DNA of 64,000 nucleotides from Capsulimonas sp. (GTDB lineage Bacteria; Armatimonadota; Armatimonadia; Armatimonadales; Capsulimonadaceae). Shown piece after piece: positions 1 through 64,000 of the stretch. The notes under the pieces were generated by a model. That model made no database searches, was not told the DNA's origin, and saw only the letters and a list, made by a program, of their open reading frames with translations. Location: NCBI RefSeq assembly GCF_039928515.1, contig NZ_JBDSSZ010000114.1; one strand, written 5' to 3'. A program made the translations under genes and the position numbers. Within the stretch, counting starts at the first letter, position 1; every line of letters starts with the position of its first letter.

Positions 1-290
1 TGAAATACAAAAACGAGGACGGTACGGCGAACGGCACACGGATTGTCGTGGGCATCGACGCCAATATGGAAGATTACCTCGCCGAGAGAGTGAGCGGCAA
101 AGTCGTCCAGGGAAAGCCCGGATATGACGATGTGGAATCCGTCTGGACACTCGTCCTTGAAAATGGGCGATGGCTGGTGGAGAACATCGAAGACGGCGCG
201 CTGACGCTCCAATACGCCAAGATCATGAACGAATTGTCCAAAGCAACGGCGGGATCCTCCGCCGCAAACGCCGCGCGCCGCGAAGCTTAA
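1..290 (+). CDS. 3' part of a gene entering from the left edge; possibly Tim44-like/NTF2-fold domain protein
   Basis: Frame is open from the window start (KYKNEDGT...IDANMEDYL...VESVWTLVLENGRWLVENIE). The W-T-L...W-x-V-x-N-I ending resembles Tim44-like C-termini. Confidence 0.5.
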   Translation, partial: KYKNEDGTANGTRIVVGIDANMEDYLAERVSGKVVQGKPGYDDVESVWTLVLENGRWLVENIEDGALTLQYAKIMNELSKATAGSSAANAARREA

Positions 291-322
291 TCGGTTCTGC
301 TCATCGCAGAAGCACTCACATC

Positions 323-357
323 ACAGGCCTTGTTCAACTCTGTTGGACAAGGCCTGT
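323..357. terminator. Stem-loop after the first gene
   Basis: ACAGGCCTTGTTCAAC-tct-GTTGGACAAGGCCTGT inverted repeat. Confidence 0.5.
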
Positions 358-401
358 CTGCTTTCGATAGAGTATAATAGGCGAATGAAAGCACTGCGTT
401 A

Positions 402-1352
402 TTGATGAACGAAACTCCGATACGGGAAGAACTTATCGGCATTTGGAACGGATCGGAGTTTCCGACACAAGAAACAACCATCGTGATCTGCCGGGATGGT
501 CGAGGACTCTACTTCTACTACTGCGGCAGTGATGACCGCGGAACATTCGTGGACGAGTTTGATTGGACGCTTGGCGATCAAAAGATCGACATTGTCTGGA
601 AAGAGCATCAGACGCCCCGCTGGGCGCTTCCGGGCTATGATGGGACGCAAACGGAAGACGACGAGGATGAGTTCGTCATTCTGCGCGACTCGCCGGACAT
701 CGCGGCCTGCTGGTTTCAGGATGAAGAGAAATCACGGCTCACGCTTGCCATCGACATCGATTTTGCCCACGCTCCCACCCTGCGGCGAGCGGGATCAGAC
801 CCGGTATTCGAAACCGAGCGGATACGCTTCAAAAACCTCGCCGAAAATTTCGATCCATTTGGCGAAGATCGTCAAGTGTGGTTTGTCGACGAGGAACACA
901 ATTGGATCAAAGGCGCCAGTGCGCCTAACCAATCTCATGATGAGTACCGGCCAGTCTCGGGAGCGCATCGGCTGCCGATCGTCCTCGGCTGCATCGGGCT
1001 GCTGCTGTCCATTCCACAGCATCCACCAGATACCCTCACCTTTCTTAGTGCGTTCATGAGCGCGCTCATTCCGCTATGCATTTTGAAGAACTTCCATAGC
1101 ACGCCCGTTTCCAATGCCCATGACGGATGGTACGTACGCAAATATGCCCAGATGTATGTCAGTATCGCCCTGTGGTACTGCATCTACGCCTCCGTTGTGC
1201 TGATCGCTCATATTGACCATCATTGGAAAGGCAACTGGCTCGTTCCAATGATGCTAATTGCCATCGGGACATACACGCCCATTCTGATCTTCGGTCACGA
1301 GCTGCGACGCCAATTTGGAATTATGGGTCGCTGGATACGAAACATGCGCTGA
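402..1352 (+). CDS. Hypothetical protein: acidic soluble N-terminal domain plus about 4 C-terminal TM helices
   Basis: 316-aa ORF, TATAAT upstream, hydrophobic C-terminal segments. Confidence 0.6.
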   Translation: MMNETPIREELIGIWNGSEFPTQETTIVICRDGRGLYFYYCGSDDRGTFVDEFDWTLGDQKIDIVWKEHQTPRWALPGYDGTQTEDDEDEFVILRDSPDIAACWFQDEEKSRLTLAIDIDFAHAPTLRRAGSDPVFETERIRFKNLAENFDPFGEDRQVWFVDEEHNWIKGASAPNQSHDEYRPVSGAHRLPIVLGCIGLLLSIPQHPPDTLTFLSAFMSALIPLCILKNFHSTPVSNAHDGWYVRKYAQMYVSIALWYCIYASVVLIAHIDHHWKGNWLVPMMLIAIGTYTPILIFGHELRRQFGIMGRWIRNMR

Positions 1353-1567
1353 TTACTGGGATATTCAGTGAGCGTAACGACCGTGAAATCTCCGGCGGGA
1401 GATCCGGGGAAGACCGGCCCCCACTCGCGCATGATTACCGTCGCCTGCGCCGCCAGATCGGCTTCCGGCTTCATCAAAATCACGCACGTCCCATGTTCAA
1501 AGAGCACCCACGACTTCTTCTCTCCCACGATGATATGACGCCAAGCATCGACAAGCGTTTCAGGCAT
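1295..1567 (-). pseudogene. Probably 3'-truncated small conserved hypothetical gene (SWVLFEHGTCV...GPVxxGSPAGDF family)
   Basis: N-terminus resembles a family of about 120-aa proteins. After TLTEYP it runs into the antisense strand of the 402-1352 gene, overlapping it by 58 nt. Confidence 0.45.
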
Positions 1568-1635
1568 TTTCGGCTCCTCATAATAAGTGTATCCAGAACA
1601 CTATTTTACCATAGTCCGCTTGGTTTCAAACGGCT

Positions 1636-2886
1636 TTAACTCCCATACCAAATCACCAGCGTCCGCAGGGCGCTTCGGTCCGTCAGCATGTTGGTGCGGA
1701 AGCGCTCGGTTGGGATATCCAACAGGGGCGTGACGCCGTGCTGGTGGTCGACGATCATCAGGGCGCGTTCGATGCAGGAGGCGTTGGGGGCGGTGAGGCC
1801 TTCGCTGGCGGCGTAGGCGCGGGCGAACCAGCAAATGAGGGGATAGGTAAGCAGGAGGGAGTTAACGCCGTCGAGGTAGTTTCGGCCGTAGAAGGATGGG
1901 CCGAAGAAGCCCATGCTGGAGAGATGGGTGTGCAGGTAGCGCTCCAGGACCTGGGCGGCTTCGGGAGTGGGAACGCCGGTTTCGGTCTCCATTTGATCGA
2001 AGGTGATTTCGGGGAAGTTGTCGCGCAGTTGGGGGACAGCGCCTTTGCCGCTGAGCATGGCGAGGGAGACGCTGAGGCGCTTTGTCAGATGCGCTTTCTC
2101 CCCCACCCGGTCGTAGCGGCTGTACAGGCCGGCTAGCTGCCGAAAGGCGACGTGCTCCGGGCCGGACGGCGACTTGCGGCGCAGCGTGTCGATCGCGGCG
2201 GTGGACTGGACCTCGGCGGCGACGTCTTCCAGATACTCGTCGAACTCTTCCCCTTCCAGCGTGGCGATGCGTGGGTGGCGCAGCACGGCGGCGAGATTGA
2301 CGCAGGCGGTGATCCTGCGGGTGATGTCCAGCGAAACGTCCAGCAGAACGCGCTCGAAGGTCTCGGTGACGCGGGAGAGCTGCGCCCAGGTGAGCTTCAC
2401 GCGGCCGTAAAGCGGCGGCGGCGGTAGCTCGGCGGCGTTCTCGGGCAGCGCCGGTTTGACGAGTTTCTGCAAGTCCTTGCGATGATCGGCGATGGGACGG
2501 CCCAGATTTTTCGCGGTGGCGGGGCAGTCGTATCGCACGTCCACGCGTACGTCGTCGCCAAGCGGAACCAGAACGAAGGGATACATGCGGCACGCCACGG
2601 GCTTGGCCGGCTCCCCGTATTTTGCGTGGATGCGGCAGAGGTTATTTTCCAGGAAGACGCATGCGCCGTCGGGACGATGCGCGAGCTGAAAGCCGTCACC
2701 ATGACGGGTAAAGAGAGGCTTTCCGTCCAGATCGAGATCCTCATCGGTCCAGCCCTGGCTCTCGATCCGGTCGCGATCTTCCTGCGTCACCACAATCGCA
2801 AAACGGCCTCGGCAGCAGTCGCCGCAGCTCGTGCAGTCGTAGTGCTGGAATCCCGGCGGAGTGATCAATTTCAGCGGTATTTTCAA
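1636..2886 (-). CDS. YkgJ/CxxCxxCC family cysteine-cluster protein (FliB-like length)
   Basis: CTSCGDCC, CVFL, CRIH, KPVACRMYPF, DCP motifs; 416 aa. Confidence 0.8.
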   Translation of the reverse strand: MKIPLKLITPPGFQHYDCTSCGDCCRGRFAIVVTQEDRDRIESQGWTDEDLDLDGKPLFTRHGDGFQLAHRPDGACVFLENNLCRIHAKYGEPAKPVACRMYPFVLVPLGDDVRVDVRYDCPATAKNLGRPIADHRKDLQKLVKPALPENAAELPPPPLYGRVKLTWAQLSRVTETFERVLLDVSLDITRRITACVNLAAVLRHPRIATLEGEEFDEYLEDVAAEVQSTAAIDTLRRKSPSGPEHVAFRQLAGLYSRYDRVGEKAHLTKRLSVSLAMLSGKGAVPQLRDNFPEITFDQMETETGVPTPEAAQVLERYLHTHLSSMGFFGPSFYGRNYLDGVNSLLLTYPLICWFARAYAASEGLTAPNASCIERALMIVDHQHGVTPLLDIPTERFRTNMLTDRSALRTLVIWYGS

Positions 2887-2920
2887 ATTTCTGAATTCCT
2901 TAAGAACGCCGCTCGCGTAA

Positions 2921-2955
2921 AAAATAGGGACGCCGTGTCACGGCGTCCCTATTTT
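2921..2955. terminator. Intrinsic terminator of the Ig-repeat gene (could be bidirectional)
   Basis: AAAATAGGGACGCCGTG-t-CACGGCGTCCCTATTTT perfect inverted repeat. Confidence 0.8.
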
Positions 2956-2985
2956 ACCGACCCAGAACCGCTCCGCGTTCCGCCC

Positions 2986-5175
2986 TTAGTTCACCTGACC
3001 GGTCAGCGCCGAGGCCGTGCTGCTCGTCCAGGACGATCCACTAAGCGCGTATCCGCTGGAGGTTTTCCCGAAGTGGATCGTCATGGCGTCGGCCCCGCCC
3101 TGAGATATGCCCGTCCCAAACAGGTTATTGTTTTTGTCCAAATATCCGATGCCGTCCGTCACAACGCCATTGCCCGCTTCCATGTGATAGAGCACGGTGG
3201 CGTTCGCGGCGACATTCACACGCAGCAGTGCGCCGGTGACGCCAACCCTCAGCATTCCACTGTGCGTTCCCAGGATCCCCGGAGCCGTGGCCGCAAGCCC
3301 AAGATTGACAGACGCCTTGCTTCCAAGGCTCCCGTCAGCGTTGATCGCCTGAAGCACGCCATTGAGGATCTGCTTCTCGGTATCCGTTTGAAGCTGCCCC
3401 ATTAAAGTGACTTCGCTATGGAGAGTATTATACTTCACGACCATCACGTTCGCGCTGCTCAGTGTTCCCGCAATTGCGACCGCATGAGTTTGACCGCTCT
3501 GCTCGACGACCGTCATCGTTCCAGACAATGCGCCTCGGGAATTGACTTGACACGCCAGCAGAGACGCCTGAGCGTTGATATCTGACGGCGCGACGATATT
3601 CCCCACGTACGAAACAGACGATGATGCCGGCGGAGGCGGCGGGGCCGGCGCCACGGTCAAAGTCGTGGTCTTTGTCACCCCGCTGTAGGAGGCGGTGATC
3701 GTGACCACGGTGCTCGAATTGACGGGCTTGGTCACAATCGTGAACGTCCTGGAGGCTGTTCCTGCCGCAATCAGCGCCGGAGACACGACGGTCGCCAGAC
3801 TGCTGTTGCTGCTCGTGACAATCACTGACGCGCCTGCGGCGGGCGCGGGGCCATTGAGATTCACCGCGCCGACCGAAGAGTTTCCACCGATCACAATGTA
3901 CGGAGTGGCGGTCACGGACGCCAGAGCGATGGGCGTAACCGTCAGTGTGGCGGTTTTGGTGACGCCGGCGTAAGTGGCGGAAATAGTGACGACCGTCCCG
4001 ACGGTCACGGGCTTGGTCACAATCGAAAATGTCTTCGACACTGTGCCCGAAGCGACTACCACCGGTGAGACGACAGTCGCGACGTTCGTGTTGCTGCTGG
4101 CCACGGCAACCGAGGCCCCGGCGGGGGGCGTTATTCCCGTGAGCGAGATCGTCCCGACGGAAGAAGCGCCGCCGCCGACGCTGGCGGGAGAGATAGTCAA
4201 AGCCGACAGCGCCGCCGGCGGCGCCGTCACGGTCAATGTCGCGGTTTTGGAGATACCACCGTAAGTCGCTGTGATTGTGACGACAGTCGCGGTCGCGACC
4301 GGCTTCGTGGTGATGGCGAACGTCTTATAGTATGAGCCGCCGGGAACGAGGACCGGCGAGGCAACGGTGGCGGCGCTCGTATTGCTGCTCGTAACGGCGA
4401 CGATGGCGCCGGACGCGGCGGTGAACCCATTCAGCGTGAGGATTCCAGACGAAGCCGCCCCACCAACAACGCTGACCGGCGTCACTGCTAAACTGGAAAG
4501 CGCAGGAGGTGTGACGGTGAGGGTCGCGCTCCTGCTCACTCCGCCATAGCTGGCGGTGATGGTGACGACAGTCGCAGTCGCGACCGGCTTGGTGGTAATG
4601 GCGAACGTCTTTGAATATGCGCCGGTCGCCACCAGGACGGGCGAGGTCACCGTGGCGGCGTTCGTGTTGCTGCTTGCGACGGCCACCGAGACGTTCGCCG
4701 CAGCCAGCCCGGTCAGCCGGATCAGCGCGGTGGACCCCGCGCCGCCGACGACGCTGACCGGCGAGATATTGAGTGTCGACAAAGTCGGCGGCGTCACCGT
4801 CAACGTCGCGCTCTTACTCACTCCGCCGTAACTCGCCGTAATCGTGACAACCGCCGTGGCAATCACGGGCTTCGTGGTGACGACGAATGTCCTTGACGCC
4901 GTACCAGAGGCAACGACCACCGGCGATACAACCGTGGCGATATTCGTATTGCTGCTCGAAACGACAACGGAGGCGCCGGAACCCAGAGCCGCTCCCGTCA
5001 GCGCAATCGCGCCGATCGACCCCGATCCGCCGACGACAGTGCTGGGCGAAACAGAAAGAGAGGACAGTGTGATGGCGGCCCCGGCGGGCGCGCCGTAGAC
5101 GCCGCCCAAACAAACGATGGCAAAGAGAAGCAGCAGGACGGAACGGAAAGCGGAGCGGAAGGGCTATATTCGCAT
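2986..5175 (-). CDS. Secreted/surface protein with five ~95-aa Ig-like repeats; in-frame TAG at codon 4 (possible pseudogene)
   Basis: Repeats LSSLSVSPxxVVGG...SSSNT..ATVxSP...KTFxxTTKPV...VTITAxYGGVSKxATLTV. ATG at 5175 with GGAGAA RBS reads MRI*PFRSAFRSVLLLLFAIVCLGG (signal peptide). The ORF track starts at TTG 5109. Confidence 0.75.
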
Positions 5176-5294
5176 GACGTAGGTATTCTCCAGAAGCTCC
5201 CGTACAAATACGAAGAGAAGCTTACTTATTATAACGTAGATTTTCGTGAACGAGAGCGGCGATCTGCGATCCCTAAGGTAAAGACAGCGTTCTT

Positions 5295-5320
5295 ACAATG
5301 GGACCAAACGATCCCATTGT
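5295..5320. promoter_or_regulatory. Paired inverted operator-like boxes (ATGGGACCAA / ACGATCCCAT)
   Basis: ACAATGGGA-ccaaacga-TCCCATTGT. The first box is identical to the one at 48057. Confidence 0.55.
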
Positions 5321-5501
5321 CTCATCTCTGTGTTTGGTTCAATCCTCTGAGATTGTACGGATACGTGTTTTCGAGTTCGCTTTCCCAGGCAAATGCTTAA
5401 CGATTGAAAATAAATTCATATGTCAATAACTATCAATAAATTACTAACATAGGTATACGCACCCTATTTACACCAAAATGTAGCAAAAGCAATAATTGTT
5501 C

Positions 5502-5548
5502 TTGACAGACTTCCTACCCCTTGATATAATGGGGACGGTTTGAGCCAT
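5502..5548 (+). promoter_or_regulatory. Consensus sigma70 promoter of the GH16 gene with a downstream degenerate box TTTGAGCCAT
   Basis: TTGACA (5502-5507), 17 nt, TATAAT (5525-5530). Confidence 0.8.
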
Positions 5549-5722
5549 ACGGGCTTACAAGCGATAGCAAATTTGATTTGTGTTCTAATAGATACAATTG
5601 CGATTCAGATCGCAAATCATGGCTAGTGTAAGACGCGCCTCAATCCATTCATGGCCGGTTCAAAAACCGCCGGTCACTTTCTCACATTTCAGAGTTGAAG
5701 AGAGATAAGGAGTTCGCGGAGC

Positions 5723-7051
5723 ATGCACACCCCCTTAGATTGTAAACTTAGCAAAACAGGTATTTCCCGGAAGATGGATCGACGCGCCGTTAAGATGATG
5801 GCGCTGGCGGCGTCTACTCTGCTTGTCCTCGGGATCGGCAAAACATCACATGCACAGGCTCCGGGCGGTATGGGGCTGGTTTGGGCCGATGAGTTCTCCG
5901 ACGCGCGCAACGGGGCGACTCCCGCCGGCGTCTACTGGAACTACGATACCGGCGGCGGCGGCTGGGGCAACAACGAGCTGCAAAACTACACCAGCAACGC
6001 GGACAACGCGCATGAGGTCTACGACGGCACCGGGACTGACGGCTCCGCGATGCAGATCAAGGCGACGAACTCTGCGGGAACCTGGTACTCGGCGCGTCTG
6101 AAGACCGCCGGCAAAGTCTCCATGGGGCCGTATGGCTACTACGAAACGCGCTGTAAGTTCCCAAATGGCGGCAAAGGCTATTGGCCCGCGTTCTGGTTCC
6201 TGGGCAACAACATCGGCTCGGTCGGCTGGCCCACCTGCGGCGAGATCGACGTCGCCGAGGAGATCAACGGCCAGTGGGAAAACCACCAGAGCCTGCACAT
6301 GCCCGGCTGGGATCCGACCTTGCAGACCACGCCCAACAGCTCCACGACCACCTATCACAACTACGGCGTGAACTGGCAGCCCGGCTACTGCGCCTTCTAC
6401 GTCGACGGCGCCTTCACCGGCCAGTTCAACCAGGGCGGTGGCGGCAACTGGGTCTTTAACAACCAGACGATGTACATGCTGCTCAATCTTGCAGTCGGCG
6501 GCAACTGGCCCGGCAACCCGGACGGCACGACAGCGGGGACCGCCTACTTCAACGTGGACTATGTGCGCCAGTATCAGAACGGCGCGCCGGCCATCCAGAA
6601 CGGCGTCTACGAAATATCCGCCTCCACCACCGGCAACGCGCTAGACTGTTATGGCGCAGCCAACACGAACGGAACGCCGATCCAGCTCTGGCCCTACGCC
6701 GGCACGAACAATCAGAAGTGGCAAGTTACCAACCTGAACAACGGCTACTATTCGATTCGGACGATCAACCCCGACGGCAGCGTCGGCCGCAGCCTGGACT
6801 GCACCGGCTGCAGCCCGAACGACGGAACCGTGGTCGAGCTCTGGGATTACAACGGCGCTGCGTGCCAGCAGTGGCAGATCACGCAAACGTCCGGCGGACG
6901 GTTTGTCATCGCCACGGCGGGGACGAAGGCCGGCGGCGCGCATGATGTTCTGGACGGCCAGAACTGCTCCGGAGCAAACAATACCCGCATCCTGCTCTGG
7001 GGCTGGGGCGGCGGCGGCTGCCAGCAGACCTGGGACTTCATCCGAAGATAA
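5723..7051 (+). CDS. Secreted GH16 glycoside hydrolase (beta-1,3-glucanase-like) with C-terminal ricin-B/CBM13 lectin
   Basis: LVWADEF, WGNNELQNY, WPAFW, catalytic EIDVAE, NLAVGGNWPG, VDYVR; QxW repeats at the C-terminus; signal peptide ending AHA-like (SHA-Q). Confidence 0.9.
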   Translation: MHTPLDCKLSKTGISRKMDRRAVKMMALAASTLLVLGIGKTSHAQAPGGMGLVWADEFSDARNGATPAGVYWNYDTGGGGWGNNELQNYTSNADNAHEVYDGTGTDGSAMQIKATNSAGTWYSARLKTAGKVSMGPYGYYETRCKFPNGGKGYWPAFWFLGNNIGSVGWPTCGEIDVAEEINGQWENHQSLHMPGWDPTLQTTPNSSTTTYHNYGVNWQPGYCAFYVDGAFTGQFNQGGGGNWVFNNQTMYMLLNLAVGGNWPGNPDGTTAGTAYFNVDYVRQYQNGAPAIQNGVYEISASTTGNALDCYGAANTNGTPIQLWPYAGTNNQKWQVTNLNNGYYSIRTINPDGSVGRSLDCTGCSPNDGTVVELWDYNGAACQQWQITQTSGGRFVIATAGTKAGGAHDVLDGQNCSGANNTRILLWGWGGGGCQQTWDFIRR

Positions 7052-7102
7052 TCCTGTGTGCTGGTTCTCAACTCAGACGCGAAGAAATTGCTTAAAAAGC
7101 TA

Positions 7103-7146
7103 TTGACACAATGCAACCTCATGACGAATAATCGTCATGAGGTTGC
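7103..7146 (+). promoter_or_regulatory. TTGACA followed by a perfect 15-bp-arm palindrome (operator or terminator)
   Basis: GCAACCTCATGACGA-ataa-TCGTCATGAGGTTGC at 7113-7146. Confidence 0.45.
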
Positions 7147-7222
7147 CCGTACGGTAATCGTCGTCGAATATTGCGCTCTCTCCAACGAGTGCGGCGTTAC
7201 AAGCGAATGTAAGAGGTGAGAT

Positions 7223-9013
7223 TTGCTGGTAAGTCGAGTAACGAAAGTAGTTTCCACATTGGCCGCAGTCGCGTTCGTGGCGGCTTGCGCCGACGGCTCC
7301 GCGCGGGGCGCGGAAGCCCCCCTGCCCCATTCCACTGTCGCAGGCGTGTTCGCCACGGACATCCAGGGATCGTTCGTCGGCGCAAACGGACCAGAAGGCG
7401 TCGCCGCCGAAGTCGACGGACATCCGATCCTTCTCCGTGATGTGACATCGATCTGTCTGCGCAAGTACCGCACGCCGATCATCGATCAGATGATCCAAAA
7501 CTATGTTGTGGGCCGGGAATGTGAAAAGAAAGGCATTGTGGTCCCAGAAGCCGAAGTCGACAAGTCCGTGGAGCAGCTGCGTAAAAATGTCGCCCCAGCA
7601 ACCCTAGACGATGTGATCGCCCAGCACCATTCCACGATGGCGGAAGTGCGGACGGCGTTTCGGAACAAGATCCAGCGCGGACGTCTCGTCGCCGATCAAG
7701 TCCCCGCCACTGCGATGGCCCATTGCCGCGCGATTTTCATCAAATTTGCCCCGGAAGGCGCTCCCGTGGCTGTGGCCGGAACGGCTCGTACGGAAGCCAA
7801 CGCCCGGGCCCTGATCGCCATTATCCAGTCTGAACTGACCAAGGGCAAAGAGTTTGGCGACATGGCGGCCAAATACTCCGAAGTGGAGCCCAAGAGCGCA
7901 GCGGGCGATATTGGGGTGCTGTATCCCGGCGTTCGTGAGATCGATCCCGCCGTCGCGGATACCGCGCTGACGCTCGCCAAGGGCAAAGTGTCCGAACAGG
8001 TGCGAACGCACAACGGTTTCTGGCTCCTCCAAGCAATCAGCACGAGCGCGGATCATCCCGCTGGCGAAGACGCCGCTTATAAGGCCGCACACGATACCTA
8101 CGTCGATCAGCAGGCGCAGTTCCTCACACCCAAGTTTGTCGTGGACCTGATCGAGAAGTCCCATATCACCTTCGCTACGGACTCCGAATGTGATCTTGCG
8201 GCGGGCAAGCCGATGCCGGAAGCCGCCGCAACCGTGGACGGACACGTGATCCCGATGAAGGATGTCGCCGCCAAATGCGTTGCGGAGAACGGCCCTCGCG
8301 TCGTCGATATCCTCGTGCAGAACTACCTCGTCAACCAGGAATGTCAACGGCTCGGCGTCGCTGTCCCCGAAACGGAAGTGGATGCGCGCCTCGACAAGCT
8401 GCGAAAACTGATTGCGCCCAACACCATTGACGCCGGACTGGTCGCCCGTCATATGACTCTCGCGGAGCTGCGCGACAGCTTCCAGCAGGACATGAAGCGC
8501 GTCCGACTCGTCCAGGATCAGGTAAAGCCCACGAAAATGGCGCACTGCCGAGCGATTCTGATCAAATTCCAGCAGCCAGGGAACTTGACCGTAGCAGGCG
8601 TCAAGCCTCGTACGAAAATCGAAGCGCTGGCCCTGATCAAAACCATTCAAGCGCAGCTGAAAAACGGCAAAGACTTCGGCGATCTTGCGGACAAATATTC
8701 TGAGATGGAGCCAAAAACGGCTAATGGGGACATCGGTGTCCTCTACTTGGGTATGCACGATATGGACACCGGCGTAATGGAGGCGGGACTGGCGCTGGAC
8801 AAAGGCAAAACCACGGCGGAGCCAATCACCACGGTACTCGGCTACTGTCTCGTCCAATCCATCAGCACCAGCGATGACCATCCTAAAGCCGAAGACGCCG
8901 CATATCACAACACTCTCAGCATCTACAAAGAACAGCAATCTCAGACCCTCACTCCACAGGCGATTGTCGAGCTGATCAAAAAAAGCAAGGTTGTTTATTA
9001 CGTCCATGCCTAA
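7223..9013 (+). CDS. Exported peptidyl-prolyl isomerase/foldase (PrsA/SurA-like) with two tandem SurA_N+parvulin units
   Basis: Two copies of A.VDGH.I...QNY.V..EC...HCRAI.IKF...GK.FGD.A.KYSE.EPK...GDIG. Confidence 0.85.
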   Translation: MLVSRVTKVVSTLAAVAFVAACADGSARGAEAPLPHSTVAGVFATDIQGSFVGANGPEGVAAEVDGHPILLRDVTSICLRKYRTPIIDQMIQNYVVGRECEKKGIVVPEAEVDKSVEQLRKNVAPATLDDVIAQHHSTMAEVRTAFRNKIQRGRLVADQVPATAMAHCRAIFIKFAPEGAPVAVAGTARTEANARALIAIIQSELTKGKEFGDMAAKYSEVEPKSAAGDIGVLYPGVREIDPAVADTALTLAKGKVSEQVRTHNGFWLLQAISTSADHPAGEDAAYKAAHDTYVDQQAQFLTPKFVVDLIEKSHITFATDSECDLAAGKPMPEAAATVDGHVIPMKDVAAKCVAENGPRVVDILVQNYLVNQECQRLGVAVPETEVDARLDKLRKLIAPNTIDAGLVARHMTLAELRDSFQQDMKRVRLVQDQVKPTKMAHCRAILIKFQQPGNLTVAGVKPRTKIEALALIKTIQAQLKNGKDFGDLADKYSEMEPKTANGDIGVLYLGMHDMDTGVMEAGLALDKGKTTAEPITTVLGYCLVQSISTSDDHPKAEDAAYHNTLSIYKEQQSQTLTPQAIVELIKKSKVVYYVHA

Positions 9014-9231
9014 AACCAGGGAACTCCCGGAGTAGTTCGAAAAGTATTCATGTTAAAATAGCTCGGTGTTTGAGGAATATTTGAGGGCGACGCGATATTC
9101 TGTAGACGCCTGGTTCGCCGTCCGATCCAGATCGTTTGCGTTTGCAGCGATTGGAACTGGAAACACGGCGCGCTTTTCCTCAACGCCGCTGCGAAAACGC
9201 GTGACTAGGACACCGCCACACTGGGGAAAGC

Positions 9232-10953
9232 ATGAACTCAATGACATTATCAATGCGCCGCGCCGCGTACGCCACGCTGCCGGCGCTTCTCGTCATGGCC
9301 GGCGCAAGCGCCGCCAAGGCCGCCACGCCCGCGCCCGGAACCGCAGAGGCGCTCATCTACTCGACGATGCCTTCAACTGCGGCGCACCGTCCGGAGATGG
9401 CCCTGGACGGCGATCAGAAAAGCTACTTTAAATCCGTCTACGGCATGAGCGACGGCGACACCTTTCTGGTGCTTCTGTCTCGCCCAATTCCTGTGAAGTC
9501 GCTTCGCATCGTCACCGGCGATGCGGACAGCCAGGACGGCGTCACGGACGGCATCGTCGAGACCTCGCCGGACGGCGTCACATTCACCAAGGCGGCGGAC
9601 TTTGACGCCAATGGCGTGGCGGCCGCGAAAATCGGCGGCAAGCCCGTCGAAGCCCTTCGCATTCGCCTGAACAATCGCAGGGGTGTCCCCTCTCTGCTCG
9701 TTCGCGAGATCACGATCGACTCGCCCGTTAAGATCTCACATGTCGTGCAGGGACCGGGCCGAGGTTTCGTGGATATCTCCCAGGCTCCAGATCTGGCGAA
9801 CTGGGCGCAGCGCGCCGAAACACAGATGGAAAACTTCTGGGCCGACACGCAGGCGCTGCTTTACACCGACGGCTTCATCACGCCGAACATGGTCAATGTC
9901 ATTTACAAGACTGGCCCCGGCGTCACGGATGTCGCGGCGACCGGCGGCGGCGTCATGACCGTGAATAGCAAGTGGTGCCGCGAGCATGCCGATGACACCG
10001 GCCTGACGGTCCACGAGACGGCGCACGCCATCCAGGCTATGGCGGCTTACAACCCCGTCTGGCTGATCGAAGGCACTGCGGACTATATCCGCTGGGTCAA
10101 ATTCGAGCCGCAGAACTTTCACCCGCGCATCAACCCCGCCACCGCGAAGTACACGGATCGCTATCAGACGACCGCAACCTTCCTCGCCTGGTGCGAGATG
10201 CACTACGATAGCGGCCTTGTCACCAAGATGAACCGCGCGACCCGTTACGGCACGTACGATAGCGGCTTGTGGAAGGAATACACCGGCAAGGATGTCGACA
10301 CCCTGTGGGCGGAGTTCATCGCCGCATACAAAGCCGATCCGGTCAATATTATTACCAAGCCCGTCGCCGAAGCAGATCGCCCGCGTGTCCTTCCCACGGT
10401 AACGCCGGGCTCCTCCACTGCGGCGAATCTCGGCTCCGCCTTCAACGGGGTCGGGATCATAAACGACGGCGCGACATTCGCGGAGACCGACGGCGCGGAC
10501 AGCGGCGGAGCCTCCTACTCCTCCAAACTGCTCGGCGCGACGCAGAAATCGAAAGACGTCCTGTTCCAGCTTGGCCCGGCGAATGCGCCAGACATGGTGA
10601 TTAGCCAGGGCCAGACCGTGAACCTCCCAGGCGGCCAGTATCAGTCTCTCTGGATCCTGGCGTCCGCCGTGGACGGCACACAGATGGCGCAGCGCTTCAC
10701 CGTCAACTACGCCGATGGAACGACGGCGAACCTTGTGCAGAATGTCAGCGACTGGTTCCAGCCGGGAAGCTACCCCGGCGAAACCCGCGCCGTCAAAACC
10801 TCGTACCGCAACACCTACGACGGTGCTAAGGACCCGCGCACGTTCTATATCTATAGCTACGGATTTGCACTGGACCACGGCAAGACCGTCAAGAGCATCA
10901 CGCTGCCCAATAACCCCAGCGTGCGCATTTTCGCGGTAACCCTCGCCAACTAG
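9232..10953 (+). CDS. Secreted BSP-family (basic secretory protein) zinc metallopeptidase-like protein with N-terminal discoidin-like domain and extra C-terminal beta domain
   Basis: Signal peptide; MALDGDQKSYF (F5/8-like); HETAH...EGTADYIR; YQTTATFL. Confidence 0.8.
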   Translation: MNSMTLSMRRAAYATLPALLVMAGASAAKAATPAPGTAEALIYSTMPSTAAHRPEMALDGDQKSYFKSVYGMSDGDTFLVLLSRPIPVKSLRIVTGDADSQDGVTDGIVETSPDGVTFTKAADFDANGVAAAKIGGKPVEALRIRLNNRRGVPSLLVREITIDSPVKISHVVQGPGRGFVDISQAPDLANWAQRAETQMENFWADTQALLYTDGFITPNMVNVIYKTGPGVTDVAATGGGVMTVNSKWCREHADDTGLTVHETAHAIQAMAAYNPVWLIEGTADYIRWVKFEPQNFHPRINPATAKYTDRYQTTATFLAWCEMHYDSGLVTKMNRATRYGTYDSGLWKEYTGKDVDTLWAEFIAAYKADPVNIITKPVAEADRPRVLPTVTPGSSTAANLGSAFNGVGIINDGATFAETDGADSGGASYSSKLLGATQKSKDVLFQLGPANAPDMVISQGQTVNLPGGQYQSLWILASAVDGTQMAQRFTVNYADGTTANLVQNVSDWFQPGSYPGETRAVKTSYRNTYDGAKDPRTFYIYSYGFALDHGKTVKSITLPNNPSVRIFAVTLAN

Positions 10954-10960
10954 CACCTCG

Positions 10961-10993
10961 TTTCCCGTCACGGCAAACGCCGTGGCGGGAAAA
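10961..10993 (+). terminator. Stem-loop between the BSP paralogs
   Basis: TTTCCCGTCACGGC-aaac-GCCGTGGCGGGAAAA. Confidence 0.5.
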
Positions 10994-11069
10994 ATTTTCC
11001 CGAGTTCCACCGGCGCCGCTTCTATCCAGCGTGCGTCCCGAAAACACTTCACACCATTGGGGAAACGCC

Positions 11070-12203
11070 ATGAATTCAACAACATCAACGCGCCGCGCCG
11101 CATGGACCATGCTGCCCGCATTGCTCTTGATGGCTGGTATGAGCGCCGCAAGCGCCGCGCCCATACCTCCGCCGCTGCCGCGCAACCTGCAGGCGCTGAT
11201 GTACTCAACGATGCCTTCCACTACGGCGCACAGCCCGGAAATGGCTCTGGACGGCGATCAGAAAAGCTATTTTAAATCCGTCTACGACATGAATGACAAC
11301 GATATCTTTATGGTGATGTTTTCCAAACCCATCTCCGTGAAATCGCTGCGGATTGTCACGGGCAACACGGACGGCACAAACGCCGTCACGAACGCCATGG
11401 TCGAAACATCCGGCAACGGAATCGCCTTCAGCAAAGCAGTGGATTTCAACGCCAACGGCGCGGCGTCCGCAAATTTGGATGGCGCGATCGTGAGAGCGAT
11501 CCGCATTCGCCTCAATAAGAACACAGAACTCCCCTCCCTGGTCGTACGCGAAATTACGATCGACAGTCCGGCGAAGATCAGGGGCGTCAAGCAGGGGCCG
11601 GGCCGAGGCTTCGTGGATTACTCCGAAGCGCCCGACGTCGCTGACTGGGCGAAGCGGATGGAGACCCAAATGGATAGCTATTGGGCCAAAACCGCAGAGA
11701 TCCTGCACTCCGACAACTTTTACACGCCAAATATGGTCCGTGTTTTCTACCGTGACGGCGACGGGGTTGCTGGAACGGATAACGGCGAGATGGTGGTCAA
11801 TGCGAAGTGGGCTCGCGCGCACGATGACGATACCGGCCTGGGCGTCCATGAGATGACTCACGTTATTCAGGCGACGCCCTACGAACCCGTCTGGATGGTC
11901 GAGGGTATTGCGGACTATATTCGCTGGGTCAAGTTCGAGCCGGAGCACTTCCATCCGCGCATCAATGTCGAACGATCGAAGTACAACGACTCGTATCAAA
12001 CGACCGCAACGTTCTTAGGCTGGTGCACGAACCACTACGATGACAAGCTTGTGACCCAGCTGAACGACGCCGTCCGATTTGGAAAGTACAATGACGGCCT
12101 GTTCAAAGAGTATTGCGGCAAGGATGTTAATACTCTATGGGCGGAGTTCATCGCCGATTACAAGGCGGCCCCGGACAAGATCCTCGCCAAGCGGGGCGCG
12201 TAA
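11070..12203 (+). CDS. BSP-family metallopeptidase-like paralog lacking the C-terminal domain
   Basis: HEMTH...EGIADYIR; collinear with the first ~375 aa of the upstream paralog; ATG 11070 after GGGGAAA. Confidence 0.8.
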   Translation: MNSTTSTRRAAWTMLPALLLMAGMSAASAAPIPPPLPRNLQALMYSTMPSTTAHSPEMALDGDQKSYFKSVYDMNDNDIFMVMFSKPISVKSLRIVTGNTDGTNAVTNAMVETSGNGIAFSKAVDFNANGAASANLDGAIVRAIRIRLNKNTELPSLVVREITIDSPAKIRGVKQGPGRGFVDYSEAPDVADWAKRMETQMDSYWAKTAEILHSDNFYTPNMVRVFYRDGDGVAGTDNGEMVVNAKWARAHDDDTGLGVHEMTHVIQATPYEPVWMVEGIADYIRWVKFEPEHFHPRINVERSKYNDSYQTTATFLGWCTNHYDDKLVTQLNDAVRFGKYNDGLFKEYCGKDVNTLWAEFIADYKAAPDKILAKRGA

Positions 12204-12221
12204 ACTCCTTCTTTTCGCATC

Positions 12222-12257
12222 TCTATCCCGTCCCGAACGACTTCGGGACGGGATAGA
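12222..12257 (+). terminator. Stem-loop after the BSP pair
   Basis: TCTATCCCGTCCCGAA-cgac-TTCGGGACGGGATAGA. Confidence 0.65.
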
Positions 12258-12389
12258 TCTTCGCCGCAGGCGCAATTTCCCTCCTCACTTGACACTATCT
12301 AGCTTTCGGAGTAATAATACAGTTGGTGAGGGCCACTAATCTCATTTACGCGGTTCGATGACGAACGGAGAACACGGAGCCGCGCACGG

Positions 12390-13196
12390 ATGATATTTGC
12401 TGTCGGCGATATTCATGGACAACTCAATATGCTGGAGCCGGCGCTGACCCGGCTGACCGAACGCCTGCGTCCGAACGACGCCGTGATTTTTCTTGGCGAC
12501 TATATCGACCGCGGTCCAGACAGCGAAGGCGTGCTGCGACGGCTCATGCGGTTCAAAAAGCAGCATCCGGGAACGATGTTCCTGCGCGGTAACCATGAAG
12601 ACCTGCTGCTGCGTTCATGTGACGGCGACAAGCGACGCGAGGAGCTCTGGCTGCTGAACGGCGGAATGGCGACACTCGCCTCCTTCGGATTGGGCGGCAA
12701 CTCCAACTGGCGTAAGAAATTCCCACGCTGGGCGCTCGATTTCCTTGGGGCGACCCACGCGGCGGTCAAATTCACCCATTTCCATTTCGTACATGCTGGC
12801 GTCGTTCCCTATGGCGTGGACACTGAAGTCGAGCCCGATCTGGATGCACGCCTCTGGATCCGCCAGCCCTTCATTCGGCATGGCGACAGTCCCGGACGCA
12901 TCGTCGTATTCGGACACACGCCGCAGCCGGATCATCTTCCCCTGATTCACATGAACAAAGTCGGATTGGACACCGGCGCCGGTCAGCGAGGCGGACGCCT
13001 AAGTGTCGCCGGATTTGACGACGAATTGCCGCGTCCCCGCTCTCCTGAGTTCACCCTCTTCCAAGTCTGCGACGATGGAACGGTCACGCCCGACGAGTAT
13101 GTACGCAACGTCCTGCGGCACCTGCCGCAAAACGAGCCGACATTCCGTTTCTCGATCCCGTCGATTTCCAGTGCGCCCATCATTCCCACTGAATAG
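12390..13196 (+). CDS. PPP-family metallophosphoesterase (Ser/Thr protein phosphatase-like)
   Basis: GDIHG, GDYIDRG, RGNHE, VHAG, FGHTP, LDTG motifs. Confidence 0.92.
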   Translation: MIFAVGDIHGQLNMLEPALTRLTERLRPNDAVIFLGDYIDRGPDSEGVLRRLMRFKKQHPGTMFLRGNHEDLLLRSCDGDKRREELWLLNGGMATLASFGLGGNSNWRKKFPRWALDFLGATHAAVKFTHFHFVHAGVVPYGVDTEVEPDLDARLWIRQPFIRHGDSPGRIVVFGHTPQPDHLPLIHMNKVGLDTGAGQRGGRLSVAGFDDELPRPRSPEFTLFQVCDDGTVTPDEYVRNVLRHLPQNEPTFRFSIPSISSAPIIPTE

Positions 13197-13223
13197 TCAT
13201 TTCCCTCCGAGGCCGATAAAATC

Positions 13224-13268
13224 ACGTCCCGTCATCTGGTCTATCGCGGAGACGGGACGTATTTTTTT
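13224..13268 (+). terminator. Intrinsic terminator
   Basis: ACGTCCCGTC...GACGGGACGT followed by ATTTTTTT. Confidence 0.7.
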
Positions 13269-13488
13269 CGTTTGCCGCCCAGCCTTTGTCGTTTATCGTC
13301 AGCCAGCCATGAATTTTGATAGATTTATTCAATGTGTTACCACAAATTATCACATGACGATAATTACTCGCATTGTGGTAATGGCAACCAGATAAACTCT
13401 AGAAACTGAACGTCTTTCAGGTATCCTTATTGATGAGCAGGATGGCAGTAATTTCTACATATTGCTCATTAGTTTTTGGAGGACCTTT

Positions 13489-15276
13489 ATGGCTCGATTG
13501 TTTCGATGTTTCACACCGACTGCTCTCATAGGGGCAATGGCGCTTGGCCTTGCCTTTTCGGCGAACGCGGCTCCCAGCAGCGATGCTGTGACGTACCGCA
13601 CCAATCCCGCGCATACCGCACAGGCGACAATGCCGGATTTCAGCTTGCCGCTTGAGAAGAAGTGGGATGTCGATCTGGGCGTCACCGCCAAATATCCATT
13701 GATTGCGGCGGGCAAGGTGTTTGTTGTGCTGCCGTCCTCCTCATCATCAACAACGAGCGGTCACCATAGCGCGCTGATTGCTTTTGACGCGGCGACGGGC
13801 CACGTGGCGTGGGGTCCGATTGCGCTTCCCGCATCAACTTATGGATGGGCAGCGGCATGTTATGATAACGGACGCATCTTTATCAATACCGATGGATCGA
13901 TATCACCCCTCGGCGGATTGATGGCGGCTTACTCCGCAGCAAACGGCTCCCTCCAGTGGAGCTCGACCCTTCCGGTCCAATATGGGTTCAGCTCCGCGCC
14001 ATCTGCATTGAACGGCTACGTTTATACCGGCGGCGCCGGAACCGGCGGAACCGTGTACTGCGTGCGTGAATCCGATGGAACCGTCATGTGGCAGGGCGGC
14101 GTTTCAGGCGGCGATTCTTCTTCGCCCGCAGTTACTCCCGCAAAGGTCTACGCCGGCTATGCATGCGGGCAGACCTTCAGCTTTGACGCCCTGAGCGGAG
14201 CATTGGCATGGCATCTGTCCACGGGATGTGCAGGAGGAGGAGGAGCCACATCAGCCTTCTATAATAACCTCGTCTTCATCCGTCAGTACTATGCGCCCAA
14301 TGGCCCGACCTGGTTGTCCGCTGCGCTCGACAGCACTACCGGCAATGTTGTCAAAGTCTTGCCGGAACTCGGCGCCCTGGCTTTCGATAACAATATGGTC
14401 TTTGGGATTTCCAACAGCGCCCTCACCGCCGTAAAAATCAGCGACTGGACGACTGCCTGGACGGTCAATAACGCGATCGACGCTCCGGTGACCGCTCCCA
14501 CTGTGGTGAACGGCGTTGTTTATGTCGGCACGACCAGCGGCAAGCTCCAGGGCTTCAACGAACAGACCGCCAAGCTCGTCGCCTCAGTCGACCTTGGCGC
14601 AGCGCCTTCGCCTACATCGGAGTCGAATGTCGACATGGCTGCTGGAAACGGTATCATGGTGATTCCGGCGGGAACACATTTGATTGCCGTAGGCTCTCAG
14701 TTCACATTAAGCAGCATTACAGCAACACCGCAGAATGCAATTGGCGGGGCCAACATCAGTGTTACTGTTACACTCACAAGCAAGGCCCCAGTGGGTGGCT
14801 CCGTAATTGCGCTGACAAGTTCTGACGCTCACCTTGTGGTTCCTTCTTCAATTGCGGTTCCCGTCGGTTCATTGAGCGTCTCTTTTGTCGCGCATACCAC
14901 AAAGACAAACACAGGAGTGCAGGCAAAATTAGCCGCTTCGTTCAACGGACTTACCAAAGAGGTTCCGATCGGGCTTCTCCCAGATGGCCTTGTGTCTTTT
15001 ACCATCAGCCCAAGTTCCGTCGCCCATGGCGGTGTCGCGAAGGGAATCTTGACGCTGGCTTACCCCGCGCCGGTAGGCGGATTAAACATTAACTTGTCCT
15101 CTGCCTTTGCTCCTCTTGCTCAGCCCAGCGTGACGCACATCGTCATTCCTGCTGGGCAGTCGGTCGGAACGTTCAGCATTCGCACGGGCGCTGTTCTGAC
15201 TGCGGTTCCTGTGAACATCGGAGCGCAAGTCGCATATAGCAATACACTGATACAGGCTGTGACACTGACCCCTTAA
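13489..15276 (+). CDS. Secreted PQQ-like beta-propeller protein with two C-terminal Ig-like repeats
   Basis: GGAGG RBS before ATG 13489; PLIAAGKVFV, APTVVNGVVYVG blades; the tail has the same repeat type as 2986-5175. Confidence 0.8.
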   Translation: MARLFRCFTPTALIGAMALGLAFSANAAPSSDAVTYRTNPAHTAQATMPDFSLPLEKKWDVDLGVTAKYPLIAAGKVFVVLPSSSSSTTSGHHSALIAFDAATGHVAWGPIALPASTYGWAAACYDNGRIFINTDGSISPLGGLMAAYSAANGSLQWSSTLPVQYGFSSAPSALNGYVYTGGAGTGGTVYCVRESDGTVMWQGGVSGGDSSSPAVTPAKVYAGYACGQTFSFDALSGALAWHLSTGCAGGGGATSAFYNNLVFIRQYYAPNGPTWLSAALDSTTGNVVKVLPELGALAFDNNMVFGISNSALTAVKISDWTTAWTVNNAIDAPVTAPTVVNGVVYVGTTSGKLQGFNEQTAKLVASVDLGAAPSPTSESNVDMAAGNGIMVIPAGTHLIAVGSQFTLSSITATPQNAIGGANISVTVTLTSKAPVGGSVIALTSSDAHLVVPSSIAVPVGSLSVSFVAHTTKTNTGVQAKLAASFNGLTKEVPIGLLPDGLVSFTISPSSVAHGGVAKGILTLAYPAPVGGLNINLSSAFAPLAQPSVTHIVIPAGQSVGTFSIRTGAVLTAVPVNIGAQVAYSNTLIQAVTLTP

Positions 15277-15299
15277 GAAAAATCATCGACCTCAGTTTT

Positions 15300-15329
15300 C
15301 CAAGGCAAAGGAGTTCTCCTTTGCCTTGG
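15300..15329. terminator. Stem-loop
   Basis: CCAAGGCAAAGGAG-tt-CTCCTTTGCCTTGG. Confidence 0.55.
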
Positions 15330-15404
15330 GGCCTTCCCTTCTCTGGGGAATCATAAGGAAGAACAGCAGGAAGCGCGCCTGCCTGTATCGAATTAACCAA
15401 AATT

Positions 15405-16160
15405 ATGAGCCAGACATGCTATTATCATCCGTCGCTTCCCATCGTCGCGACCTGTAGTCAGTGCGGCATCCCGCTTTGCAATGACTGTACAAACCGGATC
15501 GGCGCCGCTACCGCCTGCAAGCAGTGCGCGCCGGCCGTACAGACACGCCTTCAAAATGCTCCGACAGCAAATGCATATTCTCCTCAGCCAATGCCGGGGA
15601 ACTTGCAGGCTCCGTACGGAGGACCGCAAACACCCTACGGCGGACCTCAAGCGCCATACGGAGCGCCTCAGGATCTACAAGCTCCTTATGGATCTCCGCA
15701 AGCGCCTTATGGCGCCCCTGATATGGGCGGCTCGCGATACGCTGACGTAGCGGAATCATCCGGCAGCGTTCCCCTCGGACTGCTCCTAGGCGCCGTGATC
15801 GGAGTCGTTGGCTCGATCGCCGTTCTCAAGATCTTGTTTTACGCCCACTTTGGCCTGGCCTGGCTTTACATCGGCGTTGGATATGGGATTGGATATGGCA
15901 TATGGAGCCAAACCCGGCGCGGCAGCGTCGGTCTCGCCTTTGCGGCGATTGGGATTATGATCGCCAGCCTATTCATCGCACATCTCGTCTATGCGGGCGA
16001 CATTCTCAACCAGGCGCGGGCGCAGGGCAACGCGGATCCTGGGGTTACTATTTTTGATGCGCTCCCCGTCGCCATGAGCTCGTTCAGCCCGATGCACTGG
16101 GTTTGCATTTTGATCGGCCTCGCGGCATGCTGGCGCGGCGTTGAGCAGCAGTCTTCTTAG
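15405..16160 (+). CDS. B-box-like zinc-finger membrane protein with Pro/Gln-rich QAPYGxP repeats
   Basis: CYYH...CSQC...CNDC...CKQC; five QxPYGxP repeats; about 4 TM helices. Confidence 0.75.
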   Translation: MSQTCYYHPSLPIVATCSQCGIPLCNDCTNRIGAATACKQCAPAVQTRLQNAPTANAYSPQPMPGNLQAPYGGPQTPYGGPQAPYGAPQDLQAPYGSPQAPYGAPDMGGSRYADVAESSGSVPLGLLLGAVIGVVGSIAVLKILFYAHFGLAWLYIGVGYGIGYGIWSQTRRGSVGLAFAAIGIMIASLFIAHLVYAGDILNQARAQGNADPGVTIFDALPVAMSSFSPMHWVCILIGLAACWRGVEQQSS

Positions 16161-16211
16161 ACAAGTTAATCGCCTCTTCTTTTGTATTCGCCAAGAGAAG
16201 GGGCATATTAT

Positions 16212-16714
16212 TTAACCGGCTGCCCCAGCCTGCGTCGCTTCTGGGACTTCCACCAGTCGTCCGGTTTTCACATCGTATACATAACCATAGATCGGGACAT
16301 TTCGATATGATCCCCGGCATGGGAGCCTAGCCCCTGGCCGATGTCGCGCCAGCCATTTTCGTCCACCACCGCTGTTTCCAAACTGTTCGCGAGAAGTCCG
16401 CGAATCACCCCATTCGTGAAAAACTCCATTCCACAATCCGTATGGTGGATCACGAACCATTCCTTCGTACCCAGCAGTTTATGCGAGATTACCAACGAAC
16501 GAATGGCGTCGTCACTGGCGCAGCCATCGGTATTTCGGATGACATGTGCGTCGCCCTCGGCAAGGCCTGCGTATTTGGCGAGGTCAAGACGCGCATCCAT
16601 GCAGGTTAAGATGGCGAACTGGCGCGCCGGCGGCAGAGCTAACGCTGCTTTGGCTCCAAAATTGGCGGCGTAAGCGGCGTTAGCCGAGAGAACTTAATCG
16701 TGAACAGTGGTCAT
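16212..16714 (-). pseudogene. Beta-carbonic anhydrase pseudogene
   Basis: [14 protein letters not shown]...LTCMDARLD...HHTDCG...; TAA at codon 7; RNAGG degenerated to RNTDG; frameshift/deletion before [16 protein letters not shown]. Confidence 0.85.
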
Positions 16715-16916
16715 GAGTGTTATCGCCTTTCCTAAAAGTGACTGAATTCTTATTTTACTACAAAAAACATGGTTAAAGTGGTGATATTATTGATATTCGA
16801 TGACAAAGATCTCAAATAATCTTAATGCAGGAATTGCGGCGGCCGGTCGCGTATTGCACTCGCACACCCGCAATCATCGCGATCACACGTATTCCCAATC
16901 ACAGGAGGGCTCTCAC

Positions 16917-17228
16917 ATGAGTTCACAGCCGAACTGGACAAAAATCGCGCAGTCGCCGCAGTTCCGCGCCCTGCTTGCGGACAAGACGGCGTTTATCGTC
17001 CCCGTCACCGCGTTCTTTCTCGCCTTCTACTTTGCCCTGCCGATCATGACGTCATACTTCGGCGGCGTACTGAACCGGCCGGCGTTCGGATCGATTACAT
17101 GGGCCTGGGTGTTTGCGTTCGCTCAGTTCGTCATGACCTGGTCTCTGTCCTCACTCTACACCAAGCGCGCGGAGCGGTTCGATGCTCAGGTGGTTGAGAT
17201 TTTGAAGTCCGAGACGGAAAAGGAATAA
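16917..17228 (+). CDS. DUF485 (YjcH-like) small membrane protein
   Basis: AGGAGG RBS; SPQFRAL...FYFALP..., two TM helices; directly upstream of the SSS transporter. Confidence 0.85.
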   Translation: MSSQPNWTKIAQSPQFRALLADKTAFIVPVTAFFLAFYFALPIMTSYFGGVLNRPAFGSITWAWVFAFAQFVMTWSLSSLYTKRAERFDAQVVEILKSETEKE

Positions 17229-17232
17229 CACG

Positions 17233-18798
17233 ATGCATTCGCTTCCCTTCGTGCTGTTTCTGGCGATTGTCGCCATGACGCTCGTCATCACCTATATCGC
17301 CGCGCGAAAGACAAACAGCGCCAGTGAATTTTACACGGGAGGCGGCGGCCTCACCGGGTGGCAGAACGGCCTGGCGATCGCCGGCGATTACATGTCCGCC
17401 GCTTCGTTCCTGGGCATTGCCGGATCGATTGCACTGGCGGGTTTTGACGGATTCTTTTACAGCATTGGATTTCTCGTCGCTTATCTCGTCGTGCTCTATC
17501 TCGTGGCGGAGCCGCTGCGCAACCTTGGCAAGTACACGATGGCGGATATGCTGGCGTCGCGTTTCCCTGAGCGAGGCGTACGCGGCTGCGCGGCGGTGAA
17601 CTCGATCGTCATCTCCATTTTCTACATGCTGGCGCAGCTGACCGGCGCGGGCGGTCTGATCCACCTGCTGCTCGGCATCGAAAACAAAACCGCCATCGCG
17701 ATTGTCGGCGTGCTGATGACGGTCTATGTCATCTTTGGCGGCATGCGCGCCACAAGCTGGGTGCAGATCATCAAGGCCGTTCTGCTGATCGCGGGAACCA
17801 TTGTTTTGTCGCTCCTGGTGCTGGCGAAGTTCGGCTGGAGCGTACCGCATATGTTCGATCAGCTCCAGATCGTCACGCCGCTGAAGGAGAAGTTCCTGTG
17901 GCCCGGCAATAAGTTTAAGGACCCACTGGACACGCTCTCGCTCAATCTGGCCCTTGTCCTAGGAACGGCAGGCTTGCCGCATATCCTGATCCGATTCTTC
18001 ACCGTGAAGGACGCGCCCACGGCGCGCAAGTCGGTCGTCTCGGCGACTTGGCTGATCGGTATCTTTTACGTCATGACCATGTTCCTTGGCTTCGGCGCCG
18101 CCGCCTTTGTGGGCCATGACGCGATTGTCGCCGCGCAAAAAGAGGGCAACATGGCCGCGCCGCTTCTGGCGAAGGCGCTGGGCGGCGATTTCCTGTTCGC
18201 CTTTATCTCGGCGGTCGCGTTCGCCACGATCCTGGCTGTCGTTACGGGTCTCGTGCTCTCGGCAGCGTCGGCGTTTGCGCATGATATCTACAACCAGATC
18301 ATCAAACGCGGCAAGGCGACAGAGCAGGAGCAGATCGGCATGGCGCGCTACGCCTCCGTCGGCGTCTCTATCATCTCCATCGCGCTCGCCCTGTTCGCCG
18401 GAAGCCTGAACGTCGCGTTCCTAGTTTCGCTGGCGTTCGCCGTCGCGGCGAGCGCTAATCTCCCCGTCATCCTGCTGACGATCTACTGGCGCCGCTTCAA
18501 CGCCACCGGCGCGATGGCCGGAATGGCGGCGGGCCTTATCAGCTCTCTGGTGCTGGTAGCGCTCAGTCCGAACGTCTGGGACCCGGAAGCCGGCAAGGCA
18601 ATCCTTCAGGGAGCGCCGCTCTTTCATCTCAAAAATCCTGGTATCTACTCGATCCCGATCGGCTTCCTCGGCGCGATCATCGGCTCGCTGGTGTCGAAAA
18701 AGCCAGACGAGGCGAAGTTCGACGAGATTCTGGTGCGCGCGCACACGGGTATGTCGCATACGCCCGCCGTGGATGAAACAGAGATGGTGTCTCATTGA
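17233..18798 (+). CDS. actP: Cation/acetate symporter, sodium:solute symporter family
   Basis: NGLAIAGDYMSAASFLG, GTAGLPHIL.RFFTV, AVAFATILAVV. Confidence 0.85.
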   Translation: MHSLPFVLFLAIVAMTLVITYIAARKTNSASEFYTGGGGLTGWQNGLAIAGDYMSAASFLGIAGSIALAGFDGFFYSIGFLVAYLVVLYLVAEPLRNLGKYTMADMLASRFPERGVRGCAAVNSIVISIFYMLAQLTGAGGLIHLLLGIENKTAIAIVGVLMTVYVIFGGMRATSWVQIIKAVLLIAGTIVLSLLVLAKFGWSVPHMFDQLQIVTPLKEKFLWPGNKFKDPLDTLSLNLALVLGTAGLPHILIRFFTVKDAPTARKSVVSATWLIGIFYVMTMFLGFGAAAFVGHDAIVAAQKEGNMAAPLLAKALGGDFLFAFISAVAFATILAVVTGLVLSAASAFAHDIYNQIIKRGKATEQEQIGMARYASVGVSIISIALALFAGSLNVAFLVSLAFAVAASANLPVILLTIYWRRFNATGAMAGMAAGLISSLVLVALSPNVWDPEAGKAILQGAPLFHLKNPGIYSIPIGFLGAIIGSLVSKKPDEAKFDEILVRAHTGMSHTPAVDETEMVSH

Positions 18799-19610
18799 TG
18801 CCTGAAATGTTTAAGATGCTGGATGCATCCGGTTATGAAACGGAACCGTTCGACCGAGGCGCTCTTATTACGTACGCTCGTCAAGGGATCGTTCAGCCAA
18901 CGACGCCAATATTGGAGATCACGACGGGGAGCTGGAAACCAGCGTCCGAGCTTATTCGGCTCTGGAGCGACAGTCATATGCCGCAGCCGTCAAAGTCGCA
19001 ATTGGGTGCAAGCAGCGGATTGTCTGGCCGTACACTCGCGTTAACGATCATCGCTGGGGCAGCGTTGGCGATTGCTGGGGGCTTCCTCGTGCTCAAATTT
19101 CGAGCGCGGCCCGCGCCCGCCCCGCAGCAAACGAGTACAAATCAACCGCAAACCGTGATGACGGCGGATGGACGGTATGCTGTCATCGTGCCTTCCAATT
19201 GGGTTCAGCGAAAAACGAAGCGTCCTGGTGGAGTTGAGTATACGAGTGGTCATCGTCACAGCGGCTTCGGTATGGCTCAAGTGTCTCAGGCCGTACTGAC
19301 ACCAACGGATTTTGCCACATACGTGGATGGTACGATCCGCGAGTCGTCGAATGCGACTGGCATGAACCCCATCGGCGCTCCAAAGCCTATCACAGTGAAT
19401 GGATTTTCGGGGCTTCAGCAAGATGTCCGCAAGGGCAGCTTAGTAGACAATACAAAAATTCGTACGTCGGTACTGCAAACTCCATACGGAATTTATTCAA
19501 TTATGACATTCGTGGACAGTAACTCAAATTTCAGTCTGGACGAATTGGATACGATTCCCAAGTCTTTTCGCCCCATGGCGACGGGCGCCGCCGCTCCATC
19601 GCCCCAATAG
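18795..19610 (+). CDS. Bitopic membrane protein: GYF_2/DUF4339-like N-domain, TM helix, PsbP/DcrB-like extracytoplasmic domain
   Basis: PFDRGALITYARQGIVQPTT...W; TM; QTVMTADGRYAVIVPSNW. Confidence 0.6.
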   Translation: MMPEMFKMLDASGYETEPFDRGALITYARQGIVQPTTPILEITTGSWKPASELIRLWSDSHMPQPSKSQLGASSGLSGRTLALTIIAGAALAIAGGFLVLKFRARPAPAPQQTSTNQPQTVMTADGRYAVIVPSNWVQRKTKRPGGVEYTSGHRHSGFGMAQVSQAVLTPTDFATYVDGTIRESSNATGMNPIGAPKPITVNGFSGLQQDVRKGSLVDNTKIRTSVLQTPYGIYSIMTFVDSNSNFSLDELDTIPKSFRPMATGAAAPSPQ

Positions 19611-19641
19611 TGATGAGGCAAAAGAATATGGTTTCTCACGG

Positions 19642-20499
19642 ATGAATAGTATGTTCAAGATGATTGACGCCGCCGGCGTGGAGTCGGCGCCGTTCGATAG
19701 CGATACTCTGATCTCATACGCCCGGCAGGGAATTATCCTGCCGGCGACGATGATCTTGGATATCGCCGCCGGCCGCTGGGCGCCGGCCGGGGAACACTCT
19801 CTGCTCGGCGGCGCGCCGCCGGCATCCGCCTCGGGCGCAATTCCTCCGCCGACGGCGGGCTCGCTGGGAAACTACGTTCCTTACGTGCCGAACCCACAGG
19901 CCGCACGCGCGAGCTCATGGCCGAAAATCGTGGGTCTCCTTGCGGCCCTAGGGGTGCTTGCATTCATGGGTCTGATCGCCGCCGGTTTCTGGTTAGCAGA
20001 TAAGGAAGGCGGCTCCGCGAAGTCTGAGACGCAAACTGTCATGACCGATGATGGGCGATATGCAATAACATTGCCCACAAGCTGGATACGATGGAAGACG
20101 GATGATAAAGCGACCATCGCGTATATCGATGTCACGTCCGGCAACAGCGTCACCATGAACAGTCTCGACGATAACGGTACGGATACTACGGATCTCCGGT
20201 TGCTGATGGACAATGTCGTACGGCTGGAAGCCAAGACTACGCAGGACACGCCTATCGGCAAACCGATTTCCATCAAAGTCGGAGGGCTGCCCGCCTACCA
20301 GCAGGATATGACGGACTCTTCCGGCTCAAAAGATTTACAGACACGGATTACTCTCATTGGCGCGCCTAAATCTGCTTATATGATCATGACGATCGGCAAT
20401 ACGGCGGCGACCGGCGCGGACGCTCCCGCAGTGAACACCGTCGTCAGCACCTTTCGCAAAGTAACGTCGCCAATCAAGGCTCCCCCCACCAAGGCGTAA
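19642..20499 (+). CDS. Paralog of the preceding bitopic protein
   Basis: MFKMIDAAG...PFD..LISYARQGII.P; QTVMTDDGRYAITLPTSW. Confidence 0.6.
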   Translation: MNSMFKMIDAAGVESAPFDSDTLISYARQGIILPATMILDIAAGRWAPAGEHSLLGGAPPASASGAIPPPTAGSLGNYVPYVPNPQAARASSWPKIVGLLAALGVLAFMGLIAAGFWLADKEGGSAKSETQTVMTDDGRYAITLPTSWIRWKTDDKATIAYIDVTSGNSVTMNSLDDNGTDTTDLRLLMDNVVRLEAKTTQDTPIGKPISIKVGGLPAYQQDMTDSSGSKDLQTRITLIGAPKSAYMIMTIGNTAATGADAPAVNTVVSTFRKVTSPIKAPPTKA

Positions 20500-20531
20500 C
20501 ATCACAGCGCTTTGAGAGACATGAAATACGA

Positions 20532-20810
20532 ATGAAGCTTTTGGAATCACTGGGCGGCGATCTTAAGCATCCCGGGTGGATGTATCTCAAAGCCGCCCTC
20601 TTCTTAATCGCCGGGGTCGCGACGACCTTCGCGATCTTCATCCAGATCCCATCGCTGCAAAATGCGTTTTTGCTGGCGATCGGGATCTGGTCGTTTTGCC
20701 GCCTCTACTACTTCTGCTTCTACGTCATCGAAAAGTACATCGATCCCTCATTTCGATTCGCCGGCCTTTGGTCCGTAGTCGTCTATCTCCTGAAACGTAA
20801 ACCTCGTTAG
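20532..20810 (+). CDS. Small conserved membrane protein
   Basis: 92 aa; DLK.P.W.YLK...IWSFCRLYYF.FYVIEKY.DP...FAGL. Confidence 0.65.
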   Translation: MKLLESLGGDLKHPGWMYLKAALFLIAGVATTFAIFIQIPSLQNAFLLAIGIWSFCRLYYFCFYVIEKYIDPSFRFAGLWSVVVYLLKRKPR

Positions 20811-20914
20811 CAAGACTTGGACAGAAAAAGGTACTATAGCCGCAGCAGAGACGGTCGTGAACGCAATGCTTAACGATCGGCTTGATACTCTTGTCGTTTT
20901 AGAAGGACGGTTGA

Positions 20915-21433
20915 ATGCTGCCCCAGGAAACGGATCGCTTATTGCTCCGGCCGTTCAAAACCGCCGATTTCGACGAGATGCACCATATTCTTTCCGACGC
21001 CAAAACGATGCAGTTCTGGCCCGCTCCCTTTTCCGAGGAAGCGACCCGGGACTGGGTGGAGAACAACATCTCACGCTACGCCGATGACGGCTGCGGGCGG
21101 ATGGCGATCGTTCAAAAACAGACCGGCGTTCTTGTCGGCCACTGCGGCATTGCGCGAATTGAAGTCAATGGCGTCCTGGAAAATGATCTCGGCTACATCG
21201 TCCATCACGCTTTTTGGAATCGCGGCTACGCCTCCGAGGCGGCCGCCGCGCATCTGGATTTCGGCCTGCGTGATCTCCATCTCGGGCGTGTGATCGCGAA
21301 CATGCCGGTAAGCCATTGCGCATCCCGGCGCGTCGCCGAGAAGATCGGAATGCTCTACGCCGGCGAGTTCCTCAACCCGCGCAATCGCATGATCCCTACC
21401 TGTCTTTACGCCGCCACCCAGCCGCCCGCTTAA
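20915..21433 (+). CDS. GNAT N-acetyltransferase (RimJ/RimL family)
   Basis: ETDRLLLRPF, LGY...FWNRGYASEAA, SRRVAEKIGM. Confidence 0.9.
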   Translation: MLPQETDRLLLRPFKTADFDEMHHILSDAKTMQFWPAPFSEEATRDWVENNISRYADDGCGRMAIVQKQTGVLVGHCGIARIEVNGVLENDLGYIVHHAFWNRGYASEAAAAHLDFGLRDLHLGRVIANMPVSHCASRRVAEKIGMLYAGEFLNPRNRMIPTCLYAATQPPA

Positions 21434-21443
21434 GCAGGCCCGT

Positions 21444-22013
21444 TCACGTTCGGCCCCGGCTTTGCCCGGTCGCCACGCCGCCCGCGATCAAATGCGCCGT
21501 GCGCAGCGGCTCCGGAATGACGCCATGGACCGCGAACCGACCAATCACCGCCCCCGCCTCCTCCAGAGAAATACCCGAACGCTGAACCCAAACACCCGCC
21601 ACCGGCTCCATCGCGCCCGCCTTCTCGATCAGCTTCCACTTGCGCTCGCCGCCGGCAACGCGCGTCAATAACGCCGCCTTCATCGCATCCATGCGCGGCA
21701 GACGCCGCGCCACGACCAGCACCGGGACGCCAAGCCGCTCGCTCAGATCGTGAATATCCAGCACATTGAAACCGCCTAGAGCGATTCCTTGCAGCAGCAC
21801 CAATTGAATGGAACTTCCGTACTTCGAGCCCTTGACCAGTTCGGCGATACGGTCCGTGGAGTTGGCGCCGTCGCGGCGCACGCGTCCGCCAAGCACACCC
21901 TCCAGCCGCGATCCCGAATAGACCGCCCCAACGATCGGCACATCGCCGCGCGTGGAGTGCGCGAACGGAAAATCATCGAACCCGACAACATAGGAAAACG
22001 AAGACGACATCAT
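21444..22013 (-). CDS. DUF99 family (endonuclease dU-like) protein
   Basis: VGFDD.PF, DG.NST, QGIALGGFNV.D, IPEPLR.AHLIA. Confidence 0.85.
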   Translation of the reverse strand: MMSSSFSYVVGFDDFPFAHSTRGDVPIVGAVYSGSRLEGVLGGRVRRDGANSTDRIAELVKGSKYGSSIQLVLLQGIALGGFNVLDIHDLSERLGVPVLVVARRLPRMDAMKAALLTRVAGGERKWKLIEKAGAMEPVAGVWVQRSGISLEEAGAVIGRFAVHGVIPEPLRTAHLIAGGVATGQSRGRT

Positions 22014-22058
22014 GCCTGCATAGTACCTGGGTAAGCTCCTCGGCGGCCCTAAAGTCGT

Positions 22059-23509
<1,451 letters not shown>

Positions 23510-23805
23510 TGTTTTCTCCTTATGTGCTGTCTTGGCCGATTAGCGATTGACCATCTTGGTGGTTCCTGAGATAAGAACGATCTATGGCTTCTGCGCGAGG
23601 ATCCACGCAATCGGGACTTCGATATTCGCGATTGTATAAAATTCCACGCAGTTCCAATCAGAAAGTGATTGTTTCGCATATCTATACTTATTTTACACGG
23701 TACCGAAGACGATGCAATAGAACATTCCTCGGGAATCATTGTCTGATTCTACAAACTCTCTTGAAAAAGCGACGGCGTCAGGAGGAGCATGTTATAATAG
23801 ATTTC

Positions 23806-24765
23806 ATGAAAGACGTCTATTCAAACCAGATCGAAGGGGCGGAGGCGGGAGACGAGCTGCGGGAGAAAGTCAACCGGGCGGAGCTGGTCGACCGTATCGC
23901 GCGGGCGGCGCCAAGCAACGGGACTGTCGAGCCGGTGAAGGGCCTGCACCTGAACCGAGCGTCCGTAGTCACGGAGCCGCATCATAGCGTAACTTATCCT
24001 TCCTTTTGCGTCATCGCTCAAGGCTCCAAGGAAATTCTACTTGGTGAGGAGCGCTACCGATACGATCCTTACAAGTATCTTCTCGCCACGGTTGAACTGC
24101 CCGCCGTCAGCTATCTCGTGGAAGCGTCGCCCGAAAAGCCTTACTTGAGTTTGCGACTGGACCTCGATCCGGCGATAGTCGCTTCTGTTATGCTCGAAGC
24201 CAGGATGCCGTCGCCCCGAAGGGATGTCGGCAGCGTGCGCGCCATCAACGTCAGCCCACTGAACTCGAACCTTCTCGACGCGGCTGTCCGGCTCGTGCGG
24301 CTGACGGACGCGCCGCCGGCCGAAGGGCGCGTTCTGCTGCCGCTGGTCACCCGCGAGATCGTGTTCCGATTGCTTGCCGGCGATCAGGGCGCGCGCCTGC
24401 GGCATATCGCCGTTCTTGGGGGGCATACGGACCGGATCGCCCGCGCGATCGAGCGCCTGCGCAATGATTTCGACAAGCCGCTCCGGATCGAAAGCCTGGC
24501 GCACGATCTGGGGATGAGCGCCTCGGGCTTCCACGAGCATTTCAAGGCCGTGACCGCCATGAGCCCATTGCAGTTCCAGAAGAACCTGCGGCTTCAGGAA
24601 GCGCGCCGCCTGCTGCTCGGCGAGGATCTGGACGCCGCATCCATCGCTTACCGGGTCGGCTATGAAGATACTTCACACTTCAGTCGGGAATACAAACGAC
24701 ATTTTGGTTCTCCGCCAATGCGCGATGTCGCGCGCCTGCGGGCGGCCGCAAAGATCGGCGCTTAA
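23806..24765 (+). CDS. AraC family regulator (YqhC-like, AraC_N domain), divergent from the cupin-AKR operon
   Basis: CVIAQGSKE, FKAVTAMSPLQFQKNLRLQEAR, VGYE..SHFSREYKR; start uncertain (ORF open from 23584). Confidence 0.9.
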   Translation: MKDVYSNQIEGAEAGDELREKVNRAELVDRIARAAPSNGTVEPVKGLHLNRASVVTEPHHSVTYPSFCVIAQGSKEILLGEERYRYDPYKYLLATVELPAVSYLVEASPEKPYLSLRLDLDPAIVASVMLEARMPSPRRDVGSVRAINVSPLNSNLLDAAVRLVRLTDAPPAEGRVLLPLVTREIVFRLLAGDQGARLRHIAVLGGHTDRIARAIERLRNDFDKPLRIESLAHDLGMSASGFHEHFKAVTAMSPLQFQKNLRLQEARRLLLGEDLDAASIAYRVGYEDTSHFSREYKRHFGSPPMRDVARLRAAAKIGA

Positions 24766-24788
24766 CGACTGGGAAGGAAGATGAGACG

Positions 24789-25472
24789 TTGATTGGGAAA
24801 CGATGGATTGCAATCGCGCTCGGCGGCGGGACCGCCCTGCTGGCGGTTATGTGTGGCGGTAAGATCGCTCATCAGGAGAAATTCCACGCCGAGACGCCCC
24901 TATCCCATGCCCCAGCCGTGGAGCCGGCCGCGAAATTGACCGGCTTCCAGCAGCTTGTTATGACTGACCTGGACCGTCAGTGCGCGTCGAACATTGTTTA
25001 TCAAGACGGCTATTTTTCCGGCGGCGAACCGCCGCCGAAGATCGGCGTCTGTACCGATGTCGTTATCCGGTCCTACCGCGCGGCCGGCGTGGATTTGCAG
25101 AGCCAAGTGGCGGCGGACATCCGAAGTCATCCCAAACTCTATCATATCGACAAACCCGATCCCAACATCGATCATCGCCGCTGCCGCAATCTCACAATCT
25201 TCTTCAAGCGCCACGCGCTCACGCTGCCGGCGTCTGGCCCAAACGCTGACTGGAAGCCCGGCGACATCGTGTTCTGGGACACGGCCGGCGACGGCCACGT
25301 GGATCATGTCGGCGTGATCGCGAACCATCTCGATACCAATGGCGACCCGACCGTCACTCACCATTGGCCCGGGCAGATCGTATCGGAAACGGATTGGCTG
25401 TATCGATTGCCTACGGCGAGTCATTACCGCTGGAAAGCGAATGACGCCAGTGTGGCCCATCGTCCGGTATAA
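24789..25472 (+). CDS. DUF1287 (YijF-like) protein
   Basis: GVCTDVVIRSYR..GVDLQ, DPNIDHRR, PGDIVFW, HVGV. Confidence 0.85.
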   Translation: MIGKRWIAIALGGGTALLAVMCGGKIAHQEKFHAETPLSHAPAVEPAAKLTGFQQLVMTDLDRQCASNIVYQDGYFSGGEPPPKIGVCTDVVIRSYRAAGVDLQSQVAADIRSHPKLYHIDKPDPNIDHRRCRNLTIFFKRHALTLPASGPNADWKPGDIVFWDTAGDGHVDHVGVIANHLDTNGDPTVTHHWPGQIVSETDWLYRLPTASHYRWKANDASVAHRPV

Positions 25473-25476
25473 TTGA

Positions 25477-26415
25477 TTGCTCACTCGCTATCAAACTATT
25501 CTCGCACGAGGCGTTATGATCTCTCGAATATTCATGCCAGCGATTCTCGCTCTCTCACTGATTCCCATTTGCGCGACGCAAGCGGGCGCGGCGAAAATTC
25601 CGTGGCAGCCCAATTGGAATAGCGCCGTCACACAGGGCCAGCGCAGCCACCGATTGATCCTGGTGGATTTTTATACGGACTGGTGCGGATGGTGCAAAAA
25701 GATGGATGCGGATGTCTATCCGAATCCCGCCGTTGCGCAGGCAATGACACAGTATGTCCCGCTCCGACTGAACGCCGAGCAGAATGGCGCGGCGCTCGCC
25801 AGACGCTATAAAGTCCATGGCTATCCCACCATCATGGTGCTGGACGAATCGGGGAACGTCGTCGATCGGTTCGCGGGCTATATGAAACCGGCCGATTTTG
25901 CCGAATGGCTGGGCGATACCGTTCATAACCACGCCGCCGCATCCAAAGAACGCCCGACGACACAAATGTCGCGCATCCACGAAACGACAAAGTTCATTCC
26001 CAGCCACCAGGGTGACCCCATTGAGGCTGCCCCTACCCTGGCGCTGGCGCAAAAGTATCTGGATCGCGGCGATGTTGTTGGAGCGGGACGGATCGCGGTT
26101 AAAGTCGCCCATAACGGCGGCTCAATCCCCGCCGCGTTTTACGGAAAACTCGGCGACGCCGCGCTGCAAGACAAAAAACTGGACGCTGCCTGGGGCTGGC
26201 GCCAGATGGAGATAAAGTCCGCAAAGTCGCCGGACGAAAAAGCCTATGCGCAATTGCAGTCAGCCCGCGTGGAGCTCACGCTCGGTTCGATCACACAGGC
26301 AACGACGCACTTGAAGTCACTGACGCAAAACGACACCACTTCCGACACGATCAAATCCCAGGCGCAAGCCCTGCTGGACGAAATCGACGCCCCGGAAGCC
26401 AAGAACGTGCGCTGA
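25477..26415 (+). CDS. Exported thioredoxin-family protein with helical (TPR-like) C-terminus
   Basis: VDFYTDWCGWCKKM, GYPT; signal peptide. Confidence 0.85.
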   Translation: MLTRYQTILARGVMISRIFMPAILALSLIPICATQAGAAKIPWQPNWNSAVTQGQRSHRLILVDFYTDWCGWCKKMDADVYPNPAVAQAMTQYVPLRLNAEQNGAALARRYKVHGYPTIMVLDESGNVVDRFAGYMKPADFAEWLGDTVHNHAAASKERPTTQMSRIHETTKFIPSHQGDPIEAAPTLALAQKYLDRGDVVGAGRIAVKVAHNGGSIPAAFYGKLGDAALQDKKLDAAWGWRQMEIKSAKSPDEKAYAQLQSARVELTLGSITQATTHLKSLTQNDTTSDTIKSQAQALLDEIDAPEAKNVR

Positions 26416-26650
26416 AGGCCGACGCGGGTGAAGACGGCGATGCTGTCTTCACCCACGATTGAGAAATCGACTTCCCGGCGAAGTCAGGTATAATAAGGCC
26501 CACGTACTCGGCGCCCGCCGCCCGAGGCGAAGTCGCCGCTGCCCGCCGCCTCTGCTGGCTCCACGTCCGGTAACGATTTCGCCACTGCGGGTGTTATACA
26601 AGAAGTGGAGAAGTCGCGCCGATGGCGCGCGGTAAGGACCAGCAACCTCA

Positions 26651-27559
26651 GTGATAAACTCGTATAGTTTGACTCATCTCAATGAATTGGAAGCGGAGTC
26701 GATTTACGTCATCCGCGAAGTCGCGGCGCAGTTCGAGCGGCCCGCGCTGCTGTTTTCGGGCGGCAAAGACTCGATCGTTCTCAGCCACCTGGCGCGCAAG
26801 GCGTTTGCCCCCGCCAAAGTCCCCTTCCCTTTGCTGCATATCGACACCGGCCATAACTTTCCCGAGACATTGGAGTACCGGGACGCGTGGGCTGAAAACA
26901 TCGGCGCGAAGCTGATCGTAAAGTACGTTCAGGATTCGATCGATTCCGGCCGCGTCGTGGAGGAAAAGGGCTTCAACGCCAGCCGCAACGCCCTCCAGAC
27001 GGTCACTCTGCTCGACGCCCTCGAAGAGCTGAAGATCGACGCCGCCCTCGGCGGCGCCCGCCGCGACGAAGAAAAGGCCCGCGCGAAGGAGCGCTTCTTC
27101 TCGCACCGCGACGAGTTCGGCCAGTGGGATCCCAAGAACCAGCGCCCCGAGCTTTGGAACCTCTTCAATGGCAAAAAGCACATCGGCGAGCACTTCCGCG
27201 TCTTCCCCATCAGCAACTGGACCGAGATGGATGTCTGGCAGTATCTCTATCAAGAGAAGATCGAGCTTCCCAGCCTCTACTTCACCCATCAGCGCCAGAT
27301 GATCGCGCGCGACGGACAGCTCCTTTATGCCTCCGACGCGCTGAACAAGCGGCCCGAGGAAGTTCCTGTCGAGTATCAGGTTCGCTTCCGCACAATCGGC
27401 GACATGACCTGCACCGGCGCCGTGCTTTCCCCGGCGAACTCCATGGAGGAGATCATCCAGGAAGTGGCGGCCTCGCGGGTCACCGAGCGCGGCACGCGAT
27501 CCGACGACAAGCGATCCGAGGCGGCGATGGAAGATCGCAAAAAGCAGGGCTATTTCTAA
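26651..27559 (+). CDS. cysD: Sulfate adenylyltransferase subunit 2
   Basis: LEAESIYVIRE, FSGGKDS, GGARRDEEKARAKER, AAMEDRKKQGYF. Confidence 0.97.
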   Translation: MINSYSLTHLNELEAESIYVIREVAAQFERPALLFSGGKDSIVLSHLARKAFAPAKVPFPLLHIDTGHNFPETLEYRDAWAENIGAKLIVKYVQDSIDSGRVVEEKGFNASRNALQTVTLLDALEELKIDAALGGARRDEEKARAKERFFSHRDEFGQWDPKNQRPELWNLFNGKKHIGEHFRVFPISNWTEMDVWQYLYQEKIELPSLYFTHQRQMIARDGQLLYASDALNKRPEEVPVEYQVRFRTIGDMTCTGAVLSPANSMEEIIQEVAASRVTERGTRSDDKRSEAAMEDRKKQGYF

Positions 27560-27582
27560 CGAGTTTGCAAAGATTTTAAGAC

Positions 27583-28875
27583 ATGAATGAAGTATTAGAG
27601 CCAGAATTTACCAGCGCCGGCTACCTCGATATGGAACTGCTGCGCTTCACGACGGCGGGCAGTGTCGACGACGGCAAGAGCACCCTCATCGGCCGCTTGC
27701 TGTACGACAGCAAGTCGATCTTCGACGATCAGTACGACGCGATTAAAGAGTCCAGCGAGAAGCGCGGCGAGGAGTATGTCAACCTCGCGCTGCTCACCGA
27801 CGGCCTGCGCGCCGAGCGCGAGCAGGGCATTACGATCGACGTCGCCTATCGCTACTTCGCCACGCCCAAGCGCAAGTTTATCATCGCAGATACGCCCGGA
27901 CACATCCAGTACACCCGTAATATGGTGACGGGCGCGTCCACGGCGAACCTCGCGATCATCTTGATCGATGCCCGCAAAGGCGTGATCGAGCAGACCTGCC
28001 GCCACACGATTATCGCCTCTCTGCTGCGCATTCCTCATGTTGTGGTCTGCGTCAACAAGATGGACCTGGTCGAGTACAAGCAAGAAGTGTTTGAAAGCAT
28101 TCGGCGCGATTTCGAGGCGTTTGCCTCACACCTGGAAGTCACGGACCTGCACTTTATCCCGATCAGCGCTTTAAACGGCGATAACGTCGTGGATCGCTCC
28201 AAAAATATGGACTGGTATGACGGATCGACGCTGCTGTCGGTGCTGGAGACCACGCACATTAGCAGCGACCATAACCATCTCGACGCGCGCTTTCCCGTGC
28301 AGTACGTAATTCGCCCCCAATCTACCGAGCATCATGATTATCGAGGCTACGCCGGCCGCATCGCCGGCGGCGTCTTCAAGCCGGGCGACGCCGTGACCGT
28401 GCAGCCGTCGGGATTCACCTCGCGTGTCAAGTCCGTCGATACATTCACGGAATCGCTTTCGGAGGCGTTCGCGCCGATGTCGGTGACGCTCACCCTGGAA
28501 GATGAGATCGATATCAGCCGGGGCGACACAATCGTTGGCCTATCCGAATCCCAGCCGCAAGTCTCGCAGGACTTGGAGATCATGATCTGCTGGCTGAACG
28601 AACGAAAGCTGGCCCTGAACGGCAAGTACACGATCAAACATACGACGCGCGAAGCCCGCTGCATCGTCAAAGACATCCAGTACAAGCTCAACATCAGCAA
28701 CATGGAGCGGATCACCGATGACAACGATGTCAATATGAACGACATCGCCCGCATCACCCTCCGCACCACCCAGCCGCTCGTGTTCGACAAATACGCGCGC
28801 AATCGCATCACCGGCAGCGTTATTCTCATTGACGAAGCCACCAATACTACGGTCGGCGCCGGCATGATCGTATAA
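27583..28875 (+). CDS. cysN: Sulfate adenylyltransferase subunit 1 (GTPase)
   Basis: AGSVDDGKSTLIGRLL, AEREQGITIDVAYRYF, DTPGH, NKMD, NTTVGAGMI. Confidence 0.97.
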   Translation: MNEVLEPEFTSAGYLDMELLRFTTAGSVDDGKSTLIGRLLYDSKSIFDDQYDAIKESSEKRGEEYVNLALLTDGLRAEREQGITIDVAYRYFATPKRKFIIADTPGHIQYTRNMVTGASTANLAIILIDARKGVIEQTCRHTIIASLLRIPHVVVCVNKMDLVEYKQEVFESIRRDFEAFASHLEVTDLHFIPISALNGDNVVDRSKNMDWYDGSTLLSVLETTHISSDHNHLDARFPVQYVIRPQSTEHHDYRGYAGRIAGGVFKPGDAVTVQPSGFTSRVKSVDTFTESLSEAFAPMSVTLTLEDEIDISRGDTIVGLSESQPQVSQDLEIMICWLNERKLALNGKYTIKHTTREARCIVKDIQYKLNISNMERITDDNDVNMNDIARITLRTTQPLVFDKYARNRITGSVILIDEATNTTVGAGMIV

Positions 28876-28904
28876 CGACATTTCTCTCTTGACTTGAGTC
28901 CACG

Positions 28905-28933
28905 CGCCTCGTCCTCACGGGCGAGGCGTTTTT
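28905..28933 (+). terminator. Intrinsic terminator of cysDN
   Basis: CGCCTCGTCC-tcac-GGGCGAGGCG followed by TTTTT. Confidence 0.6.
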
Positions 28934-28958
28934 GCTGCCAGCGTCTCCAATTTGATGA

Positions 28959-31049
28959 TTGGGGCAGGAAAATCGCGATTTTATCACGAACACTTCCCCA
29001 GCCTCCCAATTTCAGGATTATCATTTGCGAAGTATCCCGCGTATTATTCTGACCGCCTCGCTGCTGGCGGGCGCTTCCATAGCGCACGCTCAAGACCCGA
29101 CGCCGGTTCCCACCCCCATCGCCGATCCGAACGCGGCCGCTGCCCCGCTCGCGATCCCGCCGCCGCCGCTCGCGACTCCTTCCGCTCCATTGAAGTCTCT
29201 GCCGCCAGTTTATCTCGACGACTCCAATGACAGCTTCGGCATCGCGCAAAGCGAAGCGCGATCGCGCGGGCTTCAGGCGCGCATGCTGTGGATCGATGGG
29301 CTCGCCAATATCGACCGGATCAACAGCACGGATAAGATCAAGGCGCTGACGGCGCAGATCAAAAATGCGGGCTTCAATATGATCGTGCTCGACGTGAAGC
29401 CGATCAATGGATTGACGCTCTATAAGAGCGCCTATGCGCCGCTGTCGCCGGGACGTGGCGGCAAGCGCTTCCCCGAGGGCTTCGATCCGCTCGCTGAGTT
29501 CCTGCGCGCCGCGCGTCCGCTGGGCTTGCAGGTCATCGCCAGCATGAACGCCTTCGCCGAAGGCCAGCTAGACTCGCCGTTGCCGCAGTCGCCCGGCTAC
29601 GCCAACCCGCAGTGGCAAACGACGATCTACGAATCCGTAACCCGCGTCGCCCCCTCAGGCTCTACAATCAATACTATCCTCGCCGGCGACACGCTCAATA
29701 CGCTAAACGAAAACGGCGATCGCGTCACGATCTATCAAGACTTATCAAAACTGAAAAGGGATCTCGACAGCCGGGGCAACGCCAGCCTGACGGTTGCGGT
29801 TCTGAACGCAGCGGGTCAGGTCATCGCCGTCGGCAACGGGCAGATGATGACCGTACCCACCACGGGAGCGCCCCCAGCCCCGCCTATTCCCGTACCGCCC
29901 CCAGCCACTGCGCCCACTCCGGACGGCGCGGCTCCCGACACGCCGCCCACGCCAGTCCACATCGTTCCTGCTCCCACCAGCAAGCTGGGACCGATGCCGA
30001 CGAAACTAGGCAAGGGTGAGATGGCGCTGGTGGGAATCGCCGGCGCTTCGAACTTCCTCAACGCCTTCGCTCGGCTGGGCGTGACGATGACCGTGACCAC
30101 TCAGCCGGACTTTCACCCCATCGGCAAAGGCTCAGCGCGCACCGGGCCGCTGATGGTGAACCCCAACGATCCGACAGTGCAGACCCGCCTGCTCAATATG
30201 GTTGGCGAGGTCGTGGGTTACGGCGTCGACGGGATCATCTTCGACGATCGTTTGCGCTACGCCGGACTGAACGCCGATTTCGGCGACAAAACGCGCGCGG
30301 ACTTTGAAACTTATGTCGGACATGCCGTAAAATGGCCCGACGACGTGTTCAAATACGCTTCCGACGATCTTCTTTCCCGGCGTATCGTCCCAGGCCCGCT
30401 CATGGAGACCTGGCTGCTCTGGCGCGCGATCACGATCCGCAACTTCCTTGCGTCCGCCGGAGCGAAGGTCAAATCGCTGAACAAGAACGCCACCATCAGC
30501 GTCTATGTTGGATCGACCTACAGCGATTATCCCAAGATGGGCGCGAACTGGGCGGCGGACGATTTCTCCGCCGGATATCGGTTCCTCACGCCAGGCTTTC
30601 AAAAAACAGGAATGGCCGGACTCGTCGATTGGATGACGACCGGCTGCTACTACCGCGTCGGCCCGATGCACGATGCGAGCGACATTGGGCAGACTTCCAG
30701 CTATACCATCGAGGCGGCGGGGCAGTTCAGCAACCGGGCGGCGAATGACCGAACCTGGGTTTACGCGGGTCTTTCCCTGGAGATGTTCAACGGTCGGACA
30801 GAAGCGCTAAAAGGCGCATTGCAGGCGGCGGCCGCGACGACTCAGGGGATCATGGTCTTCGATCTGTCGCACAACATCGACCAGTTCTGGCCGGTGTTCA
30901 AGCAGGCGTTCGCGCAGCCGGCGCTGCCCCCGCATTCGTCGCCCGGCCTGCTGGATTCGGTCCGCGCCCAGCATGAGGCGCACAAAACATCCGGGACGCC
31001 GGATCCCCCCGTCATTGTATTTGGCGGCGCCTCCGGGACGGGGCTATAA
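28959..31049 (+). CDS. Secreted glycosyl hydrolase-like 10 (GHL10/DUF187-type) protein with an inserted Pro-rich domain
   Basis: ARMLWID, AGFNMIVLDVKP, FDPLAEF, VNPNDP.VQ, VDGIIFDDRLRY, GIMVFDL. Confidence 0.75.
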   Translation: MGQENRDFITNTSPASQFQDYHLRSIPRIILTASLLAGASIAHAQDPTPVPTPIADPNAAAAPLAIPPPPLATPSAPLKSLPPVYLDDSNDSFGIAQSEARSRGLQARMLWIDGLANIDRINSTDKIKALTAQIKNAGFNMIVLDVKPINGLTLYKSAYAPLSPGRGGKRFPEGFDPLAEFLRAARPLGLQVIASMNAFAEGQLDSPLPQSPGYANPQWQTTIYESVTRVAPSGSTINTILAGDTLNTLNENGDRVTIYQDLSKLKRDLDSRGNASLTVAVLNAAGQVIAVGNGQMMTVPTTGAPPAPPIPVPPPATAPTPDGAAPDTPPTPVHIVPAPTSKLGPMPTKLGKGEMALVGIAGASNFLNAFARLGVTMTVTTQPDFHPIGKGSARTGPLMVNPNDPTVQTRLLNMVGEVVGYGVDGIIFDDRLRYAGLNADFGDKTRADFETYVGHAVKWPDDVFKYASDDLLSRRIVPGPLMETWLLWRAITIRNFLASAGAKVKSLNKNATISVYVGSTYSDYPKMGANWAADDFSAGYRFLTPGFQKTGMAGLVDWMTTGCYYRVGPMHDASDIGQTSSYTIEAAGQFSNRAANDRTWVYAGLSLEMFNGRTEALKGALQAAAATTQGIMVFDLSHNIDQFWPVFKQAFAQPALPPHSSPGLLDSVRAQHEAHKTSGTPDPPVIVFGGASGTGL

Positions 31050-31154
31050 AGCGTGCGGAAAGACGCTCGTTCCGGGTATTATTACGGGTAACGGCGCGCG
31101 CCTCGCGCCGAGGTTTTCGACAAAGCTCCTTTGTGTCAATGAAGATGTAATCAT

Positions 31155-32003
31155 ATGAGTTACGGCTCCCCGCCCAACCCGATGGATCAGCTCCGCAATT
31201 TCGTACAACGCGGCGGCATTCCCGTGACGTACGCACTCTTAGTCGCCAATCTCGTGACGTTTTTTGCGATGTTTTTTGGGGGCCAAGGAGCCATTGCAAA
31301 GGTCTTCGGTTACCTTGCATTCGACAGCTTCAATTTCCTGACCAAGCCCTGGACGATCGTGACATACCCCTTAATTAGTAGTGATCTGTGGACACTGCTG
31401 ATTGGCGGATTTTTCTTTTGGCTGACGGGCGGCAGTTTGGAGCGCGGTTGGGGCAGCGCCCGTTTCGCAAAATGGTTCTTCAGTCTCGCGGCGGTGTTTG
31501 CACTGTGCCTGGCCTTAGGCGAGCACCTTCTAAATACTCAGCGCCTTGTTCAAGGGCTCTATTTACCGCTTTCGGGAGTGATCGTGGCGTTCTGCGCCTT
31601 GAACCCCGAGCAGACGATGGTGCTGTACTGGATACCGATCCGTGCGCGTTATATGATCTTCATCGTGGCGATTTTTGTCTGGGTCACCTACGGTCCGCTG
31701 CTTGGTTTTTTCGCCTGCCTGGGAGTTCTCGCGGCATACGTTTACATGACCTATTTCAATACGTATGGAGGCCGTGGCTACGCCGTACGCAGCCCCGACC
31801 CGAAGATCCTGCATCTTCGGCCAAACCAGAAGACGATCCGCAAGGTCTCGCTCGACGGTTCGTCCCCGCGTGGTTTCTTTGATTTCGCGGGACGTCTGCG
31901 CGATTATCAGGAAAAGAAACGGCTTGAGCAGCTACTCAAGAACTCGGGATTTACGGACAAAAACGACTGGCTTGATGACGATCATCCCAAACGCCGGCGA
32001 TAA
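31155..32003 (+). CDS. Rhomboid-like membrane protein (probably lacking the canonical GxSG dyad)
   Basis: PWTIVTYP, GGSLERGWGS.RF, multiple TM helices. Confidence 0.65.
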   Translation: MSYGSPPNPMDQLRNFVQRGGIPVTYALLVANLVTFFAMFFGGQGAIAKVFGYLAFDSFNFLTKPWTIVTYPLISSDLWTLLIGGFFFWLTGGSLERGWGSARFAKWFFSLAAVFALCLALGEHLLNTQRLVQGLYLPLSGVIVAFCALNPEQTMVLYWIPIRARYMIFIVAIFVWVTYGPLLGFFACLGVLAAYVYMTYFNTYGGRGYAVRSPDPKILHLRPNQKTIRKVSLDGSSPRGFFDFAGRLRDYQEKKRLEQLLKNSGFTDKNDWLDDDHPKRRR

Positions 32004-32105
32004 GCGGCCCGCGCCGCCCAGAATGAAGTTGTTTCGCGCTTGACGACTCTAAATTTTAAATCATCCGCCTGATTACCCACCATGCCAATTCGAAGGAGAG
32101 TTTTG

Positions 32106-33929
32106 ATGAACAAGCGCCACGCCGGCTCATGGACGGCTTGCGCCGCAGTCCTGACGGTCATGCTCCACCCTCTCTCAGCTGCCGCTCAAGCACCCGCAAC
32201 TTCGGGCGCGGCGGCTCTGGATTCCGTGACGCTTTACCGCAATAATCCCGAACGCACGGGATACACTTCTAAGACTCTGACGGCCCCGCTGTCGCTGTAC
32301 TGGAAGTTCACGACCTCGGCCTCCACGGATACACCCTCATCGCCGGTCGCGCAGGACGGCGTCGTCTATTTCGCCTGCGGTCCCGCCGTTTACGCCGTGC
32401 GCGAATCCGACGGAACTCAGGTATGGAAGTTCTCGTCGCCCGGCAAAGATCCAAAGTCGTTCAACAGCACGCCTGCGATTGACAATGGATTCTTGTACAT
32501 AGGCAGCGACGATTATAACTTCTACAAGATCGATATTAAAAACGGCCATCAAGTCTGGGCGTTCAAAGCAGCCTATGGAATCCGATCGCAGCCGATCGTT
32601 CAAAACGGCCTCGCGCTGTTTGGGACCGAAGACGGCGTCTGTTACGCCATAGACGTCAAAACCGGTCAGCCCGAATGGATGGCGCCGACGAACGGCTCCG
32701 TCACCGCGCCGCCGATCATGACGTCTCCTTCGACGGTGGTCTTTACCTCTTCGGACAACAGCCTCTACGCGTTCAATCCGATCACCGGTCGGTCGGCTTG
32801 GTCGGTAAAGCTACCAACCGATCCGACACACTCGCCGCCGCTTTACACGGGACGCGAGATTTTCGTCGCCGCAGACGAATACTTTTTCTGCCTGACAGGA
32901 CGCACGGGCGCCACGCGCTGGCAAACCAAACTTTCGTCGTCAATCACCACCCCGCTGGCGTATGCGAACGGCTCCATCTACTTCGCCACGCAGGACAGCA
33001 AGGTCGTGGCGATTTCGGATCGCGGCAAGATTCAGTGGTCCACGGACATCGATTATACTACAAGCGCCACACCGCTTCTGGCGGGCAACACCCTGTTCCT
33101 CCCAACAGAGCGCGGGATCGTCTATGCGATTTCCGCAAGCAACGGCCAAATCCTTTGGAGCTATGTCGTGCAGGCGGCCGGCACGGCAAAGCAGCCCAAG
33201 CTCGATTTCACGGATATCGCTTCAGCCCCGATCCTCGTCAATGGAGCCTTGTATGTTCTGAGTGACGACGGCAGCCTCTCCGCGTTCCGCGCTGACGCAA
33301 CCGATCACGCCGCGCCGCTCTTCTCGAAGTTCACTCCGGCGGCTTCATCGATTGTCGGCGGCGTGCGCATCCCCTACAGCGCCTTGGTGATTGATGAAGG
33401 ATCGGGCGTCGACCCCGCCACAGTCTCCATGTCGGTGGACGGAACGGTTGTGCCTCCCGTAGGCTACGATCCCAGCTTCAACGGCGCCCATGTGATGACC
33501 GCCTTCAATGACACACAAGACCGCGTGCCTCACCTTAACGATGGAACGCATCAAGTCTTGATTACGGCTTCGGACTGGCGCGGCAACAAGTCGAGCGCCA
33601 CATGGAGCTTCGTCGTTGACAACAAGCTCAATCCGGAAGACACTAAGGGCTACGTCCCATCCACTGCGCCCACGGCTCCCGGTCGGGGCAGCCAGCGCGG
33701 AGGACGAGGACAGCAGGGCAATCAAAACGGAAATCAGGGCGGCGCGCGCAATCCCGGCGGTAATAACAATACGCCTGGCCGCAACAATAATGGCGGCAAT
33801 AACGGCGGGGGCTTCAACGGAGGCGGCGTAATCGCGCCGACACCGACGCCCGCTCCGACACCCACTCCGGTTCCCCCGACGCCTACTCCAGTACCCGGCG
33901 GCGGTGGGCCGCCTCCCCCGCCGATCTAG
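32106..33929 (+). CDS. Secreted PQQ-like/BamB-like beta-propeller protein with Ig-like and G/N/P-rich tail
   Basis: Repeated SPV..DGVVY / TPAI..G.LYIGS.D blades; AAGGAG RBS; PTPTP tail. Confidence 0.85.
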   Translation: MNKRHAGSWTACAAVLTVMLHPLSAAAQAPATSGAAALDSVTLYRNNPERTGYTSKTLTAPLSLYWKFTTSASTDTPSSPVAQDGVVYFACGPAVYAVRESDGTQVWKFSSPGKDPKSFNSTPAIDNGFLYIGSDDYNFYKIDIKNGHQVWAFKAAYGIRSQPIVQNGLALFGTEDGVCYAIDVKTGQPEWMAPTNGSVTAPPIMTSPSTVVFTSSDNSLYAFNPITGRSAWSVKLPTDPTHSPPLYTGREIFVAADEYFFCLTGRTGATRWQTKLSSSITTPLAYANGSIYFATQDSKVVAISDRGKIQWSTDIDYTTSATPLLAGNTLFLPTERGIVYAISASNGQILWSYVVQAAGTAKQPKLDFTDIASAPILVNGALYVLSDDGSLSAFRADATDHAAPLFSKFTPAASSIVGGVRIPYSALVIDEGSGVDPATVSMSVDGTVVPPVGYDPSFNGAHVMTAFNDTQDRVPHLNDGTHQVLITASDWRGNKSSATWSFVVDNKLNPEDTKGYVPSTAPTAPGRGSQRGGRGQQGNQNGNQGGARNPGGNNNTPGRNNNGGNNGGGFNGGGVIAPTPTPAPTPTPVPPTPTPVPGGGGPPPPPI

Positions 33930-33939
33930 AGCTAACCTG

Positions 33940-35076
33940 ATGACCATCGCAGATCCGACCGCCGGTAAACTCCGGCAGATCGCCTGGCTCCGAATGAACG
34001 CGCTTGAGTTTGCTCCCAAGCGCGTTCACACGCTTCTGGAGCGCTTTGGCGGCTCTCCCGAAACCGCATTTTCCGAGCCGGACTCCACGTGGCGCGACGC
34101 GCTGCCGGACCTCACGGCCAAACAGCTGGATCGCCTGCGGAAGATCCGAGACCAGGATTTCTCCAAGGAACTCGCGTTTCTGGAGCGCTCCGGCGGCCGC
34201 GCCGTCGCCTTCACCGATCCCGACTATCCCACAAACCTCAAGCCGCTTCCAGACGCTCCGCCGGTTCTGATCGTGCGCGGCTCCTTCGTTTCCGAAGATA
34301 AGTTCAGCGTTGCGATTGTCGGCTCCCGCCGCGCCAGTTCCTATGGTCTGTCGCTGGCCCGCCGCTTCGCCGCCGAGCTTGCCGACCGCGGGCTCACCAT
34401 CGTCTCCGGCGGCGCTCGCGGCGTGGACACCCAGGCGCACCTCGGCGCTCTTGACGCCAAAGGCCGCACCATCGCTTTTTTAGGCTGCGGCGCCGATGTC
34501 AACTACCCGAGCGAAAATCGCACCCTCTTTGACAACATCGTCGCCTCCGGCGGCGCCGTCGCCTCCGAGTTTCCACTCGGAACCCGCCCCGAACCCTGGC
34601 GCTTTCCGGCGCGCAACCGCCTCATTTCTGGAACATCGCTCGGCGTGCTCGTCATCGAGAGCCCCATCGACAGCGGCTCCCTGATCACCGCCCGCGAAGC
34701 CGGCGACCAGGGCCGCGATGTCTTTGCAATCCCCGGCCCCATCGACACCGGCCGCAACGCCGGTTGTCATAAGCTCATTCAGGACGGCGCCAAGCTCGTT
34801 CAAAACGTCGACGACATCCTCGAAGAACTCGGCGTCCTCACCCTGCGCTCCCCCGACGGCCCCACCAACCTCATCTCCGGCGCCCCCGTCCCCGCCAACC
34901 TCCCGCCCGAACAGCGCCGCGTCCTAGAGCTATTGACTCTCCAGCCACGCAACGTCGACAGCATGATTGTGGAGAGTAAGATGACGGCGCCTCAGGTCAG
35001 CAGCATCTTAACTCTGCTGGAGATGCGTGGGCTGGCGCGGCGCGTGCCGGGGAACGCCTTCGTGCGGGTGTTGTAG
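33940..35076 (+). CDS. dprA: DNA-processing protein DprA (Smf)
   Basis: VAIVGSRRAS.YG, IVSGGARGVD, FPARNRLISG, SGSLITA, C-terminal winged helix. Confidence 0.96.
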   Translation: MTIADPTAGKLRQIAWLRMNALEFAPKRVHTLLERFGGSPETAFSEPDSTWRDALPDLTAKQLDRLRKIRDQDFSKELAFLERSGGRAVAFTDPDYPTNLKPLPDAPPVLIVRGSFVSEDKFSVAIVGSRRASSYGLSLARRFAAELADRGLTIVSGGARGVDTQAHLGALDAKGRTIAFLGCGADVNYPSENRTLFDNIVASGGAVASEFPLGTRPEPWRFPARNRLISGTSLGVLVIESPIDSGSLITAREAGDQGRDVFAIPGPIDTGRNAGCHKLIQDGAKLVQNVDDILEELGVLTLRSPDGPTNLISGAPVPANLPPEQRRVLELLTLQPRNVDSMIVESKMTAPQVSSILTLLEMRGLARRVPGNAFVRVL

Positions 35077-35129
35077 CAGGGCCATACAATATAGCCAAGC
35101 TCGGTCATTGACATCGCACAGGGGGTCGC

Positions 35130-36278
35130 ATGCTTATCGGACTATCTGCACTGGAAGAAACGGACTGGTCGAGACTCCTTCATGCGTACGGACGCGCCGT
35201 TGATACGCCGGGACATCTCCGGGCGTTCTTGGAGTTCGACGCCGACGCGCGGGCGGCGGCGATGAGTCACTTGTGGGCTGCGATTCTCCATCAAGGCTCC
35301 GCATACACGGCAACACCAGCGGTCGCTCTGGTCCTAGTCGGTTTACTCGCCGACGAACGGATCGATCAAGGCGAACCGGGGCGAGCTCACGTCTTGTCCT
35401 TTTTGGGATACGTCGCCCAAGTCTTCGACTATGCCGATCTGGATGTCGACAGCCTGAAGCGGTTGGCTGCCTTTGACGTTGAAGCATATCTAGACGCCTA
35501 CGATGACGATGAGTCCGACAACGAAGAGGCCTCAAGCGCCTTATACGCCCGCACGATCCTCGGCTGTTATGAGGCCCGCCCGGTTATTATGCAAGTGATG
35601 CTCGACGCTCTGGGGCACAGCAGATCCGAAGTTCGAGTTGAGGCCGCCTGGGGAGCGTCGATCCTTGCCAATGACCCTTCGCTGAAGAACACAAAGCATG
35701 ATATTGAGACGCAGTTATGGGCGCTCATCGAAACTGCTCCAACGATCGACGAGCGCTGTGCCTTAGTCCTGGCGCTCGGCGAACTTGGAATAAGACCCGT
35801 TCAGTTTCTGAACGAGAGCTCCCCTGCTCTCCGAATGTGCGCAGCACTTTCACCGGAACTCGCGGAGAACGAAGCTGCGCTTGAAGAGCTGGCGACGACA
35901 CTCCGTCTCCACGCTTCCGAAATCGACACCTGGTTTTCCGAAAGACCACCGCAGTTCGAGATGTCGCCGCGATTCTCAATCATCGAACGGCTCGCCAAGA
36001 ACGTGAAAGACTTCGGCCAGATCGTCGACGCGGCGGTTGCCGTGGCGCAGGTCGCAACGAAGCACACCGTCGACTACGACTGGGGGCCACTGCTGGCTAT
36101 GGCGTTCGCCGACGGGTCGGGAAGTCCGTCTTCGGAGCCACAACGCCGCTATCTTGAGGCCCTGGTCGATCGGGAAGAGCTCTGGGATCCCGTGTACGCC
36201 AATCCACGAAGATGGTTCAAGAAGGCCGGACTGCCATACGACCGCCAGGCATGCTTCGACCTTCTGATGTCAGTGTGA
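35130..36278 (+). CDS. Hypothetical acidic HEAT/helical-repeat-like protein
   Basis: DWSRLLHAYGRAVDTPGHL...HQGS.Y.AT start typical of a HEAT-like family; 382 aa. Confidence 0.65.
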   Translation: MLIGLSALEETDWSRLLHAYGRAVDTPGHLRAFLEFDADARAAAMSHLWAAILHQGSAYTATPAVALVLVGLLADERIDQGEPGRAHVLSFLGYVAQVFDYADLDVDSLKRLAAFDVEAYLDAYDDDESDNEEASSALYARTILGCYEARPVIMQVMLDALGHSRSEVRVEAAWGASILANDPSLKNTKHDIETQLWALIETAPTIDERCALVLALGELGIRPVQFLNESSPALRMCAALSPELAENEAALEELATTLRLHASEIDTWFSERPPQFEMSPRFSIIERLAKNVKDFGQIVDAAVAVAQVATKHTVDYDWGPLLAMAFADGSGSPSSEPQRRYLEALVDREELWDPVYANPRRWFKKAGLPYDRQACFDLLMSV

Positions 36279-36315
36279 CGCCCGCGAACGTCTGATCGTT
36301 CCGGGCGCCCATGTA

Positions 36316-36760
36316 ATCCTGAGCGTTAAAGATGGCGCGAATATCCGCAGCCACGGGAGCCTTGAGTTCCTGTTTCGTGACGTACTTACTCGCATTCTGC
36401 TGAAGGTGGAACTGGCGGCGCTGCCAGGGAACACCACCCAGAACCGCACGCGTGGCCGCTTTGATCCCCTCGTGCGCATCGCTGACGACCAAGCGCACGC
36501 CGCAAAGACCGCGCGCCAGCAAGCTCTGAAGGAATGTGCGCCAATGCACCTCCTGTTCCGAAGTCGCTACCGACACACCCAGCACTTGTCGTTTGCCGTC
36601 CAGGTCCACGCCGATGGCGATCAGCACCGCCGCGCTCTGAACTACGCCGCCCTGACGCACTTTCTCGTAACGGGCGTCTAGATACAAATAGGCCAACTCT
36701 CCCAGGGGGCGCTCACGCCATTCTTTGAGGATGGCGTCCAGTTCCGCCGTCGCTCTGGAG
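36316..36760 (-). mobile_element. Internal fragment of an IS256-family (mutator) transposase
   Basis: WRERPL..YLYLDARYEKVR, LIAIGVD.DGKR.VLG, SE.EVHWR.FL, LVVSDAHEG, WQR(C>R)QFHLQQN; N- and C-terminal parts and terminal IRs not seen. Confidence 0.88.
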
Positions 36761-36830
36761 AAGTAATCGACGACCATATTACCGCAATCAAAGAAAGCTA
36801 TGGAGCGAAATCCTAAGCGAACAATTGTGT

Positions 36831-37835
36831 TCACTGAGGATTGGCAAATTTCATAACGCTATCCATCAAACAAACCGCTTCACGCAGCCGGTCCTCATGC
36901 GGTCCTGAAAGAATAGCGTACGGCGTCGCCTGCGCGGCGAGCAGTTCGGCAAAACGTTCGTGCATGGCGTGGCGAATATGCCGGCCGTCGCGTGTGCCGT
37001 CCTGGACGAAGGGGATGTCGTCGGCGGTCAGCAGGATGAGATCGTAGTGACGCTGGGCGGCGATGGCTTCGACTTCCGGGGATAAGGCGCCCATGTAGCG
37101 CTCATGCCAGAGGTTCGTGGCGAAGGCGTTGGTGTCGCAAATCAGAAGTTTGTTGGTTTCGCAGGCGGCGGCGTCTTCTCGTTCGCACTGGGTTTGCGCG
37201 ATTAAGACGAACTCTTCCGTGGTCCAGTCATCTTCGATTTCGGCTGTGTCGTCCGTGATGACGCGGCCGGCGAACTTCTCCTCACAATATTCCCGTCCGT
37301 ATTCGGCGACCCAATGGACGCCGTAGTGCTCGGCAAGAGCTTTGGACAACGTGGTTGTCCCAGTAGACTCGGCGCCGAGGACGCAGACGCGCTTGACGAA
37401 GTGGGCGCGGATACAGGGCTCCAGGTAATCCCAGCATTCTAATGGATCGCGGCGAACGGCTGTCCCAGAGCATGGGACTGTTCCACGGGCATGGTCGACC
37501 ATCACATGCGCGCATCCCAGAAAGTAGGAGAACGTTTCGCCGTAGTTTTCGGAACTGAAGACTGCGTCGGGCGCATATCCGAGGGTCTGAATGGTGAACT
37601 CCGCCCACCCCTGCGAATCGTCGTCGCCGTGGACGTCGTCAACCTCGATCACCGTCACATCGGGATGGATCTCTCGGAGCCATTGCGCTCGCAGTGTGGG
37701 CGGGATTGTTTCTTCCGGACGGCCGACCAGCATGACCGTCACATGGCGCGAATTAGCTTGCGCGGTGTCGATCAGATGCTTGTGCCCACGGTGCGGCGGG
37801 TAAAACTTGCCGACGACGAAACCGTTGTTATACAT
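36831..37835 (-). CDS. nadR: NadR-like bifunctional nucleotidyltransferase / AAA_28 kinase without HTH domain
   Basis: GKFYPPHRGH, SSENYG, SGTAVR, GAESTGTTTL, EYGREY, CDTN, FVQDGTR. Confidence 0.8.
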   Translation of the reverse strand: MYNNGFVVGKFYPPHRGHKHLIDTAQANSRHVTVMLVGRPEETIPPTLRAQWLREIHPDVTVIEVDDVHGDDDSQGWAEFTIQTLGYAPDAVFSSENYGETFSYFLGCAHVMVDHARGTVPCSGTAVRRDPLECWDYLEPCIRAHFVKRVCVLGAESTGTTTLSKALAEHYGVHWVAEYGREYCEEKFAGRVITDDTAEIEDDWTTEEFVLIAQTQCEREDAAACETNKLLICDTNAFATNLWHERYMGALSPEVEAIAAQRHYDLILLTADDIPFVQDGTRDGRHIRHAMHERFAELLAAQATPYAILSGPHEDRLREAVCLMDSVMKFANPQ

Positions 37836-38505
37836 ACGTGGCCGCCGGTTCCGAAGAAGCGTAGTCTTCCCCTTGCTCTCTCAGCGATTTTCTCCAAACA
37901 CGCAGACCCACAAGGCACATCATGAGGAACAATAAGTTCAAGGCGGCCGTGAGGGATTGATGTTTGTACGTGAAGAGCCCAATATAGAGAACATCGGCGG
38001 CGATCCACAGATACCAGTTCTCAATCATCTTCTTCGTCATCAGAAACTGCGCGCAAAGGCTCAGCGTCGTCGTGAGAGCGTCCAGAAACGGCGCAGAATC
38101 ATGGATGTGTCTCAAATATAATGTCATACCGACGGTAGACGCAACCCCGATGGTGGCGACCATAACGGCGGTCGTGCGCGGAGTATGCGAGACAAGCAAA
38201 ATAGATCGATTGCGGCCGCCGTGCAGCCACCAATACCACCCGATTGCTCCGAGCACGATGTAAATGATTTGCAGGCTCATATCGGCGTACAGCCGGGCAT
38301 GCCAGAATTGATTGATAAAGAACAGATTGTTCGCAATTCCAATTGGCCAATTCCAAATGTTCTGCTTGACCGTCAGCCAAACGCACCACGCGCCCGTCAC
38401 AAATGCTCCTGCCTCAATGGGATCCAGTGGAAGGAAGTGCTTGATCGATCCGAGCATCAGAACAAGGGAGAGAACGACCGCCAGACCATAAGAGAAACGC
38501 TGCAT
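37828..38505 (-). CDS. pnuC: Nicotinamide riboside transporter PnuC
   Basis: NIWNWPIGI, LYADM.LQ, GWYWW, PFLDALTT, K.IENW..WI..D; overlaps nadR start. Confidence 0.9.
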   Translation of the reverse strand: MQRFSYGLAVVLSLVLMLGSIKHFLPLDPIEAGAFVTGAWCVWLTVKQNIWNWPIGIANNLFFINQFWHARLYADMSLQIIYIVLGAIGWYWWLHGGRNRSILLVSHTPRTTAVMVATIGVASTVGMTLYLRHIHDSAPFLDALTTTLSLCAQFLMTKKMIENWYLWIAADVLYIGLFTYKHQSLTAALNLLFLMMCLVGLRVWRKSLREQGEDYASSEPAATYV

Positions 38506-38605
38506 GGAGGATTATAGCATACCGACGTACGGTCAATCGGTTTCTCGCTCCATTGTCCTAACAATCATGGTATTATCTTTATCATTGCTTGGTGTTGTTT
38601 AAAAT

Positions 38606-38953
38606 ATGCGTGAGCCGCTTTCTAAAAATGCATATCGGGTGCGGGAACGGTTTGAAGCGAAACACAAACCCCACCCCGCCTATCGTCGTCAACGAATGAT
38701 GCACCCGGCCTATCATAAGACGGAGTGCCGCCATAACGGACGCGTCTACAAAATCAAAGAGGCTGGTGAGAGTTATGGACAGCGCGATGTGTTCAGCCAG
38801 GGCATACTTCCCGCACCGCGCCGCCGCCAAGGCTATATTGATTTGTTTGTATGGAAAAAGAGCCACCCGGAGAAAATGTTCATCAGCTTTATAAGTCACT
38901 GTGTCCCCATTGACCGAGAACAACCAGAAATTTTACAGGATGACATACCCTAA
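38606..38953 (+). CDS. Possible small basic hypothetical protein (uncertain)
   Basis: 115-aa ORF in lower-GC DNA; no recognisable motif. Confidence 0.25.
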   Translation: MREPLSKNAYRVRERFEAKHKPHPAYRRQRMMHPAYHKTECRHNGRVYKIKEAGESYGQRDVFSQGILPAPRRRQGYIDLFVWKKSHPEKMFISFISHCVPIDREQPEILQDDIP

Positions 38954-39518
38954 TATAAAAATTGCAAGCGATAGGAAACCAGCGTCTCGCACTCAATCGC
39001 TTTCACCCATTATTGTTTTCGTGGCGTCGTTCTGCGTGTGCGGCGGTGTTTTGTTTGGTTACTCCGTAACGAGGCCGATTACCGCCGCCAGTGTTCATCA
39101 GGAGCTTCCTGTAGTCTACGCACGCATGGACCGGGGGATGGAGATCAAGGATTACCGGCAGGCGGTCGGTAATACGGCTCCGGATTTCGTGGCGATTAGC
39201 CAAACTGGGGACTATCGTTCCGCTGATGAAGTGCGCGCCAGCTTGCTCAGCGTATTCTACTATGGACGAAAGTTTTCATCGAAGACAAAGATCACCAACG
39301 TCAAAATCTCAGGTAAGAAAGCAATCGTTACGGAAGTATCATACTTAGAGTATGACATTCGCAAGGGGGATGTCAGCCCGGCGAAGATCGCGCCAGGACA
39401 TCATTCGGACCGCGCCACCTCGGTCGATACCTGGACAAAGGATTGGGGGCAATGGCGGCTCCACCAAACGAAAACGCTGCGCTCGTCTTCGAAAGTCGAA
39501 CGTCAACGGCGGAGATAA
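38901..39518 (+). CDS. Membrane-anchored NTF2-like (DUF4440/SnoaL-like) protein
   Basis: N-terminal TM; APDFVAI...KITNVKISGKKAIVT...SVDTWTK..GQWRL; start uncertain. Confidence 0.65.
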   Translation: MSPLTENNQKFYRMTYPNIKIASDRKPASRTQSLSPIIVFVASFCVCGGVLFGYSVTRPITAASVHQELPVVYARMDRGMEIKDYRQAVGNTAPDFVAISQTGDYRSADEVRASLLSVFYYGRKFSSKTKITNVKISGKKAIVTEVSYLEYDIRKGDVSPAKIAPGHHSDRATSVDTWTKDWGQWRLHQTKTLRSSSKVERQRRR

Positions 39519-39536
39519 GCGCTGGCCGTAATAGAT

Positions 39537-39578
39537 GCAAAACAGGCTCGGACGATCACTCGTCCGAGCCTGTTTTGC
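39537..39578. terminator. Bidirectional terminator between convergent genes
   Basis: GCAAAACAGGCTCGGACGA-tcac-TCGTCCGAGCCTGTTTTGC. Confidence 0.8.
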
Positions 39579-39600
39579 TGCCGAGAAGCAGTTCCGTCGC

Positions 39601-42486
39601 TTACAGCGTTCCTGAGTTTACAATCCGCTGAAGCAAGCGCACCCCGTTGTTGTTGGTCTCGCCAATATAGATCGTCCCAGACGGGGCAACCGCAAGAGAT
39701 TGCACGGAATTAAACTGAGCGATATTCCCAGTTCCGTCTTTAGCGCCAGTTAAACCAGTGCCCGCAACAGTCGTTGTGTACCCAGTTGGACTGATTCGAC
39801 GGATCCGCTGATTACCCACATCACCGACGTAAACGTAACCAGCCGTGTCGATACATATGGCGTATGGCTGCGCAAACCGCGCCCCCGCCCCCGCTCCATC
39901 CGCGTAGCCGTTCACTGGAACATCTCCGTTCACTCCGCCGGCCAGAGTCGATACGATCCCGTCCGGCGTGATCTTTCGGATGCGGGAGTTTCCGGTATCC
40001 GCAACATACAGAATGCCAGCGCGATCACAGGTAATCCCGCTTGGATTTTTGAAGTGAGCGCTGAAGCTGCTCCCGTCGGTAGTCCCAACTGCTCCCACAG
40101 CATTCGAAGTATCTCCACCCAGAAGCGAAACTTGCCAGTTCGCCGCGTTTGTCGGATCACCGCCGGCCAGTTGGAGACGACGCACACGGTTGCCGCTATA
40201 TTCCGTCACGTAAAGGTTGCCGCCGGGATCCGTTGTCAGGCCAAGAGGAGTATTGAATGTCGCTGTAGATCCCAGCAATGATGAATACTGGCCGCCTATA
40301 GCGCCGGTTCCCGCAATTGTACTCACCGTCCAATTCGTGGACAGCGCTGGATTTGCGCCAGGCGAATTGAGGGTGATCATTCGGATCTTCTGATTGCCTG
40401 AGTCCGCCACATAGATGGTCGATCCGTTTGGCGTTACGGCAATTCCGGAGGGGCTGCTGAAGGAGGCGACGTTTCCGGCGCCGTTGGCCGATCCGCTTCC
40501 ACCACCCACATGGCCGGCAATCGTACTCACGACACCGGAGACGCTGATACGCCGAATGGCGGAATTGAACTGGTCGGACAAGTAGAGGTTGCCCGACTGA
40601 TCGACCGCGATGTACTCAGGTCCGTTGAATCGTGCATTCGCGACCGATCCGTCTAAATAGCCGAGGGATGATCCCCCGCCCGAGAGCGTTCGGATTTCCA
40701 CATCGGGCGAGCCGACATTGTTGGGCGACACCGGGGACGGCCCGTTATCGACTGCGCCGGGAGGCGCCAGAATGCTGGAGTCTGCTTCCACGGTTGTTGT
40801 AAACTCGAACGCCGTCACACCGGCGGGGATGACGAAGGTCCAATTCTTAGCGTCCGAAGTGGCGCCGGCCGCAATCGCTCCGGCGTACTGGATGTAAGGA
40901 AAGCTCGTTCCGTCGCCTGGATTGGGAATGACGCCATCGGAATTGGAAAGCTGGACCGGCTCACTGGGAGCCGTCCCGCTGGCGACGCCAATAGGGAACG
41001 CGCCGCTGTTCGGCGTAATCTTACGCACGGTATGGCTGGCGTCCGCTTCGATAATATTACCGCTCGGATCGCTGGTGATCATTTGCGCATTGGTGAATGT
41101 CGCGACGTCGCCGGTTCCGTTGGCCGATCCCGACACGCCAGACCCCGCGAGTGTCGCCACTTGCCAACTGGAAGAGGAGTTGGGGCTGGCCGAACCACCC
41201 GCCTTGAGGGTCACCTGACGGATTCGAGCTCCGTCGGCGACAATGATCGCGCCGTTGACATAAGCGACGCCTCGGGGAGCGGCAAAAGAGGCGGCGTTGC
41301 CGCTTCCGTCGGCCGAGCCTCCTGCTCCCGTGCCGGCGATCGTGGTCACATTTCCATTGGTGTCGATCCGGCGAATGCGCACATTCATGCGATCGGCGAC
41401 GTAAAGAACGCCGTCCGGAGCAACGGCAATCCCGTTGGGGCTGCTGAAGCTGGCCCCGGCGCCGTTTCCGTCGGTTGATCCCGCGCTGCCCGTGCCCGCG
41501 AGTTTGCTGACCGTGTAGCTGGCGGGCGCCTTGGGATCGCTGCCGGTCAATACAATTTTACGCACGTCCTGTCCGGCCTGTTCGGTCACATAGATGACGC
41601 CGCTGGCGCTGACGGTCACTCCGATTGGCTGGTTAAACGTCGCGGCGGTTCCGGCGCCGTTCGCCAATCCGGCAACGCCTGTTCCCGCCACCGTGGTCAC
41701 TTGCCCGTCTGGAGTAATGCGCCGTATACGATGACCGCCGAACTCGGCGACGATAATTGCGCCGTCGACAGGATTGAGCGCGATCGCGTAAGGAATATTG
41801 AACGAAGCCGTCAATCCCGCCCCGTTTGCCCCGCCGACAGCGCCGCTGCCGGCAAGCGTGCTGACCAAGCCATTCGCAATCTTGCGGATTCGGTGAGCGT
41901 TATATTCGGAGACATAGTAAACGCCGTTTCCGGCGGCAGCCACGCCGACCGGCAGATTAAACGACGCCGATCCGACGGGTCCATCTTGAGTTCCCCCGCT
42001 CCCCGTGCCGGCGATCGTGGTGACGGATGTTTTTGGACGCAGATCGGTAAAAGCGCTGACGTTTGTAAAATTGCTGAAGCGGACTTTGAGGCCGCTCGGC
42101 GAGCCATCGGGCGTCTGCCCGATTGGAACTCCCCAATGGTTCGTCAGCGAAACGCTCAGGACTTTAAGACCCGCGTCACCGGGCTGATCGAGCAAAGCGC
42201 TGGAAGTAAACCCGACGGCGCTGCCCGTAAAGACCGCATGGGACTGCGCGCCCTTCGAAACTTTAGGCGTGGTTCCGGTCAGGGACTGGATCGTAACCTT
42301 GCGGCTCGCCACATCGACGTGAAACGTTGCCGTAGCGTTTGTCGCGGTCTGAGGATTAGTCGTGGGCGGTGTGGTCGTACCGTCGCCGCCGGCTGCGGGC
42401 GAACCCGCGCCCCCGCCGCCTCCGCATCCCGTTGAGACCAGCAGTCCCGCGAGCGCAATCACAGAGAAGAGACTTTTATTGAGCAT
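39601..42486 (-). CDS. Large lipoprotein with two NHL-repeat beta-propellers
   Basis: Lipobox-like LLVSTG-C; about 12 repeats of A.FN.P.GIAV...G.LYVAD..N.RIRKI...G.VTT.AG. Confidence 0.9.
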   Translation of the reverse strand: MLNKSLFSVIALAGLLVSTGCGGGGGAGSPAAGGDGTTTPPTTNPQTATNATATFHVDVASRKVTIQSLTGTTPKVSKGAQSHAVFTGSAVGFTSSALLDQPGDAGLKVLSVSLTNHWGVPIGQTPDGSPSGLKVRFSNFTNVSAFTDLRPKTSVTTIAGTGSGGTQDGPVGSASFNLPVGVAAAGNGVYYVSEYNAHRIRKIANGLVSTLAGSGAVGGANGAGLTASFNIPYAIALNPVDGAIIVAEFGGHRIRRITPDGQVTTVAGTGVAGLANGAGTAATFNQPIGVTVSASGVIYVTEQAGQDVRKIVLTGSDPKAPASYTVSKLAGTGSAGSTDGNGAGASFSSPNGIAVAPDGVLYVADRMNVRIRRIDTNGNVTTIAGTGAGGSADGSGNAASFAAPRGVAYVNGAIIVADGARIRQVTLKAGGSASPNSSSSWQVATLAGSGVSGSANGTGDVATFTNAQMITSDPSGNIIEADASHTVRKITPNSGAFPIGVASGTAPSEPVQLSNSDGVIPNPGDGTSFPYIQYAGAIAAGATSDAKNWTFVIPAGVTAFEFTTTVEADSSILAPPGAVDNGPSPVSPNNVGSPDVEIRTLSGGGSSLGYLDGSVANARFNGPEYIAVDQSGNLYLSDQFNSAIRRISVSGVVSTIAGHVGGGSGSANGAGNVASFSSPSGIAVTPNGSTIYVADSGNQKIRMITLNSPGANPALSTNWTVSTIAGTGAIGGQYSSLLGSTATFNTPLGLTTDPGGNLYVTEYSGNRVRRLQLAGGDPTNAANWQVSLLGGDTSNAVGAVGTTDGSSFSAHFKNPSGITCDRAGILYVADTGNSRIRKITPDGIVSTLAGGVNGDVPVNGYADGAGAGARFAQPYAICIDTAGYVYVGDVGNQRIRRISPTGYTTTVAGTGLTGAKDGTGNIAQFNSVQSLAVAPSGTIYIGETNNNGVRLLQRIVNSGTL

Positions 42487-42759
42487 TTAGGGTTGTCCTT
42501 GCTTTCTACATTGCGTCAATGCACGGCCTTGCCGGATCAAACACAGATCCACCCGTATTATGTATAGTACTCATAGTATACCATTGATATTTTGAACAGT
42601 GCGAGCCCTCGCTTTTGCGATTTGCTCTCAGAAACAGGTAGACTGAACGCATCAGTATGTCTTTCTGGCCTCGTACTTCTTTCAGGCGCATACCGATGAT
42701 GATTCACGCCAATCAAGTACTGTAAACAACGCAAGAGCAGCAGGAGCAAAGGACAAACC

Positions 42760-43653
42760 ATGAATCTCCAATCAATGATGAAAACTTTCGTTATCGCGGG
42801 CGCAGCCCTCGCGTTCGCCACATCCGCGCACGCGCAGGCGACCCGCACCTGGGTCTCAGGCGTCGGCGATGACGTCAACCCGTGCAGCCGGACCGCCCCC
42901 TGCAAGACATTCGCGGGAGCCATCTCCAAGACCGCTGCGGGCGGAGAGATCGACACGCTCGACCCGGGCGGTTATGGAGCGGTCACCATCACCAAGTCGA
43001 TCACCATCGACGGCGGCGGATCGCACTCAAGCATTTTGTTCTCAGGCACGAACGGCGTGATCGTCAATGCGGCCGCGACGGATATTGTGACGCTGCGCAA
43101 TCTGTCGCTAAACGGCGCCGGGAGCACTTTAGGTCTCAATGGCATCCGCTATATTGCCGGCGGCGCGCTAAACGTGCAGAAATGTAACATTTTTTCGTTC
43201 AGTAACTATGGAATTGACGTGTCGCTGACCGCCGCCGGCAAACTGACACTCAAGGATACGACCATCACGGGCGGCACGCGTGGCGTGAGCGCGATTACGA
43301 CGGCGGGAAACCTGTTCGTTTCCGGCGACAATGTCACCGTCAATAACTCCTTCGTCGGCATCGACCTGGGATATGGATACGGCCAGTTCACAAACTCGGT
43401 CGTGACCAAGTGCGGAACCGTGGGCCTTCTGGGCGAAGGCGGTTTCTTAACCTTCAGCAATGGAACGATCAGCAGTTGCGGAACTGCCGTGCGCGTGTAC
43501 AACCCCGCCACGGTACGTCTGTCCAACGACGATCTTTTGGACAACGGCCTGAACTATGGGTATACGGGCGCAGGCAAAATCGCCTCGGCCGGAAATAACC
43601 GCGTTGCCGGAGGCGTGATTGTCGCGCCGAACGCCACAATCACCGTGCAGTAA
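42760..43653 (+). CDS. Secreted right-handed beta-helix (pectin-lyase-fold) protein, copy 1
   Basis: AHA-QATRTWVSGVGDD.NPCSRTAPCKTFAGAISKTAAGGEI. Confidence 0.8.
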   Translation: MNLQSMMKTFVIAGAALAFATSAHAQATRTWVSGVGDDVNPCSRTAPCKTFAGAISKTAAGGEIDTLDPGGYGAVTITKSITIDGGGSHSSILFSGTNGVIVNAAATDIVTLRNLSLNGAGSTLGLNGIRYIAGGALNVQKCNIFSFSNYGIDVSLTAAGKLTLKDTTITGGTRGVSAITTAGNLFVSGDNVTVNNSFVGIDLGYGYGQFTNSVVTKCGTVGLLGEGGFLTFSNGTISSCGTAVRVYNPATVRLSNDDLLDNGLNYGYTGAGKIASAGNNRVAGGVIVAPNATITVQ

Positions 43654-43840
43654 AACCACGTTCCGTAATCGGATTTTTCATCCAGGCGGCGTGAAGACTT
43701 CGCACTCCACGCCGCCCTGATTTCAGCTCTCCCCTTCCCTCGTTTCTTACATCCCAATTTGCCTCGACCAAGGTGAACCTCTCGATTTGCCGGTGAGATA
43801 CCGAAAATAGATTAACCTTACCAGGAGATCTAAATTTTCT

Positions 43841-44725
43841 ATGACGATCCAATCGATGAAAACTTTCGTTATCGCGGGCGCGGCGCTTGCGTTCGCCACT
43901 TCCGCGCACGCACAGGCGACGCGCACCTGGGTCTCGGGCGTCGGCGATGACGTCAACCCGTGCAGTCGGACCGCCCCCTGCAAGACATTCGCGGGAGCCA
44001 TCTCCAAGACCGCCGCGGGCGGTGAGATCGACACACTCGATCCCGGCGGCTATGGAACCGTCACTATCACCAAGTCGATCACCATTGACGGCGGCGGATC
44101 GCTGTCCAGCATTCTGTTCTCAGGCACGAACGGCGTGATCGTCAATGCGGCCTCGACGGATACCGTGACGCTGCGTAATCTGTCGTTCGACGGCGGCGGC
44201 ACGGGCCTGAACGGCATTCGCTACATTGCCGGCGGCGCGCTAAACGTGCAGAAATGTGATATTTTTTCGTTCAGTAACTATGGAATTGACGTGTCGCTGA
44301 CCGCCGCCGGCAAGGTGACGATCAAGGATACGACGATTACGGGCGGCGCCCGTGGCGTGAGCGCCATCACGACTGCCGGAAACCTCTTCGTGTCCGGCGA
44401 CAATGTCACCGTTAATAACGCCTATGTTGGCATCGACCTGGGATACGGATACGGACAGTTCACGAACTCGATGGTCACAAAGTGCGGAACTGTCGGTCTT
44501 CTGGGTGAGGGCGGCTTCCTGACGTTCAGCAATGGTGTCATCAGCAGCTGCGGAACCGCCGCGCGCGTCTACAACCCCGCCACGATTCGTCTGTCCAACG
44601 ACGATCTTTTGGACAACGGCCTGAACTATGGGTATACGGGCGCAGGCAAAATCGCCTCCGCCGGAAATAACCATGTGGCTGGAGGAGGCGTTGCAACGCC
44701 GAACGCGACAATGACCACGCAGTAA
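43841..44725 (+). CDS. Secreted right-handed beta-helix protein, copy 2 (near-identical paralog)
   Basis: Collinear with copy 1, with long identical DNA tracts. Confidence 0.8.
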   Translation: MTIQSMKTFVIAGAALAFATSAHAQATRTWVSGVGDDVNPCSRTAPCKTFAGAISKTAAGGEIDTLDPGGYGTVTITKSITIDGGGSLSSILFSGTNGVIVNAASTDTVTLRNLSFDGGGTGLNGIRYIAGGALNVQKCDIFSFSNYGIDVSLTAAGKVTIKDTTITGGARGVSAITTAGNLFVSGDNVTVNNAYVGIDLGYGYGQFTNSMVTKCGTVGLLGEGGFLTFSNGVISSCGTAARVYNPATIRLSNDDLLDNGLNYGYTGAGKIASAGNNHVAGGGVATPNATMTTQ

Positions 44726-44755
44726 AATTTCGGCGACCTTTCGAAACAAATCCTG

Positions 44756-44807
44756 AGCGCCCCCGATCCTCTTCACATGCATGAAGATGATCGGGGGCGC
44801 TTTTTTT
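44756..44807 (+). terminator. Intrinsic terminator
   Basis: AGCGCCCCCGATC...GATCGGGGGCGCT followed by a T-tract. Confidence 0.75.
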
Positions 44808-44855
44808 ACGACTTTGCATTGCGCCGACATACGGCATTCAGGGTCATAATAAGTT

Positions 44856-45719
44856 ATGACATCATTGTTAGCGACAAAGCAGATACGGATCACCGCAGTC
44901 AGCCTCGCGTCCAATGCTGGCGCGCGTAACATCGACCCCGTGGAGGATCTGGTCGCCGTCGAGGAGCCGCTGGAAATCCAGGTTTCGTCTATTCACGGCC
45001 CGGCGCGTACGGTTTCCATCACGATGCGTACGCCCGGAAACGACGCCGAGCTTGCCGCCGGGTTTCTCTGGGGTGAAGGGGCGTTTCAAAGAACCGATCA
45101 AATTCTTGGAAGCCAGGCCGAGCAAAATGTCATCCGAACGATTGTCGCTCCGGAAGTCCTGGATGGCCTAGAACGGCTGAGCAGAAATTTCTATACGACT
45201 TCCAGCTGCGGTGTCTGCGGCAAAACCTCGCTGACGGCCCTGCGGCAGCGCACAAAGTTTACAATTAATCCTGGTTCGCCAATAGTCGAGGCTGATATCC
45301 TGACCGGCATTCCGGACACAGTAAGAAAAGTCCAGAAGACGTTCAATCAAACCGGCGGGCTTCATGGCGCGGCGCTGCTCGAAGCCGATGGAACCCTGAT
45401 CGCGCTGCGCGAGGATGTCGGGCGGCATAACGCTGTGGATAAGCTCATTGGCGCGTGTGTCCTCAACCATCAGCTGCCTCTCTCGGGTGCTATTCTTTTT
45501 CTGAGCGGTCGCGCGAGCTTTGAGCTTCTGCAAAAGGCGTACATGGCGGGCATCCCGATTGTCGCGGCGGTCGGCGCCCCCTCCAGTCTCGCCGTTGAGA
45601 TGGCGGAAGAAGCAGGAATCACGCTGATCGGATTTCTTCGCGGCCAGCGTTTCAATATTTACACTAGCGCGGAGCGAGTGCGCCTCACATCGTCAATGGA
45701 GACAAAAATTGAGCGATAA
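44856..45719 (+). CDS. fdhD: Formate dehydrogenase accessory sulfurtransferase FdhD
   Basis: VEEPLEI, TMRTPG.D.ELAAGF, SSCGVCG, TGGLH, EDVGRHNAVDK. Confidence 0.95.
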   Translation: MTSLLATKQIRITAVSLASNAGARNIDPVEDLVAVEEPLEIQVSSIHGPARTVSITMRTPGNDAELAAGFLWGEGAFQRTDQILGSQAEQNVIRTIVAPEVLDGLERLSRNFYTTSSCGVCGKTSLTALRQRTKFTINPGSPIVEADILTGIPDTVRKVQKTFNQTGGLHGAALLEADGTLIALREDVGRHNAVDKLIGACVLNHQLPLSGAILFLSGRASFELLQKAYMAGIPIVAAVGAPSSLAVEMAEEAGITLIGFLRGQRFNIYTSAERVRLTSSMETKIER

Positions 45720-48045
45720 CCCAAATCTAACCAATCATGGAGAAGTACAGCCGGAAGGGCCGCGAGCCGAGCCCACCGCCGGCCTCAGCGCGCCGAAAAC
45801 CGCAGCTGGCGGCGTGCCCGCCCTGGTGTCGTCACTGCGCCACATTCACGAAGAAACAGGCGTCGTGCGCGGCGCGCGGACGCTCCTGCGCATGAATCAG
45901 ACCGATGGGTTCGACTGCCCAGGCTGCGCGTGGCCCGATCCCGAAAACAAGCGCTCGCACGCTGAGTTCTGCGAAAACGGCGTCAAAGCCGTTGCAGAGG
46001 AGGCAACGACCAAACGAATCACAACAGAGTTCTTTCAAAAATGGAGCGTCGCCGATCTTTCGGAACAAACCGATCACTGGCTGGGCAAGCAAGGCCGCCT
46101 CACCCACCCCATGGTTCTTCGTCCCGGGGCGACACACTATGAACCGGTCTCGTGGGATAACGCATTCCAAATCATCGCCTCGGAACTGAACGCGCTGGCG
46201 TCCCCGAATGAGGCGCTCTTTTATACCTCCGGCCGCACCAGCAATGAAGCCGCATTTCTCTATCAGCTGTTCGTACGGCAGTTCGGCACAAACAATCTCC
46301 CCGACTGCTCCAACATGTGCCATGAGTCCAGCGGCGCGGCCCTCAGCGAAACGCTCGGCGTTGGTAAAGGCACGGTCACGCTGGAAGATCTGGAGATGGC
46401 GGATACGATCTTCGTGATCGGACAAAACCCCGGCACCAACCACCCGCGCATGCTCAGCGCCCTCCAGCACGCGGTTCGCAACGGCTGTACGGTTGTCAGC
46501 GTCAACCCATTGCCCGAAGCCGGCCTGATACGCTTCCAGCACCCTCAAGAACCCATCGGGATGCTGGCGGGCGGCACCCCGCTCTCCAAGCTCTTCCTGC
46601 AAGTGCGGATCAACGGCGACGTCGCGCTGCTCAAAGGAATCCTCAAAGAGATGCTGGAAGCCGAAGACAGATCTCCCGGGTCGGTCTTCGACCATGAGTT
46701 TATCGCGGCGCATACCAGCGGCTATGACGAGTTCGCAGCCGATATACGCCTGGAATCTTGGGAAGCAATCGTCGAGCAAAGCGGCATTGGTCGCGAGCAG
46801 ATCCGTGAGGCGGCGGAAACCGCGATGCGCGCCGAGCGGATGATCTGCTGCTGGGCGATGGGGCTGACGCAGCACAAAAACGCCGTCGCCAACATTCAGG
46901 AAATCGTCAACCTGCTGCTTCTGCGCGGCCAGATCGGCAAGCCCGGCGCCGGCGTATGCCCCGTGCGCGGCCATAGCAATGTCCAAGGTGATCGGACAAT
47001 GGGCATTTGGGAAAAGATGCCCGACCGATTTCTGGACGCCCTGGGACGCGAATTCGATTTCGAGCCGCCACGCCGCCATGGCCTGGACGCCGTCGAATCG
47101 ATCAAAGCAATGCACGCCGGCAAGGCGCGTGTCTTCATCGGCATGGGCGGAAATTTTCTCTCCGCGACACCGGATACAACCTATACAGCGACGGCGCTAA
47201 GCCAATGCGATTTGACCGTTCAAATCTCCACCAAGCTCAATCGCAGTCATCTCATTACGGGAAAAACGGCGCTAATCCTTCCCTGTCTAGGCCGCACTGA
47301 GGCTGACATCCAGTCGTCCGGGCCGCAGTTTGTCACCGTAGAAGATTCCATGAGCGTCGTTCATCGTTCACGCGGCGCGCTCGCGCCGGCGTCCGAGCAT
47401 CTTCGCAGCGAGCCGGCCATCGTCGCCGGCATGGCGAGCGCCACGCTTGGCGCCCGATCCAAAGTTCAATGGGACCAATTGGCGTCAAACTACGATCTCA
47501 TCCGCGATCACGTCTCTCATGTCATTCCCGGCTTCCACGACTATAACGAACGCGTCCGCGAAACCAACGGCTTTCGGCTGCCGAACGGCGCACGCGAGCG
47601 CAGCTTCGTCACATCCACACAAAAAGCGCGCTTCACGGTCCACCCCATCCCTGAAACAAAGCTGGCGCCAGACGAGCTTCTCATGATGACCATTCGGAGC
47701 CATGACCAGTACAACACCACAATCTACGGCTTGGATGACCGGTACCGGGGCATCCACAACGGCCGCCGTGTTGTGCTTCTGAACGCCCACGATATCGAAG
47801 AATTAGGCTTCCAGCCTCAGGAATGGGTCGATCTGATCGGCCGCTTCCAAGGAGAAGAACGCGTCGCCGAACGATTTCTGATCGTCCCCTACGACATCCC
47901 CCGCCGATGCGCCGCCACATACTTCCCCGAAGCCAATGTCCTGGTCCCCATCAACAGCGTTGCCGACAAAAGCAACACACCCACATCAAAGTCTGTTGTC
48001 ATCGCATTGCGGCGTTTGACTGCATCCGACGCAATGAACCCCTGA
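45709..48045 (+). CDS. FdhF/YdeP family molybdopterin oxidoreductase
   Basis: NQTDGFDCPGCAWPD, EFCENG.KA, YTSGRTSNE, NNLPDCSNMCHE, RSHDQYNTTIYG. Confidence 0.93.
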   Translation: MSDNPNLTNHGEVQPEGPRAEPTAGLSAPKTAAGGVPALVSSLRHIHEETGVVRGARTLLRMNQTDGFDCPGCAWPDPENKRSHAEFCENGVKAVAEEATTKRITTEFFQKWSVADLSEQTDHWLGKQGRLTHPMVLRPGATHYEPVSWDNAFQIIASELNALASPNEALFYTSGRTSNEAAFLYQLFVRQFGTNNLPDCSNMCHESSGAALSETLGVGKGTVTLEDLEMADTIFVIGQNPGTNHPRMLSALQHAVRNGCTVVSVNPLPEAGLIRFQHPQEPIGMLAGGTPLSKLFLQVRINGDVALLKGILKEMLEAEDRSPGSVFDHEFIAAHTSGYDEFAADIRLESWEAIVEQSGIGREQIREAAETAMRAERMICCWAMGLTQHKNAVANIQEIVNLLLLRGQIGKPGAGVCPVRGHSNVQGDRTMGIWEKMPDRFLDALGREFDFEPPRRHGLDAVESIKAMHAGKARVFIGMGGNFLSATPDTTYTATALSQCDLTVQISTKLNRSHLITGKTALILPCLGRTEADIQSSGPQFVTVEDSMSVVHRSRGALAPASEHLRSEPAIVAGMASATLGARSKVQWDQLASNYDLIRDHVSHVIPGFHDYNERVRETNGFRLPNGARERSFVTSTQKARFTVHPIPETKLAPDELLMMTIRSHDQYNTTIYGLDDRYRGIHNGRRVVLLNAHDIEELGFQPQEWVDLIGRFQGEERVAERFLIVPYDIPRRCAATYFPEANVLVPINSVADKSNTPTSKSVVIALRRLTASDAMNP

Positions 48046-48056
48046 ACGAAATCTTT

Positions 48057-48107
48057 ATGGGACCAATCGCTTGACAATGGTCCCATTCTGCTATATAATG
48101 GAGCCGT
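48057..48107 (+). promoter_or_regulatory. Consensus sigma70 promoter of the GH76 cluster covered by three operator-like boxes
   Basis: TTGACA (48071-76), 17 nt, TATAAT (48094-99); boxes ATGGGACCAA 48057, ATGGTCCCAT 48077, ATGGAGCCGT 48098. Confidence 0.85.
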
Positions 48108-48302
48108 AACGAAGTATGATACAGGAACACGATGACAGCATTGTTAGTGCTTAGTCGCTTAAAAAGTATTATTGCTAGAATAGCAATACAATTAACAATA
48201 ATGGTCAAGACAATTTCCGTCCTGGAGGTAATTAAACAACCACAGAAGACATTGTTTAATAGTTAAAATCGCATCACAGCTACGAAATCAGAGAGGATTA
48301 AC

Positions 48303-49841
48303 ATGAAGAAAAATAAGGGTTCAATGATCGGAGTACTGGCCAAAGTCGGCCTGATGGCGTTACTTGTTGGTCTGGGAGGCGCATCGCCCCAGCAGGCGTC
48401 GGCCATAGGATCCGGCGACGCCGACACGATGTTCAATGGCTTTAACAACGCATTTTTGGTTAATGGCAACTATTACAAGACAAGCATCAACGGCAGCACC
48501 TTTGACGGCGGCTGGACCGGCGCGCTAGACATCATGGTGGCCGAGGATGCTTACGAGCGGACCGGCAGCGCCGCGCACAAGAATCTCGTCAACAACCTCT
48601 GCACTACCTTCCTCCAGAAGTTCCCGCCCGGATACACCTGGGACGGCTACAACGACGACATCGGCTGGATGTCCATCATGCTGGCCCGCGGATATCTGAT
48701 CACCGGCAACGCCAACCTGCTTACCCAGGCGCGAACGTCCTGCTTCGACATGGCGTGGGCGCGCGGATGGGACACCCAGTACAACGGCGGCGGCATTTGG
48801 GAACAGCAGCCCAACATGACCCCGGCCGGCCAGAAGATCGACAAGGAAGCTCTCTCCAACGACAGCCTGGGCAAGGCCGCCTGCCTGATCTACATGGGCA
48901 ACCACGATCAATGGTATCTGGACCGCGCTACTCAGATCTACGCCTGGGTGCGCAGCCACCTCTACAATACAAGCAACGGCCAAGTTTACAACGGCGTTGA
49001 CCGCAACAACGTCGTCGATACCAGCAGGAATGTCTACAACCAGGGCACTTTTGCGGATTACGCCAATTACCTCTATCAGATCACCGGCAACGTCATGTAT
49101 TACGACGACGCCAAAAGGGCGATCGACTACGTCAAAGGTCCTTCCTGGTACAACGGCGGCGTCATGACCGGGGGCGGCACCAATACCTGGTCGGACGAGT
49201 ACGCCCGAGGCCTGGGACATTTCTGTCGGGATAACCGCCAGTGGGGCGCATACCTCAGCTGGGCGCAGGCCAACGCCAACGCCGCCTGGAGCCGTCGCCG
49301 CACCGACTACAACATCTGCTGGAGCGACTTCAGCCAGCAGACCCCGAACGATAATAATATCATTACGAATCGGTTTTGCGACGCGGCGGCGTGGCTGCAG
49401 TACACCCCAGCCACCATGCCCAGCAACGTCTGGGGACGGCACACGATCGTCGGCTTGAACAACATGGCGGTGGACACGCTCGGCCTGATCGACAATAACA
49501 AAGTCGTGGGCCTCTGGGGCTTGAACTACGGCCAGACCCAGATTTGGAACTTCACCCAGAATGCGGATACCTCCTGGAACATCGTCAGCCAATCCAGCTG
49601 GAAAGCGCTGGATGTTCCAGGCGGCTCCACCACCAACGGAACGCAAATCATTCAGTGGGCTCCTACCCGCGACACGAACCAGCGGTGGTGGGTAGACATG
49701 CAGTCTGACGGCAGTTACAAGATCTGGAACCAGCAAAGCAGCCTATCTTTGGATAGCTCCAGCACTACGACCAACGGACAGGCGCTGATCGAATGGGGCT
49801 GGAACGCCAACGCGCCCCAGCAGCGCTGGCTGCTGCAATAA
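48303..49841 (+). CDS. Secreted GH76 (alpha-1,6-mannanase-like) with ricin-B lectin, copy A1
   Basis: Catalytic GYNDDIGW, GGGIWE, K.ALSN, VYNQG, ARGL; C-terminal QxW repeats. Confidence 0.88.
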   Translation: MKKNKGSMIGVLAKVGLMALLVGLGGASPQQASAIGSGDADTMFNGFNNAFLVNGNYYKTSINGSTFDGGWTGALDIMVAEDAYERTGSAAHKNLVNNLCTTFLQKFPPGYTWDGYNDDIGWMSIMLARGYLITGNANLLTQARTSCFDMAWARGWDTQYNGGGIWEQQPNMTPAGQKIDKEALSNDSLGKAACLIYMGNHDQWYLDRATQIYAWVRSHLYNTSNGQVYNGVDRNNVVDTSRNVYNQGTFADYANYLYQITGNVMYYDDAKRAIDYVKGPSWYNGGVMTGGGTNTWSDEYARGLGHFCRDNRQWGAYLSWAQANANAAWSRRRTDYNICWSDFSQQTPNDNNIITNRFCDAAAWLQYTPATMPSNVWGRHTIVGLNNMAVDTLGLIDNNKVVGLWGLNYGQTQIWNFTQNADTSWNIVSQSSWKALDVPGGSTTNGTQIIQWAPTRDTNQRWWVDMQSDGSYKIWNQQSSLSLDSSSTTTNGQALIEWGWNANAPQQRWLLQ

Positions 49842-49939
49842 ATCATTGGAGAAAGGCCGCTGTCTGATAAAGGCAGCGGCCGTGTTTCCGTATGATTCTA
49901 TCGCTATTATCACAATACATTGACAAGGAGATCATGAAC

Positions 49940-51490
49940 ATGAAGAAGATACCATGCGCGATCAAGGCAAAGATCGTGGGCCAAATTGGGCTGCTGGCTT
50001 TGCTTGTTGGCCTGAGCTGTAGTATGCCGCAGCAGGCGGCGGCGATCGGCTCCGGCGACGCCGATTCATCCTTCAACGCATTCAACAATGCCTTTCTGGT
50101 AAATTCCGGCGGCCAGACCTATTACAAAGCGGCGCTGAACAACGCAAATGCGGACGGCACCTGGGCGGCCTCGCTGGACATTCTCGTGGCGGAGGACGCT
50201 TACGAGCGCACCGGTAGCGCCGCGCACAAGACGCTGGTGAATAACCTCTGCACGACCTGGCTCCAGAAGACTCCGCCGCCGTGGGACTGGGACGGCTGGA
50301 ATGACGATATTGGCTGGTTTTCACTGGCGCTGGTCCGTGGCTATCAGCAGACGGGCAACGCCAACTTTCTCACCCAGGCCCGCTATGGCTTCGATATGGC
50401 CTGGGCTCGCGGCTGGGATACCCAATACAATGGCGGCGGAATCTGGGAGCAGCAGCCCGAAAAAACTCCGGCTGGGCAAGCCATCAATAAAGAAGCTCTG
50501 TCCAACGACAGTCTGGGGAAAGTGGCTTGCTTGATCTACCAAAGCAATCACGATCAATGGTATCTGGACCGGGCGACCCAGATCTACGACTGGGTCTGGC
50601 ATCACCTTTACAACCCGAGCAACGGCCAGGTTTACGCCAATGTCGATCGTAACGGAGTGGTCAACACCGGCACAGCCGTCTATAACCAGGGGACGTTTGT
50701 GGACTTCGCCAATTACATGTACCAGATCACGGGAAACGTGAACTACTACAACGACGCCAAGCGAGCCATCGATTACGTCAAGAACAACATGACGACGAAC
50801 GGGATCATCAGCAACAACGCCGGTTACCTGAACACCTGGGCGGATGAGTTTGCGCGTGGCCTGGGACATTTCTGCCGGGACAACCGCCAATGGGGAACTT
50901 ACTATCCATGGATGGTGCAGAACGCGGACGCCATCATGAACACCCGGCGCACCGATCTCAACATCACCTGGAACGGCTGGACTCAGCAGACTCCCAACGA
51001 CAATACCTTGATCGCGAATAAGTTCGCCAGCGCAGTGGCCTGGCTGCAATTCACTCCGGCGACCCAGCCCAACAACATTGCCGGTACGCACGCGATTGTC
51101 AGCAAGCAGAACGGCATTGCGATCGATAATGGCGGCAGCGCCGCCAACGGGGGCGGCGTGATTCAGTGGGGTTTGAACTATGGCCAGAACCAGAAGTGGA
51201 ACTTCACCCAGAACGCGGATACCTCCTGGAACATCGTCAGTCAGTCGAGCTGGAAGGCTTTGGATAATCCCGGCGGTTCCGCGACCAACGGTACACAGAT
51301 GGTGCAGTGGACTCCGACCCGCGATACGAACCAGCGCTGGTGGGTGGACGTGCAGTCCGACGGCTCGTACAAGATCTGGAACCAGCAAAGCAGCCTGGCG
51401 CTGGATAACTCCAGCTCCAATACCAATGGACAGGCGCTGATCGAATGGATTTGGAACGGTGGAACCCAGCAGCGCTGGCTTCTGCAGTAA
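49940..51490 (+). CDS. Secreted GH76 with ricin-B lectin, copy A2
   Basis: GWNDDIGW, GGGIWE, VYNQG; AAGGAG RBS; closely similar to A1. Confidence 0.88.
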   Translation: MKKIPCAIKAKIVGQIGLLALLVGLSCSMPQQAAAIGSGDADSSFNAFNNAFLVNSGGQTYYKAALNNANADGTWAASLDILVAEDAYERTGSAAHKTLVNNLCTTWLQKTPPPWDWDGWNDDIGWFSLALVRGYQQTGNANFLTQARYGFDMAWARGWDTQYNGGGIWEQQPEKTPAGQAINKEALSNDSLGKVACLIYQSNHDQWYLDRATQIYDWVWHHLYNPSNGQVYANVDRNGVVNTGTAVYNQGTFVDFANYMYQITGNVNYYNDAKRAIDYVKNNMTTNGIISNNAGYLNTWADEFARGLGHFCRDNRQWGTYYPWMVQNADAIMNTRRTDLNITWNGWTQQTPNDNTLIANKFASAVAWLQFTPATQPNNIAGTHAIVSKQNGIAIDNGGSAANGGGVIQWGLNYGQNQKWNFTQNADTSWNIVSQSSWKALDNPGGSATNGTQMVQWTPTRDTNQRWWVDVQSDGSYKIWNQQSSLALDNSSSNTNGQALIEWIWNGGTQQRWLLQ

Positions 51491-51527
51491 GCCCCCAAGA
51501 AACGACTAGGATTTGGAGAACACCACG

Positions 51528-53066
51528 ATGAACACCCGCTCGACACGCAAAAAAATGACTTCTCACTGGACAAAGCGCATCGGCTTTGCAGCATTACTGG
51601 GGCTTTCGATTACGCTCGCCGGCGCGCCTGGCGCCCACGCGCAAAACAGCGCCAACGCCGACACCGTATATAACGGCTGGCTCAATGCGTACTTGATCCG
51701 CTCCGGCGGACAGACCTACTTCTGCAACAGCCTCACCGATCGTTCCCGCGCCTTTATGTGGGGTCAGGCTTATATGATCACCGGCGTGGAGGACGCCTAC
51801 GATAAGAATAAAGCGGCGGATCGAAAGCAGCTCGTCACCGATCTTCTGAACACCTTCATCGCGAATGAGATCACGCCGGACACGAACAAAAACCTGGCGT
51901 GGGACAGCTGGAACGACGATCTGGCGTGGGCGATTATCGCGCTGATCCGAGGCTATCAAATTACCGGCAATACCGCTTACCGAGACGCCGCCGTAACAAA
52001 CTGGAACGTCGTTTACAACCGGGGCTGGGATAATACATTCGGCGGCGGGATTTGGGAGAATATGGATAACGTCCCCGCCGGCGGCAAAGGCGGGCTGAGC
52101 AACTGGCCGATGGTGATCGCCGGCGGCCTCATCTATGATTCCACCGGCGACGCCACGATCTTGAGCAAAAGCCAGTCCATCTACGCCTGGGCGCGGTCGC
52201 ACGCCTACGATCCCAACAACGGCCGAGTCTACGAAGGCTGGAACTCCACCGGCATCTACGGCGACGATAACGCCTATAACAGCGGGCTTCTTGTCAACTC
52301 GGCCAACGCGCTCTATAAGATCACGCGTACGACTCAGTATTACAACGACGCCGTAACGGCCGCCGCTCATGTGATCAACAAATACCCCATTTTGAATGAA
52401 GACCATCCCGCGAATGGGGACTTTGGAGGCGATCAGTTCTACCGGGGCCTGAGCCTCTTCGCCCGCCAAAATAATCTCTGGAACACCTACTGGCAATGGC
52501 TGGAGAACAACGCCGCTTCCGCCTGGAATAACCGGCGAACGGATTCCAATGTCTCCTGGAACAACTTCACTTCGCCCACCACGACCGGCAATCTCCGCGC
52601 GATGGAAGCCGAAGGCTCGGTTGTCGTGCAGGCGGTCTCTCAGATCAATCCCATCAGCGGCGTTCACACCATCTTCAACCAGGCGAACGGCTTAGTGATT
52701 GACAACGCCAGCACCAACACCCAGGGCGCGGGCGTCATCCAATGGGGCTGGAACAGCGGCAGCGCGCAGAAGTGGATCTTCACCCAGAATTCCGATAGCT
52801 CCTGGAGTATTGTCAATAAATATAGCGGCCAGGGGCTGGATAACGCCAACAGCACATCGAACGGAACACAAATAATCCAGTGGGGCGCGAGTAGCGGCAA
52901 CAACAACCAGCGCTGGTGGGTGGACCAGCAGTCCGACGGCTCCTACAAGATCTGGAACAAAGCCAATAGTTTGGCGCTCGACAACAACAATATGAATACG
53001 AACGCCGCTTCGCTGATCCAGTGGGGCTGGAACGGCGGCGCTAACCAGAGATGGTATCTCAAATAA
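51528..53066 (+). CDS. Secreted GH76 with ricin-B lectin, copy B1
   Basis: FMWGQAYMI, SWNDDLAW, GGGIWE, AYNSG. Confidence 0.88.
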   Translation: MNTRSTRKKMTSHWTKRIGFAALLGLSITLAGAPGAHAQNSANADTVYNGWLNAYLIRSGGQTYFCNSLTDRSRAFMWGQAYMITGVEDAYDKNKAADRKQLVTDLLNTFIANEITPDTNKNLAWDSWNDDLAWAIIALIRGYQITGNTAYRDAAVTNWNVVYNRGWDNTFGGGIWENMDNVPAGGKGGLSNWPMVIAGGLIYDSTGDATILSKSQSIYAWARSHAYDPNNGRVYEGWNSTGIYGDDNAYNSGLLVNSANALYKITRTTQYYNDAVTAAAHVINKYPILNEDHPANGDFGGDQFYRGLSLFARQNNLWNTYWQWLENNAASAWNNRRTDSNVSWNNFTSPTTTGNLRAMEAEGSVVVQAVSQINPISGVHTIFNQANGLVIDNASTNTQGAGVIQWGWNSGSAQKWIFTQNSDSSWSIVNKYSGQGLDNANSTSNGTQIIQWGASSGNNNQRWWVDQQSDGSYKIWNKANSLALDNNNMNTNAASLIQWGWNGGANQRWYLK

Positions 53067-53116
53067 ACGGCGATCGCCGTTTTTCTTTTGTTCACTTCAC
53101 CCTTGGGAGACTAAAA

Positions 53117-54259
53117 ATGACTGTGTCCGCATATAAAAAAAAGAACGCTTTCTCTTTCGCCTCGGTCTGCCTGGGCTCCCTGATGATGCTGACAGGGATT
53201 TCCTCGGCGGCGCAAAGCGCGGGATTGCGCCTGATGCCGATTGGCGACTCGATCACGTCGGGATTCCAAAGCACCACCAACAACGGCTACCGGGGACCGC
53301 TCTGGAGCACACTGAAAAACCAGGGCAACGCCATCGACTTCGTCGGCGCCATTCGGGATGGCGTGATGTTCGATCCCGACCATGAAGGCCATTCCGGCAA
53401 GCGAATCGATGAGGTCGCCGCACTGATCAACGGTCCATTAGCGACTTATCAGCCCAATCTCGTCACGCTGCATATCGGCACCAACGATCTGGGGCAGAAC
53501 TATAACGTTTCCACCGCGCCCAACAGACTGGCTTCACTGATCGATCAGATCTTCAACACCGACCCCGGCGTCACTATCGTGGTGGCTCAGCTGATCTGCA
53601 ATAAGGACGCAACGGTTCAATCGCGCATCAACTCCTATAACAGCCAGATCCCCGGCATCGTGCAGGCGCGGGCGAACGCCGGCAAGCATATCACCATGGT
53701 CAGCATGAGTTCGCTCAACACGGGAGACTTGTACGACAGCACACATCCCAACGACGGCGGCTATCAGAAGATGGCCAACGTCTGGGCTGGCGGCGTCCAG
53801 CAGGTCATCGCCAACGGCTGGGTCTCCAACATCGATTTCGCCGGCTACTTTGAGATCAAAAACGTCTACAGCGGACTCTCGCTGGATGTCTCCGGCGGCT
53901 CCACCACCAACGGCGGAATCGTCATTCAGTATCCCTACGGCGGCGGCTCCAACCAGTTGTGGAACTTCATCCCTACCAGCAGCGGCTACTACCAGATCAA
54001 GAATGCGTACAGCGGCCTGGATATCAATGTCTCCGGCGCCCGCACCGACAACGGCGCGCCTATTGTCCAATGGCAATTCGGCAACCAGGGCAACGACCAG
54101 TGGCTGCCCACCCGTCAGAGCGACGGCTCGTATGTGTTTACCAACCGGCACAGCGGCCTGGTTCTGGACAATCCTGGCGGAACAACGCAGGGCGCGCAGC
54201 TTGACCAATGGGGTTCGAACCCAGGAACCAACCAAAGGTTCTATGTGGGCGCCCATTAG
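53117..54259 (+). CDS. Secreted SGNH/GDSL esterase (CE3-like) with ricin-B lectin
   Basis: MPIGDSIT, HEGHSG, HIGTND, DSTHPN; ricin QxW repeats. Confidence 0.9.
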   Translation: MTVSAYKKKNAFSFASVCLGSLMMLTGISSAAQSAGLRLMPIGDSITSGFQSTTNNGYRGPLWSTLKNQGNAIDFVGAIRDGVMFDPDHEGHSGKRIDEVAALINGPLATYQPNLVTLHIGTNDLGQNYNVSTAPNRLASLIDQIFNTDPGVTIVVAQLICNKDATVQSRINSYNSQIPGIVQARANAGKHITMVSMSSLNTGDLYDSTHPNDGGYQKMANVWAGGVQQVIANGWVSNIDFAGYFEIKNVYSGLSLDVSGGSTTNGGIVIQYPYGGGSNQLWNFIPTSSGYYQIKNAYSGLDINVSGARTDNGAPIVQWQFGNQGNDQWLPTRQSDGSYVFTNRHSGLVLDNPGGTTQGAQLDQWGSNPGTNQRFYVGAH

Positions 54260-54364
54260 CCCTGAGGCCCCTTCGCACGACGCAACCGCCTGGGTGAAAA
54301 ATTTCTTCCGCCCAGGCGGTTGCGCGCGCCTTGGATGCGGATCCACTCACTACAAAGGAACACC

Positions 54365-55855
54365 ATGAAAACAACGAAGACGAATCTTATGACGAGCTTG
54401 GTGACTACGCTCCTCACCGCAGCAACCCTCCTTCCCGCCCCCACGGCTCACGCCCAAAACGCCGCAAACGCCGACGCTGCTTATAACAGCTTTCTATCCG
54501 CCTACCTGGTGCGATCTGGTGGTCAGACTTACTTCGTCGATGGCTTGAACAAACGCGACAAGGCGTTCTTCTGGGGTCAATGCTACATGATCACCATGGT
54601 GGAGGATGCCTACGATCGGTCTCCAACACCGGCCAACAAACAGCTCGTCATCGATCTGGTCAATTCTCAGTTCAATCAGGATACCTACAACTGGTCGTGG
54701 GACGGCTGGAACGATGACGTGGAATGGGGAATCATCGCGGCGATTCGCGCTTACGAAATCACTGGCAACACCACTTACCGAGACGTCGCCGCCAATAACT
54801 GGAACATGGTTTGGAATCGCGGATGGGACGGCGTCGTGGGCGGAGGCGTCTGGGAAAACGGGGATAAGTTCAGCAAATGCGCTTTGAGCAATGACCCGAT
54901 GATCATCTCCGGCTGCTTGCTCTATCAAGCCACGGGCGACGCCACCTATCTGAACAAGTGCACACAGCAAATCTATCCCTGGATGCGAAGCCATGTCTTT
55001 GATCCTTCCACTGGACAGGTTAACGAAGGAGTGACGAACACTGGCGCCCTTCAATCGTCCCGCAATGTTTATAACAGCGGGGCCTTCATCCTTGCGGCCA
55101 ACGCTCTCTACAAAGCCACGGGGAACCAGCAGTATTATAACGACGCGAAACTCGCGGCCGATTTTATCGTCAACTCCACGCCTACTCTTTATCACAATGG
55201 CGCGGACGGATCTTGGGCGGACCAGTTCGTGCGCGGCTTGAGCAGATTCGCGCGTGAAAATAACCTCTGGGGCACATACAGCGGCTGGCTGAATAATCAA
55301 GCGGCCGCTGCATGGAATCATCGACGCACCGATAAAAATCTCACGGATAACAATTGGCTGGCAAATACTCCTGGCGGCGAGACATACGCCATGAACGCCC
55401 TCAGCGCGGTGGTGGTCCAGCTGGTTACTCAGATTAATCCTCTGACCGGCTCCCATGTGATTGTGAGCAAAGTTAGCGGCAAGGCGGTGGAGAACGGCGG
55501 CAGCATGGCCAATAACGCCGGGATCATCCAATGGGGTAAGGGCGGCCAGCCATGGCAGACCTGGAACTTCACACAGAACTCGGATACCTCGTGGAACATC
55601 GTCAACGCGTACAGCACACAGGGGCTGGATACAGGCGGATCCACGACGAACGGAACGCAGCTCATCCAGTGGCCCGCAGACAGCGCCAACAACAACCAGC
55701 GCTGGTGGGTGGACGGGCAGTCCGACGGCTCCTACAAAATCTGGAGCAAGGCCAACAGCAGATCCCTGGATAATTCCGGATCCACCGTGGACGGGTTCAA
55801 AATTATTCTATGGGATTGGAATGGCGGCAACCAGCAGCGATTCCTCCTTCAGTAA
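54365..55855 (+). CDS. Secreted GH76 with ricin-B lectin, copy B2
   Basis: FFWGQCYMI, GWNDDVEW, GGGVWE, KCALSN, VYNSG. Confidence 0.88.
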   Translation: MKTTKTNLMTSLVTTLLTAATLLPAPTAHAQNAANADAAYNSFLSAYLVRSGGQTYFVDGLNKRDKAFFWGQCYMITMVEDAYDRSPTPANKQLVIDLVNSQFNQDTYNWSWDGWNDDVEWGIIAAIRAYEITGNTTYRDVAANNWNMVWNRGWDGVVGGGVWENGDKFSKCALSNDPMIISGCLLYQATGDATYLNKCTQQIYPWMRSHVFDPSTGQVNEGVTNTGALQSSRNVYNSGAFILAANALYKATGNQQYYNDAKLAADFIVNSTPTLYHNGADGSWADQFVRGLSRFARENNLWGTYSGWLNNQAAAAWNHRRTDKNLTDNNWLANTPGGETYAMNALSAVVVQLVTQINPLTGSHVIVSKVSGKAVENGGSMANNAGIIQWGKGGQPWQTWNFTQNSDTSWNIVNAYSTQGLDTGGSTTNGTQLIQWPADSANNNQRWWVDGQSDGSYKIWSKANSRSLDNSGSTVDGFKIILWDWNGGNQQRFLLQ

Positions 55856-55863
55856 ATTCCGTA

Positions 55864-55906
55864 CAAATCAGCCCCGCAAGCGACAATCGCTTGCGGGGCT
55901 GATTTG
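55864..55906. terminator. Terminator hairpin between the convergent GH76 cluster and GH43
   Basis: CAAATCAGCCCCGCAAGCGA-caa-TCGCTTGCGGGGCTGATTTG. Confidence 0.75.
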
Positions 55907-55952
55907 CGCGTGAAGCCTGAAGGCAACCGCGCAATCCCAATTCCGTGGTGAC

Positions 55953-57491
55953 TCACAAAGCGTGGTAACGGAAATCGCTGAAGCGCGCTTCGCCGGTCGC
56001 GCTCGCCGCCAGCGCGATGCGCAGAGCCTGAAATCCCCCCAGCTTATTGACGTTGAAGTCGGACGCGTCGAAATCCTTCACCAAGCTTTGCCAGTGACGC
56101 CCGTCGTCGCTGGCCAATACCTCGATACGGTGGCGACGGTTCACGATCTTCAGGTGCGCCGCGCTCCCCGTCCAGGGCCGATCCGCCAGAGTTTCCTTGG
56201 GACCGTAAACGCGCAGACGCCCGCTGCCCAGTTCGGCGAACAGCCAGTGGTCGGGGTTATAAAACAGCCCCAGCGCCGCGCCGCAGCCCCCCTTCGGCGA
56301 CGCCACGACCTGCGCTTCATAGCTGGCGTCGCGCGCCATCACGGTGAGCGGCGAGCTGTGCCCGGGCGTGTCGCCCTTGGCGCCCACCGTGAGCGCGCCG
56401 TGTCCTGTATGGAAACGGCTCATGTCGGCTTCGCTCCAAGCCCCCCAGGTCGCCTTGAGCGCTGGCGCGCGGAAGTCGTCAGACAGCGAAAGCATCGGCT
56501 TCTGGGCGACGCCCATCGGCGCGGGCATCGGCTGGTCGCGCCGCGAGCCAAGCGGCGCCTGCGGCCAGCCGTCGTCCGTCCATTCGATCGGCTCCAGCAG
56601 CGTGTGACGCCCCAGCGACTTAAAGCCGTTTCGGTAGCCGTGGTAAACGAAGTACCAGCGGCCATCGGGCGTGTCCACGAGCGTTCCGTGCCCCACTGAC
56701 CACCAGGTCTCATCCTCGCTGTACGTGTGGATGAGCGGGTTGTGGGGCGAATTTTCCCACGGGCCTAGCGGCGAACGGGAGCGAGCCACGACGGCCATGT
56801 GGCTGGTGGGCGGTCCGCTGGTGCCGCCTTCGGCGCAGATCAGGTAGTAGAAGTCGCCGCGCCGGGTCAGCTTGGGGCTCTCCAGCCAGAACCCTTCCGT
56901 CTTCCATTCCGCCGGGAACTGCCAGCCGTTATAAACCTGCTTTTTTTCTCCGACTGCGGACAAGCCGTCGTCGCTCAGCTCCACCATGTGGCCGCCCGCC
57001 GTATAAAGATAACGTGTCCCGTCCGGCCCAACGATGTGGCCGGGATCGATATCGTCGACCTTCAGTTCGATCGGCTCGCTCCATGGTCCGCTCGGATGTT
57101 CCGCATGGACGACAAAAATGCCTCCCATTGGGAAATAGATATAATAGTGTCCCTTGTGTTCGACAAGATCAGGCGCCCATACCTCCGCCCTTTCGTAGGA
57201 ATGGCTGAGCGCCTTCGAAATCGGGGTCCAGTTCACCAGATCGCGCGAGTGCCAGACCACTAGGCCTGGCGCATAGCGGTAGCACGTGTGGGTGAAATAG
57301 AAATCCTTGCCGACGCGCAGGATCGTAGGATCCGCGTAGTCGCCAGCAAACAGCGGATTTTGAAATTGGGCGGCTTTTCGCTCACGCGGGGCGCGTCCCC
57401 ATGCTGCGGGCAAATGACTCGCCAACATCGTCGTTGACGCTCCCGCCGCCAATTGCAGCAGCGCGCGGCGAGATAATTTCACTTCATTCAA
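55953..57491 (-). CDS. Tat-exported GH43 glycoside hydrolase with C-terminal beta-sandwich
   Basis: LSRRALL twin-arginine signal; NPL..GDYADPTILR, WAPD, IDPG, ESPKL, GHG.LV. Confidence 0.9.
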   Translation of the reverse strand: MNEVKLSRRALLQLAAGASTTMLASHLPAAWGRAPRERKAAQFQNPLFAGDYADPTILRVGKDFYFTHTCYRYAPGLVVWHSRDLVNWTPISKALSHSYERAEVWAPDLVEHKGHYYIYFPMGGIFVVHAEHPSGPWSEPIELKVDDIDPGHIVGPDGTRYLYTAGGHMVELSDDGLSAVGEKKQVYNGWQFPAEWKTEGFWLESPKLTRRGDFYYLICAEGGTSGPPTSHMAVVARSRSPLGPWENSPHNPLIHTYSEDETWWSVGHGTLVDTPDGRWYFVYHGYRNGFKSLGRHTLLEPIEWTDDGWPQAPLGSRRDQPMPAPMGVAQKPMLSLSDDFRAPALKATWGAWSEADMSRFHTGHGALTVGAKGDTPGHSSPLTVMARDASYEAQVVASPKGGCGAALGLFYNPDHWLFAELGSGRLRVYGPKETLADRPWTGSAAHLKIVNRRHRIEVLASDDGRHWQSLVKDFDASDFNVNKLGGFQALRIALAASATGEARFSDFRYHAL

Positions 57492-57613
57492 ATGGATCGC
57501 TCACTTTCCTGGGCGCCGGGCAGCAATTGCCGGACTTGACGGCATTCTTCGTGGAATGCAGACGTCCTGATACGCCTGTAACTTCTGAGTGTCTTAGATC
57601 TCTGAGACTAGGT

Positions 57614-57677
57614 AATTCTAACATGTAAAGGGACCATAGTCAACAATGGAGCCATTAATGAATTTTCATGGAGCCGT
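57614..57677 (-). promoter_or_regulatory. sigma70 promoter of GH43 with three operator-like boxes
   Basis: Minus strand TTGACT-ATGGTCCCTTTACATGT (17 nt)-TAGAAT; further boxes ATGGAGCCAT 57646 and ATGGAGCCGT 57668. Confidence 0.8.
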
Positions 57678-57734
57678 TTCATGATACCTTTATGGTGTAT
57701 TTAAGATTATCGGCGTAGAGGAGATGAGAGGCGG

Positions 57735-58334
57735 CAGATATCCAAAGCCTGACAGTCAATGGTCAAAGCTCCAACTCCCCATGGCTTCGCTTCGCAAGCA
57801 TCGCCTATGGCGCGACGCTCGCCTACACCATGGGAACCAACGCGAACACCACTTGGAGGTCGAACCTTTCCCTCGCCCCGCCTTCCTACACCGATGGATG
57901 TCCACGCCGCTCACACAGAACTATTTCTGGTGGACCAGTCTGGAAGCGGGCGAATATCAGCCGACCTGGACCAACAACGTCGATATCTCATCTCCCGGAG
58001 GCAATCTCTCCCACGTCGGCCCCGTGCTGAGCGGCGGATCGGGACCGGAGATGGGAGTTCGCACCGAGAGCAGCCAAAGCGGCAAATCCTCGCTTCTGTA
58101 CTCCGGGAGTTCTCAACGCGGCGCGGCGGTGCACGCCTATCTGAAGGCGTTCGCCTCCACCCCAACGCGCAAAGCGGATCGCTGGCGCTGGATACCTGGA
58201 ACTACGTCTCAGTCGATCTGACCCCGCTGGCCGGCAAGACCGTCAACCGCGTCGACTTCGGCTACGACAACCCTAACAGCACCGGCGGGTATCGCGGCTA
58301 TGTGGACGACATCGCCTTCACAACGCCCGGCTGA
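57735..58334 (+). pseudogene. 3' remnant of a GH92 (alpha-1,2-mannosidase-like) gene, split over three frames
   Basis: IQSLTVNGQSSNSPWL...GATLAYTMGTNANTTW...APPSY (GH92 C-terminus), then TSLEAGEYQPTWTN... and LHPNAQ...WNYVSVDL..LAGKTV.RV.FGYDNP...YRGYVDDI in other frames. Confidence 0.7.
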
Positions 58335-58439
58335 TACGCTCGTTACGAGAGTACATCCCCGAACACAAAACCCCATCGGCCCATAGAGCCGTCGGGGATT
58401 TGTGTTCCGTCAACAAAGAGAATAACGACGCGGACGCCA

Positions 58440-58799
58440 TCATCGTTTCCGATAAAACACACCATTCCCCACAGAATTGATTGCATTGGGTGTATATGAC
58501 ATTTCAGTTACGTGCTGAAATTCATGGTTGCTCATCTCATACAAAAGGATGGTCTTGCCCTTGATCTTATAAGCGCCCGCGACGTGTCGGCGGCTTGTCC
58601 CAAAGCGGCCGACGTGGCCATAAAGCAGCGTTCCATTCGGGCGAAGTATGATAGACTGTACGCCCTTAGTTCGATCTCGACGGATATACACCTGGTCACT
58701 CTTTTGTAGGGGACGCGAACGAGCGAAGGCGGCGACGGCAATACCGGCGAAAGCCGGAATAAGCAGAAGCAGACTAACAATCTTTAAAGGTTTGAGCAT
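58440..58799 (-). CDS. Small basic exported hypothetical protein
   Basis: 119 aa with signal-peptide-like N-terminus. Confidence 0.5.
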   Translation of the reverse strand: MLKPLKIVSLLLLIPAFAGIAVAAFARSRPLQKSDQVYIRRDRTKGVQSIILRPNGTLLYGHVGRFGTSRRHVAGAYKIKGKTILLYEMSNHEFQHVTEMSYTPNAINSVGNGVFYRKR

Positions 58800-59013
58800 G
58801 CCAAAATCATTATGGTTCGCGTTCTAACATTCCTCCTTGAGCGCCACGCTGATTTGCGGGCGATGCATCTCTCCATCGCGGGAAAGCCAAATTGTGTGGT
58901 AAGATCATGCAGTTGCGATTGCGCTGGCGTTCTGCGCCATTTGCCCCGCTCCCCGGTAACAAATCGGCGCGTGGGGTGTTATAATAGTAGAACGCTCAGG
59001 AAAGACGGTTTGT

Positions 59014-61200
59014 ATGGCAAAGAAATTAATCATCGTTGAGTCCCCCGCGAAGACGAAGACGCTCAAGGGGTTTCTCGGCGCGGACTATCAGGTTGAGGCG
59101 AGCATGGGGCATGTGCGTGACCTCCCGGAGAAGAAGCTGTCGATCGATATCGAGAACGACTTTGCGCCCACCTATCAGATCATCCCCGAGCGCAAGGATG
59201 TTGTCGCCAAATTAAAGGCCGCCGCCAAGGGAGCCGATGAAGTCTACCTGGCGAGCGACCCGGACCGTGAAGGGGAAGCGATCTCCTGGCACCTCAAGGA
59301 AGCGCTCGGCCTCAAGGATCCAAAGCGTATCCAGTTCAACGAGATCACCAAGACGGCGGTTCTGGCGGCGCTGCAGAACTATCGTACGATCGATATGGAC
59401 CGCGTCAACGCCCAGCAGGCGCGGCGCGAACTGGACCGGATCGTGGGCTACAAGATCAGCCCGCTGCTCTGGCGCAAGGTCAAGAAGGGCCTGAGCGCCG
59501 GCCGCGTGCAGTCGGTCGCCGTTCGTCTCATTGCGGACCGCGAGCGGGAGATCCTGGCGTTCAATCCCGTCGAGTACTGGACGATCGGCGCGACGCTGAC
59601 TCCCGATACGGTGAAGAACAAGTTCGACGCCAATCTGACCGAGCGTGACAACAAGAAGATCGAAATTCCCGATCAAGCCACGAGCGACAAGATCCTGTCG
59701 GATCTGGACGGCGCCGAGTACCGTGTCAAGAAGGTCAAGAAGAGCGAGAAGCGACGCAACCCGTCCGCGCCCTTCATCACCAGTACGCTCCAGCAGGAAG
59801 CCTCGCGCAAGCTCGGCTTTAGCGCCAAGCGCACGATGATGGTCGCGCAGCAGCTCTACGAAGGTTTGGAAGTCGCCGGCGAAGGCCATGTCGGTTTGAT
59901 CACCTACATGCGTACTGACTCCACGCGTATCGCCGATGAAGCGCAGCAGTCGGCTCGCGCTTACATTGTCACGGAATACGGCGCGGCCTACGCTCCGGCG
60001 CAGACCAAACAATATAAGAAGGGCGGCTCCGCGCAGGACGCCCACGAAGCGATCCGCCCGACCAGCGTCGAGCGCGTTCCCGATCAGATCGCCAAGCTTC
60101 TGACCGCCGAGCAGGCCAAGCTGTACAAGCTGATCTGGCAGCGCTTCTTAGCGTCCCAGATGGCGCCCGCCGTGTTCGATGTCGTTACCGTAGACATCAG
60201 CGCACGGAACTATACGTTCCGCGCCACGGGATCGACCGTCAAGTTCGACGGCTTCCTGCGCGTTTACCGTGAAGGCAAGGACGATCCGAATCAGGTGGAT
60301 GACGAGGACAAGCAGCCCCTGCCGGCGCTCACCGACGAACAGCTGCTGAAACTGCTCCAGATCCTGCCTAAGCAGCACTTCACCGAGCCGCCCCCGCGCT
60401 ACACGGAAGCGACCCTGGTCAAGGCGCTGGAGGAAAAGGGCATCGGACGCCCGAGCACCTACGCCGCGATCATGTCCACGATTATCGACCGCAAGTACGT
60501 GGAGCTGGAGCAGAAGAAGTTCAAGCCCACCGAACTGGGATCAACCGTCAACGACCTGCTGGTGAAGCACTTCCCCAGCGTTCTGGACATCGCGTTCACC
60601 GCCGAGATGGAAACCAAGCTCGACGGCGTCGCCGAGGGCAAGGAAGATTGGGTCGCGATGATGCGCTCCTTCTACGGTCCGTTCGCCGAGAGCCTGGAAA
60701 AGGCCGGCGAGGAGATGGAGAAGGTCAAGATCGAGCCGAAGCTCGCCGGCATCGACTGCCCGAAATGCGGCAAGCCGATGGTGGTGCGCTCCAGCCGGTT
60801 CGGCGAGTTCGTTGGCTGCTCGGACTACCCCGAGTGCAAGACAATTGTCCGTCCCGAAGCCGAAAAGATCGACATTCCGTGCCCCAAGTGCGGCGGCGAG
60901 ATCGTCCAGAAGCGCAGCCGTAAGGGCGCCATCTTCTATGGCTGCAAAGAGTACCCGAAGTGCGACTTCGTGGCCTGGGGCAAGCCGACCGGACAAGACT
61001 GTCCGACATGCGGCTCGCCGGTGATGGAAAATACATATCGCGGGCGCGTGATTGGCGTCAAGTGCCACAACGCTGAATGCGATTACAAAGAGTCAACGAA
61101 GAAATCAAACGACGAAGCCGGTGAGAACGACGAAGCGGGAACGGAAGCCGAACCCGCGCAGACGCGCGAATTGGCGGGTGCGGCGCAAGGCAAAGGATAA
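59014..61200 (+). CDS. topA: DNA topoisomerase I
   Basis: LIIVESPAK, DPDREGEAI, SAGRVQS, ITYMRTDS, AQDAHEAIRPT, GIGRPSTYA, three C-terminal zinc ribbons. Confidence 0.98.
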   Translation: MAKKLIIVESPAKTKTLKGFLGADYQVEASMGHVRDLPEKKLSIDIENDFAPTYQIIPERKDVVAKLKAAAKGADEVYLASDPDREGEAISWHLKEALGLKDPKRIQFNEITKTAVLAALQNYRTIDMDRVNAQQARRELDRIVGYKISPLLWRKVKKGLSAGRVQSVAVRLIADREREILAFNPVEYWTIGATLTPDTVKNKFDANLTERDNKKIEIPDQATSDKILSDLDGAEYRVKKVKKSEKRRNPSAPFITSTLQQEASRKLGFSAKRTMMVAQQLYEGLEVAGEGHVGLITYMRTDSTRIADEAQQSARAYIVTEYGAAYAPAQTKQYKKGGSAQDAHEAIRPTSVERVPDQIAKLLTAEQAKLYKLIWQRFLASQMAPAVFDVVTVDISARNYTFRATGSTVKFDGFLRVYREGKDDPNQVDDEDKQPLPALTDEQLLKLLQILPKQHFTEPPPRYTEATLVKALEEKGIGRPSTYAAIMSTIIDRKYVELEQKKFKPTELGSTVNDLLVKHFPSVLDIAFTAEMETKLDGVAEGKEDWVAMMRSFYGPFAESLEKAGEEMEKVKIEPKLAGIDCPKCGKPMVVRSSRFGEFVGCSDYPECKTIVRPEAEKIDIPCPKCGGEIVQKRSRKGAIFYGCKEYPKCDFVAWGKPTGQDCPTCGSPVMENTYRGRVIGVKCHNAECDYKESTKKSNDEAGENDEAGTEAEPAQTRELAGAAQGKG

Positions 61201-61209
61201 CTCAAGGGG

Positions 61210-61566
61210 ATGTTCGCTCTGAATTTTTACACAGATCTTTACGGCGACGCGCTGAAGCGCGGCCGCAAGTCCGCGACGATCCGTCTCGGCGACAAAAGCG
61301 CGAAGTACGCCACCGGCCAGATCGTATGGGTGACGGTCGGGCAGCGCTTCGCCCGGCGCAAGAAACTCTTCTGCGCCATCCTAGACGCCGTCGAAGTCAA
61401 GGTCGCCAAGGACCTGTCGCCCCGCGACATCCAGCGTGAGAACCCCGAGTTCCACACCACCGAAGACGCCGTGACTCTCCTCTCACGCATCTACGCCCGC
61501 GAAGTATCCGAGGACGAAATCGTCACCGTCATCTACTTCTCGCCGATTGACGAATACGAGCTTTAG
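61210..61566 (+). CDS. ASCH (PUA-like) domain protein
   Basis: G.KSATIR motif (ASCH GxKxxTxR); 118 aa. Confidence 0.75.
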   Translation: MFALNFYTDLYGDALKRGRKSATIRLGDKSAKYATGQIVWVTVGQRFARRKKLFCAILDAVEVKVAKDLSPRDIQRENPEFHTTEDAVTLLSRIYAREVSEDEIVTVIYFSPIDEYEL

Positions 61567-61581
61567 GTCCAATTCTTATTG

Positions 61582-61623
61582 ACGAGCAATAGGCGGAGCC
61601 AAATGGCTCCGCCTATTGCTCGT
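61582..61623. terminator. Long stem-loop between ASCH and trmFO
   Basis: ACGAGCAATAGGCGGAGCCA-aa-TGGCTCCGCCTATTGCTCGT. Confidence 0.55.
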
Positions 61624-61658
61624 TCCACGGCGGAAGATTCCCAGGGTATACTCTTTCC

Positions 61659-62984
61659 ATGACCTATGTGACAGTTATCGGTGGCGGACTGGCAGGCAGC
61701 GAGGCCGCCTGGCAGGCCGCCGAGGCCGGGGCCAAAGTGCGCCTTTATGAAATGCGGCCCGTGAAGCGAACTCCCGTCCATCAGACGGGCGACTTCGCGG
61801 AGCTTGTCTGCTCCAACTCCCTCAAATCCAATAGTATTACCAACGCGGCCGGTCTTTTGAAGGAAGAAATGCGGCGCATGGGGTCGATGGTGATCGCCTG
61901 CGCCGACGCCTCCAGCGTTCCTGCTGGCGACGCCCTCGCCGTGGACCGCATTCTCTTCGCTCAGGCCATCACAGAGCGGCTTTCCACTCATCCCAATATT
62001 GAGATCGTGCGCGAGGAAGTCACGGAGCTGCCCGAAGATGGCGTGACGATTATTGCAACTGGCCCTCTTACCTCCGAAGCGCTCGCGGGCGCGATCGGTG
62101 AGTTGACGGGGCTGACACAACTGCATTTTTACGACGCCGTCGCGCCGACGATCGACGCTTCGACTATCAATCGAGAGATCGCCTTCGCCGCCTCGCGCTA
62201 CGATAAGGGCGACGACGACGCCTACCTGAACTGCCCGATGAACCGCGAAGAGTACGACGCCTTCTACGCAGCGCTCACGACTGCCGAGCTTGCGCCGCTG
62301 GGCGATCACGAAGGCAAGACGTCTTTCTTTGAAGGCTGTCTTCCCATCGAAGTGCTTGCCTCACGCGGCCCCAAGACCCTCTGCTTTGGCCCGATGAAGC
62401 CCGTCGGTCTCACCGACCCGCGCACCGGCCGCTGGCCTTGGGCCTGCGTGCAGCTGCGCCAGGAGAACCGCGACGCGACTTTGTACTCCATGGTCGGCTT
62501 CCAAACCCGCATGAAGTGGGGCGACCAAAAGCGCGTTCTGCGCATGATCCCTGGATTAGAAGAAGCAGAGTTCGTGCGCTATGGTGTCATCCATCGCAAC
62601 ACTTACATCCAATCCCCCCAGCTCCTGACCAATGCTCTGCAGATGAAAGAACATCCCAATATCTTTTTCGCCGGACAGATTACCGGCGTGGAGGGGTATG
62701 TGGAATCGGCGGCCACGGGTATTCTCGCTGGACGCAACGCGGCGAGGTTCTTAAAAGGCGAATCGCTGCTCACGCTGCCGGAAGAGACGATGCTGGGCGC
62801 GCTTACGCATTATGTCGCGCACTATGACGGCAAGGACTTCCAGCCGATGAACTCCAATTGGGGCATCGTGCCGCCGCTTCCCAATCGCGTCCGTGACAAG
62901 AAGGAAAAGGCCTCGATCATGGCTGAACGCGGCATGGCCGCCCTGGAAACCGTCCAGGGCCTTAACCTACTCGCCCGTGTTTGA
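61659..62984 (+). CDS. trmFO: Folate/FAD-dependent tRNA m5U54 methyltransferase TrmFO (Gid)
   Basis: VIGGGLAGSEAAWQ, AELVCSNSL, FYDAVAP, GPMKPVGL, AGQITGVEGYVES. Confidence 0.97.
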   Translation: MTYVTVIGGGLAGSEAAWQAAEAGAKVRLYEMRPVKRTPVHQTGDFAELVCSNSLKSNSITNAAGLLKEEMRRMGSMVIACADASSVPAGDALAVDRILFAQAITERLSTHPNIEIVREEVTELPEDGVTIIATGPLTSEALAGAIGELTGLTQLHFYDAVAPTIDASTINREIAFAASRYDKGDDDAYLNCPMNREEYDAFYAALTTAELAPLGDHEGKTSFFEGCLPIEVLASRGPKTLCFGPMKPVGLTDPRTGRWPWACVQLRQENRDATLYSMVGFQTRMKWGDQKRVLRMIPGLEEAEFVRYGVIHRNTYIQSPQLLTNALQMKEHPNIFFAGQITGVEGYVESAATGILAGRNAARFLKGESLLTLPEETMLGALTHYVAHYDGKDFQPMNSNWGIVPPLPNRVRDKKEKASIMAERGMAALETVQGLNLLARV

Positions 62985-63888
62985 CACCGCGATCGACGCC
63001 TTCCTGAAGGCGCAGGCGGATGTGCGGGGCGCCTCCCCGCACACCGTCAAAGCCTACGCCGAAGACCTGCGCCAATTCGCGGACTACGCGATGGCGCAGG
63101 GCAAGTTCACCCCCGCCCACGCTGAGCCATCGCTGCTCCGCGCCTATCTCAATCATCTGCAATCGCTCGGTCTCGCCCGCGCCTCGCGCGCCCGCAAAAC
63201 CGCCGCGCTTCGATCCTTCTTCAATTATCTCACGATGCAGGGCGAGCTGGCGCAATCGCCGGCGACGGGGCTGCGAACGGTCAAACTGGACCGCCGGCTG
63301 CCCAAGTTTCTGCGAACGGATGAGATCGAGAAGCTTCTGACCTCCCCCGCGCAAAACCCACTCGGACTGCGCGACCGCGCCCTTTTGGAAATGCTCTATG
63401 CGAGCGGCATGCGCGCCGGCGAGTTAGTCATCTTAAATATTGGGGATGTGGATTTCGAGGAAGCGATTGTGCGAGTGGTGGGAAAAGGCGACAAAGAGCG
63501 CGTGACGCTGCTCGGTCGCGAAGCTTTGACAGCGCTCACCACTTATCTCACCGCCGGCCGCCCCACCCTCGTGGAGCACGCCAAAGACGCCGGCGCGCTC
63601 TTCGTCAACCGCTACGGCGCGCGTCTCTCCGACCGAGGCGTGCGCAAGCTCTTCGACAAGTACTGCGAAGCCGCCTCATCCACCCTCAAGATCACCCCAC
63701 ACGTCATGCGGCATACCTTCGCCACGCACCTGCTCAACAACGGCGCCGACCTGAGATTGGTGCAGGAGCTGCTCGGCCACACCAGCCTCGCCACCACTCA
63801 GATGTACACACACGTCACCACCGAGCGCTTGCAGGAAGTCCATCGCGCCGCGCATCCACGAGCGCGCGGTGTTCCTGATAGCGACTGA
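62977..63888 (+). CDS. xerC: Tyrosine recombinase XerC/XerD
   Basis: RDRA.LE.LYASG.R..EL, GKGDKER, TPHVMRHTFATHLL, VQELLGH, TQMY; GTG overlaps the trmFO stop. Confidence 0.88.
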   Translation: MFDTAIDAFLKAQADVRGASPHTVKAYAEDLRQFADYAMAQGKFTPAHAEPSLLRAYLNHLQSLGLARASRARKTAALRSFFNYLTMQGELAQSPATGLRTVKLDRRLPKFLRTDEIEKLLTSPAQNPLGLRDRALLEMLYASGMRAGELVILNIGDVDFEEAIVRVVGKGDKERVTLLGREALTALTTYLTAGRPTLVEHAKDAGALFVNRYGARLSDRGVRKLFDKYCEAASSTLKITPHVMRHTFATHLLNNGADLRLVQELLGHTSLATTQMYTHVTTERLQEVHRAAHPRARGVPDSD

Positions 63889-63902
63889 GGTACAATCTCC
63901 AC

Positions 63903-64000
63903 ATGGACCACGATCGACTCTTCAAAGAACTGCTGAGCAATTTCTTCGGCGAGTTCGTCGACTTGTTTCTGCCTAAAGTCAGCGCCTATTTGGACCGTGA
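63903..64000 (+). CDS. N-terminus of an Rpn/YhgA-like (putative transposase/nuclease) protein, cut by the window edge
   Basis: MDHDRLFKELLSNFFGEFVDLFLP. Confidence 0.7.
   Translation, partial: MDHDRLFKELLSNFFGEFVDLFLPKVSAYLDR

Follow-up and report, generated by a model that had tools for sequence, protein, structure and literature searches.

Sets of glycan-degrading genes in Bacteroidota, such as the GH76/GH92 mannan loci, are controlled by SusR, by hybrid two-component systems or by ECF/anti-sigma pairs, and these polysaccharide-utilisation regulators are usually encoded within each locus and act as activators. The control of the large CAZyme repertoires of Verrucomicrobiota is poorly known. 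Among described regulators, AraR of Bacillus subtilis is a chimeric GntR/LacI repressor that binds several operators per promoter cooperatively and represses tightly, and its operator pairs are bound with DNA looping (PMC3592433; PMC1950556). Operators of the GntR family carry the signature GT-N(0-15)-AC (PMC1950556). Those of CopY, BlaI and MecI, winged-helix repressors acting at promoters, are 10-bp palindromes with a 4-NN-4 layout, as in the cop box TACANNTGTA (PMC7253601).

Here, we describe a 10-bp box with the consensus core W-TGG-NN-CCA-W (about 12 bits per box) at two promoters of a 64,000-nucleotide stretch of DNA, referred to as the window, and at further loci of the same genome. The bases TGG and CCA are invariant, and the two central positions are unconstrained. 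The likeness to AraR lies in the build of the candidate regulators, which combine the same GntR winged helix-turn-helix (wHTH) with a LacI/GalR sugar-binding domain, and in the presence of several palindromic operators (here putative) that overlap or flank promoters of carbohydrate-utilisation genes, the regulator gene often having a site of its own. AraR, however, is one regulator with a 16-bp palindrome (ATTTGTACGTACAAAT) containing GT...AC, present singly or as a pair at each promoter, whereas here, in a soil bacterium of the phylum Verrucomicrobiota, a shorter box with a free centre stands in arrays of three to five and is predicted to be bound by members of a group of 13 close paralogs. 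The GT-N(0-15)-AC signature is absent, as the central positions of the ideal box ATGGTACCAT, where GT/AC would fall, are unconstrained.

GntR operators of the FadR/PdhR/ExuR type have TGGT/ACCA-like half-sites, whose bases match those of the ideal box, but these half-sites are two to three bases further apart, and the effector domains are all-helical rather than LacI-like; even in FadR, the tightest arrangement solved, the core motifs are spaced more widely than in the box. With CopY/BlaI/MecI operators the box shares its geometry but not its half-site sequence (TACA-NN-TGTA), and the signals in those systems are copper or beta-lactams, acting through proteolysis or metal binding, rather than sugars. 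In contrast to the Bacteroidota regulators, there is no local regulator here, the promoters are of sigma-70 consensus type, and repression is predicted to act through a shared box. A LacI-family operator was rejected as a candidate: such operators are palindromes of 14–20 bp, usually with a central CG, whereas the box has 10 bp and a free centre, and only 1 of 38 LacI loci is associated with it.

Box anatomy at the GH76 and GH43 promoters

The earlier note had described three boxes over the GH76 promoter, 20–21 bp apart, three more at a ‘GH43/GH92 divergent promoter’ and, at each promoter, one box immediately after the −35 hexamer of a promoter with a 17-nt spacer. At the GH76 operon, the features are as follows:

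48057–48066, no strand assigned: box 1 (ATGGGACCAA), 5′ of the −35 hexamer; PWM score 12.5
48071–48076, + strand: −35 hexamer TTGACA of the GH76 operon (promoter scan)
48077–48086, no strand assigned: box 2 (ATGGTCCCAT), the first 10 nt of the −35/−10 spacer; PWM score 14.9
48094–48099, + strand: −10 hexamer TATAAT of the GH76 operon (promoter scan)
48098–48107, no strand assigned: box 3 (ATGGAGCCGT), by direct reading
48303–55855, + strand: target operon encoding GH76-RicinB, GH76-RicinB, unknown-RicinB, GDSL esterase-RicinB and GH76-RicinB (Pfam)

Direct reading places the boxes at 48057, 48077 and 48098, thus 20 and 21 bp apart, exactly as described. The promoter scan gives TTGACA-17-TATAAT on the + strand (48071–48099), a 12/12 match to consensus; box 2 begins at the base that follows TTGACA, and box 3 covers the final two bases of the −10 hexamer together with the expected start site. 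Neither the window nor the GH76 leader matches any Rfam family, and the stability of the leader RNA does not exceed that of shuffles (z 0.46).

The second promoter lies on the opposite strand, beyond the end of the GH76 operon:

55953–57491, − strand: GH43 gene, target of the second promoter (Pfam PF04616, E 3e-84)
57615–57643, − strand: GH43 promoter TTGACT-17-TAGAAT, with TG preceding the −10 hexamer; 10/12 consensus (promoter scan)
57628–57637, no strand assigned: GH43 box AAGGGACCAT (minus strand: ATGGTCCCTT), abutting the −35 hexamer of the GH43 promoter
57646–57655, no strand assigned: GH43 box ATGGAGCCAT, just 5′ of the GH43 −35 hexamer; PWM score 17.2
57668–57677, no strand assigned: box ATGGAGCCGT, distal for GH43; former spacer box of a decayed + strand promoter
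57740–57898, + strand: remnant of a GH92-RicinB gene (57% identity along 53 aa by tblastn, E 5e-13)

Here too the three boxes were read directly (57628, 57646 and 57668; spacings of 18 and 22 bp), and on the − strand (57643–57615) a box begins at the base next to TTGACT. The divergent arrangement, on the other hand, stood only in part: the GH43 side has the 10/12 promoter, whereas the GH92 side is a deletion relic, such that the description is true only historically. The relic matches residues 724–774 of a 916-aa protein of the congener G001 that is GH92+RicinB by Pfam. No + strand promoter beside it passes the promoter scan, the hexamers having decayed to TTTTCA...TACCTT in the present genome (G000) versus TTGACA-CTGGACCCAT...TACAAT at the matching place in G001. 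The GH92 of contig C28, used as a query, has no match in 57400–59100, whereas the G001 GH92-RicinB did match.

Clustering, gene context and conservation of the boxes

Frequency in random DNA had been named in the earlier note as a possible refutation, and the outcome differs between single and clustered boxes. Single boxes are not enriched in the window (33 matches with at most one mismatch versus 24.0 ± 5.6 expected), genome-wide (656 PWM sites versus 687 in shuffles) or in crude intergenic DNA (121 versus 110 with one mismatch; 9 versus 4 exact). Adjacent TGGNNCCA pairs 8–45 bp apart, in contrast, number 10 in crude intergenic DNA versus 0.35 expected, and arrays of at least three boxes occur at nine loci of the genome versus 0.05 expected (maximum 1), an approximately 180-fold excess over 20 composition-preserving shuffles of 50-bp blocks. 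Significance is confined to the arrays.

The arrays hold three to five boxes, with spacings, read off their positions, of mostly 16–29 bp and in about half of the cases of 20–24 bp; likeness between arrays is confined to the boxes and promoter hexamers, whose spacing varies from array to array. A box overlaps the spacer or the −10/+1 region also on contigs C272, C28, C286 and C7 as well as in genomes G001, G002 and G017, and the TATAAT-GGNNCC layout (compare GH76 box 3) recurs on C272, C28, C150 and C298. Reading TATAAT-GG as a discriminator was ruled out, as this leaves the boxes 5′ of the −35 hexamer or within the spacer unexplained; a sigma-54 −24/−12 reading was likewise ruled out, GG-N10-GC being absent. 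Pairs of the reversed pattern WACCNNGGTW were discarded as a control for the box, since their matches constitute a separate BlaI/BlaR1-type operator; G000 also has TACCNNGGTA pairs in promoters at BlaI/BlaR1-like loci. One repeat found at no fewer than five contig ends contains TTGACA-A-ATGGGACCAC.

Nearly all of the approximately nine array loci adjoin glycoside hydrolase, sugar-transport or DUF1559 genes: the neighbours comprise the GH76 operon and GH43, three GH2 genes, DUF1559 genes and a GH92 gene paired with a sugar MFS transporter gene. A single TATAAT-GGNNCCA promoter is located ahead of a gene for a periplasmic sugar-binding protein, and another ahead of a GH31 gene accompanied by an ABC sugar-binding protein. 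The bias of the arrays towards carbohydrate genes (GH76, GH43, GH2, GH92 and sugar transport) is strong. On C146, the start of a MarR-like gene lies 33 bp from a box.

Paired boxes are a feature of the genus, with seven in G000, seven in G001 and six in G002, compared with zero to two in each of 38 relatives and in most of approximately 300 other genomes of the phylum; in the few genomes of the phylum with four to seven, the matches are GC-rich or tandem-repeat. The congener G001 keeps TTGACA plus box at GH76, GH43, GH2 and DUF1559 promoters. Its GH76 ortholog has TTGACA followed by ATGGATCCAT, in the same position as box 2, and its GH43 ortholog has TTGACT followed by ATGGTCCCAT. In alignment, the GH43 promoter is highly conserved (the non-box identity over the aligned GH43 region being 78%), and the core of the box at 57646 is identical in G001. 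In 19 pairs of orthologous boxes, identity amounts to 110 of 114 positions (96%) for the TGG/CCA core, a value that is somewhat inflated because pairs were picked for both copies looking box-like, versus 15 of 38 (39%) for the central NN (Fisher P 2e-13). Genome G002, which is 69% complete, has no match to the GH76 or GH43 promoter region, and box arrays are absent upstream of distant GH76-RicinB homologs (L001–L007, from other Verrucomicrobiota MAGs and Haloferula). Overlap with core promoter elements, recurrence in arrays and conservation in orthologous promoters together support the view that the boxes behave like operators.

Candidate regulators and competing explanations

The earlier note had found no cognate regulator nearby and had proposed action in trans. 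Indeed, none is encoded in 35130–48045 (approximately 13 kb upstream) or over the 6 kb that remain downstream before the window ends, and paralogs of the candidate clade described below are absent from the whole 71-kb contig; the GH76 operon and GH43 would therefore be controlled in trans.

The candidate binders form a clade (GntR-PBP) with an N-terminal GntR wHTH and a C-terminal LacI-type sugar-binding domain (PF00392, E 3e-13, with PF13377 and PF00532). Against PDB sequences, the candidate regulator matches LacI-family cores, including the AraR C-terminal domain (3tb6, E 2e-13). One recognition helix (V-H/D-R-R-V-V/I-R) and one wing (P-H/N-C-R-P) are common to the 13 paralogs of G000, which include the proteins encoded at C7:27149–28360 and C7:29071–30273, with G001 orthologs at 1060912 and 1062280. 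For 5 of these 13, a box is no more than 300 bp away, compared with 4.6% of 3185 control ORFs (P 2e-4), and the same is true of 6 of 11 clade paralogs in G001. In another genus (G017 and G019), a GntR-PBP paralog is directly followed by a 30-bp perfect palindrome composed of two boxes, 3′ of which are TTGACA plus box and then DUF1559 and GH2 genes. The remaining eight G000 paralogs have no box nearby, as is the case for several orthologs of the candidate regulators in other genera. No association with the box was seen for full-length LacI-family genes (1 of 38 within 300 bp) or, with ATGGNNCCAT boxes, for BlaI/CopY-like genes (1 of 10 within 300 bp), and no regulator type other than GntR-PBP was found to recur beside arrays.

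We consider it probable, judging from sequence, that the boxes are operators of sugar-responsive, trans-acting repressors, most likely of this lineage-expanded AraR-like clade. On near-consensus sigma-70 promoters, the arrays would place a repressor in the −35/−10 spacer and over −10/+1, plus at one or two upstream sites; once bound, perhaps cooperatively, it would exclude RNA polymerase. The repressor would leave the DNA once its C-terminal domain had bound a sugar or oligosaccharide, and the GH76 operon and GH43 would then be expressed, as would the other predicted members (GH2, GH92, GH31, sugar transporters and DUF1559 proteins). The boxes, including those at the GH76 and GH43 promoters, may be used by one, by a few or by many of the 13 paralogs, with their near-identical recognition helices. 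That all 13, as products of a burst specific to the genus, read the same degenerate box, with promoters of three to five boxes as shared combinatorial landing pads (‘many repressors, one operator word’), strikes us as rather doubtful; each winged helix may then sit on one box, with a flexible linker that permits spacings of 16–29 bp. Counting against an AraR-like binder are the invariant TGG/CCA in place of GT...AC, the paralogs and orthologs without a nearby box, the distance of 5 bp between the half-site centres, which is shorter than in AraR or FadR complexes, and the lack of any box feature that separates the targets of one paralog from those of another.

This uniformity of the boxes at all loci, without paralog-specific positions, would suit a single global trans-acting repressor of another family, for instance a CopY/BlaI-like winged-helix or a MarR-like protein, in which case the nearness of GntR-PBP genes would reflect shared CAZyme neighbourhoods. 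The 4-NN-4 geometry of the cop box, the MarR-like gene on C146 and the eight paralogs lacking a nearby box point the same way. We nevertheless regard this explanation as unlikely, if deserving of serious consideration: BlaI/CopY-like and LacI-family genes are scarcely box-linked, although LacI genes also occur in CAZyme loci, the GntR-PBP association is seen again in G001 and in another genus, and no other regulator type recurs by the arrays.

A role of the boxes as sites for an activator or for a nucleoid-associated protein, with transcription raised or shaped rather than blocked, is very unlikely. Sites 5′ of the −35 hexamer (48057, 57646 and 57668) do occupy usual activator territory, but the GH76 and GH43 promoters, already 12/12 and 10/12 matches to consensus, should for that reason need no activator, and the best-conserved boxes lie in the spacer and over −10/+1, where a bound protein would hinder RNA polymerase. 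A lack of any regulatory role, the boxes being part of a duplicated promoter cassette, a mobile-element end, a GGNNCC-like restriction or methylation target, or chance, is extremely improbable. Single boxes are indeed at chance frequency, and the contig-end repeat contains TTGACA-A-ATGGGACCAC, but the approximately 180-fold excess of arrays, the restriction of likeness between arrays to boxes and hexamers at unequal spacings, the retention of TGG/CCA in orthologous boxes while the centre drifts, the conserved T and A outside GGNNCC, and the strongly carbohydrate-biased gene context all argue otherwise.

A search of a literature library for the box motif, for a comparable regulon or for a link between GntR and DUF1559 returned nothing relevant. 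Under the preferred reading, repression by AraR-like regulators, the finding supplies an operator word, a set of target promoters (GH76/GH92 for mannan, GH43, GH2, GH31, transporters and DUF1559) and a short list of candidate repressors. It also puts the enigmatic DUF1559 genes of Planctomycetota–Verrucomicrobiota under putative sugar-responsive control, and the tight promoter–operator pairs could become genetic tools for the phylum. No RNA runs containing the window DNA were found, the runs that hold it being DNA runs of one rhizosphere/root study; the window DNA itself is from a rhizosphere metagenome.

Box arrays over the two carbohydrate promoters

Direct reading of 47880-48300 and 57480-57840 confirmed, with their coordinates, all of the boxes (the 10-bp operator-like word W-TGG-NN-CCA-W) that the earlier note had placed over the GH76 and GH43/GH92 promoters. 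In both promoters, as that note had claimed, a box starts at the base right after the -35 hexamer and the spacer is 17 nt; at the GH76 promoter, a further box overlaps the final two -10 bases and extends across the expected start site.

48071-48099, + strand: GH76 operon promoter, TTGACA-17-TATAAT (promoter scan, 12/12 consensus)
48303-55855: five genes targeted by this promoter (Pfam), namely three GH76-RicinB, one fusion of an unknown catalytic domain to RicinB, and one GDSL esterase-RicinB fusion
55953-57491, - strand: GH43 gene, driven by the second promoter (Pfam)
57643-57615, - strand: GH43 promoter, TTGACT-17-TAGAAT, with TG ahead of the -10 hexamer (promoter scan, 10/12)
57740-57898: GH92-RicinB remnant, a 53-residue tail covering residues 724-774 only (E = 5e-13)

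The surroundings lack a regulator gene: no transcription factor is encoded in 35130-48045 or from the second promoter to the end of the window.

The second region had been described as a divergent promoter, a description that stands for its GH43 side only. In a congener with a complete genome (G001), GH43 has a genuinely divergent control region upstream, the other side of which (TTGACA-CTGGACCCAT-7 nt-TACAAT plus a box) drives two GH76-RicinB genes followed by a GH92-RicinB gene. In the genome holding the window (G000, a Verrucomicrobiota metagenome-assembled genome from a rhizosphere study), the matching hexamers are TTTTCA and TACCTT (57663-57690), a promoter scan of this region found no + strand promoter, and both GH76-RicinB genes and most of the GH92-RicinB gene have been lost. 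Because the hexamers are decayed, the + strand promoter is missing, and only residues 724-774 remain, the GH92 side is a relic with a decayed divergent promoter; the boxes at 57646 and 57668 are in part remnants of the lost operon's control region, still upstream of GH43.

Single boxes are not enriched, whether in the window (33 matches with at most one mismatch versus 24.0 ± 5.6 in shuffles), in crude intergenic DNA taken from the entire 6.46-Mb draft (121 versus 110), or genome-wide with a palindromised weight matrix built from 32 sites (W-TGG-NN-CCA-W, about 12 bits; 656 sites versus 687 in shuffles preserving composition within 50-bp blocks). However, neighbouring pairs of TGGNNCCA at 8-45 bp occur 10 times in intergenic DNA versus 0.35 expected, and arrays of at least three matrix sites occur nine times in the genome versus a shuffle mean of 0.05 (maximum 1); two of the nine are the GH76 and GH43 promoter arrays. 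The refuting case named in the earlier note, a motif as frequent in random intergenic DNA, therefore holds for single boxes and clearly fails for arrays, which are what was observed. The composite TATAAT-GGNNCC occurs 13 times in the genome versus 1-7 times for scrambled controls.

Further arrays and their conservation

The seven further arrays, listed by G000 contig, lie in AT-rich gaps.

C272: adjoins a 1272-aa GH2
C7: adjoins a GH2 and a divergent regulator
C7: adjoins two DUF1559/N-methyl genes, directly past a second regulator
C58: adjoins a GH2
C28: adjoins a GH92 and a divergent sugar MFS transporter
C286: adjoins a DUF1559-like gene
C146: adjoins one unannotated ORF, near a MarR-like gene

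A box begins 0-1 nt after TTGACA at C272, C286, and C7, and GGNNCC directly follows TATAAT at C272, C28, C150, and C298. The last two promoters lie ahead of a GH31 gene accompanied by an ABC sugar-binding protein, and of a periplasmic sugar-binding protein. Box enrichment beside carbohydrate genes, a check suggested in the earlier note, is thus found, both in arrays (GH2, GH92, and sugar MFS genes) and at single promoters (GH31 and sugar-binding protein genes).

Counts of WTGGNNCCAW-N6-20-WTGGNNCCAW are 7, 7, and 6 in the three genomes of the genus versus 0-2 in another 38 from the family and order; among about 300 genomes across the phylum, they are mostly 0-2, and the few genomes with 4-7 have GC-rich or tandem-repeat matches. 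In G001, the GH76 ortholog is preceded by TTGACA, ATGGATCCAT, 7 nt, and TACACT, with two more boxes upstream, and the GH43 ortholog by TTGACT, ATGGTCCCAT, TATATGT, and TAGAAT; two DUF1559 genes and the C272-type GH2 also retain the architecture there. In 19 pairs of orthologous boxes (G000 versus G001 or G002, another congener), the six core bases match at 110/114 positions, a value somewhat inflated because the pairs were selected for looking like boxes on both sides; the two central bases match at 15/38, and aligned non-box DNA is 40-78% identical. A free centre within otherwise fixed boxes is the pattern that would be expected of a protein-binding site. The box is a well-supported cis-regulatory element with a putative function.

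Candidate binders and proposed mode of action

One C7 array sits between the GH2 gene and a 404-aa regulator that joins a GntR winged helix (residues 29-82) to a LacI-type sugar-binding domain (residues 166-400), the same chimeric build as AraR (PMC1950556); its nearest solved relatives are LacI-family cores, the AraR C-terminal domain among them. The genome encodes 13 such regulators (GntR-PBP) that are close paralogs (48-75% identity) and about seven more distant ones; a genome search placed none on the window's contig. They are expanded in the genus (11-14 close copies versus 0-5 elsewhere), and the recognition helix and wing of the close paralogs are near-identical residue for residue.

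Genes with a box (weight-matrix score ≥10) within 300 bp of their ends
Close GntR-PBP paralogs, G000: 5/13
Close GntR-PBP paralogs, G001: 6/11
Control ORFs, G000: 4.6% of 3185 (binomial P = 2e-4 for the G000 paralogs)
Full-length LacI-family genes: 1/38
BlaI/CopY-like genes: 1/10

Another two paralogs in G001 are 2-2.5 kb away from arrays, one within the same operon. In G017, of another genus (and at the same locus in G019), a perfect 30-bp palindrome of two boxes 20 bp apart lies 42 bp past a paralog; next come TTGACA with a box, then DUF1559 and GH2 genes. Contig C7 of G000 has the same cassette. Among regulator loci sampled from other genera, 6 of 16 have, on inspection, boxes at or near a gene end, and others have none. 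No box positions were found that tell one paralog's targets from another's. As binder of the boxes, the GntR-PBP clade is moderately supported.

Promoter occlusion by a repressor is the most economical reading of the boxes. Those conserved best occupy the spacer and the -10/+1 region. The GH76 and GH43 promoters, being at or near consensus, need no activator; a repressor on the boxes would block the promoter, extra boxes one or two helical turns off would assist occlusion, and sugar binding to the repressor's C-terminal domain would lift repression. AraR acts in this way on pairs of operators (PMC3592433, PMC1950556), and the system proposed here is of an already known kind, in which a sugar-responsive repressor acts through multiple operators at the promoters of carbohydrate genes, with AraR as the closest model. 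Unlike in AraR, the operator is a 10-bp 4-NN-4 box with TGG/CCA rather than GT...AC as fixed bases, 3-5 boxes are stacked, a large paralog family appears to share one operator word, loci without local regulators would be controlled in trans, and the phylum is different. Since the half-sites, only 5 bp centre to centre, are closer than in AraR and FadR complexes, one box may accommodate a single winged helix and a pair of boxes a dimer; the G017 double-box palindrome and the paralogs' linker after the wing, which is gap-rich and variable in length, are consistent with this. Full-text literature searches for the motif and related regulons gave no match; in geometry, the 4-NN-4 box resembles the cop box TACANNTGTA (PMC7253601).

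Additional elements

DUF1559/N-methyl (pseudopilin-like) genes recur in a cassette together with one to three GntR-PBP regulators and a GH2 gene that carries an F5/8 type C domain; conservation of the cassette across two genera suggests that DUF1559 proteins are part of sugar-responsive units.

G000:C7:19980-33980 (locus L013): cassette
G001:1054000-1070000 (L028): cassette
G017 (L032): cassette

Upstream of most GntR-PBP genes is an extended -10 promoter (TGGTACAAT, TGnTATAAT) without a clear -35 (G000:C7:27100; C7:29030; C246:380; C211:20300), unlike the promoters of the genes that they presumably control, in which both hexamers are consensus.

One good box, ATGGGACCAA, and a weak inverted partner (window 5298-5317) belong to the GH16-RicinB gene, about 235 bp ahead of its TTGACA-17-TATAAT promoter (window about 5505-5545). 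Membership of this gene in the box regulon is doubtful because the promoter itself has no box by weight matrix.

The long 5' leader of the GH76 operon (about 200 nt in G000, nearly 400 nt in G001) shares with the long GH16-RicinB leader a second palindrome-like element, (g)AAT-W-GC-R-AT-W-C(a), exemplified in G001 by GAATTGCAATTC and including a perfect palindrome, ATTGCTA-GAA-TAGCAAT, at window 48171-48187. Its 12-mer occurs nine times in the genome versus 2-4 for scrambled controls, and the leader RNA has neither unusual stability nor an Rfam match; within these leaders, the element may serve as a second operator.

Window 48171-48190: leader element
Window 5586-5607: leader element
Locus L009, about 1735-1835, - strand: leader element
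G000:C306:43503: leader element

Paired TACC-NN-GGTA boxes also occur within TTGACA/TATAAT promoters, at or immediately past gene pairs for a BlaI/CopY-like repressor and a BlaR1-like sensor (G000:C58:7217-7252; G000:C182:10459-10494). They form a separate, cop-box-like operator system, which accounts for raised 'control' counts in the genus.

Finally, an identical stretch of about 50 nt with TTGACA-A-ATGGGACCAC-TATAG is found on at least five G000 contigs (C106:6268; C169:96; C250:7457; C285:7241; C304:24008). As at least three copies are at contig ends (C169, C250, C285), it probably represents one end of a multi-copy insertion element, in which a box-like word follows a -35-like hexamer by happenstance.
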